In this document: positions 1-64,000 of the stretch, piece after piece
Layout: each line of letters starts with the position of its first letter
Position numbering within the stretch: position 1 is the first letter of the stretch
DNA from: a virus
DNA length: 64,000 bases
Reading direction: 5' to 3' (one strand)
IMG/VR virus record: IMGVR_UViG_3300047476_000972
Coordinates: 13,562-77,561 of that record
Program-made: the position numbers and the translations under genes
The notes under the pieces: generated by a model
Told to the model about the DNA's origin: nothing
Database searches by the model: none
Seen by the model: only the letters and a program-made list of their open reading frames with translations

Positions 1-1
1 T

Positions 2-379
2 GGCGAGCAGGGTGTAATTCACATGACTCGCGATGTTGCAGCTCTTCTAGCTAGCAACTCAAACATGCTTTTCCACGACGCCGGAACAGAACACCTACAA
101 ACCATGGGTGGGACTCCAGTAGTTGTTGGATCTGGTTATTCAGGCACTGGTCCTGATGGTGCAACTGGTGCTACCGCGTCAGTCACCAACAAATGGATTT
201 ACGCCACTGGCACCGTCCGCACTTATGTGGGCGATGTTGATGTCGTGAACGACAATCTAAGCCAAGCTTACGATGTGTCGGGTAATGCGAATGACATGCG
301 TCTCAAAGCAATCCGCCCAGCCGCGGCTTACTTTGATACATCAATCCACCTTGCTGTTCGAGTCGATCTAACAGCCTAA
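2..379 (+). CDS. C-terminal part of a virion structural protein, probably major capsid pentamer-like; starts upstream of the window
   Basis: Frame is open from base 2 (GEQGVIHMTRD...). Motifs GVIH, T.GGTPVVVGSGY and WIYATG.V, and the position directly before the major tail gene, resemble cluster-B-type actinophage organisation. Confidence 0.5.
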   Translation, partial: GEQGVIHMTRDVAALLASNSNMLFHDAGTEHLQTMGGTPVVVGSGYSGTGPDGATGATASVTNKWIYATGTVRTYVGDVDVVNDNLSQAYDVSGNANDMRLKAIRPAAAYFDTSIHLAVRVDLTA

Positions 380-398
380 ACCTAAGGAGAATAGCTAA

Positions 399-1544
399 AT
401 GGCTACTCAAGAATATGCAGCTAGCATCCAGGGTGTGTCTATTCGCGTCACCCGTCTGGATTCTGCCGGCAACTTGATGACTGGTCCAGGAGACAGCTAT
501 ACCACCTCTGCATTCATGCGTATCTCGTTCACTCCAGAATATGAAGAGGGCGACGAGATCACTGAAAAGGGTGCAAACGGTGTTGTATGTGTAACCTACA
601 AGGCACCAGACACACTGAAGCGTATCACCATGGAGCTCGCAATCTGTGAGCCAGACCCAGAGCTTTCAGCTCTATTGTCTGGTGGTCTACTGCTTCGCAA
701 GAACATCGGATCTTCTGAAGACCCTAACCTAAAGTCTGTCGGTTGGGCAGCTCCTGGTGTTGGTGACGACCCTGCTGGTAACGGTGTTGCCATCGAGGCT
801 TGGTCACACGCTGTTAAGGACGGAAAGCGCGCTGGCGTTCTTCCTTACTTCCACTGGGTATTCCCATACGTGAAGATGCGTCAGTCAGGTGACCGCGTTA
901 TTGAAAATGGTCTATTGGCTAACACATTCGAAGGCTTTGGCCTTGGAAACTCGGCCTTCCAGTCTGGTATTGATGGCCGCTGGGAATTCCCAGTTGCTGC
1001 AGAGCGTCCATACGCTTACGCACGTGCCGACTGGGCTCCAACCGGTCTAAACGGCTTCTACACTTGGACTGATGGAACTGGTCCAGTTGTATTTACCGCA
1101 CCAAACGCTAAGTCACCTACTGCGATCAACATTGAGAGTGCTGCAGCTACTTACGCTAGCTCGACTGGTACTGCAACTCTTACCTTCAGCGCGGCTCACG
1201 GTATCTCGGCTAATGACCAGATTTATGTCCAGAATGTTGGCGCAGCGTTTAACGGCACCTACACTGTATCTTCTTCTGTTGGTGCGACTGGTACTGGCGG
1301 AACCTACACTGTTAGCTACGTAAGCACTGGCGTCACTGATGCCATCACTAGCTTCGACGTATCGTCTGGTGCTCGTGTAACAGTTACTAACTCGGTAACT
1401 GAAACTCACCCAGCTCCTACCGCTGTAACTAGCGCACAGCTTGGTGCTGATGCTGATGACACCAGCTACAACGTACCTGGAAACATCAACTACAACGCTG
1501 ACAACGACATCGACAACATCATCGTTTCGAACGAGTCAGAGTAA
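399..1544 (+). CDS. Major tail (tube) protein with C-terminal decoration domain
   Basis: N-terminal IRVTRLD..G, EYEEGDEI and C.PDP motifs typical of actinophage tail tube proteins; strong SD (AAGGAG); C-terminal beta-rich extension. Confidence 0.8.
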   Translation: MATQEYAASIQGVSIRVTRLDSAGNLMTGPGDSYTTSAFMRISFTPEYEEGDEITEKGANGVVCVTYKAPDTLKRITMELAICEPDPELSALLSGGLLLRKNIGSSEDPNLKSVGWAAPGVGDDPAGNGVAIEAWSHAVKDGKRAGVLPYFHWVFPYVKMRQSGDRVIENGLLANTFEGFGLGNSAFQSGIDGRWEFPVAAERPYAYARADWAPTGLNGFYTWTDGTGPVVFTAPNAKSPTAINIESAAATYASSTGTATLTFSAAHGISANDQIYVQNVGAAFNGTYTVSSSVGATGTGGTYTVSYVSTGVTDAITSFDVSSGARVTVTNSVTETHPAPTAVTSAQLGADADDTSYNVPGNINYNADNDIDNIIVSNESE

Positions 1545-1558
1545 CAACTACTAAGTAA

Positions 1559-1601
1559 AACGGGTGGCGCACTGGTCTAATAAGCTAGTACGCCACCCGT
1601 T
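1559..1601 (+). terminator. Long GC-rich hairpin after the major tail gene (terminator, stabiliser or processing site)
   Basis: AACGGGTGGCG (1559-1569) pairs with CGCCACCCGTT (1591-1601); inner ACTGGT/GCTAGT; no clear U-tract. Confidence 0.55.
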
Positions 1602-1622
1602 AAACTTAGAAGAGAGGTTTAT

Positions 1623-2726
1623 ATGACAAATAACTTTTGGATCCAGCCCGAAGAGCTTGGCGATTACTCATATACAGAGTTCACCGAAGAAGCTGTTCGC
1701 ACTGCGTCATACCTTCTCTGGGCCATGTCAGGTCGCAAGTACACTGGTGAAACCACGGTAACTGAGCGTTACACCTGTACCCTACGCAATAACCGACTCG
1801 GCCCTTCAACTAAAACTAACTCTCCAGTCCTTTTCGGTGGAGATGTCTACAACATTCCTTCTGGGGATTACGACGAATACTCCGAACTAACCTCTGACGG
1901 TATGTCCCCAGACTCGCGCATCCGACTACGCGGGCGTCCAGTAACTAAGATTCACGCCATTCGTAATCGTCTTGGTGACATAATTGACCCATCTAACTAC
2001 TACCTCGTTGATCACTCAACTGTGCACGTTAAGGCCGGAACTCCTTGGACCCCATGCAATACTGAGGTTACATACTCATACGGTACTCCAGTTCCTGCTG
2101 TTGGAAAGATGGCAGCTAGAACCCTCGCCATTGAGTTCATCAAGCTTTGGTCTGATGACGACACGTGCCAGCTCCCTCAGCGCGTGACCTCCGTTTCACG
2201 TCAGGGCGTTTCCTACACCATTCTTGACAACCAAGAGTTCATCGAAGAACTTCGTACTGGCCTATACGTCATTGACCTATTCCTCAAGACCGTGAACCCA
2301 GACAACGCTCGACGTAAGTCGAAGGTATTCTCTCCAGATCAGCCTCGCGCTAGACGTTACTCGCCGAAAGCTCTTGTACTTACTGCTGATGCCGACTTTG
2401 ACTTGGCCCTAGTCAAGGGAGCTTCTGCAAGCTGGACATCCACCGGCCTTGATGTTGACCTAAGCAACTTCGAAGAGGACTGGGACCCACTAGTTCAAAT
2501 CAATAGCTATAGCGGTATTCGCTCTACCAACTTAGATAGCTCTGACGTCACTCTATCTTCTAACAATACTGTTCTAAGCTTCACCGTTCCATATGCAAAG
2601 GCAAATGCTCCACTTGGAATGGTTGACCCGGGTTATTGGACTCTCTACGCTACAAAAACTATTGACGGCGTAGAGAACCTAGTAGAACTTGCTTCTGGAA
2701 ACCTCCAGATCAAGATGTATAGCTAA
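1623..2726 (+). CDS. Head-to-tail adaptor with extra C-terminal BppU-like beta-sandwich domain
   Basis: A.YLLWAMSGR.Y.G, LA.EF, C.LP.RVTSVSRQGVS and TGL..ID.F...VNP adaptor motifs; C-terminal ~120 aa resembles ORFs 37135-37497 and 50309-50671. Confidence 0.75.
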   Translation: MTNNFWIQPEELGDYSYTEFTEEAVRTASYLLWAMSGRKYTGETTVTERYTCTLRNNRLGPSTKTNSPVLFGGDVYNIPSGDYDEYSELTSDGMSPDSRIRLRGRPVTKIHAIRNRLGDIIDPSNYYLVDHSTVHVKAGTPWTPCNTEVTYSYGTPVPAVGKMAARTLAIEFIKLWSDDDTCQLPQRVTSVSRQGVSYTILDNQEFIEELRTGLYVIDLFLKTVNPDNARRKSKVFSPDQPRARRYSPKALVLTADADFDLALVKGASASWTSTGLDVDLSNFEEDWDPLVQINSYSGIRSTNLDSSDVTLSSNNTVLSFTVPYAKANAPLGMVDPGYWTLYATKTIDGVENLVELASGNLQIKMYS

Positions 2727-2737
2727 GAGAGGTAAAT

Positions 2738-2926
2738 ATGTCAATTCAGACTAATTTCCGCGCTCAGGACATGCTTGGTACCGCTAAGCCTGCCCCTAAG
2801 GCTGCTCCTGCTCCTAAGAAGGTGGCTACTAAGCCAGCTCCTAAGGTAGAGGCTCCTAAGGTAGAGGCTCCAGTGGTAGAGGTTGTAGCTGAGGCAGAAC
2901 CTGCTGTTGACGTTGTAGAGGAGTAA
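2738..2926 (+). CDS. Small low-complexity P/A/K/E/V-rich protein
   Basis: SD GAGGT; coupled between structural genes; contains a 15-nt repeat encoding APKVE. Confidence 0.6.
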   Translation: MSIQTNFRAQDMLGTAKPAPKAAPAPKKVATKPAPKVEAPKVEAPVVEVVAEAEPAVDVVEE

Positions 2927-2928
2927 AA

Positions 2929-3438
2929 ATGACAACGACCGCTATTGACTTTACTGGTGTTACCGAAGATGCAACAAACCTTCGTGACATGATGGAAGGT
3001 GTACTCGAGCGCGTCCAGTCTATTTTTCAGTCCTACAACGTAGAGCTTCCTCAGAGGAAGTATTGGACGATGGGGCAACCAGCTATTGATTGTGAGCAGC
3101 TGGTTGTTTCATTCGTTCAGATGTATTTAGGCGCGCCTGGCGCTCAGGTTGCTGAACCTCAGCGTTGCCACGTTCCTCGCAGTGCGACTCTTAACATTAT
3201 GATTTCTAGGGCTACTCCTATTGTTGGTCAGAATGGTAGACCTCCAGCTCCTACAAAGATTCAGCAAGCGTCCGAGACTCTGGCAATTGACTCATGGGTT
3301 CTTATGCAGTCAGTAAACTTGCTTGATCAGTGGGATGAGACTGGCTACGGCGTTGGTGTTATTGCAACTCTAGAAGCTGGATCGCCTGAAGGTGGGTTCC
3401 AAACCACGACTATGAACGTCACTATGGCGGTCCCATAA
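2929..3438 (+). CDS. Tail terminator / head-tail joining protein (putative)
   Basis: Position in the neck module; P..DCEQL.V and P.GG motifs as in actinophage neck proteins. Confidence 0.55.
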   Translation: MTTTAIDFTGVTEDATNLRDMMEGVLERVQSIFQSYNVELPQRKYWTMGQPAIDCEQLVVSFVQMYLGAPGAQVAEPQRCHVPRSATLNIMISRATPIVGQNGRPPAPTKIQQASETLAIDSWVLMQSVNLLDQWDETGYGVGVIATLEAGSPEGGFQTTTMNVTMAVP

Positions 3439-3439
3439 A

Positions 3440-3964
3440 ATGCCAGCTTGGGGACTAGTCCCAGACAGTCCGTGGATATATGCGGCTCAGAAGTTTGGTG
3501 GTAAATATAAAGGAAAGTATCACCCGAAGCCACTTGGACGAGGTGGACTTTCCGCTGGATTTACTTTTGCAAGCTCTACAGTCAAAATATATAAAACTGC
3601 TCTTAACTACCAGACTCACGATCCGTCTGGAATGGTTGGTTCTTACCTACACAAAATAGGAAAAAGAATTGAAAGAGGGGCTAAAAGACAAGTTGGAGTT
3701 CAGAGTGGCAAGCTGCGCCGTAGCATTAACCTACAACATATAGCTTTTAGAGAAGGTGCAGCCATTAAGGTTGGATCTAATGTGAACTATGCTCTCCTAC
3801 ATCACGAAGGCTCTAGGCCTCACATAATTACCCCTGACCCACCTAATACAGTTTTGGTATTTGGCAGAGGATCTCGCGTAATTCATACCAGAGCTGTTAA
3901 CCACCCTGGCACTAAACCTAATAGATACCTATCTGATCAACTCAGAATCCACGTAAGAGGGTAA
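3440..3964 (+). CDS. HK97 gp10-like tail completion / neck protein
   Basis: V.SGKLRRSI, VGSNVNYALLHHEGSRPH.I and V.HPGTKPN.YL motifs. Confidence 0.75.
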   Translation: MPAWGLVPDSPWIYAAQKFGGKYKGKYHPKPLGRGGLSAGFTFASSTVKIYKTALNYQTHDPSGMVGSYLHKIGKRIERGAKRQVGVQSGKLRRSINLQHIAFREGAAIKVGSNVNYALLHHEGSRPHIITPDPPNTVLVFGRGSRVIHTRAVNHPGTKPNRYLSDQLRIHVRG

Positions 3965-4014
3965 AATAGAAGTACTGCTATTTGGCAGGAACAAGAAAGA
4001 AAGACATAAATAAT

Positions 4015-4350
4015 ATGACTAAATTCAAGGACTTTGGTACGGGCCCAGACCTGTCCAATGTAGAGCCAATCACCTTCGCACTCCACGGAGAGACTTTTGA
4101 GTGCAAGAAAGCTGTTCCAGGTAAGCTTCTTCTTAGCCTAGTTGCTAAGTCAAAGTCGGAGGATCCAGCTGAAGCTGCTGCAACTATCGGAGATTTCTTC
4201 TCTAAGGTTCTACTATCTGACAGCTACACCCGCTTTGATGCTCTACTAGAAGACCCGGATCGAATCGTAACTGTAGAGCAGTTGGGTGAGATTACTGGCT
4301 GGATTGTAGAGCAGTTCGGTGACCGCCCGGAAGAGCAGCCAGAGGCTTAG
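4015..4350 (+). CDS. Tail assembly chaperone (G protein)
   Basis: Lies upstream of the tape measure gene; ends WIVEQFGDRP; ATG at 4015 preferred to TTG at 3982. Confidence 0.75.
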   Translation: MTKFKDFGTGPDLSNVEPITFALHGETFECKKAVPGKLLLSLVAKSKSEDPAEAAATIGDFFSKVLLSDSYTRFDALLEDPDRIVTVEQLGEITGWIVEQFGDRPEEQPEA

Positions 4351-4712
4351 CAGAATGGGCTATTGACCTCTGGCCCTATGTAAACGGAAAAGCTCTGACC
4401 CTAGGAATTGATTTGAAGGAGATGAATATGTCAGACATGTTAGACGTCATTCATTTTCTTTTTGAAGAAGATTCTCGATACTCGTCTCAGGAAGAAGTCG
4501 AGTCAGTTAGCGCGATGAGGACTCAAATTTATGAGGGGCTGTATGGCGTGCCTTACACCTATAAGTTGAAAAAGAGCTCGAGATCAAACATGAATTCTTC
4601 TTCGGGAGATTTTTCTGGCATTGAAGAGACTAAACCATACATTCCTCCAACAGAGTTTGATCCAGAATCATCCAATCCATTCGGCAGTCTTTTAGAAGCT
4701 CCGCTTCGCTAG
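4323..4712 (+). CDS. Tail assembly chaperone frameshift extension (T part of GT), reached by a -1 frameshift
   Basis: The -1 frame opens at 4323 (after TGA 4320-4322) and reads ...LAEWAIDLWPYVNGKALTLGIDLKEMNMSDMLDVIHFL, a typical T-region; no in-frame start before TTG 4413. Confidence 0.7.
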   Translation, partial: PPGRAARGLAEWAIDLWPYVNGKALTLGIDLKEMNMSDMLDVIHFLFEEDSRYSSQEEVESVSAMRTQIYEGLYGVPYTYKLKKSSRSNMNSSSGDFSGIEETKPYIPPTEFDPESSNPFGSLLEAPLR

Positions 4713-4728
4713 TTAAGTAGGTGAAAAA

Positions 4729-7599
4729 GTGGCCCTAGTAGGTGAAGCGCATATCCTCGTTCGTGCTATTACAACGAACGTAGAGAAGGATATTAAGCGC
4801 GCTTTCAGCAATGTTAGCGGTAGTTCTGCGTCCAATGCTGGAGCATCTCTAGGAGCTTCTTTTTCTAGAGGGCTTAGAGGTAGCTTAGATAATAATGTTT
4901 TTTCCAGACTAGCCGAGAACATTGCCCAGATAGCACCTAATGGAGAGCAAGCTAGATTAGCTTTCCAGGGCATGGTAAGAAGCTCCTACACGGCTGGGAC
5001 TGCGATTTCCGTACTACTAGGGGCAATATCTTCTCTAATAGGTGGTCTTGGTGCGCTAGTTGGTGCTGCTGGGCAGGCCGCCGTTGGCTTGGTTGCTGTT
5101 GCTGGTGCTGCAGTAGCCCTTAAAGTTGGATTTAGCGTTGCTGGGCTAGCCTTCAAGGGAATTAGCCAAGCAGTTTCTGCGGCAACCTCGGCAAACAAGT
5201 CTTATGCTGACTCATTAAGAAAAGCTAAGTTCGAAGCAGAAGAAGCTGCTCTAGCGGTTGACGAAGCATCTCTAAACCTAGAGAAAGCAATTGAAGCTAG
5301 AAACCGAGTAGCTGATCTACCAGTTAATAGCAGAATACGAAGAGAAGCAGATCTCAACGTAAAAAAGGCAGAACTTGCACTACGTAAGGCAAAGGATGCC
5401 GAAAAGAATGCAGGTAAGGCCGCAGGTGGTGCTGGTAGTCAAGATCCATACGCCGGACTAACTCCTTCTCAGAAGGCGTTTGCTCAGTTCTTGGCTGGTC
5501 TAAAGACTAAGATGGACGAGATCAAAGAGGCTGCAGCTAAGGGCTTCCTACCTCTACTGAAGACTCAGATGGAGCGTCTAATCCAAGCTGGCGCTCTGGA
5601 GATTATACGAGACAGATTCTATGACATCGGCAGAGGCATGGGATTCGCTGCCGAAAAATTTACTGACATTGTCATGATCAGAGGTAGCCTAAAGAAGCTA
5701 GATGAAGTATTAAAAAATATCTCCGAGCAACTTCCGCCAATGGGTACTATTTTTGGAAACCTGTTTGACGGTTTGTTAAGTGTTCTTCGTCTTGCTGACC
5801 CAGCTATACGAAACTTTATTGGCTATTTAGAAACTAAGTCAAAGAAGTTTGCTGACTATTTTACCGTTGGTGGAGACCCTAAAAACAGCTCCATATCTAA
5901 GTTTTTTGTGGAATCGGAAAAAATGTTGGAAAGATTCTTTGGAATCTTTGGAAACATTTTCAAGACCATAGGAACCTTAGTAGAGGCTAACTTTGGTCTT
6001 GGCTCTGGTGGCGAGATCATGGTGACTTGGCTGGAAAAAACTACCAGCGGGTGGGCCAACATGGGACGTACTTTTGACGGCAAAGTCAGTGCTCCATTCA
6101 AGCAATGGTTTAGTGATGCTGCAACCAATACAACAAAAATATTGGACTCTATCGGAGCGCTTATTAAGGAGTTCCTCAAGCTGGGCGATATGCCAGAAAT
6201 CGGCGAGACCTTTGACATCCTTAAAGCCGGAGCGCCTGCCATGGGTGAGCTCATGCGGGCTGGTATTAAGGCTGGACCTTCGCTAGCTCGACTAGTTGTA
6301 GAGTTGACAAGAATTTTTGTAGCCCTAGCTGACTCTGAGGGCCCTAAGGTCTTCTTTGACACTCTAACTACTTTTGCCTCGAAGACTGCAGACATTCTCG
6401 AGAGTGAAGTTGCTCAAAAAATTCTTAAAATGGTTGGTGGATTTCTAGCTTTTGCTCTTGCAATCGGCACAGTAACAAAACTTGCTAAATTCTTCGGAAG
6501 CGTCTTTATGGGAGTATTCCAGAACATAGCGGGTATGGCTGGTGGATTTATAACTAACCTAGGTAGATTCCAAAGTTTCCTTGTGCAGATGAACCTAGGG
6601 GCTAAAGACCTAATTGGTAAGGGTGGCTTCTTGAACACCCTATTCGGAAATCTAGGTGTTGGACTTAGCCGTTTCGGTCGTTTCTTGACTAGTTTTCCTG
6701 GTGTTGCAATTATTGCAACTCTTGTTACTCTATTTGTTGACCTATATAACAACTCCGAGACCTTTAGAACAACCGTGCAGGCCACCCTGTCTGGTATTGG
6801 CGATGCATTTGGTCGCCTCTGGGGCTCGCTAATGGGGCTGTTTGACCAGCTATTTGGTGGCGAAGGTTTGGGCGGAATTATGGAAGCCATTCGCCCAGTA
6901 ACTGAACTAATTCTTGGTACGGTATTCCCATTGATTGGTGGCGTAATTACCGTAATCATTGACACTGTAGCCACCGCAATTAACTTTATAACCACATTGG
7001 TTAGAACCATTATGAATGGTATTAAACCACTTGTTAGTGGAATCATGGATCTATTCAAGGGTAACTTCGGCCCTGGCCTCGCTAAGATTTTTGGTGGCAT
7101 AGGAATCATGTTGCTAGGAATTATTGAAGGCATTGTTAATGCCATCATTGGTGGAATTAACATAGTTCTAGGTGTGGTCAATGGTCTACTCAAGGCGATC
7201 GGTGATGGCCCTGTTGGTCAGTTCCTCAAGACTGTTACCGGTGGAGCTATCAACCTATCGAACGTTAAGCTAAAAGTCGATTACGTTGATTGGACTAGCA
7301 AGGCTAAGGCCAACTTGGCTAAAGTTGGCGGCACTAAGATGGCCACTGGTGGTACTGTATACCCAAGCTCTGGTGGATCAATGGTTACCGTAGCCGAGGC
7401 TGGTCGTCCAGAACGTATCGAACCACTACACCCTAACGGTCTATCTGATAGAGATATGGCTATCATCAACAAACTTTCTGGAGGCGGTGGCCCTCAGATT
7501 CAGGTCACAGTTAACCCATCTGCAAAGATGGATGAGCGCGAATTGGCAATGCAAGTTTCTCGCCAGATCGCATACGAGATTCGTAAGGGCGGTTACTAA
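4729..7599 (+). CDS. Tape measure protein (956 aa)
   Basis: Long Ala/Gly-rich helical protein after the chaperones; N-terminal VGEA.I.VRA; C-terminal MATGG...VAEAGRPE.I.PL. Confidence 0.9.
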   Translation: MALVGEAHILVRAITTNVEKDIKRAFSNVSGSSASNAGASLGASFSRGLRGSLDNNVFSRLAENIAQIAPNGEQARLAFQGMVRSSYTAGTAISVLLGAISSLIGGLGALVGAAGQAAVGLVAVAGAAVALKVGFSVAGLAFKGISQAVSAATSANKSYADSLRKAKFEAEEAALAVDEASLNLEKAIEARNRVADLPVNSRIRREADLNVKKAELALRKAKDAEKNAGKAAGGAGSQDPYAGLTPSQKAFAQFLAGLKTKMDEIKEAAAKGFLPLLKTQMERLIQAGALEIIRDRFYDIGRGMGFAAEKFTDIVMIRGSLKKLDEVLKNISEQLPPMGTIFGNLFDGLLSVLRLADPAIRNFIGYLETKSKKFADYFTVGGDPKNSSISKFFVESEKMLERFFGIFGNIFKTIGTLVEANFGLGSGGEIMVTWLEKTTSGWANMGRTFDGKVSAPFKQWFSDAATNTTKILDSIGALIKEFLKLGDMPEIGETFDILKAGAPAMGELMRAGIKAGPSLARLVVELTRIFVALADSEGPKVFFDTLTTFASKTADILESEVAQKILKMVGGFLAFALAIGTVTKLAKFFGSVFMGVFQNIAGMAGGFITNLGRFQSFLVQMNLGAKDLIGKGGFLNTLFGNLGVGLSRFGRFLTSFPGVAIIATLVTLFVDLYNNSETFRTTVQATLSGIGDAFGRLWGSLMGLFDQLFGGEGLGGIMEAIRPVTELILGTVFPLIGGVITVIIDTVATAINFITTLVRTIMNGIKPLVSGIMDLFKGNFGPGLAKIFGGIGIMLLGIIEGIVNAIIGGINIVLGVVNGLLKAIGDGPVGQFLKTVTGGAINLSNVKLKVDYVDWTSKAKANLAKVGGTKMATGGTVYPSSGGSMVTVAEAGRPERIEPLHPNGLSDRDMAIINKLSGGGGPQIQVTVNPSAKMDERELAMQVSRQIAYEIRKGGY

Positions 7600-8579
7600 T
7601 GCCAACATATTATGACCCTAGTGCAAATATAAATCCAGCTACTCAGGCGGATGAGAATAAGTTAGTAAACAAGGCACTATCTAACCTACCCGCTCCGCAC
7701 ATCTCGGGACTAAAACTTCAGGCCGACATTTCTATTGGTGACCTAACGCTCAATACTATTGACGATAGCGATGTTATCTGGGTATGTACGGATATCGAGG
7801 GTTGGTGGAATCTACCAGAACCAGAGCTTCCAGACCTTCCTCGAGGATGGGGAGACGGTTCCTATGATGCTAAGGGTCGCTACACTGCTAGGCTCATGAC
7901 CCTGAATGGCTCGTTCCTTACTCAGGATCCTTCCCAAGTTGAGGCTGCCAGACAAAAACTATTTAATGCTATTGACTTGGTATACGCTGGCGCGGACTTG
8001 GTAGTTAAGGAATCCCCAGTAATTAAAACTGCTTTTGTCAGACTTAGCGGTAGGCCAGAAATTGCCACCATGAAGGCTAGAGGTCGGACTGATTTTTCTA
8101 TTGGTCTTAAAGCTGCTGACCCAATCAAATACGAGTATCTTTACACTTCTAGCCAAGCTGGTTCAGGCGAGACTATTGTGGATGGTTACAGGGAAAAAAC
8201 TATCTCAGCCAATGGAAATACTACATGTACAAACTCGGGGACATATAAAGTTCCAACTGTCCTAGCTATAGCTGGTCCAGTTAATGCTGGAGCAACCATA
8301 GTTAATGCCATCAACTACTCTGACTCGAGCGTTACTGACATCTCTGAGACCATAACAGTAGTTACTGCTATCCCAAGCGGATCTACTCTAGAGATTGATT
8401 CGCTGAATAGAGAAGTGGTTCTAGTAACTGGAAGCACCGTTGTAAATGCGAGAAGTTATATCTCTACTCTCAGCGACTGGATCAGATTAGAGCCAAGCTC
8501 TAAGGCAAGCAATACAATCACCTTCACAGCCTCTGGAGGTACCTGTACCGTATCTTTCAGATCTGGCTGGATTGGCTAG
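7599..8579 (+). CDS. Distal tail protein (Dit) / minor tail protein
   Basis: Follows the TMP; DIEGWW..P, R.MTLNG, L.A.DP.KY and terminal FRSGW motifs. Confidence 0.75.
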   Translation: MPTYYDPSANINPATQADENKLVNKALSNLPAPHISGLKLQADISIGDLTLNTIDDSDVIWVCTDIEGWWNLPEPELPDLPRGWGDGSYDAKGRYTARLMTLNGSFLTQDPSQVEAARQKLFNAIDLVYAGADLVVKESPVIKTAFVRLSGRPEIATMKARGRTDFSIGLKAADPIKYEYLYTSSQAGSGETIVDGYREKTISANGNTTCTNSGTYKVPTVLAIAGPVNAGATIVNAINYSDSSVTDISETITVVTAIPSGSTLEIDSLNREVVLVTGSTVVNARSYISTLSDWIRLEPSSKASNTITFTASGGTCTVSFRSGWIG

Positions 8580-8618
8580 TGTTATAATTTATCTAAAGAC
8601 AACGACGAAAGTACAGTA

Positions 8619-10949
8619 ATGGCGACTTTAACTACACAACCGACACTCTCGGCTAATTATCGCTATTTCGTTTGCGACCTTGTTACTAACGAGCTACTAG
8701 CAGAAATTCCGCTAAGCGGGGTATCTTATGGTCGATCAATTCGCGAGGCAGGGCCTTTTACAGGTGACATTCCAGTAAGCCCTGAAACCTACAACCTGAG
8801 CCTATACGAGAACACTGTTCCAGGTAAAACAGCTCTATACATTGTTCGTAATAACCAGTGTGTGTGGGGCGGAATCATTTGGTCTAGATCATATGACATC
8901 AAAAATAAAGTTTTGAACATTAGTGGTAACGAGTTCCCTAGCTACCTGTATCACCGCGTTGCATGGAAGACCTTTGACAATGGCTACAACGCTACAGTTA
9001 CCCTAGACACTAACGGCATCGGCAAGCTAGAGCTGCAAGATAACGAAACATTTGATTTTGAAGCTAATATGCCAATTCAATTGGTGTTTGGTTCAGAAAA
9101 CAATCAGAAGTACAACGGCTACTACTACATCACTGATGATCCTGCACCCACTACTAGCGTTGCTTACTTCACTGCTCAAAAAGACGGTAATGGTCTTATT
9201 TCTGTTCAAGGGGTAGCTAGGCAGGACACAAGTACAGCTGTCTATGTAAGACAAGATACGTACCAATATGCACGTGATTTGCTCGATGCATTAGAGCTGG
9301 ATTTTTATGGACCTATCTTTGGAAATTCTGAGATAGAGCCCTCTCAGGTATTCGCGCAAATTATTACTACGGTATCTAGAACATCTAATGTCGCTACCGC
9401 GGTTTTTGCCAAGCCCCACTACTTGATTGCCGGACAAGGGTTTACTGTCAGAAATAGTGACACGGCTCTAGATGGTCGCCATGTGGTGCTAGATGTTCCA
9501 AATGAGAACACCATAACATTTACCAGCACTGGTAACGATATCTCCACGACTTCATTGACATCAAACGAGTCGGCCATATCTCAATACTCAAGAGCCGCTA
9601 CTGGTGTTGTCACGGTGACTACTACATCTTCGCACTCATTTAATGTGGATGATGTTGTAGAGGTAAGCGGACTTACTAACCTAATAGACGGTACCCATGT
9701 AGTGACTGGAACTACCAGCACAACTCTAACCTTTCAGACTGAAGTTACTGTAGCTATCGCAACTAGCGAGCCTGCGGAAGACGCCACCGTGGAACGTAAG
9801 GCAGAAATTAGGTATGGATCTTACGGCGAGTATTCTCAGAACTCGGGACTTCAGTTGGATTACTCTACTGGTGGGCTCAGTGTTCAATCTCCTAGAGATA
9901 ATCACCCATTTAGGGGTTTCGAACTTAAGTATGTCGGAGAGATTCTAGAGGAATATTCAAACAAGCCGGGTGGCTTTGAGTATCGAATTGACTGCGCATA
10001 CGATGCGAATACAAACTCATTCACCAGAACTTTTGTCTTCCTGCCTATGGAGCCTGACTCTTTAAGAGAATATAAAAACGCGCTCCCAAACTCTAAGCTT
10101 CCTGCTGGTAAATACGCTCCCCTATCCGCGTTTAATGCGGACAAGATTGTATTTGAGCACCCTGGAAACATCCTAGCTGCTAGCATGGTTGAATCGGCAG
10201 AAGACGCGGCTACACGCTTCTGGGTTCAGGGTGATGACGACACTGGTAACTCTAATGCTTCACTGCCCTATGCGGCTGAATCAAACTTTGACTATTTAGA
10301 TCGTGGGTGGCCTCTACTTGATCAAGTAGAAAAGATTGACAATATTAGCGAAGAGTCAATACTTTACGACGAGTATGCGACTCGTATGCTCTCGGAGTCA
10401 GTACCTCCGATTTCGAGTTTCTCTATTACTGTAGACGGATCCCTCCGACCAACGCTAGGAACATACAAACCAGGAGACTGGTGTTCAATCATTATTAATG
10501 ATGATTTTGTGCAACTAAGAATTCAAAGCGAACTAGAGCCCGGGAGCTCGCAGGCAGATAGAGCTGGTGTCTTGCTTCGTAAGATTGATGCGTTTGAGGT
10601 GTCTGTACCAGAAAGCCCTAGCGTCCCGGAGGAAGTTACTTTGACCCTAGTAACTGAGACTGAAATTGATTCTGCTGGTGCCACTTTGATTGATTTAGAT
10701 CCGACAATCATCAACACTACAAGCATTACTTTTGCTGTTAAATTTGACACTGAAAGAACAGATAGCTCTACCACTATTGCTCTATTTAGGGGCTCTACTC
10801 AGCTGACGACATGGACCCTTGATGCTGACGACATTCTTGATGCAACTTATTCAGCAACTGGTCTATCAGCTGGTACTAAATACGAATTTAAGCTAAAAGT
10901 TAATGGGACTACTTACGTAACTCAGTATGTAAAGACAAGGGCCTCGTAA
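8619..10949 (+). CDS. Baseplate hub / minor tail protein with inserted beta-domains and C-terminal FN3-like domain
   Basis: YRYFVCDL.T..L.AE.P, WGGIIWSR and G.Y.PGD motifs; two to three internal H...G..V.V.G...DG...V repeats; C-terminal TGLSAGTKYEFKL. Confidence 0.7.
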   Translation: MATLTTQPTLSANYRYFVCDLVTNELLAEIPLSGVSYGRSIREAGPFTGDIPVSPETYNLSLYENTVPGKTALYIVRNNQCVWGGIIWSRSYDIKNKVLNISGNEFPSYLYHRVAWKTFDNGYNATVTLDTNGIGKLELQDNETFDFEANMPIQLVFGSENNQKYNGYYYITDDPAPTTSVAYFTAQKDGNGLISVQGVARQDTSTAVYVRQDTYQYARDLLDALELDFYGPIFGNSEIEPSQVFAQIITTVSRTSNVATAVFAKPHYLIAGQGFTVRNSDTALDGRHVVLDVPNENTITFTSTGNDISTTSLTSNESAISQYSRAATGVVTVTTTSSHSFNVDDVVEVSGLTNLIDGTHVVTGTTSTTLTFQTEVTVAIATSEPAEDATVERKAEIRYGSYGEYSQNSGLQLDYSTGGLSVQSPRDNHPFRGFELKYVGEILEEYSNKPGGFEYRIDCAYDANTNSFTRTFVFLPMEPDSLREYKNALPNSKLPAGKYAPLSAFNADKIVFEHPGNILAASMVESAEDAATRFWVQGDDDTGNSNASLPYAAESNFDYLDRGWPLLDQVEKIDNISEESILYDEYATRMLSESVPPISSFSITVDGSLRPTLGTYKPGDWCSIIINDDFVQLRIQSELEPGSSQADRAGVLLRKIDAFEVSVPESPSVPEEVTLTLVTETEIDSAGATLIDLDPTIINTTSITFAVKFDTERTDSSTTIALFRGSTQLTTWTLDADDILDATYSATGLSAGTKYEFKLKVNGTTYVTQYVKTRAS

Positions 10950-10951
10950 TC

Positions 10952-13645
10952 ATGGGAATTAGACGTAGACGTAAAAAGCTGACCAGCCTCATATCCAATA
11001 TGGATAAAAGGATCAGAACTGTAGAGTTTAAGAAGACAGCCTATGGAGTCACCAGCACCACGGAAGAAGTCTCTTCTAATGAAGAAGTTGGCGGTAACGA
11101 ACCAGCCGGCTCTGTATACTCTCCTACCCTACCGAACCCATGGACTCGAGTACAACGAGCCTACTTCCACCCATCAAACGTAGTAGCTGGAGATAGGTTT
11201 GAGGTCCTGATGTACAATACCAACGGTATTGAGTCAGTATCAGGGTCTTCCGCTGAGAAGGGGGACTTTGTATCTATCTCTGCGCTAGGTAGATCTGCAG
11301 CTCCGATTGTTACCGTTGGCAGAACATACTTCAAAAATACTAACCCTAGTAATCCCTACTACACATGTCGCGCTCACGGAACTCCAAGTTGGTCGCTGAG
11401 CTCCACTAATACACGCGAAAGCCTAAAATTTAATGGTAATCAGGTATACGTGCCATTGCCAATCTCTGGAGATGTTTTTGGCACCGTTACCCATACATAC
11501 CTGTTCTCGCATGGAAGCAGTATTACGGCAAATGGTCCTAGATACTCTCTAGCAACTAGAGCGTTGATTGCTTCGCACTCAGCTACAACAACTACTGCCA
11601 CCCTAACCATCTCGGGAACTTCGCACCACTACACAGCTGATGACATTATTGATGTCAATGATCTTCCTGAAGCATATCGAGGCGTAGATGGCTTGTTTAA
11701 GGTGAAGTCTGTAACTTCCACTACCATCAGCTACGATTTTGATACTCCTCTATCGGCAGCTATTTCGTCTGCTACTGCTAGTTCGGGTACATATATTTAT
11801 TCAGTTGCACAGAAATATGTCCGAGTTGGATCAACTTGGTTTGATACTGCAAATAAAGATAAGGTCTATTATTGGAATGGGCTGAGGTACCAAAGTAGCC
11901 AAGTAGAGGGGTTGACAAATGACGGTTCTGCACCAAGCCCGCCTACAAACCTTACTTTAGTTACAAGTGGGTATAACCGAGGTACCGACGGCGGTGCTAG
12001 GTCTAGGGTTGATCTATCTTGGACTGCGCCAACAACATCTGCTAATGGTAATACTTTAGATGATTTACTCGGATATAAAATTAGGATAAGCGAGACTGGC
12101 TACAGCAACTGGCGTGACACTAGAGATTTAAATGGACGAGACACTTCTGAAACAATAACTGGCTTAGATCCAAATAAGCAATATTACTTCCGAGTAACCG
12201 CCTATGATTCATTTGGGAACGAATCTACTGGACTTGACGGGACAATTGTTACTGGATTGGCCGCACTTAGCGTCGAAAAACCGTCGGCCCCTACAATTCC
12301 TACACCTAGGCTTGGAGTAGTTTTAGTTAGCTGGGATGGGAAAGACTATAACGGCGCTACAGTTCCTTTAGAGCTAATCAACTTTTTAGAGGTGCATGGA
12401 TCAACTACTAGCGGATTTACCCCTAGCTCTAGCACCTTGCTAGCAAAAATTTATTCTAAAAACGCCCCCGCTGCAATTTCCAATCTTACCTACAACGCAA
12501 CTTACTACTTTAAACTTGTTGCAGTCGATAAAAATGGCAATTCTAGTGATCCTTCCACTCAAACATCGGCCATAATTAAGCCCCTAGTTGATACTGACGT
12601 TATCGGTAAGGTTTTGAATGGAGCAAACATTGTAGACGGCTCTATTACTGCATCCGATTCAATTATTGGTAATACTATTACTGGCGGACTAATTCAGGCT
12701 CTTGCCATCAACGCTGGGCATATCGAGTCAAATAGCATCACCACAGACCGACTACAAGCCGGAACAATGACTGGCTTTACTATTCAAACATCCACCGGAA
12801 ACACCGCAGTTATTCTAAGTGCGGCCGATAACAGTCTCTCCGTAAAAGTTAACGGAACTGTAGCAGCGTATTTAACCGGAACATACGACAGCACGTGGGG
12901 ATATGGCGCTATGTTTGGGCTAGGGACCATCGGAGATCCATACAGTAGCAACGTGTTTTTCGAGGCGGATGCCTCCATTATTAGAGGTCCAAATAACGTA
13001 GCGGGGCTGGCTGCTTGGAGAAGTGGCGGTGGATATCTTGATCTCTGGGCCAACACTCAAATGAACCTAAGCGCCAGCTACATAACCATGGGCGATGCTC
13101 TTTCCGATTTAATAGATATTCAAGGCGCGGTAGTCATTAATGGTACCACTGGTCTATATGTTCAAAATCGAATTGATGCATATGGACGTATTGCAGCTCC
13201 TTCTTTTGCAATATGGGGCGTCGGTACTGTGATCACCGGAACTGGTGGTGTAGCACCTATCTCTGGTACCACAACCTCGGCCGCGAACGTTCGTCAACCA
13301 ACCAGCGGTGACTCCCTGCTGAGGTTTGTTTCCTCTAGTGGTAGATATAAAAACACTGTCGTGGATATAGATTCTGTTGAAGAGCTAAACCCTAAGCTTT
13401 TATTAGACTTGCCTGTACGTGCTTTTAAGTACAATACTGACTACTTAAGTAATCCTGAAGACTCTAGGTACGATAGTCTAGTCCCTGGTTTTATTGCTGA
13501 AGAAGTAGAGCAGTTCTACGGAGCCGCGGTAGACTATAATGAAGACAATGTTCCAGAAAACTGGAATGAAAAGATGATGGTGCCTAGCATGCTAGCACTT
13601 ATTCAAGACCTATATAGACAAATTGACGAACTGAAGCAAAGGTAA
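10952..13645 (+). CDS. Tail fibre/spike with two FN3 domains and a C-terminal intramolecular chaperone (peptidase S74)
   Basis: FN3 motifs (LSWTAP, GLDPNKQYYFRVTAYD, LTYNATYYFKLVAVD); C-terminal SS.RYK, L....FKY, GFIAEEV and coiled-coil end. Confidence 0.8.
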   Translation: MGIRRRRKKLTSLISNMDKRIRTVEFKKTAYGVTSTTEEVSSNEEVGGNEPAGSVYSPTLPNPWTRVQRAYFHPSNVVAGDRFEVLMYNTNGIESVSGSSAEKGDFVSISALGRSAAPIVTVGRTYFKNTNPSNPYYTCRAHGTPSWSLSSTNTRESLKFNGNQVYVPLPISGDVFGTVTHTYLFSHGSSITANGPRYSLATRALIASHSATTTTATLTISGTSHHYTADDIIDVNDLPEAYRGVDGLFKVKSVTSTTISYDFDTPLSAAISSATASSGTYIYSVAQKYVRVGSTWFDTANKDKVYYWNGLRYQSSQVEGLTNDGSAPSPPTNLTLVTSGYNRGTDGGARSRVDLSWTAPTTSANGNTLDDLLGYKIRISETGYSNWRDTRDLNGRDTSETITGLDPNKQYYFRVTAYDSFGNESTGLDGTIVTGLAALSVEKPSAPTIPTPRLGVVLVSWDGKDYNGATVPLELINFLEVHGSTTSGFTPSSSTLLAKIYSKNAPAAISNLTYNATYYFKLVAVDKNGNSSDPSTQTSAIIKPLVDTDVIGKVLNGANIVDGSITASDSIIGNTITGGLIQALAINAGHIESNSITTDRLQAGTMTGFTIQTSTGNTAVILSAADNSLSVKVNGTVAAYLTGTYDSTWGYGAMFGLGTIGDPYSSNVFFEADASIIRGPNNVAGLAAWRSGGGYLDLWANTQMNLSASYITMGDALSDLIDIQGAVVINGTTGLYVQNRIDAYGRIAAPSFAIWGVGTVITGTGGVAPISGTTTSAANVRQPTSGDSLLRFVSSSGRYKNTVVDIDSVEELNPKLLLDLPVRAFKYNTDYLSNPEDSRYDSLVPGFIAEEVEQFYGAAVDYNEDNVPENWNEKMMVPSMLALIQDLYRQIDELKQR

Positions 13646-13648
13646 GTA

Positions 13649-13804
13649 ATGGAAAATCAGGTTGACATAAACTCAGTTATCAATGAGTTTAAGGCTATTA
13701 TTGCCGATCAAGCTCAGGTTATCGCAATTTTACGAGCAACCGTTATATCACTACAATCTAATGCGAATCCGTCTTCATCTACACCCTCATCGGATGGTCA
13801 ATAA
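13649..13804 (+). CDS. Small coiled-coil protein (51 aa) following the tail fibre; absent from the ORF track
   Basis: ATG 13649 to TAA 13804: MENQVDINSVINEFKAIIADQAQVIAILRATVISLQ...; fills the gap between coupled genes. Confidence 0.65.
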   Translation: MENQVDINSVINEFKAIIADQAQVIAILRATVISLQSNANPSSSTPSSDGQ

Positions 13805-14275
13805 ATGTTAGAAGTGCGAGATGGGGCTAGAACCCTTCAGTTTAGTGGCTCGCTTTTAGGGAAATCTACATCTAAACGTGGCGACTCAATTAGATGGATT
13901 GAATTCGAGCTATATAGGACTGACAGCGGTTCCTACATACTGTCACGTATTGGCGTTTCTTTAGTATTCCATGGAGCAGCTTGCGCCTTAGTTAAGCGCT
14001 ACGGATTAAGTGAAATAGCTTTTGACAAGTTAAATAAAAAAGCAATTCCATGCCCGGAATGCGATCCATCCGAAGAAGCCGAGCTAGTATTTCCTGAAAA
14101 GTATCGTCACTGGGCTCAAGTCTCGGAAGAGCCTGGAGCCGTGCTAGATGCGTTATATAAGTACGATGACAACGGCGCACGCTACCTAACAAATGTCGCT
14201 CAAAGGTTGCTTGAAGAAGCGTCTAAGAACGATGACCTAATTGCGGACATTTATAAAATAGAGATAATTCCCTAA
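13805..14275 (+). CDS. Hypothetical phage protein
   Basis: 156 aa ORF with RWIEFELYRT..G.Y motif and a H...C / CPEC possible metal site. Confidence 0.65.
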   Translation: MLEVRDGARTLQFSGSLLGKSTSKRGDSIRWIEFELYRTDSGSYILSRIGVSLVFHGAACALVKRYGLSEIAFDKLNKKAIPCPECDPSEEAELVFPEKYRHWAQVSEEPGAVLDALYKYDDNGARYLTNVAQRLLEEASKNDDLIADIYKIEIIP

Positions 14276-14281
14276 CAAGAC

Positions 14282-14309
14282 ACCCTAGTTGCAAAGACTA
14301 GGGTTTTTT
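14282..14309 (+). terminator. Intrinsic terminator of the tail operon, overlapping a sigma-A promoter
   Basis: ACCCTAGT-TGCAAAG-ACTAGGGT followed by a T-run. Confidence 0.7.
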
Positions 14310-14317
14310 GCTAATAT
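14289..14317 (+). promoter_or_regulatory. Sigma-A-like promoter for polA
   Basis: TTGCAA-N17-TAATAT. Confidence 0.6.
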
Positions 14318-14342
14318 AAATTTCTTATCGAAAAGGATTTAT

Positions 14343-16160
14343 ATGGCAGGACTAGAAGGCATTCAGCTAGAGCTGGTAGATAGTGCCGAACAAGCATCTA
14401 AGTTTATTACTTGGCTTGGTGAGAGGCGTCCACTAAATGCCATTGCCATTGATACCGAGACCGGGGAGCTTCCGGGAAATCCGCGTGACCACGCTCTATC
14501 ACCTTGGCATGGACGCCTGCGCCTAGCTCAGGTGGGTGATGGCATGACTGGCTGGGCTATTCCTTGGGACGAGTGGGGTGGTGTTTTCTACGAGGCCATG
14601 GGTAAATTCGATGGGCCTATTGTCTGCCACAACATTGCTTTCGAGGCTAAGTGGTTTGAGATCCAATCTCGCTGGAGCATGCCTTGGCACCGATCACATG
14701 ACACGATGATCATGGCGCAGCTAATTGATCCGCTTGGCCAAGGCGGTCTAAAGCCCCTCACTGAACGTTATGTTGATCGCCACGCAGCGTATCTACAGAC
14801 TCAGTTGGATGTGGGGCTAGCTGCTAATGGTTGGACTTGGGGTACTGTTCCAACTACCTTTGCACCTTACTGGTCTTATGGCGCACTAGACACGATTCTC
14901 ACGATGCGACTTTTTGAGCAATTCTGGGAGAAGTGTGCTCCAGGTCGTCCATACTCTCAGGCCTACGAGCTAGAGATGAATACTCGCCGTATCGTGACCC
15001 GCATGGAGCTTAACGGTGCTCGCCTAGATCTGGATTACTCGCAGAAGAAGTTTAATGACTTGCTTCAATACACCGAGCAAGTGAAAGACTGGGTTCAGAA
15101 AACATACAACGCTTCAGTCACGAGTAATCCTCAGATGGCGCGCGTATTCGAGGAGCAACTCGGATCTCAGATTACCGAGACCACCCCTAGTGGGCAGAAG
15201 TCATTGACCAAGGACCAGCTCAAGCTATTCACTATCCACGGCTCTGAAGAAGTTAAGCAGCTTGCAGACACGATGTTGAAGCAACGTAAAGCTGACAAGC
15301 TCGCAAACACTTACTTCCTAAACTTCATTAACGACAACGTAAACGGATTTGTTCACCCGTCCGTAAAGACCATGGGTGCTCGTACTGGACGCATGTCTAT
15401 CCAGAACCCTGCGCTACAGACTCTTCCAAAAGGTGATGACACCGTACGTCGTGCGTTCTTGCCTAAGGACGATGATCACGTAATTATTACGTCCGACCTT
15501 GATCAGGTAGAGTTCCGTATGTTTTCTTCCCTGTCTGGTGATGAAAACCTTATCAATCTATTCAATATGGCAGATGCTACTGGCTCTGACCCATTTACCG
15601 AGATCGGACGTGAAATCTACGCTGACCCGACCATGCAAAAGTCTGATAAGCGCCGTGGCCTAATTAAGGGTGTGGTTTATGGTCGCCTATATGGTGCTGG
15701 CGTCTCAAAGCAAGCCCTGACTGCGGGAGTGCCTGAAGAACAGATGCGTGCCGTATCTAACGCTTTCGATGATCGTTTCCCTGGAATGTCACTATTCCAG
15801 AAGAAAGTAGAAGATATTGGAATGCGTCGCTTGCGAGCAGAGGGCCAAGGTTATGTAAATACTTGGACTGGGCGTCGCTTACCTTGCGATGAAGACCGCG
15901 TCTACACTTTGGTTAATTATCTAATTCAAGGAGGAGCGGCCGAGGTATTCAAGTCGAACTTGATTAAGTTGGATCAAGCTGACTTGACTGAACTTTTGAT
16001 CGTCCCTGTGCATGACGAAATTGTAGTAAATGCCCCTCGAAAAGAGGCGGAAGAAATTAAACAGTTGGTTCGTAAATGTATGACAACCACTGAAGGCTGG
16101 GCTGTCCCCCTAACAGCTGATGCCGATGGCCCACTAGAGACTTGGGGAGATAAATACTAA
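14343..16160 (+). CDS. polA: DNA polymerase I (family A; 3'-5' exonuclease plus polymerase), Tyr762 type
   Basis: Exo motifs DTET, HNIAFE, YGALD; TGRMS..NP.LQ; motif A DLDQVEFR, motif B KGVVYGRLYG, motif C VHDE; ATG 14343 after AAGGA. Confidence 0.95.
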   Translation: MAGLEGIQLELVDSAEQASKFITWLGERRPLNAIAIDTETGELPGNPRDHALSPWHGRLRLAQVGDGMTGWAIPWDEWGGVFYEAMGKFDGPIVCHNIAFEAKWFEIQSRWSMPWHRSHDTMIMAQLIDPLGQGGLKPLTERYVDRHAAYLQTQLDVGLAANGWTWGTVPTTFAPYWSYGALDTILTMRLFEQFWEKCAPGRPYSQAYELEMNTRRIVTRMELNGARLDLDYSQKKFNDLLQYTEQVKDWVQKTYNASVTSNPQMARVFEEQLGSQITETTPSGQKSLTKDQLKLFTIHGSEEVKQLADTMLKQRKADKLANTYFLNFINDNVNGFVHPSVKTMGARTGRMSIQNPALQTLPKGDDTVRRAFLPKDDDHVIITSDLDQVEFRMFSSLSGDENLINLFNMADATGSDPFTEIGREIYADPTMQKSDKRRGLIKGVVYGRLYGAGVSKQALTAGVPEEQMRAVSNAFDDRFPGMSLFQKKVEDIGMRRLRAEGQGYVNTWTGRRLPCDEDRVYTLVNYLIQGGAAEVFKSNLIKLDQADLTELLIVPVHDEIVVNAPRKEAEEIKQLVRKCMTTTEGWAVPLTADADGPLETWGDKY

Positions 16161-16615
16161 TGATCTACGTTCTTGCAGTTGACCCTGGTAAAGCCACCGG
16201 AATGGCGCTATTTAGCCTCCAAAAAGGCCAAGATCCGGTCCTAGAGTGGTCAGGGGAGTTTCAACAGCACGAATACGCATCTCCAATTCGCGCCTCTCTA
16301 GCGACCGTACAAGGCGAATTAGAGGTGGTCTGCGAGCGATTCACAATTAACGCCCAGACTGTTAAAAACTCTCAGGCCCCGTACTCGCTCGAGCAGATTG
16401 GCATCCTCAAGCAATGTCTTATGGATGCTGGTCGCCCGGCCGATGACATTTATTTTCAAAGCCCTGCGGACGCAAAAGCCATGTTTTCCAACGAAAAGCT
16501 GAAGAAGCTTGGCTATTGGCATAAAGGTGGCGAAGGCCACGCACTTGACGCCATCCGACACGGTCTGCTAAGGTGTATCAAAGCTGGTTGGAAACCTATA
16601 CAGCTACTAAATTAG
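16160..16615 (+). CDS. RuvC-like Holliday junction resolvase
   Basis: VLAVDPGKATG, VVCE and H..DA..H motifs. Confidence 0.75.
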   Translation: MIYVLAVDPGKATGMALFSLQKGQDPVLEWSGEFQQHEYASPIRASLATVQGELEVVCERFTINAQTVKNSQAPYSLEQIGILKQCLMDAGRPADDIYFQSPADAKAMFSNEKLKKLGYWHKGGEGHALDAIRHGLLRCIKAGWKPIQLLN

Positions 16616-16634
16616 TTATTATCAAAAAAATAAC

Positions 16635-16663
16635 TTGACAAAGTTTTTTTCTGATAATATAAA
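16635..16663 (+). promoter_or_regulatory. Sigma-A-like promoter for the helicase operon
   Basis: TTGACA-N17-TATAAA in an AT-rich intergenic region. Confidence 0.55.
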
Positions 16664-16689
16664 TATACGTAAAGACGCAAAGGATAAAA

Positions 16690-18501
16690 ATGTCAGTTTT
16701 TGTTGAGCTAGAGGAATCTGGCGTAGACATCATTATTAACGCCGAGTGGCGTCTGAAAGAGCTGTGCAAGAGCATTCCTGGCGCTACTTGGAATTCTAAG
16801 GAAGGCGTCTGGCGACTAGCTGCGTCTTGGGCTGGATGTTTGGCCTTGCGCTCTACCTTTAAGGAAAGCCTTGAGATCGGCCCTCGCTTGGCCGAGTGGG
16901 CTAAGAACGAAAAGCTTAACCGTATTGATCCGTCAAATCACCTACGCGATGTAGACATGATGGAAGACGGAGATCAGGATCTTTTCCCTCACCAGCGTGC
17001 AGGAGTCGAGTTCCTATCCACTGCTCGCCGTGCTCTTCTAGCTGACGAGCCTGGACTTGGCAAAACCGCTCAGGCTATCCGCTCCCTAAAGCGCCTGCAT
17101 GACAAAGGCGAAGCAGTTTTTCCGGCATTAATCGTATGCCCGAATACTTTGAAGAAGAACTGGGAGCGTGAGTTTGATAAGTGGTGGCCTGGAGTAAATG
17201 TCACCGTTATTGGAGGATCAGCTACGCAACGTCGTGCTCAATTTGAAAGTGACGCCGAGGTTTATGTAATTAACTGGGAGTCTTTGCGTAGCCACTCTCG
17301 CCTCGCTCCTTATGGCTCTATTGCTCTAGCTCGATGCCAAGACTGCGACGGACATGACTCGCGTATTACCCCTGCTCGTTGTGAAGTACACCGCCGTGAG
17401 CTAAACACTATTGACTTCAAGGCTGTTATTGCTGACGAGATTCATCGCTCTAAAGACCCTAAGTCTAAGCAGACTCGCGCTCTTTGGGCCGCCACTGGCG
17501 AAGCTGATATCCGCTATGCACTAACTGGTACTCCAATTGCCAATGACGTTGTAGATCTTTGGCCAATTCTTCACTGGATCTCTCCAGAAGAATGGCCAAG
17601 CAAGACTCGCTGGATTGACCGCATGATCAACACTATGCTCAACGCATTCGGTGGAATGATGGTTCTTGGTGTAAAGCCAGACATGGAGCAAGAGTTTTAC
17701 GCAGCTATCAATCCACGCATGCGTCGTATGCTCAAGGCTAAGGTTCTACCTTGGCTACCTGCTGTTCTCACGGAGCGTCGTGACGTCGAGATGGGTGCTA
17801 AACAAGCTAAGGCCTATAAGCAGATGCTCGAGAACATGATTGCTTTGATTGAAGCCCCTGATGGCACTCTCGGAGATGCAGTTGTTGCGCCTAATCCTCT
17901 TACCCAAGCTCTACGTCTACTACAGTTTGCTAGCTCTTACGCAACCATCGAAGTAAATGAATCGGGACAAGAGAGCCTTATTTTGTCAGACCCTTCTTGT
18001 AAGGTTGATGCTCTGATGGATGACATGAAGAATGGTGACTTTGGCGATGACTCTGTTGCAGTCTGTGCAGTATCACGCCAGCTGATTGAAATCCTAAGTG
18101 CACGTCTTACAAAAGAAGGCATTGCTCATGGGCTGATCACTGGCTCAATCACAGCTGAAGATCGCCAAAAGGCTATTGATGACTTCCAGTCTGGAAAGAC
18201 TAAGTGGATCCTTTTCACGGCACAAGCTGGTGGTGTGGGTGTTACCTTGACAACAGCGCGTCGCCTTGTTATGCTTCAAAGGCCATGGTCTCTTGTTGAC
18301 TACAAGCAGGCTTTGGACCGTGTTCACCGCATTGGCTCTGAGATTCACGATTCAGTGATTATCACCGACTACGTAACTCAGGGGACTGTCGAAGAGCGTG
18401 TAATCCAGGCTCTAGACACTAAAGCTGACAATTTTGAGCAGATTGTTCGTGACAAGCACCAGCTGCTCCAAATGCTTAAAGAAAGCAAGGCAACTCTATA
18501 A
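16690..18501 (+). CDS. SNF2-family SF2 helicase
   Basis: LFPHQ, LLADEPGLGKT, DEIH, LTGTP, GGVGVTLT and QALDRVHRIG motifs. Confidence 0.92.
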   Translation: MSVFVELEESGVDIIINAEWRLKELCKSIPGATWNSKEGVWRLAASWAGCLALRSTFKESLEIGPRLAEWAKNEKLNRIDPSNHLRDVDMMEDGDQDLFPHQRAGVEFLSTARRALLADEPGLGKTAQAIRSLKRLHDKGEAVFPALIVCPNTLKKNWEREFDKWWPGVNVTVIGGSATQRRAQFESDAEVYVINWESLRSHSRLAPYGSIALARCQDCDGHDSRITPARCEVHRRELNTIDFKAVIADEIHRSKDPKSKQTRALWAATGEADIRYALTGTPIANDVVDLWPILHWISPEEWPSKTRWIDRMINTMLNAFGGMMVLGVKPDMEQEFYAAINPRMRRMLKAKVLPWLPAVLTERRDVEMGAKQAKAYKQMLENMIALIEAPDGTLGDAVVAPNPLTQALRLLQFASSYATIEVNESGQESLILSDPSCKVDALMDDMKNGDFGDDSVAVCAVSRQLIEILSARLTKEGIAHGLITGSITAEDRQKAIDDFQSGKTKWILFTAQAGGVGVTLTTARRLVMLQRPWSLVDYKQALDRVHRIGSEIHDSVIITDYVTQGTVEERVIQALDTKADNFEQIVRDKHQLLQMLKESKATL

Positions 18502-19439
18502 TGATGACTGAACCTATTCGCATCTCTAACTCTGAGATTCAAACCTTCAAGGATTGCCGTCGCCGGTGGTGGTTTACTTACTATCGCCGTCTCAAGCCAA
18601 AGATGGCTGAGTTTACTGGTGCACTCGCGCTTGGATCTCGTATCCACGAGGCACTAGATCAGTACTACAGCTCAAAGATGGAGCGTGACCTACTTCAGAT
18701 TCACGCTGAACTAGTTGCTGCAGACATGAAGACTCTTACCGACGAGTTTCGTGACACAACCAGCCTAGAGACCGAAGCTGAGCTTGGTCGCGTAATGCTT
18801 GAGGGCTACCTAGAGTGGATGGAACTCGAAGGTATTGACGCAGAGCTAGAAATGATCTCTACTGAAGAGATTATTGAGCGTCCAATGATGGACGGTCGCG
18901 TCACCCTTCAGGGAAAAATTGACATGCGTGTTCGTCGCAAGATTGACGGCGTTCGTATGTTCCGTGACTTCAAGACTGTTGGTGGATCTTTTGCTGACTT
19001 TGGGTCTATCGCCCACATGAACGAGCAGGTCTTGACTTATATGGTTCTAGAGGAAGCTCAGAACAAGGATGGCGAACGCTCAGAGGGTGGTATCTTTACG
19101 ATGCTTCGTAAGGTTAAGCGCGGTGCTTATGCTAAGCCACCGTTCTATGACCAGATTGAAGTTCGTCACAATGCTTTTACTTTGCGCTCGTTCTACCAGC
19201 GTCTAGAGGGAACCCTAGAGGACATCCTTCGAGTGCGTGATGGACTTGACGCTGGTGAAAGCCACTATAAACTTGCATATCCTAAGCCGTCTCGTGACTG
19301 CAAATGGAAATGCCAATTCTTCTCTATTTGCCCGCTGGTTGACGATGGTTCGGCAGCTGAAGCAGCAATTAGTGATGCGTTTGCGGTCGCCGACCCTTAC
19401 GGTTATTACGGAATCGAAGAAAAGAAAGGAAGTGAGTAA
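18501..19439 (+). CDS. Cas4/RecB-like PD-(D/E)xK exonuclease
   Basis: ISNSEIQTF.DCRRRW, G..IH, GKID, DFKT and C.W.C.F..IC. Confidence 0.85.
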   Translation: MMTEPIRISNSEIQTFKDCRRRWWFTYYRRLKPKMAEFTGALALGSRIHEALDQYYSSKMERDLLQIHAELVAADMKTLTDEFRDTTSLETEAELGRVMLEGYLEWMELEGIDAELEMISTEEIIERPMMDGRVTLQGKIDMRVRRKIDGVRMFRDFKTVGGSFADFGSIAHMNEQVLTYMVLEEAQNKDGERSEGGIFTMLRKVKRGAYAKPPFYDQIEVRHNAFTLRSFYQRLEGTLEDILRVRDGLDAGESHYKLAYPKPSRDCKWKCQFFSICPLVDDGSAAEAAISDAFAVADPYGYYGIEEKKGSE

Positions 19440-19441
19440 GA

Positions 19442-20206
19442 ATGTCGGAAGTCGATCGCAGTTTAACAATTATGGTTTATGGCGAATCGAAGGTTGGTAA
19501 ATCAACCTTTGCCGTTACAGCTCCTTACCCACGTCTTATGCTTGACGTTGAGGGTGGACATCGTTTCCTCCCAATCACTGTCAAGTACTGGGACCCTATT
19601 CGCGAAGAACCACCGGTTGCTGATGGAACATGGGACACTGTTGTGGTCCAGGTTCGTGACTACGATGTAGTCCTCAAGACCTTCCAGTGGCTTCAGAGTG
19701 GGAAGCACCAGTTCAAGTCCTTGATCATCGACTCAATCTCTGAGTTGCAGGTCAAGTGCATGGACAACATTGCAGGAACCGAACAGATGAAGATGCAACA
19801 GTGGGGCGAATTGCTTCGCCACATGGGCGCGCTACTTCGTGATCTTCGTGACCTAACAATGCACCCAACTCAGCCTCTTGAGGCTGTAGTTCTGACCGCT
19901 ATGGCACGTAAGGGTCAGGACGGCGTTTACCGTCCTTATCTACAGGGTCAGCTAGCAATTCAGGCCCCGTACTTCTATGACATCCTAGGCGCAATCACAG
20001 TGGAACAGTTCCCTAACTCGGACCCACTGCAGCCTCCATACAAGGTGCGACGCATGTACGTTGAGCGCACACCTGAGTATGAAGCTGGAGAACGCGTCCA
20101 GGGTCGTCTAGGAAAAATCGTCGAGCAGGGAGACCTTGGTGTCGAACGCATGCTCGATGTAATCTTTGGCGAAAAGACAAAGACCACAAAGAAAACAAGT
20201 AACTAA
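19442..20206 (+). CDS. AAA_24 / Sak4-like ATPase (recombinase)
   Basis: Walker A YGESKVGKST, Walker B IIDSISE; lies between the Cas4-like nuclease and the SSB. Confidence 0.8.
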   Translation: MSEVDRSLTIMVYGESKVGKSTFAVTAPYPRLMLDVEGGHRFLPITVKYWDPIREEPPVADGTWDTVVVQVRDYDVVLKTFQWLQSGKHQFKSLIIDSISELQVKCMDNIAGTEQMKMQQWGELLRHMGALLRDLRDLTMHPTQPLEAVVLTAMARKGQDGVYRPYLQGQLAIQAPYFYDILGAITVEQFPNSDPLQPPYKVRRMYVERTPEYEAGERVQGRLGKIVEQGDLGVERMLDVIFGEKTKTTKKTSN

Positions 20207-20214
20207 GGAAAATC

Positions 20215-20796
20215 ATGAGTTCACTCAATTGGAGCGACCTAATCAAGGACGCTGGAGAACCTACTAGCTACGAGCCACTACCTGATGGTGACTACGAACT
20301 AAAGGTTATCGAATCAAAGGCTAAGAACACTCAGTCTGGCAAGACTATGTTCAGCATCACCACCGAGGTTCAGGGTGGCCCGCACGCAAAGCGTCGTGTC
20401 TGGGACAACCTGACCGTATCACCTGAGAACCCAAAGGCATTGGCTATCTTCTTCTCGAAGATGGAGTCCCTAGGTCTACCTCGTGATTTCTTCACCGCGT
20501 CTAACCCAAGCAACGCTCAGATCGAGCAGGCCCTACTAGGTCGCTCGTTCCGCGGAACGCTAGGTAAGAAGACCTACAACGGTACTGTCAGCAATGAGAT
20601 TACCAAGTACTTCCGCCTAGTGGCCGATGCAACTGCCGGAGCACCAGTACCACCTGCTCCAGCTGCGGCACCAGCACCTGCTCCAGCTGCTCCAGTAGCC
20701 ACTCCGTTTGACGGACCGTCGGTTGCTAACGCAGCACCAGCACCTGCTCCAGCACCAGCACCTGCGGCTCCTGTTTCATCAGAAGAGCCGTTCTAA
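20215..20796 (+). CDS. DUF669-like single-stranded DNA-binding protein
   Basis: YEPLPDGDY...V and GK.M motifs; Pro/Ala linker; acidic EEPF C-terminus. Confidence 0.8.
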   Translation: MSSLNWSDLIKDAGEPTSYEPLPDGDYELKVIESKAKNTQSGKTMFSITTEVQGGPHAKRRVWDNLTVSPENPKALAIFFSKMESLGLPRDFFTASNPSNAQIEQALLGRSFRGTLGKKTYNGTVSNEITKYFRLVADATAGAPVPPAPAAAPAPAPAAPVATPFDGPSVANAAPAPAPAPAPAAPVSSEEPF

Positions 20797-20807
20797 ATAA
20801 AAGTATC

Positions 20808-20840
20808 GAGGGGGTGTCTTATAGGCACCCCCTCTTTATT
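20808..20840 (+). terminator. Rho-independent terminator
   Basis: GAGGGGGTGTC-TTATA-GGCACCCCCTC then TTTATT. Confidence 0.85.
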
Positions 20841-20854
20841 TATAAAGGGTTAAG

Positions 20855-21895
20855 ATGAAAGTACTATTTACTGGAATGCTGTCTGCTCACTGTAAGGTGC
20901 CGACAGATGTCTCAAACAAGACTTTTTACACTGCATTTTCTTTAGTGTTTAGAGATCTATATCCAGAAGCTGAAATTGAGTGGAAAGCGCCGTCTCTAGC
21001 GTGGGACGAGGAATATCTTTCACAATATGATTTCATTTTTATTGGAATGGTGCCACCTACTTCGATGAGCGCCAACATGATCTACGGAACCCTTAAGTGT
21101 CTAGACACCGTCTACGATTGGCCTAATGTTCGTCTGATAATGGACTCTCCCCAGCTGTGGCAATATGCCCCTGGGCTATCTGCTATCAGTAAAGACCCTA
21201 CTTACTTAGTGAGTAGTTTCTACTCTAAGCGCCCTAGCTATAAGCAAGCCGACACATACAAAACACTATCTAGCTTCAAGCGAGTGGCTGAGAGGATGCT
21301 TACTGAGAAGTGGCCTAAAGTCATTTATCCAGAACTCCCTTGGCACGACTCGGCCCGTAAGAGTGAATTGATCTCCGATCACCTGCCTCATGTCACTGAC
21401 GCTTTCGGACTAAATTTAGATGGATACTTTCTAAACAATAAAAATCCAGACTATAAAGAGGTCTTTGACGCCCCTTGGTCTGTCGACAGCTTCAAATCTA
21501 AATGGGCTGGGAAGCTCAGCCGGACTGTATCCATGTCGTTCAGCGAGCTAAAGCTTGGAAAGACTTTTAATGATGTCCATGCAGAAGCTGCGCTTCGTAG
21601 TTCAATCGGCCTGATTGTTCCGCCTACGGACCGCAACGTCGGGACGTGGTGGAGTTATAGGTACCTGCAGGGCTTGCTCTCTGGCGTTCCTGTAGCGACT
21701 GACTGGACTGAGTCTAAAGCTTTGGGATCGGCGTGGGCCGTATTACCGTATCAAATCGAGGACATGACCCCGATTGAACGAAAAGAGCTGGCTCAGAAGC
21801 AACTCGAATCTTATAAAAAGAACGCCCCGAGTCTGCCTGAACTAAAGCAAAAAATTGAACTAGTATTAAACCATAAAGGAGAACACAATGCCTGA
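20855..21895 (+). CDS. Putative glycosyltransferase (GT-B-like; resembles actinophage DNA-region glycosyltransferases)
   Basis: MKVLFTG start; YD.IF.G..P, G.WW..RY and IE......LA..Q pattern recalled from Microbacterium-phage GTs; located in the DNA metabolism module. Confidence 0.45.
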   Translation: MKVLFTGMLSAHCKVPTDVSNKTFYTAFSLVFRDLYPEAEIEWKAPSLAWDEEYLSQYDFIFIGMVPPTSMSANMIYGTLKCLDTVYDWPNVRLIMDSPQLWQYAPGLSAISKDPTYLVSSFYSKRPSYKQADTYKTLSSFKRVAERMLTEKWPKVIYPELPWHDSARKSELISDHLPHVTDAFGLNLDGYFLNNKNPDYKEVFDAPWSVDSFKSKWAGKLSRTVSMSFSELKLGKTFNDVHAEAALRSSIGLIVPPTDRNVGTWWSYRYLQGLLSGVPVATDWTESKALGSAWAVLPYQIEDMTPIERKELAQKQLESYKKNAPSLPELKQKIELVLNHKGEHNA

Positions 21896-22316
21896 AGTAA
21901 ATGATGCGTGGGTAAAACAGCAACTAGAAGAGGCTAAGGTCCGAGTAGGATCTGGCAAGGCGATTATCCGGTTGCTAGAGACATGGGAATCCCTAGGTGA
22001 TTTGTCGGATAACATCTCTAAAGAGACCATTGAAATTTTCAGTCGACTAGCCCTAGGCAGGTTGGCTAAAGACCCAGAAGCAAAGCCAGACGAGGTCTGG
22101 GTCCCTGCTCAGCCTGGCCAGATCAAAGTTGGCGATGAGGTCCGAGTCCTAGTAGACGCCTTTAATGACAAGACTGGTGTAATCCATAATGGTCGTCGTG
22201 GGAAAGTAACAGCAGTGCGTTATGGCGATGTAATCTTTAAGTCAACGGATGGCAAGACTCCAGAACTAGATGGAGTTCACTACTCTCCATATAAGTTAGA
22301 AAAAAGGATTAAGTAA
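21888..22316 (+). CDS. Hypothetical protein with C-terminal SH3/KOW-like barrel
   Basis: IKVGDEVRV...NGRRGKVTAV motif. Confidence 0.55.
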   Translation: MPEVNDAWVKQQLEEAKVRVGSGKAIIRLLETWESLGDLSDNISKETIEIFSRLALGRLAKDPEAKPDEVWVPAQPGQIKVGDEVRVLVDAFNDKTGVIHNGRRGKVTAVRYGDVIFKSTDGKTPELDGVHYSPYKLEKRIK

Positions 22317-22552
22317 TGCGCACCAGTTTCGAGATTAAGGTATACGCAAATACCCTAGAAGATGCGAAGACCAAGGCCTACCAAGAAGTCTCTAAGTTCA
22401 TTGGAGTATCTACAGATGAGGTAAAAGGAATAGTTGACCTAGAACTTAAGGTGAAAACCTATGATCTAAAGGATGATGCCCCTGAGCCAGACGGTGACTT
22501 CGAGGTAGTTGTCTACGGCGCTGTAAAACACAGCATTGTAAGGCCTCTATAA
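22316..22552 (+). CDS. Hypothetical protein
   Basis: Translationally coupled 78 aa ORF. Confidence 0.6.
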   Translation: MRTSFEIKVYANTLEDAKTKAYQEVSKFIGVSTDEVKGIVDLELKVKTYDLKDDAPEPDGDFEVVVYGAVKHSIVRPL

Positions 22553-22557
22553 ATTAT

Positions 22558-22586
22558 TTGACAAAACCAACCGTAAGCGGTACATT
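22558..22586 (+). promoter_or_regulatory. Sigma-A promoter of a leaderless transcript
   Basis: TTGACA-N17-TACATT, 6 nt before ATG 22593, no SD. Confidence 0.75.
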
Positions 22587-22592
22587 GTTTTT

Positions 22593-23084
22593 ATGCAAAC
22601 ATTTGTACCGCTTACTTCTTCTTTTGAAGACATTGCCCGCACACTAGATCGTGCCCGTCTCAATAAGCAAGCCCTAGAAGGCTGGCAGATTTTGATGACC
22701 CTCCTTGAGCTGGATCCTCATGGCAACCACCGTGTCCCTAAGGGCTGGGTAAATCACCCAGCTGTCAAGATGTGGCGCGGCCATGAAATGGCGCTATATC
22801 TGTACATTCAAGCTATGGTGGATGAATGGAAGCGTCGTGGCTATAAGTCAACTATTGGTGACAAAGCTAAAGACACTATCAAGACTGCTATGTCCAAGGG
22901 GTTGCTGGCCTCGTCTGCTTCAAGTAATCCACGATGGATTTCTGACATGAAATTATTTAAAGAAGTAGCTGCGAGCCATCGGTTAGCTCTTCTTAACAAG
23001 GACTACGAGTGGTACTCGCAATTCAATTGGGACGAGGACACTGGTAAAAAGCCAGAAACCTACGAATATCTCTGGCCTGAATAA
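22593..23084 (+). CDS. Pyrimidine-dimer DNA glycosylase-like protein (MSMEG_6728 / endonuclease V family)
   Basis: MQTF.P, LD..RL.KQ..E..QI and GW.NHPAVKMWRGHE motifs. Confidence 0.8.
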   Translation: MQTFVPLTSSFEDIARTLDRARLNKQALEGWQILMTLLELDPHGNHRVPKGWVNHPAVKMWRGHEMALYLYIQAMVDEWKRRGYKSTIGDKAKDTIKTAMSKGLLASSASSNPRWISDMKLFKEVAASHRLALLNKDYEWYSQFNWDEDTGKKPETYEYLWPE

Positions 23085-23142
23085 ATTTGTAATTTACGGT
23101 ATTTAACACGAAATAGTTAAACTTCAATTGTAGAATCTTTAT

Positions 23143-23487
23143 ATGAAAGATTCTCGAATTGGCGAGTCGCTTTGGTTTATCTGGGATACCCCCAATAACC
23201 AATTTGGCGACTATCCAATTTTCTACACCGAAGATCACGTTGATATAGATAATGAAGTCGTTCGACGTGCCTTGGCATCTGCAATCCAACGTGAAGGGAT
23301 AGTATCCTCTCTAGGAGAGGGCTACTTTCTTGTTGATCATGGAGAGACTTGGCAAGGGTACTCTGGGTCTGTAGATTCTAGCGAAGTAGAGGATCTTTAC
23401 GAATGTGATGAGAATGGTTCAACTTCCGACGGAGAAATTATGCCAGAAGTTGCCCCCACTACTTGGGTTAGGATTTTTGACTTTTGA
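23143..23487 (+). CDS. Hypothetical acidic protein (leaderless)
   Basis: 114 aa ORF; TAGAAT 6 nt upstream of the ATG. Confidence 0.6.
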   Translation: MKDSRIGESLWFIWDTPNNQFGDYPIFYTEDHVDIDNEVVRRALASAIQREGIVSSLGEGYFLVDHGETWQGYSGSVDSSEVEDLYECDENGSTSDGEIMPEVAPTTWVRIFDF

Positions 23488-23939
23488 TAGACACGCCTGG
23501 ATGGTACGAAGAAGCTGAATGCTCTAAGCCAATATATAGAGATGTAATTAAGAACTTCTTTCTGAACAAGTCGGCTCAGCAGTTGCCTGCGCTGAAGATA
23601 TGCGATGCATGTCCAGTAAAAAGAGATTGCCTTAAGATGGCCCTAGAAAATAAAGAAATATGGGGCATATGGGGAGGGCTCACTCCTAAAAAGATCCGTA
23701 GAACTCTATCTGTGAATTGGCAAGGCCAAGAGATGCGTCACAAGCGCCCACCACTATGTCCTGCCTGTGAGGCAAAGACTGACAAACTTATAACTAAGAC
23801 AGTCAATCGCCCTAACGGTGGGCGCTGGGCAACCATGAAGCTAGTCGAGTGTGTGGAGTGTAATTTCTCATGGCAGAGCAGAACAAGTGCTAATGCTGTA
23901 GAGGCGTTTCACTTGCTAAAGACTAAGAAGAAGTCCTAG
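23484..23939 (+). CDS. whiB: WhiB-family transcription factor with C-terminal Zn-ribbon extension
   Basis: C...CDACPVKRDC and GIWGG; extra CPAC...CVEC. Confidence 0.85.
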   Translation: MIDTPGWYEEAECSKPIYRDVIKNFFLNKSAQQLPALKICDACPVKRDCLKMALENKEIWGIWGGLTPKKIRRTLSVNWQGQEMRHKRPPLCPACEAKTDKLITKTVNRPNGGRWATMKLVECVECNFSWQSRTSANAVEAFHLLKTKKKS

Positions 23940-25014
23940 CTGCAGCCTTGTAATACTCTAGATTATTTTTCAAACGTTCGTTGTTTGGGTCGTGAAGTAC
24001 GGCAGCTTCTCCATAAACCAAAGCTTCTTGGTACATCCCTAGGTTGTATGCAGCTATAGAAGCTAAGTCGTGCGGTAAGGCTCCCCAAGCAAAGTCCTCG
24101 CATAGATAGTCCAATGGCTTCTCTTTGATCTTGAGAGCGTCTAGCGAAACCTCGTAGCAATCAGCCCAGTTCTTTTCTTCGTACAAAAATTGCGCGTACT
24201 CTACGAGGGCTTCCCTGCGTCCGGGGGCTTCATCTATAGCTGAAACTAGCCATGTAAAGCGATTCTCTGGCTCGCACTTAGCTAGGTAGCGCATTGATGC
24301 GGCTCGCTCTGGCCTCCAAGTTGCGCTAGGAATTGATAGGTGCCTTTTGAATTCTTTAGCAGCTTCTTCGTACTGAGCGTAGAAGAAGAGCTCCCTAGCG
24401 TAATAAAAAGCACTTCTATCGTCGTTTGGTGTTTCTTTTACAGCGAGTTTTAGTAGTGGAAGGTACTGCCCACGGCTCTTAGTAGGGTCAGCTCTGTGGT
24501 GCAGAATTACCTCTGGGATAGTTACTCGACTCTCTGGTCGATCCATTTCCCAGTAAAGAGTCTCGTGGCAAGGTTGACGCCAGCGGTATCCAAAGCGTCC
24601 ATGAATTTTGTCAGCATAGAACTGAATGCCTGGAGTTACTCCATCTTCTTTCCAGTTCCAGATGTAGTCATAGGCGATGCGATCAATGTTTCCGTTGGTT
24701 TCTTGCCAAGCCTTATCTATTGCATCTGCCCAGCCTGGTTGTAGATACTCGTCTAAATCGATTGATAGGCAGATATCAATATCGGCTGGAATCAAACTTA
24801 AGGCCGTATTTCTAGGAACATCAAAACGCCACGGCTTCTGAGTAATCTCATAAACAACTGCTCCGCGCTCTCGTAGACGTTCTACGGTGCCGTCTGTTGA
24901 TCCGGTGTCGCAGACTAAAACAAGATCTGCTCCCTCGTTTGCATCCATAAATTTATCTACATGTTTGATCTCGTTTAGTGCGATGGCATAGACACAAGTT
25001 CTTACTTTACGCAT
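23923..25014 (-). CDS. GT2 glycosyltransferase with TPR repeats (SgtA/SunS-like protein glycosyltransferase)
   Basis: VYAIALNE, DTGSTDGT, PWRFD..RN, DLDE (DxD), HE; C-terminal TPR helices (FYYARE, P.RRE, DPNNERL..N). Confidence 0.85.
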   Translation of the reverse strand: MRKVRTCVYAIALNEIKHVDKFMDANEGADLVLVCDTGSTDGTVERLRERGAVVYEITQKPWRFDVPRNTALSLIPADIDICLSIDLDEYLQPGWADAIDKAWQETNGNIDRIAYDYIWNWKEDGVTPGIQFYADKIHGRFGYRWRQPCHETLYWEMDRPESRVTIPEVILHHRADPTKSRGQYLPLLKLAVKETPNDDRSAFYYARELFFYAQYEEAAKEFKRHLSIPSATWRPERAASMRYLAKCEPENRFTWLVSAIDEAPGRREALVEYAQFLYEEKNWADCYEVSLDALKIKEKPLDYLCEDFAWGALPHDLASIAAYNLGMYQEALVYGEAAVLHDPNNERLKNNLEYYKAAARTSS

Positions 25015-26053
25015 TTGATCCCTCGTACCACTTCATGTTTTCAATGAGTCTTTGATTATTCGGATCTAATTCTAATGCTAGCTTCCCGTGTTTAAGTGCC
25101 AGCTCGATTTTCCCGCAGTAGTATGCGGAAAGGGCGACAATGTCATGAGGACCGTACCCCCATGCTTCTTTAGAGTAAGTGAATCCGTCACGACGTTCAG
25201 CAACATCTAAACACTCTAATGCAAGCCTAAGAGCTATCGAGTGATCTCCTTCAGACGAGTAAAGTTTTGCCATATCGTATAAAGTTTCTCGCTCTTTACT
25301 CTGTCCATAGGCTCTCCACAGCTGTACCATTGCAGTATCTGTATCCCCTTTTGCTTGGTAGTTGCGTGCAATGTTTCTTGCAATATAGGATTTAACAACA
25401 GGGCCATCGGAGCACTTATCATAGCTCTCGGAGCGCCAAAATATAGCTTGATCTAGATTTCCTATAGCCTCGTAATCATTTGCTAAGAAATACCTAGTGC
25501 GCCAATTTTCATCGCCCTCGCTAATCTTCTTGTGTAAGAGGTTCAAATAGCTGCGTCTACTCTTTGTAGTGTCTTGCCATTCGTCAAGAAAAATTTGATC
25601 ATTCCACAGGGTTTTCTCTGAAATAGACCAAGATAAGGTCTCGTGAACTGCACCCACCCATTTGCAATTATGACGAGAGTGGATCTTAGAATGCCATTGC
25701 CAAGAACCGCCATTGTGTCGGTATCGGTGATTCAAAATAGTGGCGTCTAGTTCCCATGAATCCTCTAGATGTTTTCGCCAGCCTGGCAACAACACTTCAT
25801 CAATGTCTAGCGAGACTGCAATGTCTACATCTGAGGGTAGCAAATTTAGAGCTGCATTTTTAGCGTCATCGAATCGCCAAGGAGCTATTTTGATTTTGTA
25901 AACCTGAATTCCTAGCGACTCTGCAAGGACACTAGTTCCGTCTGTAGACCCCGTGTCTGCCAGCAAAATATAATCTGCTTCTTTCGCAGACTCTGCCCAG
26001 CGGGAAATGAATTGCTCCTCGTTTAGAGCTATAGCGTAGACCGCTACCTTCAT
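25007..26053 (-). CDS. GT2 glycosyltransferase with TPR repeats (paralog)
   Basis: Same motifs (VYAIALNE, DTGSTDGT, PWRFD, DIDE, VHE) and a TPR tail. Confidence 0.85.
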   Translation of the reverse strand: MKVAVYAIALNEEQFISRWAESAKEADYILLADTGSTDGTSVLAESLGIQVYKIKIAPWRFDDAKNAALNLLPSDVDIAVSLDIDEVLLPGWRKHLEDSWELDATILNHRYRHNGGSWQWHSKIHSRHNCKWVGAVHETLSWSISEKTLWNDQIFLDEWQDTTKSRRSYLNLLHKKISEGDENWRTRYFLANDYEAIGNLDQAIFWRSESYDKCSDGPVVKSYIARNIARNYQAKGDTDTAMVQLWRAYGQSKERETLYDMAKLYSSEGDHSIALRLALECLDVAERRDGFTYSKEAWGYGPHDIVALSAYYCGKIELALKHGKLALELDPNNQRLIENMKWYEGSNA

Positions 26054-26055
26054 AA

Positions 26056-27261
26056 CTACTCCACTGTAATAACGCTGATGAACTCTCGAGGGTTGAAATC
26101 TCCACCTAGAACCATAGTAAGAAGTCCGGCATTAGAGGTTGCACCAGCTCGGTCACGGTACCACTCCGACCCTGGGTCCGTGGTTGGGCACTGACACCAC
26201 AAGCGGTGTCCGATATCCATTGTGCGGAAGTTGTGGTAGTGGCCAGAGATCCATACGTCGCACAGGCCTAGAGCAGTCTGACCTAGGGACTGTTGCTGTA
26301 GGTACTTCTCTGGATTGTTTGCGCTCATCTGGTGGCCGTGGAATAGTCCTACCATTGTTCCGTTGATGTCTACTGCTAGAGTCTGGTGTCCCGACGCAGG
26401 GAAGCGGAATTCAACATGTGACAGAGCTTGGTTTTCTGCACACGCATCCTGAACAGCAGATGCAATTTCCACATTCCATCCGTCTGCAGGGTCTGCAGCG
26501 ACTTGGCGAGTTACCTCGTCGTGGTTTCCGTTTACTACGGGGACAACCATACGCTCCGCCATTGGAGCAAAAGATTTAATCTGTGACATAAGTAGTCGAC
26601 GTGCTACACGAACTTGCTCGGTCAGACCTAGGTCAGATGCAGCTTGGCCTTGTAGACGTCCACCCTGAGAAACAATTCCTTCTACGTGGTCGCCAGGTAG
26701 TGCTAGAACAATTGTTCCTAGCTCTAGTCCAATTTTTTTATAAGCCTCGAACTTGTCAACAGCCTTCTGTGTTCCAGCCAAGATTCGATCAATAGACTGC
26801 TGAGTACCATTCCCCTGAGCCTTCTTACCGATCTGCTGATCGCTCGGTGCGACTAAGTATGCACCTTTACCAGTGCGTTGCTTTATCCCGCGCTCTGGAC
26901 GCCACTTCTTAATTTCATCAATTAGCTTTTCTGCATCTAGCGCATTTTCTCGGTCAGCCCAAGCGTTGTTCGGGGTTAGATTCACTCGAACAGACTCGAG
27001 GAACTCTCCGTCATACTTCTGCCACTTACCTCGGCGCATGGACGACACTGTCCATTCTTCTGGGTCAAGTCCAAATTCTTGAAGAATCGAGCTAGCGTCA
27101 GGAATCTCCGATGATGGACGGGGCTTCGAGATTACGAAACCACCCTTAGAGGAATCAACATCCATTCTTGGACGCCAATCCTCTGGGATATTTAGAGACT
27201 TAATGTCAGATCCGGTTGTCCCCGGTGAAGCTAGTTTTTCTAAGCGTTCGCTTAGGCTCAT
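26056..27261 (-). CDS. Calcineurin-like metallophosphoesterase / nuclease
   Basis: SDQQIG, GDHVEG, GNHDE, HGH and GHYH motifs. Confidence 0.8.
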   Translation of the reverse strand: MSLSERLEKLASPGTTGSDIKSLNIPEDWRPRMDVDSSKGGFVISKPRPSSEIPDASSILQEFGLDPEEWTVSSMRRGKWQKYDGEFLESVRVNLTPNNAWADRENALDAEKLIDEIKKWRPERGIKQRTGKGAYLVAPSDQQIGKKAQGNGTQQSIDRILAGTQKAVDKFEAYKKIGLELGTIVLALPGDHVEGIVSQGGRLQGQAASDLGLTEQVRVARRLLMSQIKSFAPMAERMVVPVVNGNHDEVTRQVAADPADGWNVEIASAVQDACAENQALSHVEFRFPASGHQTLAVDINGTMVGLFHGHQMSANNPEKYLQQQSLGQTALGLCDVWISGHYHNFRTMDIGHRLWCQCPTTDPGSEWYRDRAGATSNAGLLTMVLGGDFNPREFISVITVE

Positions 27262-27521
27262 TTCTGAACCTTCCTATAGCATGTACAGATCTTTCCCCTA
27301 TGACGATCAAAGGAGCTCTTTGATACATCATACCCCTCTTCACGCATAAGTTGGGATAAAGTTACATTAGACACGCTAGCAGGATCTTCATAAGATACGG
27401 CCATCACTTCATTCAGAAGTTGTACGTCTTTAGCGGGCAGTTTAGAAAGTATCCGCCCTACTTTGCATTTTAAATTTGAAGACTCTGACTGGGCGTCAGC
27501 AAGCTTTTTTGATAGAGACAT
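27258..27521 (-). CDS. Small Cys-containing putative DNA-binding protein
   Basis: CKVG ... S..RHR...C.C motif; SD AAGGAG; coupled to the phosphoesterase. Confidence 0.6.
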   Translation of the reverse strand: MSLSKKLADAQSESSNLKCKVGRILSKLPAKDVQLLNEVMAVSYEDPASVSNVTLSQLMREEGYDVSKSSFDRHRGKICTCYRKVQK

Positions 27522-27587
27522 GGCTGCTCCTTCATTTCGTCTATTTCGTCATTTTATAGCTTATCAACATTCAAGTCAATATTTAAA

Positions 27588-27947
27588 CTATTCTGGTTTT
27601 TTTCGAGGCTTTCTTCGAATTGAAATAGGCTCTTCTGTCATCCTTAGCCCACCCAGATCTAAGCCATTTTTGGCTAAAATTATGTCTTTTATAAGTTCTG
27701 TTTCTGCCGACATCTTCACGACGTGGGTCTCGATGCTGTTGACTCGATCAGCCAAAGAGCTGCCACCATTCTCCCAGAGTTGGTGCTCTACGCGGTCCAA
27801 CCGCTCAGATATAGTTCTGCCCTTACCGTCTGCTCCCAGTACTTCACTTAGGCGGTGAACGATTCTAAAGGTAGCATATACGCCACCAAAGATAACGCCA
27901 AGGGCGGTTATTACAGCGGCAATAGTTAAAATAATCTCGACAGTCAT
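27588..27947 (-). CDS. Membrane protein (holin or lysis-accessory-like)
   Basis: N-terminal TM helix; NGGSSL.D.V..IE motif common in actinophage lysis-region membrane proteins. Confidence 0.6.
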   Translation of the reverse strand: MTVEIILTIAAVITALGVIFGGVYATFRIVHRLSEVLGADGKGRTISERLDRVEHQLWENGGSSLADRVNSIETHVVKMSAETELIKDIILAKNGLDLGGLRMTEEPISIRRKPRKKPE

Positions 27948-28176
27948 GACCTATAATAGAAATCTACTCGGTGAACCAATTAGGTTTGTTTCATCTATTT
28001 TACCCTAATAGGGTCTTCCTTATTTGGCTGGGCGTTAGGTCGTCCCCCTGAATGAGTCTGCTGGCAATCTGCCATTTTTATTTTTGAGTTTGCATTTGTT
28101 GCCTTTGGCTGTATGCTGATGTTAGTATTTTCGGAGAGTTTATGTATTTCTTTAGTGACGGCAAGGCGGTAGCGTA

Positions 28177-30816
28177 ATGAGCGCATGGGAGACAGCGGGT
28201 AACGGAAAGCTTGCTCGCGGAGCCGCGTACTTTGCACGTGAGCACGGGTGGACAATTCTGCCAGTACACGGCATTACCAATGACGGTCGTTGCACCTGTG
28301 GTCGTCCTCACGCAGAGACCAAAGACATTGGTAAGCACCCAGCTCTGAATAGCTGGAACACTGAATCCTCTAACAATCCTGAAGTAGTTGCTAAGTGGTA
28401 CGAAGAAAACCCTGACTACAACATCGGTGTTTTCTGTAAGCCGTCTGGATTCTTTGCGATTGATATTGATCCACGTTCTGGTGGAGATGACTCTTTTGAG
28501 ATTCTTGAAGCACGCGCCGAGGGTGCACTACCTCCAACTGTTGAGGCGCAGACCGGAAACTACACCGTACGTGGAAAAGTTGTACGTGGTCGCCACCTAA
28601 TCTACAAGTGCGATCCTAATGAGAAGTTCCTAGGAAACTTAGAAAAGTCTGGCCTTAAGGGAATTGATATTAAGCACAATGGGTACATTCTTATTGCGCC
28701 TTCTCGCCACTTCTCTGGTACTACATACGACTGGAAGCCTGGTCACGCTCCTTGGGAGATGGAAATTGCTACAGCACCTGAAGAACTACTTGCAGTCCTA
28801 CGTGCTCGTACGCCTCGTCAGGGATCTGGCTCTGCGTACAAAGAAGGATCGTGGGATTGGCTGGACGAGCTTGAGTTCAGTGGTGAAAAAGTTGACATCG
28901 AAAAGATTCTCGGTGAAGGCATTGACGAAGGCCACCGAGCAGTCGAGGTTTATCGACTTGCTTGTGCTCTAGCAAATAAGTTTGGTACCAGCTCTGAATC
29001 TCGTTTGATGATTGAGTCAATGATGATTCGCTTCAATCACGAGATGATCCGTCCTCCTATGGAGCTAGAGGGTCCTAACTCGCTATTGATGCATACTCAC
29101 CGTGCAATTGATTTTGTCTCTAACAGTCCGAAACTTGATCGCAAGTGGGAGGGCCTCACGGAGTGGGCGCGTAATGGCGGTAACGAATGGGCTAAGAGGT
29201 CTCAGGAGGAAACCTCTCAGTCTCTAGTTCTATCTGGCTCTGACAACTCTGCTATGCCTGTTGCTTCTATGCCACCTAAGTTTGTTGGGGACATTGTTAC
29301 TGACCTAATTGAGAGTGGTGTTTCTGTAGCAGATGCTACAAACAAGGGAAACACTCCCCTACCTAAAGATGTTGACGCAATTAGCGCCGAAGATGGTGGA
29401 CGTCCGGGCTATCGAACTCTTACTGATGTTGGTAACAGCCGTAGGCTTATTGATACATATGGATCTGCAATCCGCTACACCCCTGGACTTGGCTGGTTCT
29501 ATTGGGAAGGTCAGTACTGGTGTCCAGACGCTGAAGAACTTCACCTAAAAGAGCTAGCTAAACGAATTTCTACGGTTATTGCCAGCGAAGTTATTAACTA
29601 CGACGAAGACGACCCTAAGCGTTCAGAATTAGTAAACCACGCTAAGCAAGCCAAGTCAGCTGCAAAGATTTCGACCATGACAGCACTTGCTGACTCAGAT
29701 GAGCGAGTCTCTGTTCCTGTAGAAAACTGGGACAGCTCACCGCACTTGCTTGGTGTTCTCAATGGTGTGGTTGATCTACGTAGCGGAGAACTTCTACGTG
29801 GTCGTCCTGATCTGCACATTACCAAGCGTGCTCCGGTCTCGTACACTCCCGGGTTGCGCAACATCCGCTGGGAACAGTTTATTGACTATGCAACTGGTGG
29901 CGATAAAGAACTCCAAGAGTGGATCCAAAAAGCAGTTGGCTATACACTAACGGGTCTTAGCAACCAAGACGTATTGTTTTTGGTCTATGGACCTCCAGGA
30001 TCTGGTAAGAACACGTTCGTTGAGACTATTGTCAATGCCCTTGGTTCTGAACAGTACGCTGGAAAATTGCCATCTGAAATTATGGCGTCTGGTCAGGCTC
30101 AAAACTCTTCGAACCAGTACTACATGGCTGAACTTCGTGGTAAGCGTATGATCTGGATTGACGAGTTGCCAGAGTCCGAGCGCCTAAATGAAAACCAGAT
30201 TAAGCAGCTGACTGGTTCATCTACTATTCAGGGCCGTTCACCTGGCGAGAAGCCTTTTACATTCAAGGCCCAAGGCAAGATGTGGATCACGACTAACCAC
30301 CGTCCGATCATTACTGACGATGCTATGTGGCGTCGTCTGCGTCCAATCCCATGGTCAAACATCCCAGAGACTTCAGATCCAGACCTAAAAGCATACCTAT
30401 CCGACCCAGAGGGTGGTCTTCCAGCAGTTCTATCATGGGCGGTAGATGGCGCAATTAAGTACCTGACTTCTTCTGCGCGCGATCCTCTTGGAATGTGCGG
30501 TGCTATTAGTGACGCTTCTGACATCTATCGTAAGAACGAAGACCGAATCGGTATCTTCCTTGATGAAGAAACGAAGGAGTCGGTAGGCGCATCTGCCCAG
30601 ATTAAGAGCCTCTACTCTGTCTATCGTGTGTGGAGTGATGAGCGTGGTGAGCGTCCTATGTCACAGATTGCGTTCCAGCGTAAGCTCTCGGATCGCGGTA
30701 TGACAGTTGTTGGTCAGGGAGCTAAGGCAACTCTAGAGAATCGTGCTTTGAACCCTCGTGTTGTTCCTAGTGGTGAAGTAGACTGGGGTATGGCAACACG
30801 ACTAGCTCGAATCTAA
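28177..30816 (+). CDS. Bifunctional primase-polymerase fused to a D5-like SF3 helicase
   Basis: CTCG, GKHP, NIG, IDID.R and G.HL Prim-Pol motifs; TD.GN; Walker A GPPGSGKNT; DE; TNH.P; DDAMWRR. Confidence 0.92.
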   Translation: MSAWETAGNGKLARGAAYFAREHGWTILPVHGITNDGRCTCGRPHAETKDIGKHPALNSWNTESSNNPEVVAKWYEENPDYNIGVFCKPSGFFAIDIDPRSGGDDSFEILEARAEGALPPTVEAQTGNYTVRGKVVRGRHLIYKCDPNEKFLGNLEKSGLKGIDIKHNGYILIAPSRHFSGTTYDWKPGHAPWEMEIATAPEELLAVLRARTPRQGSGSAYKEGSWDWLDELEFSGEKVDIEKILGEGIDEGHRAVEVYRLACALANKFGTSSESRLMIESMMIRFNHEMIRPPMELEGPNSLLMHTHRAIDFVSNSPKLDRKWEGLTEWARNGGNEWAKRSQEETSQSLVLSGSDNSAMPVASMPPKFVGDIVTDLIESGVSVADATNKGNTPLPKDVDAISAEDGGRPGYRTLTDVGNSRRLIDTYGSAIRYTPGLGWFYWEGQYWCPDAEELHLKELAKRISTVIASEVINYDEDDPKRSELVNHAKQAKSAAKISTMTALADSDERVSVPVENWDSSPHLLGVLNGVVDLRSGELLRGRPDLHITKRAPVSYTPGLRNIRWEQFIDYATGGDKELQEWIQKAVGYTLTGLSNQDVLFLVYGPPGSGKNTFVETIVNALGSEQYAGKLPSEIMASGQAQNSSNQYYMAELRGKRMIWIDELPESERLNENQIKQLTGSSTIQGRSPGEKPFTFKAQGKMWITTNHRPIITDDAMWRRLRPIPWSNIPETSDPDLKAYLSDPEGGLPAVLSWAVDGAIKYLTSSARDPLGMCGAISDASDIYRKNEDRIGIFLDEETKESVGASAQIKSLYSVYRVWSDERGERPMSQIAFQRKLSDRGMTVVGQGAKATLENRALNPRVVPSGEVDWGMATRLARI

Positions 30817-30823
30817 GGATAAA

Positions 30824-31579
30824 ATGAAACTCTTTATCGGAACGCCAATGTATGGCGGAAACTGCAAAACTTCCTATGTGCAGAGTCTTTTAGATCTAAT
30901 TTTACAACTGAAGGCTACCGAAGGCTATGAAGTTGAGTGGAGCTTTATTTACAATGAAAGCCTTATCACTCGAGCTAGAAACACCGTTGTTGATAATTTC
31001 CTAAAGTCTGATGCAGATGCGCTTCTATTTATCGATAGTGATCACGGGTTCTCTGCTAGTGACATCATAAAGATGATTGAGTCTGGTAAAGATCTTATTG
31101 GTGCGGTTTATCCGATGAAGGCACTGAATTGGGAAAGAACTGTAGACGCAGCTAATCTTGGGTATCCAGATATCGAGTACTATAGTGGGTTCTTCGCGGC
31201 TAACATGTTACCTGGAACAGTGAACTTTAGCATTCTCGAGCCGCTAGAAGTCGAGTCCGTTGGAACCGGAATGATGTTCATCACCCGAAAAGTTTTTGAG
31301 GAAATGGCACCAATTTGCCAGAAGTATGCAAGACACTCCCAAGGGAGTGGGGAGATTTCTTTCACCGATGATCCTTATATTGAGTTCTTCAAAACAAGTA
31401 TCGATGAGCGCGGAGTTCTTTTGTCTGAAGATTACGAGTTCTGCCGTATGTGGCGATCGCTGGGGAACTCGGTCTACGCAGCTCCTTGGGTAACTATTAC
31501 CCATGCCGGTGAGTATGTCTTTAAGGGTAGCTTTGCTAGAACTCTTATGTACTTAAATAATAAAGAAAATAAAAACTAA
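30824..31579 (+). CDS. GT2-like glycosyltransferase
   Basis: IGTPMYGG, NESLITRARN, FIDSD (DxD), GTGMM.I.R and LSEDY.FC motifs. Confidence 0.75.
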   Translation: MKLFIGTPMYGGNCKTSYVQSLLDLILQLKATEGYEVEWSFIYNESLITRARNTVVDNFLKSDADALLFIDSDHGFSASDIIKMIESGKDLIGAVYPMKALNWERTVDAANLGYPDIEYYSGFFAANMLPGTVNFSILEPLEVESVGTGMMFITRKVFEEMAPICQKYARHSQGSGEISFTDDPYIEFFKTSIDERGVLLSEDYEFCRMWRSLGNSVYAAPWVTITHAGEYVFKGSFARTLMYLNNKENKN

Positions 31580-31851
31580 GAAGTTTTAGACAAGTACTGA
31601 CCGTACTTCATTTTTAAGTGAGACTTCAGGGCCTTAGCCTCAGAGGAGTACTGATCAAATATCTCTGTTTCAGAGTATTCTTCTGGAGTTTTTGAACCAT
31701 CAGCCACCAAACTCGACTTTAGTTTATATGTAAAATCTCCTATAGATGCCTCGAAAAAGAACTCCCAGCGTTTAACCGATCCGTCCTCATTTAAAACTGG
31801 GCTAAGGTTAGTGATGCTTTTTGTTGCTAGGTCCCATGTCTCTTCTGGCAT
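31576..31851 (-). CDS. Hypothetical protein (end of fibre module B)
   Basis: Coupled 91 aa ORF. Confidence 0.55.
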   Translation of the reverse strand: MPEETWDLATKSITNLSPVLNEDGSVKRWEFFFEASIGDFTYKLKSSLVADGSKTPEEYSETEIFDQYSSEAKALKSHLKMKYGQYLSKTS

Positions 31852-32186
31852 TATCTAAGCCCTCTAATCAAAGCTTCAATCTCGACGTCGGTAAGTCCAA
31901 CTGTATCTTTGAGCTTCTGACGGGCAGTAAATGGCGCTTCTCTAGCTTCTATTTCTTCTGAAGTTAGGTTTCTGATGGCCCAAGTCTGAGTGTATGTCCC
32001 ACCATTCAACTCTGGACTTGTCTCGTAATATGTTTCTGTTGAGGTTATCGTCGGAGGATTGGTTGGCTCAACAGCAAACCACCCGACGGGCAGTTGATCA
32101 CCTATTTGCCACCCCTCAACTGCGAGGGCAGCATCTCCAGGGAAAAGTGGATATCTGTTATTTACCGTGTCAATATACATATACAT
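31851..32186 (-). CDS. Tail fibre assembly / chaperone-like small protein
   Basis: YP, P.GW..V, E..P...G...QTW and GLT..EI.AL pattern typical of fibre-associated proteins. Confidence 0.55.
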   Translation of the reverse strand: MYMYIDTVNNRYPLFPGDAALAVEGWQIGDQLPVGWFAVEPTNPPTITSTETYYETSPELNGGTYTQTWAIRNLTSEEIEAREAPFTARQKLKDTVGLTDVEIEALIRGLR

Positions 32187-32189
32187 AGT

Positions 32190-33533
32190 TTACTTTATGT
32201 TCCTTTTGTATGAAGAAAGAGTACCAGAAAAAGCGCTAGTACTAGCATTTCCTGATGTCGAGGATGTGGTAGCTACTCCGATAGATGTAGAGGCCCATGA
32301 GGCCGGAGTTGCTGAAGCTAGAGATCCAACCGAGTAATTGATGTCTCCATATGTCCCAGTTAGTGAACCATCGCCAGGAAGTTTAACAATTCCAACGCAT
32401 GCATTACTTGAGCCATTAATGGTTATAGATCCAACTGGTATATACAAATTTTCACTAGAATCTAGTTTTATTTCAAAGCCGTATCCGGCACTTACACCAG
32501 ATAGAATTCGTTGCCAAAGTAAATTGCCATTAGTGTCATACTTAGCAATTAGAGTATTGTAGTTGGGGTAATCACTGCCTACCGCATAGATATTTCCAGA
32601 TGTCGGAGAATGCACTACTGATCGCCATAGTCCCCCCTCGAGAGCTCTAGTCCAGGCGACAGACCCGTTGGATCCGTTGATTTTGGACAGAACTGCCAAC
32701 ACCGTGTAAGGAGTGACTCCGCTATCTGATCCTTGATACCCGGCAGCGTAGGCATTTGTGGTGTCGGCAGACATACATAGTGTACTGCTATATCGATTAG
32801 AGTCGTTATTGTAGTATATACTCCAGAGCTGGCCATACGTTTCATTTAATTTAGTAATTAATCCGTAGGCTTCTGGAAATGATCCAGTGGATGCAAAGTC
32901 TCCATAAAAATACAGACTTTGAGTAGAACCTTCCATTTTTACGTTATCAAAGTAGCCGTTACTGCCGTGAGTGAGATTACGATACGTATTAAAATTATCT
33001 CCAGTAGTGTTAAACCTAGTAGTCATGTAATAGATACTAGGCGCGCTGCCGAATCCTGCTACAGATACGGTATTTCCGAATGGGTCTAATGCTAAAGATC
33101 TGTGGTGAAATAGACTGTTACTCGTCACCCCGTCCCCTACCAGTCTTTGCCATATAATGTCTCCGTTTAGGTCTATTTTCATATGTAGTCTTTTAGCTAC
33201 GCCGCTTGTATAAACGGCACCTAAAAGAAACAGCTCGGAACCACTACATTGCATTGACTGAAAATAAGTTTCTGCACCAGCTTGGTACCATTTTTGCCAG
33301 ACTTTACGTCCGTATTGGTCAATTTTTGCCAAAAATCCAGAACTTAGGTTGCTTGGCCCAGATCCATATCCACATACGTAACTATTTCCCGAGGAATCAA
33401 TGGCAATTCCTTGAACCCCTTCGTATGTTGATGACGTCTCGCCGAAGACTGAAACCCAGTGAGGAGATAGAGTCTCTAAAAATCTTCCACCGCTACCCAT
33501 GGAAGCATTTCCCAATGATTGAAGTATTGGCAT
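32190..33533 (-). CDS. Beta-propeller repeat protein (receptor-binding tip candidate)
   Basis: Repeated IAIDSSGN.YV.G ... AK.D..G...WQ units; N-terminal MPIL.SLG.AS docking peptide. Confidence 0.7.
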   Translation of the reverse strand: MPILQSLGNASMGSGGRFLETLSPHWVSVFGETSSTYEGVQGIAIDSSGNSYVCGYGSGPSNLSSGFLAKIDQYGRKVWQKWYQAGAETYFQSMQCSGSELFLLGAVYTSGVAKRLHMKIDLNGDIIWQRLVGDGVTSNSLFHHRSLALDPFGNTVSVAGFGSAPSIYYMTTRFNTTGDNFNTYRNLTHGSNGYFDNVKMEGSTQSLYFYGDFASTGSFPEAYGLITKLNETYGQLWSIYYNNDSNRYSSTLCMSADTTNAYAAGYQGSDSGVTPYTVLAVLSKINGSNGSVAWTRALEGGLWRSVVHSPTSGNIYAVGSDYPNYNTLIAKYDTNGNLLWQRILSGVSAGYGFEIKLDSSENLYIPVGSITINGSSNACVGIVKLPGDGSLTGTYGDINYSVGSLASATPASWASTSIGVATTSSTSGNASTSAFSGTLSSYKRNIK

Positions 33534-33539
33534 AAATAC

Positions 33540-37134
<3,595 letters not shown>

Positions 37135-37135
<1 letters not shown>

Positions 37136-37497
37136 TATTTAGTTACCTCCGCGCGAACAGTTAGGTTTCCTTGAAGGAGGTTGGTAACTGTTCCAGTTGA
37201 TGTTTCTTCTAGCTCTAGATCGTATACATAGATACCTGGAGTCATAGCAGCTGTCTGAGACGGGGTTATTAATATGATGACAGAACCTATTGACGCATTT
37301 ATAGAGAGGCCGTTTGATGGAGTAGTTAGCTCCAGAATAGTGTTGAGATCGGGGGTCTTCTCGCGAATATCCATGCGAGCTGTGTATCCAGTTAAAGGAA
37401 CTACATTTTTTGCAGAACTTTTAAGCGCTATAGATCGATGCAAGGTAGCACCTTGATCTACTACTATATCATAAACATTAGTGGTTGCGCAATACAC
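37135..37497 (-). CDS. BppU-like fibre anchor/adaptor protein (module B)
   Basis: YDI..DQGAT, L.GYTARM.IR, L.LTT, G.YVYDLEL and L.QG...V..EVT; paralog of 50309-50671. Confidence 0.7.
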
Positions 37498-37553
37498 GGG
37501 AATCCTCTGGAGAAAAGGCTAGTCCTTTATATTTTACCGTATTTAGGGTTTTC

Positions 37554-38153
37554 CTAGTTGGTTAGCTTTTTAATCCAGAATGCTGGGGCCATATACTTTA
37601 CCCCTGCTAGTACAGGAATGGACTCGTGGTAGTACGGAGCTACTGAGGGAAAGATCACTACACTACCAGCTTCTGGCTTAATCCTCACCCCGAACTCTGT
37701 AAAGTTAAGCTCTCCACCCTCCACGTCATCATTTAGATATAAAACTGCAGACATTAGTGGCTCTATAGCAGGGTCTCCGTAGTAGTCCACGTGGGGTCCC
37801 ATAGCTGAGCCTGTAGCATATTTTGAAATACTAAGAGGCAGTGGGTCTTTGTACTCGATGTAATTTTTACGGGCATAGTCTTGTCCGACTTTTGTTAGTG
37901 CATCTTTTATCGTACTATAGACTGCCCGAGCAGCCTCGGAGCTGGTACTTAGCTTGGATTCATCTGTGGACTTCTTTTGGCCAAAAACATACTTTGGCCC
38001 CTCTCCCGAGGCTACCCACTCGCTCCATTTTTCAATGGCATCATTGTCAGTAAGATCTTCGTCAGATGTTTCGATTAAAGATACTAGGTCGCTAGGGGCG
38101 TCTACTACATTTTTATAGTAGTAAATCTTGTCTGCAAAAATTTCTGGTTGCAT
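37554..38153 (-). CDS. 2OG-Fe(II) oxygenase (prolyl-4-hydroxylase-like)
   Basis: H-V-D, YLNDD.EGGEL, HES and KY motifs; ATG at 38153 overlaps the upstream stop. Confidence 0.85.
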   Translation of the reverse strand: MQPEIFADKIYYYKNVVDAPSDLVSLIETSDEDLTDNDAIEKWSEWVASGEGPKYVFGQKKSTDESKLSTSSEAARAVYSTIKDALTKVGQDYARKNYIEYKDPLPLSISKYATGSAMGPHVDYYGDPAIEPLMSAVLYLNDDVEGGELNFTEFGVRIKPEAGSVVIFPSVAPYYHESIPVLAGVKYMAPAFWIKKLTN

Positions 38154-38887
38154 TAGGCGAACTTGTTGCCCTTTTCCCACTCTACTTTTTGCTCCGCCTG
38201 AGCCTTACGGACTTCTCGAATCTCTTCTTCCCAAGCTGCCTTCTTTTCATCAGAGTAGACTGCGTCAGCGAAGTCCCAGAAGGAAACCATGGTGTAGCGA
38301 GTGCCTTTTAAAATTTCTTGAACTCCGTGAATATTCTCTACTCCACCTGGGAAACAGATGTATGAATAGGCGCGTGGCTTAAATTCGATATCGTGCTCTG
38401 GGAAATACAACTCCCCGCCCTCGTAGTCATCATTCAAGTACAGAATCCCGACATACTTATTAATTTCAAATGCATTAGGGTGACCATCAAAGTCGGAGTT
38501 GTCCGAGTGCGGGGCCGCGAATCCGCCTACATCCCATTTCTGAGCGTGGGAAGTATTTGCCACTACTTCGCGATCAAAGACTAGTTCAATAGCTTCTTGA
38601 AACTTCTGTCGAAGTAACTCGAAGAATCGTGGTGGTAGAGAGTACTCTGCCAGTTTAGGATCGTCTGGGTGGATTCCCATTCCAGAAGAGCCATAGAAAG
38701 CGATGTCGCCCCACTGGGAAGAGTATGACTCAATGTAATCAATGATGCTCTTAGCTGCGTCTGGCGTCACAAAATTAGGAATCTCTATGATTCTGTTCTG
38801 CGGAATACCGAGCTCGCCTTTAACAGTAGGCTCGTCTTTGTAGATGATAAAAGTGTCTTTATCAATAGTTTCAAGATATAGAGACAT
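38153..38887 (-). CDS. 2OG-Fe(II) oxygenase (P4H-like)
   Basis: H-S-D, YLNDDYEGGEL, HGV and RY motifs. Confidence 0.85.
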   Translation of the reverse strand: MSLYLETIDKDTFIIYKDEPTVKGELGIPQNRIIEIPNFVTPDAAKSIIDYIESYSSQWGDIAFYGSSGMGIHPDDPKLAEYSLPPRFFELLRQKFQEAIELVFDREVVANTSHAQKWDVGGFAAPHSDNSDFDGHPNAFEINKYVGILYLNDDYEGGELYFPEHDIEFKPRAYSYICFPGGVENIHGVQEILKGTRYTMVSFWDFADAVYSDEKKAAWEEEIREVRKAQAEQKVEWEKGNKFA

Positions 38888-39660
38888 TAGTGGTCAATAC
38901 CTTTCAGGTTATAGCGTCCAGAGTTTCGCTCTACGCGTTCGCGTTCTTTTTCCATTTCGGCCCAGACTTCGTGGCCATATTTTGCTTGACCATCGCGCCA
39001 CTCCTGAGTGCCTTCGAATTCATATTGCCAGAAAGATCGTACGAAGTACTTCTGACCAGCGGTAGTTTTATTAACGCCATGGTAGTAAGGAGCTCGAGAA
39101 GGGAACACTAGAACGTCTCCCGCCTGAGGCTTGTGCATGAAGAACTCTACGTCTGTCCCTTCTTCGTTGAGGACCTTAAAACAGATCTCTCCGCCCTCAT
39201 AGTCTCCATTTAGATACATGGTGCATGTCATAACTGGCTTGTCTCCGGGAGCGTCTGCGCGCTCCTGTTGAAAGTCTGTGTGATAGAACATGCCCACGTT
39301 AGTGTCTGCTCCGCCATCTGTTTTGTACATACAGATAGCAGGGGCGGTGAATTTCCAGTTGGGAATGCTGTCAGTGAAGTAAGTATCATAATAATGCTTG
39401 GTAGCTTCATAAAACGCTTGAAGAATTTTTAAAGCAGGATCAGTTAGATCCTTATCACCAGCTAGTAAGGCCTGAGACCACTCTTCTTCATTTGGAAATG
39501 ACGAAAATGTGTGATTCCTGACCTTAACAGTGGTCAAATCTCCGAAAGTGAACCACTGACGCCACTCACTATTGTTCTTGTGGAACTCGATGATCTCTTC
39601 TGGGTTTTCATAGAGACCTCGATACACAATCACATTTGGGTAGAGTTCCAGAACTTCCAT
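38887..39660 (-). CDS. 2OG-Fe(II) oxygenase (P4H-like)
   Basis: H-T-D, YLNGDYEGGEI, HGV and KY motifs; ATG at 39660 overlaps the upstream stop. Confidence 0.85.
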   Translation of the reverse strand: MEVLELYPNVIVYRGLYENPEEIIEFHKNNSEWRQWFTFGDLTTVKVRNHTFSSFPNEEEWSQALLAGDKDLTDPALKILQAFYEATKHYYDTYFTDSIPNWKFTAPAICMYKTDGGADTNVGMFYHTDFQQERADAPGDKPVMTCTMYLNGDYEGGEICFKVLNEEGTDVEFFMHKPQAGDVLVFPSRAPYYHGVNKTTAGQKYFVRSFWQYEFEGTQEWRDGQAKYGHEVWAEMEKERERVERNSGRYNLKGIDH

Positions 39661-40343
39661 TAGATACCGCACTGGCTTTCATGAGAAAGAATAGTCCAGA
39701 AGAATGGCACTGTGTAACGGATTCCAGACGTAATCTGAGTTACGCCGTGAATATACTCCATATCGCCTGGGAAGAAGTAGGCAGCTCCAGCCTTTGGCTT
39801 GAATTGGATTCCCTGATTAGGAAAGTACAACTCCCCGCCTTCATAGTCATCATTGATGTAGAAAAGACCAGCAATGTCGTAGTACGGGAAGTCGTTTGGC
39901 TTTCCGCGATCTTCTCCCTCGTGCAACTCTTTATCTGCGTGAGGCATCTGTAGCTGGCCTGGCAACCAACGAACTAGTGCTGGAGATGTAGGAACCGCAT
40001 CTACTTTAAAGAACGCGTCTACTTCTCTCTTTAGTCGTTCAACCATTCCGTTGATAACTTCTGGAATCTTAGGGTCTACGGCACGAATAGTGTCATAGGT
40101 AGCTACTCGATCTTTCCAATACTCCGAGTCATAAATGACAGTGCCCTCTTCGTTATAGTGGGTTTCTGTGACATCCCATGAGGTGTTTGATCGGATAAAC
40201 GCATTGAGAGTCTGTAGCTCCTCGGGCGTCATAAAATCTTCTCTGGCCTGAATGTTGGAAGGGCTGTTTCCAAAGAATCCAGAAGGTGTTATGGACATTC
40301 TGTTTTCTAGCCTAGAGTTTGAGTAGTCTTCTAAAGGTTCCAT
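39660..40343 (-). CDS. 2OG-Fe(II) oxygenase (P4H-like), leaderless
   Basis: H-A-D, YINDDYEGGEL, HGV and RY motifs; TGA-TAGGAT 6 nt upstream of the ATG. Confidence 0.85.
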   Translation of the reverse strand: MEPLEDYSNSRLENRMSITPSGFFGNSPSNIQAREDFMTPEELQTLNAFIRSNTSWDVTETHYNEEGTVIYDSEYWKDRVATYDTIRAVDPKIPEVINGMVERLKREVDAFFKVDAVPTSPALVRWLPGQLQMPHADKELHEGEDRGKPNDFPYYDIAGLFYINDDYEGGELYFPNQGIQFKPKAGAAYFFPGDMEYIHGVTQITSGIRYTVPFFWTILSHESQCGI

Positions 40344-40355
40344 GCATCTATCCTA

Positions 40356-41087
40356 TCATTCATAAACTCTTCGAGTCCAAACTTCCTTCTGGTAGACTCC
40401 CCCGTCTGGAACACGATACTTCTTGCTATTAGCGTTGTTGTCCATGGCCATTTTCATGTATGGGACCTTAGCATCAACTTCCGATTCCCAGTCCTCGCGC
40501 TTGAAGGGCAACATCTGAGCGTAAGGAGTACCTGCTGGCAGAACTCCAGTCCAACCTTTAACAATAAAAAATGGCATAGTCCCTGGAAGATTGACTTTGT
40601 CGTTGTCAATGATCCCGCTTGTTGTTAAAAATGGTAGCTCAAAGCGGTTAAATGGTTGAGTGTATAAGACGCTATACCCGTCTGGTACCTGCACTGCCCA
40701 GTCCGACCACCATGCAAAATGAACTTCATGATACCCCATCGGGGCTTTGAACTGAGGCATCGGCGGCCTGTTTTGAATGAAATCTTTATTTTGAGGATCT
40801 AATACTTTGGCTTTAATTACGCCATTGTCTTCATAGAACTCGATGTCACAAGGGGTGCGGTAGACATATCCGGTGCCCATGATGTCAAAAACAGCAGGGC
40901 AAGCCTTCCACGTTGGAATTTTTCCTCCGACATAAGGATCTTTCCAGTGTTCGCCATCTGGCTTGAGAGCAAAACGATCAGCTTTGCGATACCATTCAGG
41001 AATTGTCTTGATGGTCGGCTTTGGGGTTGACGGACTGTCTTCCGTTAGCCATGGGCGATTTTTGATGAATTTAATCAGTTGTTTCAA
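40356..41087 (-). CDS. DUF6065-like protein
   Basis: P.P...IPEWY, T.K.CP...D...GY...P.D, SGIID.D and AGTP..Q..PFKR motifs. Confidence 0.55.
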   Translation of the reverse strand: MKQLIKFIKNRPWLTEDSPSTPKPTIKTIPEWYRKADRFALKPDGEHWKDPYVGGKIPTWKACPAVFDIMGTGYVYRTPCDIEFYEDNGVIKAKVLDPQNKDFIQNRPPMPQFKAPMGYHEVHFAWWSDWAVQVPDGYSVLYTQPFNRFELPFLTTSGIIDNDKVNLPGTMPFFIVKGWTGVLPAGTPYAQMLPFKREDWESEVDAKVPYMKMAMDNNANSKKYRVPDGGVYQKEVWTRRVYE

Positions 41088-41805
41088 TTGTCATTCCTGT
41101 CACTGGGCATTTAATGGTTTTAAGTTTGATGTTCTTAGATTCATGTTGCCCCATAGAGGAGCCGTCATAGTTGACTGCATCACGATACATCTTTGACCAA
41201 TCGCCTTTAGAGTTTTTTGCTTCGGCAGCTTCGCCATACTTTCTCAGCTCTTCCCAGTATTCGTTTGGAAGACTGCCCTCTGTTATCTCCATCTGATAGC
41301 TCGACTGCAGATCGCCAATTGATATGGGGATCACAGCTGCTACGGGAGTGCCAGCGGGGATAAAGATTTCTTTGTTTGGCTCTGTAATTTTTATAGCAAG
41401 TGGCAGCTCGCCCTTATAAAAAGAGGTGCTTAGGATAGTGGTAAATGTCTGAGTCCCTCTAATAAATTGGTTCGGCACTGGCATTGTCAGCATTGATACG
41501 TCGACGTCAGTTGAAAAAACTAGCCCAGTCTTAAAACTAAGCGTACCGTGAGCCCTACCAGTGTAGACAAACTCTTCGCCCTCTAGAATTTTGACGTGGT
41601 GTTCTTCAGAGTTTTCTACGCCATCCCAGATCGCTCGGACATCTTTATTAAAGGAAATACCCCAGCCGAGACCATTAGTCAGTGTCATAGGAAAGCACAT
41701 ATACGCGTGCTTCCCTGAAGTATTGTCCATCCAGTCTCGGGTAGCACGTAGCTGCTCGATGGTCGCAGCTTTTTCGTGTAACCTTTGTACTCGGATAGTT
41801 TTCAT
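41071..41805 (-). CDS. DUF6065 family protein
   Basis: RDWMD.T...HAY.CFP....N..GW and AGTP.A...P motifs. Confidence 0.7.
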   Translation of the reverse strand: MKTIRVQRLHEKAATIEQLRATRDWMDNTSGKHAYMCFPMTLTNGLGWGISFNKDVRAIWDGVENSEEHHVKILEGEEFVYTGRAHGTLSFKTGLVFSTDVDVSMLTMPVPNQFIRGTQTFTTILSTSFYKGELPLAIKITEPNKEIFIPAGTPVAAVIPISIGDLQSSYQMEITEGSLPNEYWEELRKYGEAAEAKNSKGDWSKMYRDAVNYDGSSMGQHESKNIKLKTIKCPVTGMTIETTD

Positions 41806-42554
41806 TAGTCGCCTGTCTCGACGATGAACTGGGGGCGGTGGAACTTTTCTGAATAATCAAGCATGGTAACCATCGAGTGCTTAGTTCCAGATAGAACCGG
41901 CATTGCTCGATGAGGGTACATGTAATTAGACGGGAAGATGTATAGGTCTCCTGCAGTGGGCTTCACTTTAACATTCTGCAACCTAAAGTACAGCTCTCCA
42001 CCTTCGTAGTCATCGTTAGGGAAGGCCACTAATGACGTGACGCAGTTGTAGGAGAACCCGTGATCATGGTGCTCTTGGAAGTGCTGCCCTGGACCGTACT
42101 TAATAAAGTTAGTTGCCTCCCAGTAGCGCAGTTCTCCGATGTTGTACATCTTGGTGTAGTGCTTTACCGCTTGGAGCTGTCGGTGATGGGTCTCTTCCCA
42201 AAGGGCTACCAGCTTCTGAGCAGCTTCGGAAGGGTCGTGCTGAATGTCTGTTTTCTTGTACTTAAAGTCAACGCAGTCGCGGTACTCTGGCATTTTTACG
42301 CCATAACCAACTAGAGCTTCCTCGTAGTGGTATTGGTTGCTTGGGTCAAGAAGTACGTCTTCTAACCGCTGAATCACCTGTAGCTCGGTTGGAATTACGT
42401 TTCTGTAAACCCAGATGCCAGACATGGGGACGACTTCTTCCGCGGTAGTCCAAGTCTTTTCTTCAATTTCATACCACTTAGTAAGACGAACATTGTGATC
42501 GTTGATGTCTTGCATCATCTTTTCTGTTGGCTTTCCTACATGATTGTTCTGCAT
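41805..42554 (-). CDS. 2OG-Fe(II) oxygenase (P4H-like)
   Basis: H-H-D, NDDYEGGEL, HRA and K motifs. Confidence 0.85.
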   Translation of the reverse strand: MQNNHVGKPTEKMMQDINDHNVRLTKWYEIEEKTWTTAEEVVPMSGIWVYRNVIPTELQVIQRLEDVLLDPSNQYHYEEALVGYGVKMPEYRDCVDFKYKKTDIQHDPSEAAQKLVALWEETHHRQLQAVKHYTKMYNIGELRYWEATNFIKYGPGQHFQEHHDHGFSYNCVTSLVAFPNDDYEGGELYFRLQNVKVKPTAGDLYIFPSNYMYPHRAMPVLSGTKHSMVTMLDYSEKFHRPQFIVETGD

Positions 42555-42561
42555 GATTGTC

Positions 42562-43305
42562 CTAATACTTCAACTTGTATTCTTGAATAATTGGGGATAC
42601 CTTGTGGTTCACGTCTCCGCGATCGTTGTAGTCAGTCATAATTACAACGGCATATTTTGTTCCAGAGATCATGTCTTGGGAGGCGTGCTCATAGATGTAG
42701 GTTGATGGGAAAACAACTACGTCTCCGGCCTTTGGCTTAATAGATAGGCCGTTCATTCGAGGGAACCAAATCTCTCCGCCCTCATAGTCGTCGTTTAGAT
42801 ATACAACTACTGAGACAGTGCACACGTAGGTTGGGCCATGATCAGCGTGAACCTTAAAGTGAGTTCCTGATCCTTCATACTTTACAAAGTTAAAAGCCTC
42901 GTATGAGCAGATCCCCACTCCCCAGTAGCGGCCGTAGTCATCCACACACTGGCGAACTGCTTGGAACACGGCTTCGTGTACATCGTAGAGTTCGGCATTG
43001 TGCTCGTTACGAGGACCTAGGCCAGTGGAGTTGATTTTAAAGTCTTGTGCATTTCTCGCATTGACGTCTACGTCAGCAGAAGAAGTAACCTTTGCTCCTT
43101 GCCAACGATACCTGCCAGTGCCATCTAAATTTTTTTCTAGGGTGTCAATGTAGTGCTTACCTTGTTCTTTGGTAATTGCACCACTATAGACGTTTACGCC
43201 TAGGGCTGGATTTGCTACGGTAATAGCTGGATTAGTGGTAGCCTGTCGATCAGGCATACGATGCGCTGAGGTCTCTGACCTGTCTTTAGTAAACCAATCA
43301 TTCAT
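42562..43305 (-). CDS. 2OG-Fe(II) oxygenase (P4H-like), probably leaderless from ATG 43305
   Basis: H-A-D, YLNDDYEGGEI, HAS and KY motifs; TATACT 6 nt upstream of the second ATG. Confidence 0.85.
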   Translation of the reverse strand: MNDWFTKDRSETSAHRMPDRQATTNPAITVANPALGVNVYSGAITKEQGKHYIDTLEKNLDGTGRYRWQGAKVTSSADVDVNARNAQDFKINSTGLGPRNEHNAELYDVHEAVFQAVRQCVDDYGRYWGVGICSYEAFNFVKYEGSGTHFKVHADHGPTYVCTVSVVVYLNDDYEGGEIWFPRMNGLSIKPKAGDVVVFPSTYIYEHASQDMISGTKYAVVIMTDYNDRGDVNHKVSPIIQEYKLKY

Positions 43306-43337
43306 GCATTTAGTATACATACGAATATGTAAAAATG

Positions 43338-44114
43338 CTAGATTATCGGGACATATCCTTCAAGATTTTTTGGGAAGTCTGCTGGCGGGCAGTAGCACTC
43401 TGGGCACCCTATACACTCTTTGTTTTTAGGGGGTAGCCCCTCAAATGAGATAGGCTTTCCGGTGGCTTCGTAGAACCGTATCTCGGCATCATGCGTATAC
43501 TCTTTTGCTAATTTCCTAAAAGAGTCTTTGTCAACTGTATTGCTGTCTAGGTTGTAGGACCAATCTTCAGGCTTAGAATATATGGCAAAAAAGACGATCA
43601 TATAATCTTCGTCATTAGTTGATGGATATGGTGGCCTACCGTGTATATGCTGTTGGCCATTAAAAAAGACAGCTGAATTTTCTTCTTCGGAGTATACGTG
43701 GCCTTCTATTTCTACTCCCCAGTCCGAGATTCCGTGCTTTACAACGCATAGATCCATCAAATACTGGCTAGAAGTGTCATCTAGATGTCTCCAAAGATAT
43801 GGGACTATGTCTTCTTGTTTTTGATATCTAGCTGCAAAGATAAAGTTTTGTTTTAGATCAGGCTCTCCCCAGCTCTCCCTTGCCAAAGCCAGCAACTCTT
43901 CTCCCACAAAATGAGGGATCTCGGGGTTACAAGTCCATCTCCCTGAGATTGTGTGGTACTTAGCTGAAGAGCCTGGTCCCCACTCTTGAGCCATAAGTAC
44001 TTCTTTTATGGCATTGAAGCTTTTCTCAGAGAGCAGGTTGCTCTTCTTAAATGGTTTATACGGGGTAGGCAAAGGCCACTTTATGTTTGGACTGTTGTCT
44101 GCATAAAGTGGCAC
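43338..44114 (-). CDS. Divergent 2OG-Fe(II) oxygenase-like protein with Cys-rich tail
   Basis: ARY...H-L-D and F.GQQHIHGRP DSBH motifs; C-terminal CIGCPECYC. Confidence 0.6.
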   Translation of the reverse strand: MPLYADNSPNIKWPLPTPYKPFKKSNLLSEKSFNAIKEVLMAQEWGPGSSAKYHTISGRWTCNPEIPHFVGEELLALARESWGEPDLKQNFIFAARYQKQEDIVPYLWRHLDDTSSQYLMDLCVVKHGISDWGVEIEGHVYSEEENSAVFFNGQQHIHGRPPYPSTNDEDYMIVFFAIYSKPEDWSYNLDSNTVDKDSFRKLAKEYTHDAEIRFYEATGKPISFEGLPPKNKECIGCPECYCPPADFPKNLEGYVPII

Positions 44115-44139
44115 TTTGCTACTACCCTATCCCTCTACT

Positions 44140-44955
44140 TTAGAGGATTCGCATGAACCTCGGTGGGAAGAATGGGAATGATGGTGGGAAGAACGGGAAG
44201 AACGGGAAGAACGGGAAGTAAGGGAAGAACGGGAAGAATGGGAAGTAAGGGAAATATGGTGGGAAGAACGGGAAGAACGGGAAGAACGGGAAGTAAGGGA
44301 AGAATGGCGGAAAGAATGGGAAATATGGCGGGAAGAACGGCGGGGTTGTATTGCTAGTGGAGTAGTCAGACCACGCAGAAGTTCCGTTTGCGTTGGTTAC
44401 GCGAACTCTATACTGCTGTGAGGTATCTGCCTCTTGAGCTACGTTTGCAGATGTTCCTGTTGTGTTGCCTGACTTGGAGTCGGTGCTCTCCCAGTAGTAT
44501 GTGCTGAGGGTTGCACCGCCAGTAGCTGGTGCTGACCAAGAAACATAGTCTGTCTGATCGCCAGAAAAGTTCTGAACTGTTGGTGCATTTGGAGTGGCAG
44601 GAACTGTAGTGATAGTTACAGAGCCAGATTCGGTTGAAAGTGCAGAAGTTCCAGCAGCATTTGTTGCTGAAACTTTAAAGGTGTATGAAGCAGCTGAATC
44701 TAGGCCACCAACAACAATCGGAGAAGATCCGCCGGTTAGGTTTGTGGCAGTGGTGTCTTCTATTCCGCTTTTATATGCAATTACAGTAAATGAAGTCGCA
44801 GAAGGAGAGTCGGCTGGGAGCTCGAAAGAAACGCTAGCCGCACCGTCATTGAAGGCGCGGTTAGTTCCGACGTTACTACCCGAAACATTTATTGGGGCTT
44901 TTGGCTCCAAAAAGTCGTTAGACGCCTGAGACTTTCTACCAGCTCTCTTGCTCAT
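44140..44955 (-). CDS. Two-FN3-domain virion protein with a 63-aa Pro/Phe/Tyr repeat C-terminus
   Basis: FN3 motifs (SPIVVGGL..A.SYTFKVSATN; VSWSAPATGG; YRVRVTNANG); tail PPFFPPYFPFF...PPRFMRIL. Confidence 0.85.
   Translation of the reverse strand: MSKRAGRKSQASNDFLEPKAPINVSGSNVGTNRAFNDGAASVSFELPADSPSATSFTVIAYKSGIEDTTATNLTGGSSPIVVGGLDSAASYTFKVSATNAAGTSALSTESGSVTITTVPATPNAPTVQNFSGDQTDYVSWSAPATGGATLSTYYWESTDSKSGNTTGTSANVAQEADTSQQYRVRVTNANGTSAWSDYSTSNTTPPFFPPYFPFFPPFFPYFPFFPFFPFFPPYFPYFPFFPFFPYFPFFPFFPFFPPSFPFFPPRFMRIL
44155..44343 (-). repeat. Tandem 9/12-nt coding repeat, 19 units of (P/PP)-[F/Y/S/R]-F
   Basis: Plus strand shows repeated GGGAAGAAC / GGGAAGTAA / GGGAAATATGG units, all multiples of 3. 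Confidence 0.9.
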
Positions 44956-44969
44956 TTAATTCTCTCCTA

Positions 44970-47888
44970 TTAGGCGGTCAAGTCGCCGTATACCAGCCAT
45001 GTGTTAGAGGCACGCTTTAATAGTGTAGCAGATGACCAGCGGGTCCTTAGCTTTAGACCCGGGGTAGCGTTTACAGTAACTCCGACCGCGCCCTCAATTG
45101 TGACTTGACCTGTATTGGTCTGAATAATGTCCAGAGTGGTTCCAACTGGATAGTCCACGGTCGAGTCTGCAGGAATTGTTAGTGTGGTTGCCGAGGTCTT
45201 GCTGATCTCTATGATGGTATCACGCTCATTGAGATTAGACAGAGTATATGAGTCAGTCTTAGCTGAGATGGTCGTGATAGATGGAACACCTTGCTTAGTC
45301 TGAGCTCCGTCAGTGAATGCAACTCCAGATGCTCCTACGGTGACAGTTCCTGTGAATGTAGGATCTGCAGTCGGGGCCTTGGCGTCAATCTGAGTCTGAA
45401 TTGCTGAAGTAACACCATTCAAGTACTGAAGTTCTGTGTTTGACACATCTCCAATAGTTGCCGATTCAGCGGTGAGCGAGTCAACCGCGATCGAAGCTAG
45501 AGCGAAGCTAGAGTGGGCAGTGTTGATAAAGACTGATTCGTCTGGCTCTGGTGTGTAGCCGTCGAAAATCTTAAATACTCCATCACTAGCATCCCTAAAC
45601 ATACCAGCGTGAGCATATCCAGCACCATTTACTGTGTCGTAACGACCAGCAGCCCAACCTAGGTCAGGGTTGAAGTGGACCTTGCCTCGCGCGGTTCCAC
45701 CGCTAGTGTAGGTATCGGTTACGGTGCTAGTTACTGTGAAGGTAGTACTGGTTACAGCCGTAATCTCTAGGCCGTCACCAGAAATGTTGAATGAAGATGG
45801 AGTCACGCCTGTTACAGTTACATAGTCTCCGGCCTCGTAACCGTGGGCAGCTTGAGTTGTATATACAACTTCGGTACCGCTACCAACAGCATTGGTGATG
45901 GTGCTCATGCCCGCTTGGTTGAGGTAGATCATGTTGTCGCGTAGCTTTAGGTCAGCTGCACTAACGGTTGTAGTAGTTCCTTGAACTACTAGGTTTCCAG
46001 TAATGGTTAGACCTGGAATCTCTACTGACCCAGTGAAAGTTGCCCCAGAAAGCCCAGCCTTTGCATCTAGCTGAGTCTGAATGGCACTAGTCACGCCGTT
46101 TACGTAACCAATCTCCGTTGAAGAAACATCGCCAATTGAGGTAGTCGATGGAAGTGAAATTGTTCCACTGAATGTTGCATCTGCAGTCGGTGCCTTTAGA
46201 TCCAAAGCACTCTGAGTATCGGTGGAAATTGGCTTGTCCGCATCGGCGGTGTTGTCTACGTTTCCAAGGCCAACCATGCCCTTAGTAATTCCAGAAACAG
46301 TGCCGGTGAAAGTAGGGCTTTCAGTTGGAGCTTTGTCGTTCAGCTGAGTCTGGATTGCGCTAGTTACGCCATCTACATAGTTTAGTTCTGTAGTAGTGGC
46401 AGTAATTCCGTCTAGAGTGTTTAGCTCAGAAGTGGAGGCTGTGATACCGCTTAGAGTGTTGAGCTCTGAAGTAGACGCCGTGATGCCGTTCAAAGTATTT
46501 AGCTCTGAGGTGGTCGCGGTAATTCCGTCTAGAGTGTTAATCTCTGCAGCTGTAGCTGTAACGCCATTTAGGATGTTTAGCTCTGCTGTAGTGGAGGTAA
46601 TTCCGTCCAATACGTTAAGCTCTGCGGCCGAAGCCGTAATCCCATCAAGGGTGTTTAGCTCCGCTGTCGTTGCTGTAATACCATCCAAAACATTTAGCTC
46701 TGAGCTCGAAACTGTAATACCGCTCAAGGTGTTTAGCTCAGTAGTTGAGATAACGACTCCATCTAGAACATTTAGTTCAGTGGCGTTAGCTGTAAGACCA
46801 GCGATGTTCAAGATGTCGGCTGCAGTTACAGTTCCAATAGTTGTTGATGATGGTAGCGACACGTTACCAGTAAAGGTAGGACCGTCTAAGTACGCTAGGT
46901 TAGCTGTATCAGAAATACCGTGCACCGAAGTAGTGTCAGAGTTATGGGTAGTAATAGCGGAAGATACGTCAGTTAGATACGCCAAATCTTCAGTATTGGT
47001 GATACCGTGAATATTTGTAGATACGTTGTGATCGGTGATTGCATTATCAGCGTATGTTTCATATGCAGTCGTTAGGCTTGAGGTCAGGGATGCAATCTCA
47101 GATGAGGTTGTTCCTGCGTAGTCAAGAGAAGTCCAGGCTGTTACACCGTTTCCAATCTTAAACTTGCCAGTATTGCTTTCTAGAGCAAATACGTTTGCCG
47201 ATACAACTGGGTTTGTGTTAGTCCAGTTAGTAGAAGTATTGATCTCTAGAGTGGCTTTAGTGCCAATAGAAGTCGTGATGGTCGAAGCAAAGTTCGGGTC
47301 ATCACCTAGTGCAGCAGCCAGCTCGTTCAACGTGTTTAGTGTCGTTGGAGAAGAGTCAATCAGGTTAGCAATTGCAGTGTCAGTGTATGAATTAGCAGCT
47401 GATTCTGCTGAGTCTGCCTTTGACTGAGCACCAGTCTGAGTTTCTAATTCGCTCGTATCTGCGATTCCATGAACGCTTGTAGTGTCTGCGTTGTGGTTAT
47501 ATACAGAGGTGTCTGTGTAATCTTTTACTTCGATTTCTAAAGCATCCACCTTCGACTGAGCGCCAGTCTGGGTCTCGAGAGCAGATGTGTCAGCGATTCC
47601 GTGAACGTTGGTGGTGTCTGAGGCATGGGTTGAAAGATCGCTAGAGGAGGCCTTTGCATCTAGCTGAGTTTGAATAGCAGAGGTAACACCGTCTAGATAG
47701 CCGATCTCGGTATCAGAAACTCCGGTCACTGCACCGACATATGGAAGTGACGTCCACGCTGTTGAACCATTACCTACTTTAACCTTGCCAGTATCGGTCT
47801 CAAATGCGAGCTCGCCTACGGAAAGAGTAGGGTTAGTAGAGGTCCAGTTAGCCGCTGTACCGCGACGTATTTGAATTTTAACTGCCAT
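44970..47888 (-). CDS. Long tail/neck fibre with Mtd-N (hyaluronidase-N)-like domain, 13-aa repeats and C-terminal docking domain
   Basis: IQIRRGTAANWT..NP.L..GE..FETDT...K.G.G.TAW..L.Y (twice); TLNTLNELAAAL; ITATT.ELN.LDG repeats; recurring VTSAIQTQL..KA. Confidence 0.8.
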   Translation of the reverse strand: MAVKIQIRRGTAANWTSTNPTLSVGELAFETDTGKVKVGNGSTAWTSLPYVGAVTGVSDTEIGYLDGVTSAIQTQLDAKASSSDLSTHASDTTNVHGIADTSALETQTGAQSKVDALEIEVKDYTDTSVYNHNADTTSVHGIADTSELETQTGAQSKADSAESAANSYTDTAIANLIDSSPTTLNTLNELAAALGDDPNFASTITTSIGTKATLEINTSTNWTNTNPVVSANVFALESNTGKFKIGNGVTAWTSLDYAGTTSSEIASLTSSLTTAYETYADNAITDHNVSTNIHGITNTEDLAYLTDVSSAITTHNSDTTSVHGISDTANLAYLDGPTFTGNVSLPSSTTIGTVTAADILNIAGLTANATELNVLDGVVISTTELNTLSGITVSSSELNVLDGITATTAELNTLDGITASAAELNVLDGITSTTAELNILNGVTATAAEINTLDGITATTSELNTLNGITASTSELNTLSGITASTSELNTLDGITATTTELNYVDGVTSAIQTQLNDKAPTESPTFTGTVSGITKGMVGLGNVDNTADADKPISTDTQSALDLKAPTADATFSGTISLPSTTSIGDVSSTEIGYVNGVTSAIQTQLDAKAGLSGATFTGSVEIPGLTITGNLVVQGTTTTVSAADLKLRDNMIYLNQAGMSTITNAVGSGTEVVYTTQAAHGYEAGDYVTVTGVTPSSFNISGDGLEITAVTSTTFTVTSTVTDTYTSGGTARGKVHFNPDLGWAAGRYDTVNGAGYAHAGMFRDASDGVFKIFDGYTPEPDESVFINTAHSSFALASIAVDSLTAESATIGDVSNTELQYLNGVTSAIQTQIDAKAPTADPTFTGTVTVGASGVAFTDGAQTKQGVPSITTISAKTDSYTLSNLNERDTIIEISKTSATTLTIPADSTVDYPVGTTLDIIQTNTGQVTIEGAVGVTVNATPGLKLRTRWSSATLLKRASNTWLVYGDLTA
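46340..46800 (-). repeat. About 11 degenerate 39-nt (13-aa) repeats in the fibre shaft
   Basis: ITA(S/T)T(S/A)ELN(T/V/I)L(D/S/N)G units. Confidence 0.85.
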
Positions 47889-48289
47889 TAGAAGCTACTT
47901 TCGTTTCCACCGTCATATACCGACACAAATAGCGTGGTGTTGTGAAGTCCACCATCTATTGTACCAGTAAAATCGGTTGTATTGTATGATCCGCCGTCCC
48001 CTGTGATTAGCCCAAAGTTGGCCAGCATGTCAATAAAATTGACGTTAACCCATTTGCTAGTGCTACCGTCATATATAAGTGTCTGCCCATTGATTGGGTC
48101 AGTTAGTGTCGCGTCTGTTAGCTCGGATAGTGCCGACGCGCCACTCCCCTGGGATGCTACCCACGAGCTACCGTTGTGTACATAGATCGCTTGCTCGTCT
48201 AGTTTGTAAAAGAGATCGCCAGCAGAGCCTACCGACGGGAGGGTTGCTCCCGACGGTAGACCAACTGGTGTTAAAAACCTTCTAGACAA
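47888..48289 (-). CDS. Fibre adaptor protein
   Basis: N-terminal MSRRFLT (cf. MAKQFLT of the next gene); LSELTD..L..P..GQ.L.YD...KWVN; repeated DGG motifs. Confidence 0.65.
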   Translation of the reverse strand: MSRRFLTPVGLPSGATLPSVGSAGDLFYKLDEQAIYVHNGSSWVASQGSGASALSELTDATLTDPINGQTLIYDGSTSKWVNVNFIDMLANFGLITGDGGSYNTTDFTGTIDGGLHNTTLFVSVYDGGNESSF

Positions 48290-48314
48290 GTTCTATCCTC
48301 GGTAGATTGTGAAA

Positions 48315-49979
48315 CTAGCCTACAACAACAACGCGGTATGAATCAGCACTAACATCCCCAGAAACCCATGAAAGAGTAACTACTGAGGTGCTGGTGCGAA
48401 CTACATCTACCTCGACTTGGTCGTAACTTACTGCATCAAAGACCTGTACAGTTACGTCGCGAGTTCCCAGACCGTGAGTCACGGTCCAAGTTACTGAACC
48501 TGAGGTTGCGGTTAGGGCTGAGTTGTTTACAGCGTACTTAGTTGTAGGTGCTGCAGCGGTAATTGCATCCGCGATCTCGGTATCTACGTATTGCTTGGTA
48601 GCTGCGTGTAGGTTGCTAGATGGGTCGGCGTGTAGAGTTAGGGCACCGGTCATGGTGTCGCCAGACTTAGCTACCTTTTCGCCAATTGAGGTGGTGATGG
48701 TTGTAGCGAAGCTAGCGTCATCGTTAATCGCAGCAGCGAGCTCGTTAAGAGTGTCTAGTAGTGCTGGAGCACCGTCTACTAGATCTGAAACTGCAGTAGC
48801 GATTCGATCAGTAATGGTGTTGCCAGTTGAACCATTTACAGTGGCGTCACCAATGTACTGGTCAAGCTTGCCTTGAGTGACAATCTCATTGGTAGAGGTG
48901 GCTGATCCCTTGTAAACACTACCATCAGCGTTAAGGATGATGTCACCGCTGTTTGATTCGAGTGACAAATCACCAGATGCCTCTAGTACAAGAGCACCAG
49001 CAGTATCTGCCACCTGAGAGCCGTTGACACCGAACTCGAGGGCTCCATCGATAGTCTTGTTGCTGAGTGTCTGAATATCTGAGGTGCCAACAATGTCACC
49101 AGTCACACCGTGTGTTGAGGTGTCTGAAATGTGTGTGGTTAGGTCACCAGCAACTGTAGATGCTGCACCTGCAGCGTCATACCAAGTGTCAACTGTGGTG
49201 CGGTCAATCTGAATTTGGCCGGTAGCAATTTCAAGACCGCCGCTAGTAGCAAGGTCAGCCGAGATTGTTCCAGTCGAGTAAGTGATACCGTCGCCGCCTG
49301 ATAGGTGGCTATCTACTAGGCTGTCTGCGTAGTACTTGTTAGTAGTACCTTCAGTTAGATCATCCGTAGTCGAGTCAGCAACGCCATTCTCAGCTGTGAT
49401 TGTTAGACCAGCGCCGTTACCTGTAATGGTTATGTTGGTTAGAGTTGCGCCAGTTAGAAGCTCGGCAGCATCGGTCTTTGCACGTGACTCGGTGTAGTAA
49501 AGGTTAGTTACACCTTCTTCGATGTCGTCGGTATCTAGCCCGTTGATAGCTGTGTCGGTGTAGCTATTTGCGTTAGTTTCGGCTGTTGAAGCCGCGCCAG
49601 CCGCATCGTAGTTAGTAGCAAGGCTGTCAGCGTAGGATTCTGCGTTCGCCTGGGCAGTCGATGCGGCACCTGCAGCGTCATACGCTGATGCAGTTGCATC
49701 TAGTGCACGCTGGTTGGTGAAATAAAGATTACTTACGCCCTCTTCGATGTCATCAGTATCCAATGCATCAATTGCATTGTTGATCGCTTCGGTAACGTTA
49801 CCGCCAGCAGCTAGCGCAAGCCAGTCTGTACCATTCCAAACGGTTAGCTGGTTAGTGTCAGTGTCGTAGTAGATCTGACCAGATACTGGGCTTGATGGTG
49901 GGGTGGATAGGTTTTGAATTCTTGCATTGAGAAGCTCATTCTTATTAAGATTGAGCCCCGTGAGGAACTGCTTAGCCAT
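48315..49979 (-). CDS. Fibre protein
   Basis: LNLNKNELLNARIQNL, TDDI.EG..NLY repeats, LDTLNELAAA, AATKQYVD; C-terminal VTHGLGTRDV.VQV domain. Confidence 0.75.
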   Translation of the reverse strand: MAKQFLTGLNLNKNELLNARIQNLSTPPSSPVSGQIYYDTDTNQLTVWNGTDWLALAAGGNVTEAINNAIDALDTDDIEEGVSNLYFTNQRALDATASAYDAAGAASTAQANAESYADSLATNYDAAGAASTAETNANSYTDTAINGLDTDDIEEGVTNLYYTESRAKTDAAELLTGATLTNITITGNGAGLTITAENGVADSTTDDLTEGTTNKYYADSLVDSHLSGGDGITYSTGTISADLATSGGLEIATGQIQIDRTTVDTWYDAAGAASTVAGDLTTHISDTSTHGVTGDIVGTSDIQTLSNKTIDGALEFGVNGSQVADTAGALVLEASGDLSLESNSGDIILNADGSVYKGSATSTNEIVTQGKLDQYIGDATVNGSTGNTITDRIATAVSDLVDGAPALLDTLNELAAAINDDASFATTITTSIGEKVAKSGDTMTGALTLHADPSSNLHAATKQYVDTEIADAITAAAPTTKYAVNNSALTATSGSVTWTVTHGLGTRDVTVQVFDAVSYDQVEVDVVRTSTSVVTLSWVSGDVSADSYRVVVVG

Positions 49980-49991
49980 TTTTTTTCTTTC

Positions 49992-50309
49992 TTATGAGAG
50001 ATGAGCCGTCCCAGCAAGTGCGCTGGAGAAGGTTATTGTTAGGGTTGTTTCGTTGGTATGTGTTACGTTCCCCTCTACCTGATCGCCAGCACTATTGAAT
50101 ACTGTGACGTTAGGGTAGAAGTTAAGATTGTGATTTATAGTCCATGTACTAAGAGGTGCGTTTTGAAGGTGGCGGTAAGACACTAGATCAACTATGTTTT
50201 CAGCTTGAACACCGTCAGCACCTGCCGGTCCCTGTGGGCCGGGGGCGGTGACAACTATCTGCCTAACATAGCGTCCAGTAGTGATACTGCTTGGAACGTC
50301 TCCAGCCAC
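49992..50309 (-). CDS. Small fibre linker protein
   Basis: Short GPQGPAG segment plus a W.INHNL..YP.VTV domain. Confidence 0.65.
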   Translation of the reverse strand: MAGDVPSSITTGRYVRQIVVTAPGPQGPAGADGVQAENIVDLVSYRHLQNAPLSTWTINHNLNFYPNVTVFNSAGDQVEGNVTHTNETTLTITFSSALAGTAHLS

Positions 50310-50671
50310 TATCTAGTCACCTCCGACCTAACTACAAAATTGCCTTGTATTAATTTGTATATGTATAGAGTGTTAGAAGGAGCTATTAGTTCTAAGTCAT
50401 ATACATACTTGTCTTCTGGAATCGTAGTCATAACTTCGTCCGAAACCAGAAGAGTTATTTGACCATTAGTCGCATGCAGTGAAATCCCCCCGTTTTCGGT
50501 GGTGAGCTCTAGAACTACAGTGGAACTATCGGCCGTTTTTCTGACTTGCATCCTAGCCTTGTAGCCTCCCATGAGTATTGGCTTCTTTGCTGGATCCCTC
50601 CACACGATGGTGCGAGAAAACGTAGAGCCTTGATTGGCTACTATGTTGTAAAGTCCAGCGGGGGTGCTCAT
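50309..50671 (-). CDS. BppU-like fibre anchor/adaptor protein (module A)
   Basis: YNI..NQGSTF, GY.ARMQVR, LELTTENG and YVYDLEL...QGNF.V..EVT. Confidence 0.7.
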   Translation of the reverse strand: MSTPAGLYNIVANQGSTFSRTIVWRDPAKKPILMGGYKARMQVRKTADSSTVVLELTTENGGISLHATNGQITLLVSDEVMTTIPEDKYVYDLELIAPSNTLYIYKLIQGNFVVRSEVTR

Positions 50672-50742
50672 GGTAGGCTTTCGGCTAAATAGAAGACACT
50701 ATTATTGTACCTCATTTGGTTTGTGGTAAGATGTTGAGATTT

Positions 50743-50789
50743 CTCATACATTTAGTATTTTTTAAATAAAAAACCACTACATCTTGTGG
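50743..50789. promoter_or_regulatory. NrdR-box-like operator(s)
   Basis: CCACTACATCTTGTGG (50774-50789) fits the NrdR consensus; weaker CTCATACATTTAGTAT lies 31 bp upstream; both precede the gene run leading to nrdHIEF. Confidence 0.55.
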
Positions 50790-50826
50790 TTTTTACTTGA
50801 TTTAGAAACCAATCTATAATTGTCAA

Positions 50827-51753
50827 ATGGAGCAAATGCGTTTTGAAGACTTAGGGGGAGAAACTTGGCGCATCCTAAGGCTCCCTGACCCTCAGGACCA
50901 CCGCTGGTCTGCCTTCAACCCATCTATCGCTTATTCTCCAAAAGAGGGTTACAAGGTTTTAATTAGATCAAGTAATTATTTCTTAGATCCAAAAACCACC
51001 GATGCCAAAATGACTGATGGTGCTACTGTAAAAAGCAACATGTGGCTGGGATCTTTGGACTCTAACTGGCAAATAACCTCGCTAGAAAAGCTTGATTTTT
51101 CAGAGGCCGGACTTGTATTTACTAGGGGAGCGGAAGACGGACGACTGTACTGGGCGGATGGCGCTTGGGAGATAACTGCCGGACTCAAGGAGCCTTCTGT
51201 ACCCTTGCCAAGAATCGCTAGATTCAGGCTGGACGGCCTAAAAGCAAAACTTGTCAAGATATATGAAGATGGTCATCTTTATGACGTAGAGAAGAACTGG
51301 ATGGCTCCTACGGTCAAGTCAGACAAGTTTGACTACATCTATAACCCTATTGCCGTCTATAAAGATGGCGTTGGTCCGGTCAAGGTTCGAGAAGCTTCTG
51401 AGTCAGTTAGGCACGTTAGGGGCGGTAGTCAGCTTTGGCCTGTAGAAGACGGGTACTTGGCAATAATTCATGAAGCAATAATCAAACTTGTATACATGTA
51501 CATACCTCGCTACTTTGGGTATAAAAACGTCAAGGTTCGACACTATGTGCATAGGTTTGCAAAGTACGATCTAAATGGTAAATTGTGCGAGCTATCTGAT
51601 ACATTTAAATTGTCCGATGCTCGTATCGAGTTTGCAGCTGGACTAGTGGTTAGTGGCGAAGATGTTATTGTCTCCTATGGATACAAAGATGTCTCGTCTT
51701 ACTTAGGCAAAATTAAATTAAGTAAAGTCTTATCTATGTTGAAAGAAGTCTGA
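50827..51753 (+). CDS. Five-bladed beta-propeller glycoside hydrolase-like protein (GH130/GH43-like)
   Basis: FNPSI, EDGRL, EKNWM, RGGS, IEF..GL and SYG..D motifs; leaderless (TATAAT 6 nt upstream). Confidence 0.65.
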   Translation: MEQMRFEDLGGETWRILRLPDPQDHRWSAFNPSIAYSPKEGYKVLIRSSNYFLDPKTTDAKMTDGATVKSNMWLGSLDSNWQITSLEKLDFSEAGLVFTRGAEDGRLYWADGAWEITAGLKEPSVPLPRIARFRLDGLKAKLVKIYEDGHLYDVEKNWMAPTVKSDKFDYIYNPIAVYKDGVGPVKVREASESVRHVRGGSQLWPVEDGYLAIIHEAIIKLVYMYIPRYFGYKNVKVRHYVHRFAKYDLNGKLCELSDTFKLSDARIEFAAGLVVSGEDVIVSYGYKDVSSYLGKIKLSKVLSMLKEV

Positions 51754-51755
51754 TC

Positions 51756-51989
51756 GTGAGCGTTGACATGTTAGAGCTGACTGACTCAACTATGGAACTT
51801 GATGAAGACGGCAACGAAAAGCTAGCGCACTACGCTGAGTCGGTGTCAGTGACCGAAGGATATGTCTTAGGAACCCCGATTCAAGCCATCTGTGGAAAAA
51901 TTTTTGTACCTTCTCGCGATCCAGAAAAACTTCGTAAGTGCCCGATTTGCGTTGAGATCATGGACGCGTTATTCTATTCAGCGGACTAA
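51756..51989 (+). CDS. DUF3039 family protein (actinobacterial, Zn-binding)
   Basis: HY...V.EG...G.P..A.CGK.FVP.RDP.....CP.C. Confidence 0.75.
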   Translation: MSVDMLELTDSTMELDEDGNEKLAHYAESVSVTEGYVLGTPIQAICGKIFVPSRDPEKLRKCPICVEIMDALFYSAD

Positions 51990-52028
51990 AATCAGTCCAA
52001 AGAAATTGTCTTATACTGGTATTCCAGC

Positions 52029-52079
52029 TCCTGACGAAACCCCGGTTCTCGGGTCTAATTTTAAGGTTAGACGTCAGGA
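52029..52079 (+). ncRNA. Structured 5' leader (three-way junction) upstream of nrdH
   Basis: P1 TCCTGACG/CGTCAGGA; P2 CCCGG/TCGGG; P3 TCTAATT/GGTTAGA; -10 TATACT at 52012-52017. Confidence 0.5.
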
Positions 52080-52111
52080 TTTGGCTTATCTAATCCCTTG
52101 GAAGGTCCAAA

Positions 52112-52333
52112 ATGGTAACTGTCTACACTCTCCCTTCATGCGTCCAGTGTGAAAGCACAAAAAAGTTTTTGACAAAGAACGATGTGCCGTTTGAGGTTGT
52201 AGATCTAAGCCAAGATGAAGTTGCCATGTCACGTGTGCGCGATCTCGGTTACCAGGCCGCTCCGGTTGTTATTGCTGGCGACGACCACTGGTCAGGCTTC
52301 CGCCCTGATAAGCTAAACGCCCTTACCGTATAG
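52112..52333 (+). CDS. nrdH: Glutaredoxin-like NrdH
   Basis: CVQC, QAAPVV and WSGFRPD motifs. Confidence 0.95.
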   Translation: MVTVYTLPSCVQCESTKKFLTKNDVPFEVVDLSQDEVAMSRVRDLGYQAAPVVIAGDDHWSGFRPDKLNALTV

Positions 52334-52346
52334 AAGGGTGGTCGGT

Positions 52347-52766
52347 GTGTTTGACATCGTTTACTTTTCTAACGTGTCTGAAAACACCAAGCGGTTTGTA
52401 GAGAAGCTAGATTCTTCTGCTACAAGGATCCCAATCAAGTGGGATGACGAGTCTCCCTTGGTTGTTGAAAAAGAGTTTGTCTTAGTTGTACCGTCCTATG
52501 GCGGTGGAGCCGAGGGTAGGACTGTGCCTAAGTCAGTTGTGAAATTTTTAAACATTGAGCAAAATAGAGACTTGCTCCGCGGTGTCATTGGAACTGGGAA
52601 CACTAACTTTGGTGTTCACTATTGCAAAGCTGCGGAGATCGTTGCAGTAAAAACTGGTGCGCCGTTACTGTATCGAGTAGAAATAACTGGCACGCCCGAA
52701 GATATTATTCAAGTAAAAGAGAGGCTGAGCCAGCTGTGGATAACAAATATAGCTACCACGAACTAA
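52347..52766 (+). CDS. nrdI: Flavodoxin NrdI
   Basis: [20 protein letters not shown] and GNTNFG motifs. Confidence 0.95.
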
Positions 52767-54853
52767 ATGCAATGATCAATCTGTGGGATGCTGATGGCAA
52801 ACTACAGCTTCACAGGGACAAAGAAGCCGCTCGCGCCTACTTCCTAGATCACGTAAACCAGAACACCGTGTTCTTCCACAGCCTGGAGGAAAAGTTAGAC
52901 TACTTGGTTGAGCACGAGTACTACGAGAAGGAAGTTCTAGACCAGTACGACCCAGAGTACGTGAAGGATGTCTTTAAGTATGCATACTCTTTCAAGTACC
53001 GCTTCGAGGCCTTCATGGGGGCCTATAAGTTCTTCAGCTCATATGCATTGAAGACCTTCGATGGCACTCGCTACCTAGAGCGCTTTGAAGATCGCGTTGT
53101 GATGAACGCTCTAGCGTTGGCCCGTGGTGATAAAGAGATGGCCATGAAGCTAGTTGAAGAGATCATTACTGGTCGTTTTCAGCCAGCAACCCCGACATTC
53201 TTGAACGCTGGTAAGAAGCAGCGTGGTGAGTTTGTCTCTTGCTTCCTTCTTCGTATCGAAGACAACATGGAATCAATCTCTCGTGGCATCAACTCAGCGC
53301 TGCAGCTTTCAAAGCGCGGTGGCGGTGTGGCTCTGAACCTCAGCAACTTGCGTGAATCAGGTGCACCAATCAAGAAGATCGAAGGCCAGTCATCTGGCGT
53401 CATCCCAGTGATGAAGCTTTTGGAAGACAGCTTCTCCTACGCCAACCAGCTAGGTGCTCGTCAGGGTGCTGGTGCGGTCTATTTGAATGCCCACCACCCA
53501 GACATTCTTAAGTTCTTGGACACCAAGCGTGAGAACGCCGACGAGAAGATTCGCATCAAGACCTTGTCTATCGGTGTTGTGATTCCAGACGTAACCCTTG
53601 AGCTTGCTAAAAATGGCGAAGACATGTATCTCTTCTCTCCATACGACGTAGAGCGTGTGTATGGGGTTCCATTTGGTGACATCTCGGTTACTGAGAAGTA
53701 CCAAGAGATGGTTGACAATGCCGAAATCAAGAAGACTAAGATCAAGGCTCGTGTTTTGTTTGAGCGCATCGCGGAACTTCAGTTTGAGTCGGGCTATCCG
53801 TACATCATGTACGAAGACACCGTAAACAACTCTAACCCTGTAGCTGGTCGCATCAACATGTCGAACCTCTGCTCAGAGATTCTTCAGGTCAACACCCCGT
53901 CTACTTATAAAGCAGACCTTGGCTACAACGTCATTGGTAGCGATATTAGCTGTAACTTGGGCTCACTGAACATTGCCAAGGTAATGGACGGCGGTAAGTT
54001 CGCTCAGACCATCGAAACTTCGATTCGCGCTCTTACTGCAGTTTCTGATCTAAGCTACATCGATTCGGTGCCTTCTATTGCTGAGGGCAATAAGCGTGCC
54101 CACGCAATTGGCTTGGGACAGATGAACCTGCACGGTTACCTTGGACGCGAGAAGATTCACTACGGTTCAGAAGAAGGTATCGACTTCACCAACATTTACT
54201 TCTACACCGTTTTGTTCCACGCACTGAAGGCATCTAACAAAATCGCCAAAGAGCGTAACGAAGTGTTCCACGGATTCTATGAATCAAAGTACTCTAGCGG
54301 TGAGTTCTTCGAGAAGTACCTAACTCAGGAGTGGAAGCCTGCTACTGACAAGGTTGCAAAGATTTTTGCAGACGCTGATATCGAGATTCCTACTCAGGAT
54401 GACTGGAAGAAGTTGAAGAAGTCTGTACAGACTTACGGTATTTACAACCAGAACCTTCAGGCTGTTCCGCCAACCGGATCAATTAGCTACATCAACAACT
54501 CAACGTCGTCAATCCACCCGATTGCTTCAAAGATTGAAACTCGCAAGGAAGGCAAGCTAGGTCGCGTTTACTACCCAGCCCCATTCTTGGCTGATGACAA
54601 CCTCGAGTATTTTGACGATGCTTACGAGATTGGCCCAGAGAAGATCATCGACACCTATGCTGCTGCAACCCAGCACGTAGACCAGGGTCTATCTCTGACA
54701 TTGTTCTTCAAAGACACCGCAACTACTCGCGATGTCAACCGTGCGCAGATTTACGCATGGAAGAAGGGCATCAAGACTATTTACTACATCCGTATTCGTC
54801 AGCTTGCGCTAGACGGAACTGATGTGGAACAATGTGTAAGCTGCATGCTTTAA
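52736..54853 (+). CDS. nrdE: Class Ib ribonucleotide reductase alpha subunit
   Basis: [37 protein letters not shown] and CVSC motifs; true start probably GTG 52736. Confidence 0.96.
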
Positions 54854-55816
<963 letters not shown>

Positions 55817-55825
55817 GGAGGAATC

Positions 55826-55876
55826 ATGGACGACTGCAAATGCGGCGGATCTTGCCCTTGCGGTAAAGACAACTAA
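55826..55876 (+). CDS. 16-aa Cys-rich micropeptide MDDCKCGGSCPCGKDN (metallothionein-like)
   Basis: AGGAGG SD 4 nt before the ATG, directly after the nrdF stop and before the terminator. Confidence 0.6.
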   Translation: MDDCKCGGSCPCGKDN

Positions 55877-55881
55877 AGAAG

Positions 55882-55908
55882 ACCACCCTTCGGGGTGGTT
55901 TTTCTTTT
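55882..55908 (+). terminator. Rho-independent terminator of the nrd operon
   Basis: ACCACCC-TTCG-GGGTGGT then TTTTCTTTT. Confidence 0.9.
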
Positions 55909-55921
55909 GTAAGATATAACC

Positions 55922-56107
55922 ATGCCAACATATGAATACAAGTGTTCCGAAAATAGCGAACACACGTACAAAGAAATTCGCGGAATGACTGAAGAAGCCA
56001 CTCGCTCGACTTGCGCTGAGGAGGGGTGTTCAGGTAGACTCATACGCGTATTTGGAACACCTCCGATCACCTTTAAAGGGACCGGATTCAGCGCAAAACG
56101 AGGGTAA
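55922..56107 (+). CDS. FmdB-family zinc-ribbon protein
   Basis: MPTYEYKC...H, C....C and FKGTGF motifs. Confidence 0.8.
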   Translation: MPTYEYKCSENSEHTYKEIRGMTEEATRSTCAEEGCSGRLIRVFGTPPITFKGTGFSAKRG

Positions 56108-56113
56108 CTATAT

Positions 56114-56437
56114 ATGTTCTTAGACTCCATTCTTCCAGCAGACTATCCTGATTTTGAAGAGTTTGGGACGGCCCCCTGCGCTGAGAGTGATCCCGATGCT
56201 TTCTTCCCGGAAGACAGGCCTGACGGAAATATGATGCCAAATAGGTTGGCATATCCGATGGAGCGAGAAGCTAAAATCACCTGCCGTGAGTGCCCATACA
56301 AGCTACGCTGTCTAGAATATGCCTTGAAAAACGAGGATCTCCAGGGCATCTGGGGTGGGTTTACTGAGCAGGAACGTCGTAAGCTCCGTCGTGGAGTCCC
56401 TGTCCGCATGAGGATCCCAGAGGCTAAGCACATCTAG
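56114..56437 (+). CDS. whiB: WhiB-family transcription factor
   Basis: CAESDPDAFFPE, CRECPYKLRC and GIWGG.TE.ERR motifs. Confidence 0.9.
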   Translation: MFLDSILPADYPDFEEFGTAPCAESDPDAFFPEDRPDGNMMPNRLAYPMEREAKITCRECPYKLRCLEYALKNEDLQGIWGGFTEQERRKLRRGVPVRMRIPEAKHI

Positions 56438-56501
56438 CTAAATGTGGTAAAATATAACTGCCGGGAGAGGGTGTCTAATCAACCTACTCTTGGGAGAAAA
56501 T

Positions 56502-56762
56502 ATGGAAATCGCAAAAAAGATCTTCAAGCGCACTATTGCTCTTGTGATCCTAAAGGTTAGCGGTGTTTTGGCCGCTGGATCTATCGCTGGAGTTGAACTC
56601 TGGCAGTCTGCTCTTGTAGCTGCGTTCGTTGGTGTAATGGAAGTAGCTGAGTCTCTGGCTCGTGCTTATGTTGTTGACGGTAGCCTTTCTGACGAAGAAA
56701 TTGATGTTGCATTTGCGAGCTCGGCTGAGGCTGAAGTAGCTCGTAACAAAAAAGTAGACTAA
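56502..56762 (+). CDS. Two-TM membrane protein, holin-like
   Basis: Two hydrophobic helices, DG.L...EI...F motif and a charged C-terminus; SD GGAG before ATG 56502. Confidence 0.55.
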   Translation: MEIAKKIFKRTIALVILKVSGVLAAGSIAGVELWQSALVAAFVGVMEVAESLARAYVVDGSLSDEEIDVAFASSAEAEVARNKKVD

Positions 56763-56778
56763 TCGTCCTTTAAAAATG

Positions 56779-56809
56779 AATGCCTCCGCTTGCGGGGGCA
56801 TTTGTTTTT
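56779..56809 (+). terminator. Intrinsic terminator overlapping a promoter
   Basis: AATGCCTCCG-CTTG-CGGGGGCATT then TGTTTTT; TTGCGG-N17-TAGGAT overlaps it. Confidence 0.7.
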
Positions 56810-56841
56810 ATGTAGGATGTGATTATCAACGAAAGGAAATC

Positions 56842-56970
56842 ATGGCAAAAGGTAAGGGTGGAGCTCCTGCTCCTCAGAAGACAACTACCGACCGCAAGAA
56901 TGGCAAGGCTTCTAAGAAGCGTCCAAAGATTTTTGATGCAGTCAAGCGTCGTCTAGTTACAAAAAAGTAG
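56842..56970 (+). CDS. Small, highly basic protein (42 aa)
   Basis: SD AAAGGA; MAKGKGGAPAPQKTTTDRKNGKASKKRPKIFDAVKRRLVTKK. Confidence 0.65.
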   Translation: MAKGKGGAPAPQKTTTDRKNGKASKKRPKIFDAVKRRLVTKK

Positions 56971-57055
56971 TACACTTTTATAGGGTGCAGGTATAAACGG
57001 ATTGGGAGTTCTCGATCGGGCCTGCACCCTTTATACTGTTAACACAATTAAATAA

Positions 57056-57373
57056 GGGCCTGACTGGTTTCGACAGTGAAACTGAAGTCGGTGAAGCAAG
57101 CAGAGAAGCCTGTACCTCTTAAATCGGGCAAAGCAATAAATGCAAACTCACGTTCAGCATTCGCACTAGCAGCCTAAAAACTGCTAGACGCCCCTAACAA
57201 AGCACTAGTTCTAGGTGGGCAGTTAGGTCTTAAATAAATAGAACACCACAGAGCGATCTACAGCAGCTCTTTAATAAAGCAGTGGACCCGTAGTACCGTG
57301 GCTGGTAGAGCCTAAGCTTGTAGAAGAACGATGGAACTTTCATTGGACGCGGGTTCAATTCCCGCCAGGTCCA
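57056..57373 (+). ncRNA. ssrA: tmRNA; tag ANSRSAFALAA (57142-57177)
   Basis: Acceptor stem GGGCCTG/CAGGTCC with G3:U70 and discriminator A; GGTTTCGAC D-loop region; T-arm GCGGG-TTCAATT-CCCGC; resume context AATAAAT-GCA; tag ends LAA-stop. Confidence 0.93.
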
Positions 57374-57375
57374 CT

Positions 57376-57948
57376 CTAGAGAGCGTAGCTCTTATCTGTG
57401 GTTAGCCACATCGGCATGGTGTATCTATGCTGATCTATCTCTTTGACTTCATGATTTCCGGTGCTTTGAGATGGAAAAACGACTAGATCACCAGCAAATG
57501 GTTTCACTGAATGTCCTAGATCTGTAAAGATTAAGTCGCCCGTAGTACCAAGGGTGTTTAGGTACAGAACCGCACTGTATGTGAAATGCACATTCCTACC
57601 TTCATCGGTGTCGTCATGCATCTGTACATTAGCGCCTGGTAATTGTTTAGCTAGCCAAAAAGAACAAACGTACAGATCCCTAGAATCTTTATATAAGTCT
57701 TTTACGGTTTCGATAGTCTTTGAGAAATAAGATCTAACCAGATCTTTGATTTCAGGGATTGTTGAGTCTAGTTCAAGAGATGACATGGCATGAGCGTTGT
57801 CTTTCCCGAACTGAAGCACTGGGCGCTTTCCGTTGTTCCCTATAAAAAATAGATCTGGTTTAGTCTCTAAAAGATGATCGTTGTAGTTTTTAAATAGCTC
57901 TATGTCTTCCGCAGAGATAAAGTTACTTACTACTTTTATCTGATCCAT
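57376..57948 (-). CDS. 2OG-Fe(II) oxygenase (P4H-like)
   Basis: H-D-D, SAVLYLN, HEV and RY motifs. Confidence 0.8.
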   Translation of the reverse strand: MDQIKVVSNFISAEDIELFKNYNDHLLETKPDLFFIGNNGKRPVLQFGKDNAHAMSSLELDSTIPEIKDLVRSYFSKTIETVKDLYKDSRDLYVCSFWLAKQLPGANVQMHDDTDEGRNVHFTYSAVLYLNTLGTTGDLIFTDLGHSVKPFAGDLVVFPSQSTGNHEVKEIDQHRYTMPMWLTTDKSYAL

Positions 57949-57956
57949 ATTAATTG

Positions 57957-58577
57957 TTAGAGTAGCTTTTCAATCTCCGAGCAGATTAGCTCGTACGCTT
58001 CTTCCGAAGTTAGCGGCTCTGGATCATTCTCGTTCATAACGTAAATTCCATTTTTCACGTTGTCATAGTAGTAATCAAGCAACGTAAAGTTGTGAAATCT
58101 TTTGACGATGTTGCCATCTCTGTCAATTAAAAACTTTTCAAAGTTACCGCCCATTGGCAAGCCCTTTGACGCTAAAGCCTCGAACAAAGGGTGAGTCTCG
58201 CGGTAGTTATTGCGCTTTTCCCGCCAAACATCATGAACTTGAGAAGTAACCATCTCAGAGAAGTCATATGTTACTTGATATGTGTCTAGAGCGTACGTCC
58301 TAGCATCGTTAGCACAGGTAATGCCATCTTCCCACTCGTTATAAGTGATGCCCGGGCCGCAGAAGTCATTGGTGGGGATAGCTGCAATCTCGAAACCCTG
58401 ATCCTTGTACTTCTGATATATCTCTTCTAGCGGAGCCAGCTGAGGTGCGTTACCGCAATCGGCGGTTACGTTTACAATCAAGGTAACTTTTCCTTTGTAT
58501 TTAGATAAAAAGTTATCCTTGTTATCCCAAGACTGGATCGGGATATCGTAAATAGATCCGGCAATATTTGTAGTCAT
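57957..58577 (-). CDS. Glutathione peroxidase-like protein (divergent)
   Basis: GKVTLIVNVTADCG, YKDQGFEI.A.P.N.F and NFEKFLIDRDG..V.RF motifs. Confidence 0.8.
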   Translation of the reverse strand: MTTNIAGSIYDIPIQSWDNKDNFLSKYKGKVTLIVNVTADCGNAPQLAPLEEIYQKYKDQGFEIAAIPTNDFCGPGITYNEWEDGITCANDARTYALDTYQVTYDFSEMVTSQVHDVWREKRNNYRETHPLFEALASKGLPMGGNFEKFLIDRDGNIVKRFHNFTLLDYYYDNVKNGIYVMNENDPEPLTSEEAYELICSEIEKLL

Positions 58578-58616
58578 ACTAGAATTTTACTGGACATCTC
58601 CTGATAGGATTTTTGC

Positions 58617-59045
58617 ATGGTAGATATAAATGTAGAAGTATCCGAGTTGAGCTTACTCCCTGGCTATGCTAATATCGGGGACGCGGGTGCTGATTTGCGA
58701 GCTGCTGATTCTTACGTAGTCCTCCCCCGAGAACGAGTACTTATCAAAACTGGTCTTAAGATCGAGCTCCCTATTGGCTATGTTGCCTTAGTACACCCTA
58801 GAAGTGGTTTGGCTCTTAAACACGGTATTACGGTTCTTAATACTCCGGGAACGATTGACTCTGGGTATAGGGGTGAAGTTGGCGTAATTCTCTATAACAC
58901 CTCCGATGAACCTTTTCTTATTGATAAGGGTGATCGAATCGCTCAGATGGTAATCCAAAAGTATGAGACTGCAGTATTCTCTGTAGTTGAGTCACTAGAT
59001 GATACCGAACGCGGTGCTGGTGGCTTCGGATCAACTGGAGTATAA
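58617..59045 (+). CDS. dut: dUTPase (trimeric)
   Basis: AGADL, PRSGLA, GTIDSGYRGE, RIAQ and RGAGGFGSTG motifs. Confidence 0.95.
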   Translation: MVDINVEVSELSLLPGYANIGDAGADLRAADSYVVLPRERVLIKTGLKIELPIGYVALVHPRSGLALKHGITVLNTPGTIDSGYRGEVGVILYNTSDEPFLIDKGDRIAQMVIQKYETAVFSVVESLDDTERGAGGFGSTGV

Positions 59046-59047
59046 AA

Positions 59048-59746
59048 ATGACTGAAGTGACTTTCCGCAGTGACATGACTGTCGAGCTGATCAACTCTAT
59101 GGCATCCGATTCCGCAGTTGCTATGGCAGCTCGAGTATCTACTGGTGCATCAAACGAAGACACTAGTAGGGATGCTGGTCTCATCAACTACCTGATGCGC
59201 GACCGTCACGGTTCGCCATTCGAGCACAATGCATTTACGTTCTTTATCGAAGCACCGATTTTCGTGTTCCGAGAGTTCATGCGTCACCGCATCGCCTCGT
59301 ACAACGAGGAGTCGGGTCGTTATAAGGAGCTCAGTCCAGTATTTTACGTGCCAGCCCCTGAGCGCAAGCTAATTCAGGTTGGTAAACCTGGTGCATATAC
59401 TTTTGAAGATGGCACTAAAGACCAGTGGGATGATATCAACTTAAGTACTCAGCACATAGCGACTGGCGCATACTACGAATACCAAGCCCTTCTTGCAAAA
59501 GGTATTGCTCGTGAAGTTGCTCGTGCAGTGCTTCCAGTTAGCATTTATTCGAGCATGTATGTAACCATGAACGCTCGCTCCCTTATGAACTTCCTGTCGC
59601 TTCGCACTACTCGCGAAGGGACGCACTTTCCTTCATTCCCTCAGCGTGAGATCGAAATGGTGGCTGAAAAGATGGAAGAGTTCTTTGCCGAGAAGATGCC
59701 TATCACCTACGAAACTTTTAACAAGAATGGACGCGTGGCCCCGTAA
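59048..59746 (+). CDS. thyX: Flavin-dependent thymidylate synthase
   Basis: H.SPFEH, RHR.ASYNEESGRY, REVAR and NARSLMNFL.LR motifs. Confidence 0.95.
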   Translation: MTEVTFRSDMTVELINSMASDSAVAMAARVSTGASNEDTSRDAGLINYLMRDRHGSPFEHNAFTFFIEAPIFVFREFMRHRIASYNEESGRYKELSPVFYVPAPERKLIQVGKPGAYTFEDGTKDQWDDINLSTQHIATGAYYEYQALLAKGIAREVARAVLPVSIYSSMYVTMNARSLMNFLSLRTTREGTHFPSFPQREIEMVAEKMEEFFAEKMPITYETFNKNGRVAP

Positions 59747-60036
59747 TGTCTCTTAATGATTTTGATACGATTCCTGATCCAGACGATAAAATCATCTCCA
59801 AGATCGGACCTACCGTTCGACTAGCAATGGCAGCTAAGGAAACTTTGAATGATGCAATTGCATCCGCCATTGAAACCTCTACTGACTTTGGGTATGCTCT
59901 TGGCGCTGCCGACGAACGTGACAAGTTGGTAGACGCTCTAGAGAATGAAAAGATAGCTCTACAGGAATTGGATATGAATGAGCAATATATCTCTGGAGTG
60001 ATCCACGCAATCGCACTGCTAAAGGCAACTAAGTAA
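59746..60036 (+). CDS. Hypothetical protein
   Basis: Coupled 96 aa ORF. Confidence 0.6.
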   Translation: MSLNDFDTIPDPDDKIISKIGPTVRLAMAAKETLNDAIASAIETSTDFGYALGAADERDKLVDALENEKIALQELDMNEQYISGVIHAIALLKATK

Positions 60037-60929
60037 TGAAGGTCTACATTGCTGGTCCGATGACTGGTTACAAAGACTGGAACTTCCCTGCTTTTTTCGA
60101 AGTAGAGAAGCAATTGGAACTACTTGGGCACGAGGTGATCAACCCTGCTCACAATGATGGAGCGACTGTTCAAGCAGCGCTAGAGTCTGCAGGTAGTCCA
60201 GAAGCCCCGAACAACCCATGGCGTTGGTATATGCGTCGCGACCTCCCTCACGTGTTGGAAGTTGACGCACTTTGCGTATTGCCTGGTTGGCAGAAATCTA
60301 AAGGTGCTTCGCTTGAAGTTACTGTAGCTAAAGCAATCGGGCTTCCTATTATGGTCCTAAAAGATGGACAGCTTGTTCCGCGAGTTCAGGCCGTCGGCCT
60401 ATCGGGATGGGCTAGGTCTGGAAAAGACACCGTTGCGGATGTGCTTGTTAGCAGTGGTGGCTACATTAAGGTTTCGTTTGCCGATCCCATGCGGGAGGCG
60501 CTCCTCAAGCTGAATCCAAATATCACTTATGGAGATATGCGGAATGTCCCCCTAACAACAGCAGTACGTGGCTCCTCGACGTGGGACAACGTTAAAGAAT
60601 TTAGTCCAGATATTCGTCCTCTCATGCAACGCCTTGGTACCGAAGTCGGCCGAGAGATGTTCGGAGAGAACTTCTGGGTTGATTTGGCGATTGACCGAAT
60701 TCCAGATGGATCTAAGGTTGTCTTTGCAGATGTACGCTTCCCTAATGAGGCCAAGGCCGTAAAAGACCTAGGCGGTCAGGTTTGGCGAGTTATGCGTAAT
60801 GGCGTAGGGCCAGCCAATGATCACGTCTCCGAACATGCCTTAAATGAGTACCAAGATTTTGATCAGATTATCCTAAATAATGGGTCAATCGGGGAACTAC
60901 ATTTAATGGTAAAAAAGTTTTTAGATTAA
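60036..60929 (+). CDS. DUF4406 (nucleoside deoxyribosyltransferase-like) fused to a deoxynucleoside monophosphate kinase
   Basis: N-terminal VYIAGPMTG, NPA and LPGW..S.GA..E; C-terminal G.ARSGKDT, FADP, R.LMQ.LGTE.GR, DVRFPNE and H.SE. Confidence 0.85.
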   Translation: MKVYIAGPMTGYKDWNFPAFFEVEKQLELLGHEVINPAHNDGATVQAALESAGSPEAPNNPWRWYMRRDLPHVLEVDALCVLPGWQKSKGASLEVTVAKAIGLPIMVLKDGQLVPRVQAVGLSGWARSGKDTVADVLVSSGGYIKVSFADPMREALLKLNPNITYGDMRNVPLTTAVRGSSTWDNVKEFSPDIRPLMQRLGTEVGREMFGENFWVDLAIDRIPDGSKVVFADVRFPNEAKAVKDLGGQVWRVMRNGVGPANDHVSEHALNEYQDFDQIILNNGSIGELHLMVKKFLD

Positions 60930-60930
60930 T

Positions 60931-60959
60931 TTGACATTTTTCTAAAAGCCCTGTAGTTT
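60931..60959 (+). promoter_or_regulatory. Sigma-A promoter, leaderless
   Basis: TTGACA-N17-TAGTTT, 7 nt before ATG 60967. Confidence 0.75.
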
Positions 60960-60966
60960 TAGTGCC

Positions 60967-62166
60967 ATGAAGAAAAACATGGTAATCGCAGCTGTGACTG
61001 CTGCTGTAATTTCAGCCACCTCCGTGCTACCAGCTTCGGCTGTAGTGGCCCCTTCTTGGGGTCTAGACCGTATTGATGGCACCCTAGATGGCTCGTATAA
61101 TGCCCCTGCCCTCACTGGCGCGGGAGTTACGGCGTATATCTTAGACTCTGGTGTCAACGCGTCTGACTCTGGATTTGGTGGACGTGCCTCTGGAGACGCT
61201 GACTGCCTAGGCCATGGGACTCACGTGGCTGGTATTATCGGCAGTTCCGAGTTTGGCGTGGCTCGAGGAGTGAAGATTGTGTCAATCAAGGTCACTGATA
61301 ACTGCGGCGGTGGTGTAACTTCTAAAAACTTGGTCGCTGGAATTGACAAGATTATTTCTACGCACAAAGCAGGGACTCCTGGCGTTGTAAATATCAGCAT
61401 CACTATTGGCAAAGACAAGTTGGTTGATTCTGCCATTGATCGCCTATACAGTGCTGGACTACTTCCGGTTGTCGCGGCCTCTAACGTAGGCTCGGATGCT
61501 TGCCTTTTCAGCCCTAGCGGTGCTTCTCGTGCGTTTACTGTCGGTGGTATCAACAAGAATGACTACCGCACTAACACCTCTAGCTGGGGTAATTGCGTAG
61601 ATATCTTTGCTCCTGGCGGTCTAATTGTTTCAGAAAACCTAAATGACCCTAACGGATCTAGGACCATGACTGGAACATCTATGGCTACTCCGCACGTAAC
61701 TGGTGTAGCTGCGCTGTATCTAGAAAAGAATCCGAATGCTAAGCCCGCTGAGGTCGAGGGCGCTTTACGCTCTGGTGCATTGGCTGGTGTCGTGGTTGAT
61801 GCTAAGTCAGCTAACGGAAACTATCTTTTGAATACAGCTTTCTTGTCTGGACAGACTCCAGTAAACCCCCCTATTGTTATTGCACCTCCAACCGCTGTAG
61901 AAGTGCCTGCACGAGTATCAGGAATTGGAGCGACTCGGGCAACCAGTGGGTATGTGATTTCGTGGAAGGCTTCTGCGAACGCCGTGAATGCTGGGTCAGT
62001 GACTTACAAGGTGGAAGCAAGTTCAAATAAGAATTCTTGGGCAGTGGTTGCTCAGGTTGGTGGTACTTCGGCAGATGTTTCTGTGTGGAAGTACTACCGT
62101 GTAACAGCAGTAGGTACGCTTGGTGCAAGTGCTCCAAGCCTGATTTTGATGGTGGTAACTAAGTAA
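60967..62166 (+). CDS. Secreted subtilisin-like (S8, proteinase K type) serine protease with C-terminal FN3-like domain
   Basis: Signal peptide; WGLDRID; catalytic D (ILDSG), H (GHGTHVAG) and S (GTSMATPHV). Confidence 0.9.
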   Translation: MKKNMVIAAVTAAVISATSVLPASAVVAPSWGLDRIDGTLDGSYNAPALTGAGVTAYILDSGVNASDSGFGGRASGDADCLGHGTHVAGIIGSSEFGVARGVKIVSIKVTDNCGGGVTSKNLVAGIDKIISTHKAGTPGVVNISITIGKDKLVDSAIDRLYSAGLLPVVAASNVGSDACLFSPSGASRAFTVGGINKNDYRTNTSSWGNCVDIFAPGGLIVSENLNDPNGSRTMTGTSMATPHVTGVAALYLEKNPNAKPAEVEGALRSGALAGVVVDAKSANGNYLLNTAFLSGQTPVNPPIVIAPPTAVEVPARVSGIGATRATSGYVISWKASANAVNAGSVTYKVEASSNKNSWAVVAQVGGTSADVSVWKYYRVTAVGTLGASAPSLILMVVTK

Positions 62167-62570
62167 TGACTACATACACTTCGACTCCTCATGTTGGACG
62201 AGATCTAACCGAGGTATTTGATAAGAACCTAGAAAAGCTACTTAACCTCTCGGTGGAGGGTGATATTGCATACGTAATGAAACGCTCGGATGGTTTATGG
62301 GCAATTAAGAGTGATCCTCGTGGCGCTAGTAAGTGGTATAAACTGTCTGGCCCGAATGCAGGTGAAACTATGGATCCAGGCAAAGCTAAATTTAGGGCTA
62401 CAGTAGAACCAGAGCTAGTTATTGAGGAAGAAAAACCTGAATACAAGCTAGGCTGGTATCAGACTCCTAAAGCAGATCTGTATAAGTATGACGGAGAACA
62501 GTGGACTGATGGCAAGAAGACTGTGCTAGTATCAAATACTCTATTCAATACCTTAGAGTTCTTAGGATAA
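62166..62570 (+). CDS. Hypothetical protein
   Basis: Coupled ORF. Confidence 0.6.
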   Translation: MTTYTSTPHVGRDLTEVFDKNLEKLLNLSVEGDIAYVMKRSDGLWAIKSDPRGASKWYKLSGPNAGETMDPGKAKFRATVEPELVIEEEKPEYKLGWYQTPKADLYKYDGEQWTDGKKTVLVSNTLFNTLEFLG

Positions 62571-62573
62571 AAA

Positions 62574-62843
62574 ATGGCAGACGCAGAAAATCCAAAACTA
62601 GAAACTATCACTCTAGAAGATATGACGGAGGCTCAGGAATTGGCTGTTCGAGTTGTAATGGACACTGGCAAATATAACGAGCGTGATCGAATCCGAGAGT
62701 TTGTGTTGCACTACTCTAGCCGTGTCGAGTCAGAGCCTGGTAACTACGTTCGTGATGAAATTACTCTCAGCGTGACTGATTTCTTGCGCCTAATGTATAG
62801 CGACAAGTCTCGTCTAGAGGAGCTATCTGATGGCAAAGAATAA
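62574..62843 (+). CDS. Hypothetical protein
   Basis: SD AGGA; ER.RI motif. Confidence 0.6.
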   Translation: MADAENPKLETITLEDMTEAQELAVRVVMDTGKYNERDRIREFVLHYSSRVESEPGNYVRDEITLSVTDFLRLMYSDKSRLEELSDGKE

Positions 62844-63126
62844 GAAAGAAGAGCGCAAAATCTATCGTGATTTTACTTTAGATGAGTTCGACGAATTCAC
62901 TTTTGATAGGTTAGATGACGGGGCCAACGAAGAACGCGGTAAACTCATTGCTGAACTGGAGCGTCGTAGTCAGCAATTGATGTTTTTTTCGGAAACTGCC
63001 GAACTAGTTCCTGATCGAGATATTTTTGCTCAGCGGGCGTATGGCCTACAAATGGCGATAAAAATTATTCAAAACACCCGTAAATGTGTAGACAACGTTG
63101 GTTGTCCAGAATGTGAAGGTTTTTAA
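62830..63126 (+). CDS. Hypothetical protein
   Basis: SD GAGGAG; C-terminal C....GCPEC. Confidence 0.6.
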   Translation: MAKNKKEERKIYRDFTLDEFDEFTFDRLDDGANEERGKLIAELERRSQQLMFFSETAELVPDRDIFAQRAYGLQMAIKIIQNTRKCVDNVGCPECEGF

Positions 63127-63449
63127 TGAGTTACGCGAGAATGAATGGTGTAGATAGTGATGTCTATGTTTACGAGCACTGCGCTGGTTTTATTGAGTGC
63201 TGCGGGTGCCGACTAACTGCTCCAGAAGAGTATGAGGACGTTGGGTTTGCTCGGCTGAGCACTGCTCGCGAGGCTCTTGCTCATTTGGAGTGGCATGTAC
63301 GTGAGGGTGATAGGGTGCCTGATCGAGCCTTTGAGCGGATTAAAGAAGAGCACCCTGACTTAAACGCCGCTATTGAGCCATATGTAACTCCACCTGAAGT
63401 TAGAGAGCGTCAGCTTAAACGTATGCGGGAAATTTTTAATCAGCAATAA
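63126..63449 (+). CDS. Hypothetical protein
   Basis: MSYAR...SDVYVY...G.IECCGC and HL..H...G..VP motifs. Confidence 0.6.
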   Translation: MSYARMNGVDSDVYVYEHCAGFIECCGCRLTAPEEYEDVGFARLSTAREALAHLEWHVREGDRVPDRAFERIKEEHPDLNAAIEPYVTPPEVRERQLKRMREIFNQQ

Positions 63450-63450
63450 C

Positions 63451-63478
63451 TTGACATTTATTTAGGTACTCGTATACT
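63451..63478 (+). promoter_or_regulatory. Sigma-A promoter
   Basis: TTGACA-N16-TATACT. Confidence 0.7.
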
Positions 63479-63507
63479 TATGATTGTGTTTGGAAGGTGG
63501 GACTGGT

Positions 63508-64000
63508 ATGTCTCCTAAAAAAGTAATTGTCCCCCGTGGTCTGCCGGGCTCTGGTAAGAGCACTTGGGTAAAAGAGCAGTTGGCTACGCACCCTGCTGGC
63601 ACTGCTGTTCGTCTCAACAACGACGATCTTTCTATGATGCTCTACAACAAGATGTGGGGCAACATGTTTAACAACGCAAGTAAAGAGCTGCTACACCACT
63701 TGCGCTTGGCAATGCTTAAGACCTTCCTTGCGCAGGATTACATCACTCACATCTACGTGGATAACACCAACCTTGCACGTGCAACGGTCAAGGCTCTGCA
63801 GGATGTCACTTTGTTGGCTGGTGCTGAGTTTATTGTTGTAGACGAGTTTTTGAACGTCCCTATCGAAGAGTGCATTGAGCGTGACTCAAAGCGTGATCGA
63901 GTCGTTGGCGCGGATGTTATCCGTAAAATGGCTGGCCAGCTTAAGGGCATCAAACCTTGGGCTGTCCCGGAGACTCCTGCAATTGAGAAGTATCCTAACG
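63508..64000 (+). CDS. Polynucleotide kinase-like P-loop protein (truncated by the window end)
   Basis: MSPKKVIVPRGLPGSGKSTW, VDNTN and C..RD..R...VG..VI..M motifs; missing from the ORF track because there is no stop codon. Confidence 0.8.
   Translation, partial: MSPKKVIVPRGLPGSGKSTWVKEQLATHPAGTAVRLNNDDLSMMLYNKMWGNMFNNASKELLHHLRLAMLKTFLAQDYITHIYVDNTNLARATVKALQDVTLLAGAEFIVVDEFLNVPIEECIERDSKRDRVVGADVIRKMAGQLKGIKPWAVPETPAIEKYPN

Follow-up and report, generated by a model that had tools for sequence, protein, structure and literature searches.

The window that we analyzed is a stretch of 64,000 nt from the virus record IMGVR_UViG_3300047476_000972 (record positions 13,562 to 77,561). It comes from a phage whose host is probably actinobacterial, since two whiB genes and DUF3039 are present. 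On the late strand, sandwiched between two fibre modules, at the distal end of the upstream one, lies a gene for a protein with a proline-aromatic repeat tail (F; 44140..44955, minus strand, 271 aa), followed on its 3' side by nine enzyme genes on the same strand. Rechecking of the ORFs and strands in the window agrees with an earlier description of these genes as closely packed, with intergenic spacing in the cassette of -28 to +25 nt on the window ORF map. No promoter or terminator signals above chance were found within the block of the window that opens at the divergent region around 50.7 kb. Directly upstream of F is a tail-fibre protein (44970..47888, minus strand; PHROG tail-fibre matches), and this fibre neighbour has a C-terminal W-x-x-[YFV]-GDL-xx end in 66 of 66 related loci with a readable upstream ORF. 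The downstream edge of the cassette is a PHROG 1084 gene (37135..37497, minus strand), the first gene of the next fibre module, in which a PHROG search found collagen-like fibres at 35618-37135 and 33540-35618.

F has an N-terminal NDFLxP motif, conserved in all distinct homologues (58 of 58). This is followed by an FN3 domain (residues 37 to 109; 44629..44847, minus strand) that matches PF00041 with an E value of 1.7e-6 (28.5 bits against a cut-off of 25). A second, FN3-like segment (residues about 113 to 204; 44344..44619, minus strand) resembles the first by BLASTP (E = 5e-4, with the F-G strand motif aligned), while residues 110 to 205 searched alone against Pfam gave no match. Thus, of the two FN3 domains originally proposed, the first stands and the second is a weaker assignment. 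The repeat tail (44155..44343, minus strand) does consist, as had been reported, of 19 units of (P or PP)-[F/Y/S/R]-F over 63 aa, and ends with MRIL. The underlying DNA forms a tandem array of 9/18 nt, and the length variants from other metagenomes are in frame. The tail of the window F contains no Gly and so does not have the collagen-like Gly at every third residue. A signal-peptide-like sequence was not seen at the N terminus. The architecture of F recurs in hundreds of homologues, which excludes chance; tblastn with F against cultured-phage records, cyanophages included, gave no match. Many of the homologues, unlike the window F, have Hint- or intein-like traits: the repeat is immediately followed by a Cys or Ser, and in many cases the C terminus is ...HN. 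PF14890 is a precomputed match for several of them, and PF13403 matches one at an E value of 6e-4, below the cut-off.

Six of the nine enzyme genes, all on the minus strand, match PF13640 (2OG oxygenases, P4H type) in Pfam at 30 to 48 bits against a cut-off of 27. OG1 (42562..43320; E = 9e-12) and OG2 (41805..42554; E = 3e-12) are P4H-type 2OG oxygenases and core orthologues, OG3 (39660..40343) is the most conserved core orthologue, and OG4 (38887..39672), OG5 (38153..38887), and OG6 (37554..38180) are variable 2OG oxygenase paralogues. OG1 orthologues occur in all loci with Pro-Phe-Phe (PFF)-type tails at 44 to 68% identity, OG2 orthologues are 57 to 69% identical, and OG3, which has 375 relatives in IMG/VR, has orthologues that are 59 to 77% identical. 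OG4 has orthologues in the closest relatives and counterparts of about 23 to 45% identity in most other loci. The nearest solved relatives are weak matches: Bacillus anthracis P4H for OG1 (E = 1e-5) and OG2 (E = 1e-3), and prolyl 3-hydroxylase 1 and PiuC for OG3 (E = 1e-4). The gene adjacent to F, X (43338..44114, minus strand), is found in closer relatives only and has no match in Pfam. However, H110, D112, H158, and R160 (HxD...HxR) are invariant in its family alignment, and Foldseek with its AF2 model (pLDDT 78) gave 400 matches at an E value of 0.001 or better, of which all the top ones are 2OG oxygenases and the best are PBCV-1 prolyl hydroxylase and PHD2 (E = 1e-6). Based on fold and motif, X is predicted to be a divergent 2OG-Fe(II) oxygenase. 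The seven intact HxD...H genes that had been counted from the sequence are therefore all upheld, six by PF13640 and X by motif and fold. The six PF13640 enzymes all have an invariant HxD...H and a Lys or Arg about 10 residues past the distal His. In the alignment of seven window paralogues, which is separate from that of the X family, the invariant iron triad is H158, D160, and H212, again with the Lys or Arg that would serve as the basic residue for the 2OG C5 carboxylate.

The remaining two genes had both been called DUF6065-like. This is correct for D (41071..41805, minus strand), which matches PF19541 with an E value of 1.4e-27 (97 bits against a cut-off of 26.6); P (40356..41087, minus strand) has no Pfam match but belongs to PHROG 7084, which is common to P and D (E = 5e-34 and 3e-9, respectively). 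D is a distant paralogue of P (hhalign E = 4e-4 against the P profile) that is without P's conserved Asp/Gln motifs, and searches of PDB sequences with either protein gave no match. Invariant residues of the P family are K61, C63, D68, S139, D161, D163, Q191, and R197. The AF2 model of P (pLDDT 92) has a dUTPase-like fold: every one of its top 22 VIA-align matches is to the dUTPase/dCTP deaminase superfamily (Z 5.7 to 9.3), and Foldseek concurs. When P is aligned with dUTPase (hhalign E = 0.01), the Asp of motif III and the Gln of motif IV have counterparts, but motifs II and V, which bind phosphate, could not be recognised. Distant homologues of P and D in haloarchaeal viruses adjoin thymidylate synthase and DNA polymerase. 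Given the dUTPase-like fold and the haloviral homologues beside thymidylate synthase, the two DUF6065-like proteins are not hydroxylases.

These properties of P raise the question of whether the cluster has nucleotides or DNA as its targets, with P and D as dUTPase-superfamily enzymes and the oxygenases oxidising bases or nucleotides. The fold, the retained motif III and IV residues, and the haloviral neighbourhoods favor this, as does the position of P next to the RNR gene in loci where F has a (GAF)n tail. OG3 also has a faint match to Tet_JBP, at an E value of 0.007 that is below the cut-off. Nevertheless, we consider this explanation very improbable: the oxygenases belong to PF13640, the protein hydroxylase type, rather than to AlkB or TET/JBP; P does not have recognisable motifs II and V; a canonical dUTPase is already encoded elsewhere in the window phage; and on the late strand of the window, fibre modules flank the cluster on both sides.

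The module is common across freshwater phage contigs in IMG/VR. In the 80 loci found with F, gene order on one strand is kept as fibre, F, OG1, OG2, D, P, OG3, or alternatively as F, OG1, P, OG2, D, OG3. Among PFF-type F proteins, 42 distinct ones have 3 kb or more of downstream DNA, and each of these is followed by P/D and 3 to 10 oxygenases, a set that includes orthologues of OG1, OG2, OG3, and both DUF6065-like genes. In the reverse test, which started from loci found with OG3, all those with sufficient upstream DNA carry a PFF-tailed F; 11 apparent tblastn misses for F were settled by eye reading. Wherever orthologues of OG1 to OG3 and D were seen, F had a PFF tail and lay immediately before them, on at least two genome backbones. 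The preliminary description had proposed to test whether FN3 genes with PF repeats co-occur and are syntenic with multi-2OG/DUF6065 clusters, and this is strongly borne out. All the loci are from related phages, so adjacency is partly linkage. RNR genes that flank differing cassettes are 84 to 99% identical, cassette types are interspersed on the RNR tree, and the window has the same cassette on a backbone different from that of the RNR-flanked loci. As judged from these sequence comparisons, cassettes are exchanged between phage backbones.

The enzyme set co-varies with tail chemistry. Relatives with Pro-free (GAF)n tails have only P beside F and no adjacent oxygenase; these tails have Gly at every third residue and a weak match to Pfam Collagen (E = 9e-4). 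Loci with TPFGF tails have two P genes and two oxygenases, and loci with FSFTPY tails have D, P, a gene of the PF05118 Asp/Asn beta-hydroxylase family (E = 5e-16), and a weak sulfotransferase match. P is the single partner that adjoins F with nearly every tail type. None of this co-variation is explained by action of the cluster on nucleotides or DNA. Between X and OG1, about 15 loci (a count that includes overlapping pieces of one contig) have a GlcNAc-transferase family gene matching PF11397, which we take to be the Gnt1 family, with E values of 1e-21 to 1e-24. Among these loci are relatives whose F is 78 to 81% identical to the window F; the window's own 77.5-kb record has no PF11397 transferase. 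The substrate of Gnt1 is hydroxylated Skp1 (PMC3515798). A GlcNAc-transferase gene inside the cluster of relatives fits the idea, put forward earlier, that the product is hydroxyproline and possibly glycosylated. The accompanying suggestions of hydroxylated Phe or Tyr, catechols, cross-links, and an adhesive role are speculative.

Based on the conserved adjacency of F and the oxygenases, the dependence of the enzyme set on tail type, and the presence of the transferase gene, the best reading is that the Pro-Phe-Phe tail of F would be hydroxylated by the cassette, to which we give about an even chance. A competing explanation is that the oxygenases, D, and P are a general accessory pool, comparable to the numerous 2OG-Fe(II) oxygenases of cyanophages, that acts on host translation or other host proteins, on the cell surface, or on small molecules, and that they lie beside F through block inheritance of a hypervariable region. 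The (GAF)n-type genomes have about six oxygenases each by HMM (4 to 5 by Pfam) and a second P/D homologue at least 50 kb from F, in a cluster with oxygenases and with ORFs judged by eye to be carbamoyltransferase- and sulfotransferase-like. The PFF-type genomes have 1 to 2 oxygenases outside the cassette, and the window has a seventh PF13640 gene at 57376-57948. These oxygenases and P/D homologues far from F indicate that the families also have other targets, and to call the enzymes beside F a dedicated battery, as was done previously, is too strong. Furthermore, PHROG 61 also holds cyanophage oxygenases, the nearest phages in the cultured-phage database are cyanophages, and within the PFF class the number of oxygenases does not scale with tail length (rho 0.08). 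In contrast, in the two (GAF)n-type genomes that were checked, the scattered oxygenases share only 25 to 30% identity over their length with OG1 to OG3, which with D keep to PFF tails directly after F on at least two backbones. The shift of enzyme family with tail chemistry and a transferase of a hydroxyproline-glycosylating family inside the cluster of relatives also run counter to a general pool, and we think this explanation possible but unlikely.

The hydroxylases might instead act on collagen-like fibres, in the manner of P4H on collagen, with F as an unrelated neighbour. Giant viruses have P4H and lysyl hydroxylases that act on collagen-like proteins, which provides a precedent. In the window, the two collagen-like fibres (33540-37135) lie directly downstream of the cassette, and a collagen-family match is present in 5 of 5 PFF-type records and 4 of 5 non-PFF records searched, in most cases to a collagen-like ORF of about 245 aa that could be an alternative oxygenase substrate. 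However, (GAF)n-type phages retain the collagen-like gene without OG1 to OG3, and in the PFF-type records checked it is 11 to 15 kb upstream of F, while F is adjacent to the cluster. In addition, the window triplets are by eye mostly G-P-T and G-P-Q, which places Pro at X, and collagen P4H uses Y. For these reasons, we regard collagen-like fibres as an improbable target.

In the preferred reading, F is made in the cytoplasm, and the three conserved oxygenases OG1 to OG3 (P4H/P3H-like), together with the variable extra paralogues, would hydroxylate the Pro residues of its tail. Glycosylation of the resulting hydroxyproline would follow in some relatives, carried out by a GlcNAc-transferase family enzyme of the Skp1 type. 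The product may be a stiffened, more soluble, polyproline-II-like appendage that is carried together with the fibre encoded just upstream, and P may be a tail-specific partner that serves as enzyme, trimeric scaffold, or recognition factor. We infer that F is the substrate, that hydroxyproline is the modification, and, from gene position, that F is displayed on the virion. The data suggest that F and its hydroxylase cassette are an undescribed system for modification of a phage particle protein. A broader proposal, which we advance only tentatively, is that tailed phages build a hypermodified, aromatic, hydroxyproline-rich polyproline-II appendage at the fibre tip, glycosylated in some lineages, by means of interchangeable cassettes. 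These would pair tail chemistry with tailoring enzymes (P4H/P3H-like, AspH-like, GlcNAc-transferase, and possible sulfotransferase) and with a dUTPase-fold, peptide-directed partner, with Hint tail processing or ligation in many lineages, and would be swapped between near-identical phages as host-interaction determinants. If this is true, P is a new kind of peptide-directed partner, and the cassettes are host-interaction determinants traded among near-identical phages.

The viral P4H of PBCV-1 and the P4H of B. anthracis are, like the cassette enzymes, P4H-type 2OG oxygenases of small size that carry an HxD..H triad, and they are, respectively, among the closest solved folds (for X) and the closest solved sequence (for OG1 and OG2). 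The known substrates of PBCV-1 and bacterial P4H are repetitive Pro-rich peptides in polyproline-II conformation. The phage cassette differs in having 3 to 10 diverged paralogues in one operon, a presumed Pro-Phe-Phe substrate rather than PAPK or GPP, dUTPase-fold partners, a tailed phage as its carrier, and an activity that is a prediction. P itself has the beta-barrel fold of the trimeric dUTPase/dCTP deaminase superfamily, but P and D have about 100 extra residues and a fibre module as their genomic context. The Hint-like F homologues resemble Hint and bacterial intein-like autoprocessing domains, with the phage version located after an aromatic repeat in a fibre-module protein. The resemblance to a RiPP cluster, which had been suggested, does not extend to membership: F is a folded protein of 271 aa in which no leader/core was seen, and no RRE or protease gene was seen, so that only the logic of a substrate gene with tailoring genes is alike.

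In the Skp1 pathway (PhyA then Gnt1; Dictyostelium and Toxoplasma), a P4H acts first, in the cytoplasm, and a GlcNAc-transferase then modifies the hydroxyproline (PMC3515798). The PF11397 family is found inside the cluster of relatives, and the pairing of a P4H-type oxygenase with PF11397 is thus present in relatives and absent from the window. Skp1 has one target Pro, compared with dozens of repeats in the phage system, and the phage host is not eukaryotic. Plant extensins and hydroxyproline-rich glycoproteins, which are repetitive Pro-rich polyproline-II scaffolds with aromatics that undergo hydroxylation and then O-glycosylation, are only an analogy for how the phage system would operate; the phage F is without the Ser-Pro4 motif, a secretory pathway, or substrate homology. 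The 2OG-Fe(II) oxygenase sets of cyanophages belong to the same Pfam family and PHROG and likewise occur in multiple copies per genome, but in the phage cassette the oxygenases are physically linked to a gene for a candidate substrate.

The array on which the analysis centers is a dense minus-strand series of genes that starts at a divergent intergenic region at ~50.7 kb and runs through a PHROG-1084 gene, two fibre genes, F (44140 to 44955), X (43338 to 44114), OG1, OG2, D (41071 to 41805), P (40356 to 41087), OG3, OG4, OG5, and OG6. After OG6 come a second PHROG-1084 gene and then two collagen-like fibres. Within this array, a scan of 32 to 51.5 kb found no promoter or terminator patterns above shuffled expectation. 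The adjacency of a repeat-tailed F and a cluster of oxygenase and DUF6065-like genes, as the preliminary description had it, is real, with caveats on the second FN3 domain and on P. The first of the two FN3 domains ascribed to F is confirmed by Pfam, but the second is FN3-like, and Pfam gives no match on that segment or on the N-terminal 34 residues. The repeat tail (44155 to 44343, minus strand) consists of 19 (P/PP)-x-F units, encoded by a DNA repeat of 9/18 nt. At 44221 to 44269, repeat indels relative to other freshwater metagenome contigs sum to multiples of three, and the tail length of F therefore varies in frame. In one RNA-library run, contigs match segments of F, OG3, and OG4 exactly, which could reflect DNA carry-over.

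The count of seven oxygenases in the cluster also holds. Six ORFs downstream of F pass PF13640, and all six have HxD...H plus K/R. X, which has the same motif pattern within its own small family, is predicted to have a 2OG oxygenase fold, with the PBCV-1 prolyl hydroxylase and PHD2 as best fold matches; its identity rests on this fold because its alignment with oxygenases by hhalign is weak (E value of 0.1) and the protein atlas yielded leads only. Outside the cluster there is one more PF13640 oxygenase, the seventh with this profile (57376 to 57948, minus strand), which adjoins the canonical phage dUTPase (58617 to 59045, plus strand).

The virus record that holds the window is 77.5 kb long and 45% complete (CheckV; IMG/VR), and its gene content includes siphovirus-type tail genes, a PolA-type polymerase, a primase-helicase, and a ribonucleotide reductase (RNR). 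It also has two whiB-family genes (23502 to 23693 and 56168 to 56386, plus strand) and a DUF3039 gene (51807 to 51971), families that gave signal only in Corynebacterium among the control genomes. All runs in which the window was seen come from freshwater metagenomes, generated in several studies. Taken together, these data make a freshwater actinobacterium the probable host.

The protein collection contains 544 relatives of F of similar length, nearly all with FN3 and an aromatic low-complexity tail. Neither the region (megablast) nor F and D (tblastn) had a match among 50,697 phage records, a collection that may leave out near relatives. With F as the query, 80 IMG/VR loci were retrieved; their genes share one strand and run fibre, F, OG1, OG2, D, P, and OG3, or follow a variant arrangement in which P and D change places. 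OG1, OG2, and OG3 are true orthologues between loci (44 to 77% identical), and the later oxygenases are variable paralogues. P/D and 3 to 10 oxygenases were found downstream of 42/42 PFF-tailed F proteins (dereplicated, with at least 3 kb of DNA downstream), so that the predicted co-occurrence is borne out. The reverse search, which started from OG3 (375 relatives in IMG/VR), found a PFF-tailed F at every locus with enough upstream DNA; the 11 apparent tblastn misses, inspected by eye, either had F or were too short. An N-terminal NDFLxP motif is common to 58/58 distinct F proteins, and the gene upstream of F always ends in the fibre terminus W-x-x-[YFV]-GDL. The longer homologues of F are of two kinds, F-family proteins of ~490 to 540 aa, the majority of which carry a Hint-like domain at the C terminus, and cellular multi-FN3 proteins without aromatic repeats; none of those inspected has F fused to fibre domains.

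The enzyme set that accompanies F varies with its tail chemistry. (Gly-Ala-Phe)n tails, which have no proline and are mostly followed by a Hint-like domain, are adjoined by P alone, with zero adjacent oxygenases (e.g., in the fetched loci L010:2503-4017, L031, L034, and L045:9989-11134). Around short TPFGF tails lie two oxygenases and an SDR, along with P in two paralogous copies. FSFTPY tails are accompanied by D and P, a PF05118 Asp/Asn beta-hydroxylase family gene (E value of 5e-16), and a weak sulfotransferase match, with zero PF13640 genes; in one such cassette (L055:11109-13915), a DUF6171 gene, the PF05118 gene, and the weakly sulfotransferase-like gene lie between D and P. This co-variation is more than deep phylogeny: the class II RNR gene directly downstream is 84 to 99% identical between loci that differ completely in their cassettes, and the RNR tree does not separate the loci by cassette type (e.g., a PFF locus is paired with a GAF locus with support of 0.997). 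The window and its closest relatives have the same cassette on another backbone, with a second fibre module downstream in place of RNR.

The (Gly-Ala-Phe)n tails are Gly-X-Y repeats with a weak Pfam Collagen match (E value of 9e-4) and might form a collagen-like triple helix lacking proline. In many F homologues, a Hint/intein-like domain directly follows the aromatic repeat (e.g., L026:10001-11254, L029, L038, L039, L075, and L100:5624-6913). These have Cys or Ser at the repeat junction and in many cases an ...HN terminus, and the Hint-like domain is therefore suggested to carry out self-cleavage or ligation precisely at the tail end. In other F homologues, the C terminus is a Cys-rich knot or an acidic tail.

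Based on the coupling of F with these enzymes, we give about an even chance to the reading that OG1 to OG3 and accessory paralogues, together with a GlcNAc-transferase in relatives, modify the Pro-aromatic tail of the putative fibre-associated F by hydroxylation and additional decoration. The tail would be the substrate, OG1 to OG3 with the accessory paralogues would hydroxylate it, and in relatives the GlcNAc-transferase would add further decoration to the tails of F homologues. A PF11397 "Glycosyltransferase (GlcNAc)" gene separates X from OG1 at ~15 fetched loci, a subset of which overlap on one contig (E values of 1e-21 to 1e-24; e.g., L110:5989-6984, L112:1095-2120, L149:1114-2118, L003:7130-8107, and L004:11797-12750), including relatives whose F is 78 to 81% identical to that of the window. 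The gene is absent from the window's 77.5-kb record. Two tandem GT2-TPR genes of the window (23923 to 26053, minus strand) have faint matches in their TPR parts to the P4H peptide-substrate-binding TPR (E values of 6e-4 and 0.08, below the cutoff) and could encode glycosyltransferases that recognize Pro-rich helices.

Several observations count against this reading. The (GAF)n-type genomes (99% complete) have ~six oxygenases each by HMM and 4 to 5 by Pfam, only 25 to 30% identical to OG1 to OG6 over their length, and a second P/D homologue at least 50 kb from F amid ORFs resembling tailoring enzymes. These F-distant clusters (L161:14237-19968; L160:17495-19666 with L163:1-3163) contain two oxygenases and the P/D homologue, with a carbamoyltransferase-like ORF and sulfotransferase-like ORFs nearby by eye. 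PFF-type genomes also have 1 to 2 oxygenases away from F, the window likewise has one (57376 to 57948), and oxygenase number does not correlate with tail length in the PFF class. The enzymes of the cluster could instead belong to a general accessory gene pool, tied to F by position alone; we regard this as rather unlikely, but as the most serious alternative. A further observation against the tail reading is that a collagen-family match is present in 5/5 PFF-type records searched and in 4/5 non-PFF records as well, mostly a ~245-aa collagen-like ORF that in PFF-type records is 11 to 15 kb upstream of F. That the substrate of the oxygenases is instead the collagen-like fibres we consider improbable.

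Of the two genes described as DUF6065-like, D passes DUF6065 and P does not, though both are in PHROG 7084. The AF2 model of P (pLDDT of 92) has solely dUTPases and dCTP deaminases as top matches (Foldseek and VIA-align; Z scores of 5.7 to 9.3, with the next match at 4.6). The P profile had no match to PDB sequences up to an E value of 10. Alignment of this profile with the canonical dUTPase of the same phage placed motif III (IDxD) and motif IV (AQ) in register. The invariant polar residues of P (K61, C63, D68, S139, D161, D163, Q191, and R197) may form an active site or bind a ligand, and they are lost in D. Cultured-virus homologues of P are distant and come only from haloarchaeal tailed viruses (Halovirus HSTV-2, gene 40, and 48 other records); the HSTV-2 homologue, the sole record inspected, adjoins thymidylate synthase and DNA polymerase genes. 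P accompanies F more constantly than any other gene does, but its ancestry points to nucleotides. Nucleotide or DNA chemistry by the cluster, which would suit the fold of P and would have to accommodate an enzyme set that follows the tail of F, seems to us very improbable.

We know of no substrates for the numerous P4H-type 2OG oxygenases of phages, above all of cyanophages. Here, a candidate substrate gene is coupled, physically and evolutionarily, to a defined trio of P4H-type oxygenases, and the substrate question therefore becomes testable. We found no description of the F/enzyme module in the literature on DUF6065, phage hydroxyproline, or actinophage oxygenases. If tail modification is correct, it would be, to our knowledge, the first enzymatic hydroxylation (and glycosylation in relatives) of a bacteriophage particle protein; DUF6065 would gain a fold and a context, and posttranslational chemistry would be an added layer in phage variation of host-contact structures. 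PF11397 is presumably the family of Gnt1. Hydroxyproline on Skp1 is glycosylated by Gnt1 (PMC3515798). The cluster was initially likened to a RiPP cluster; by definition it is not a RiPP system, but its logic is similar.
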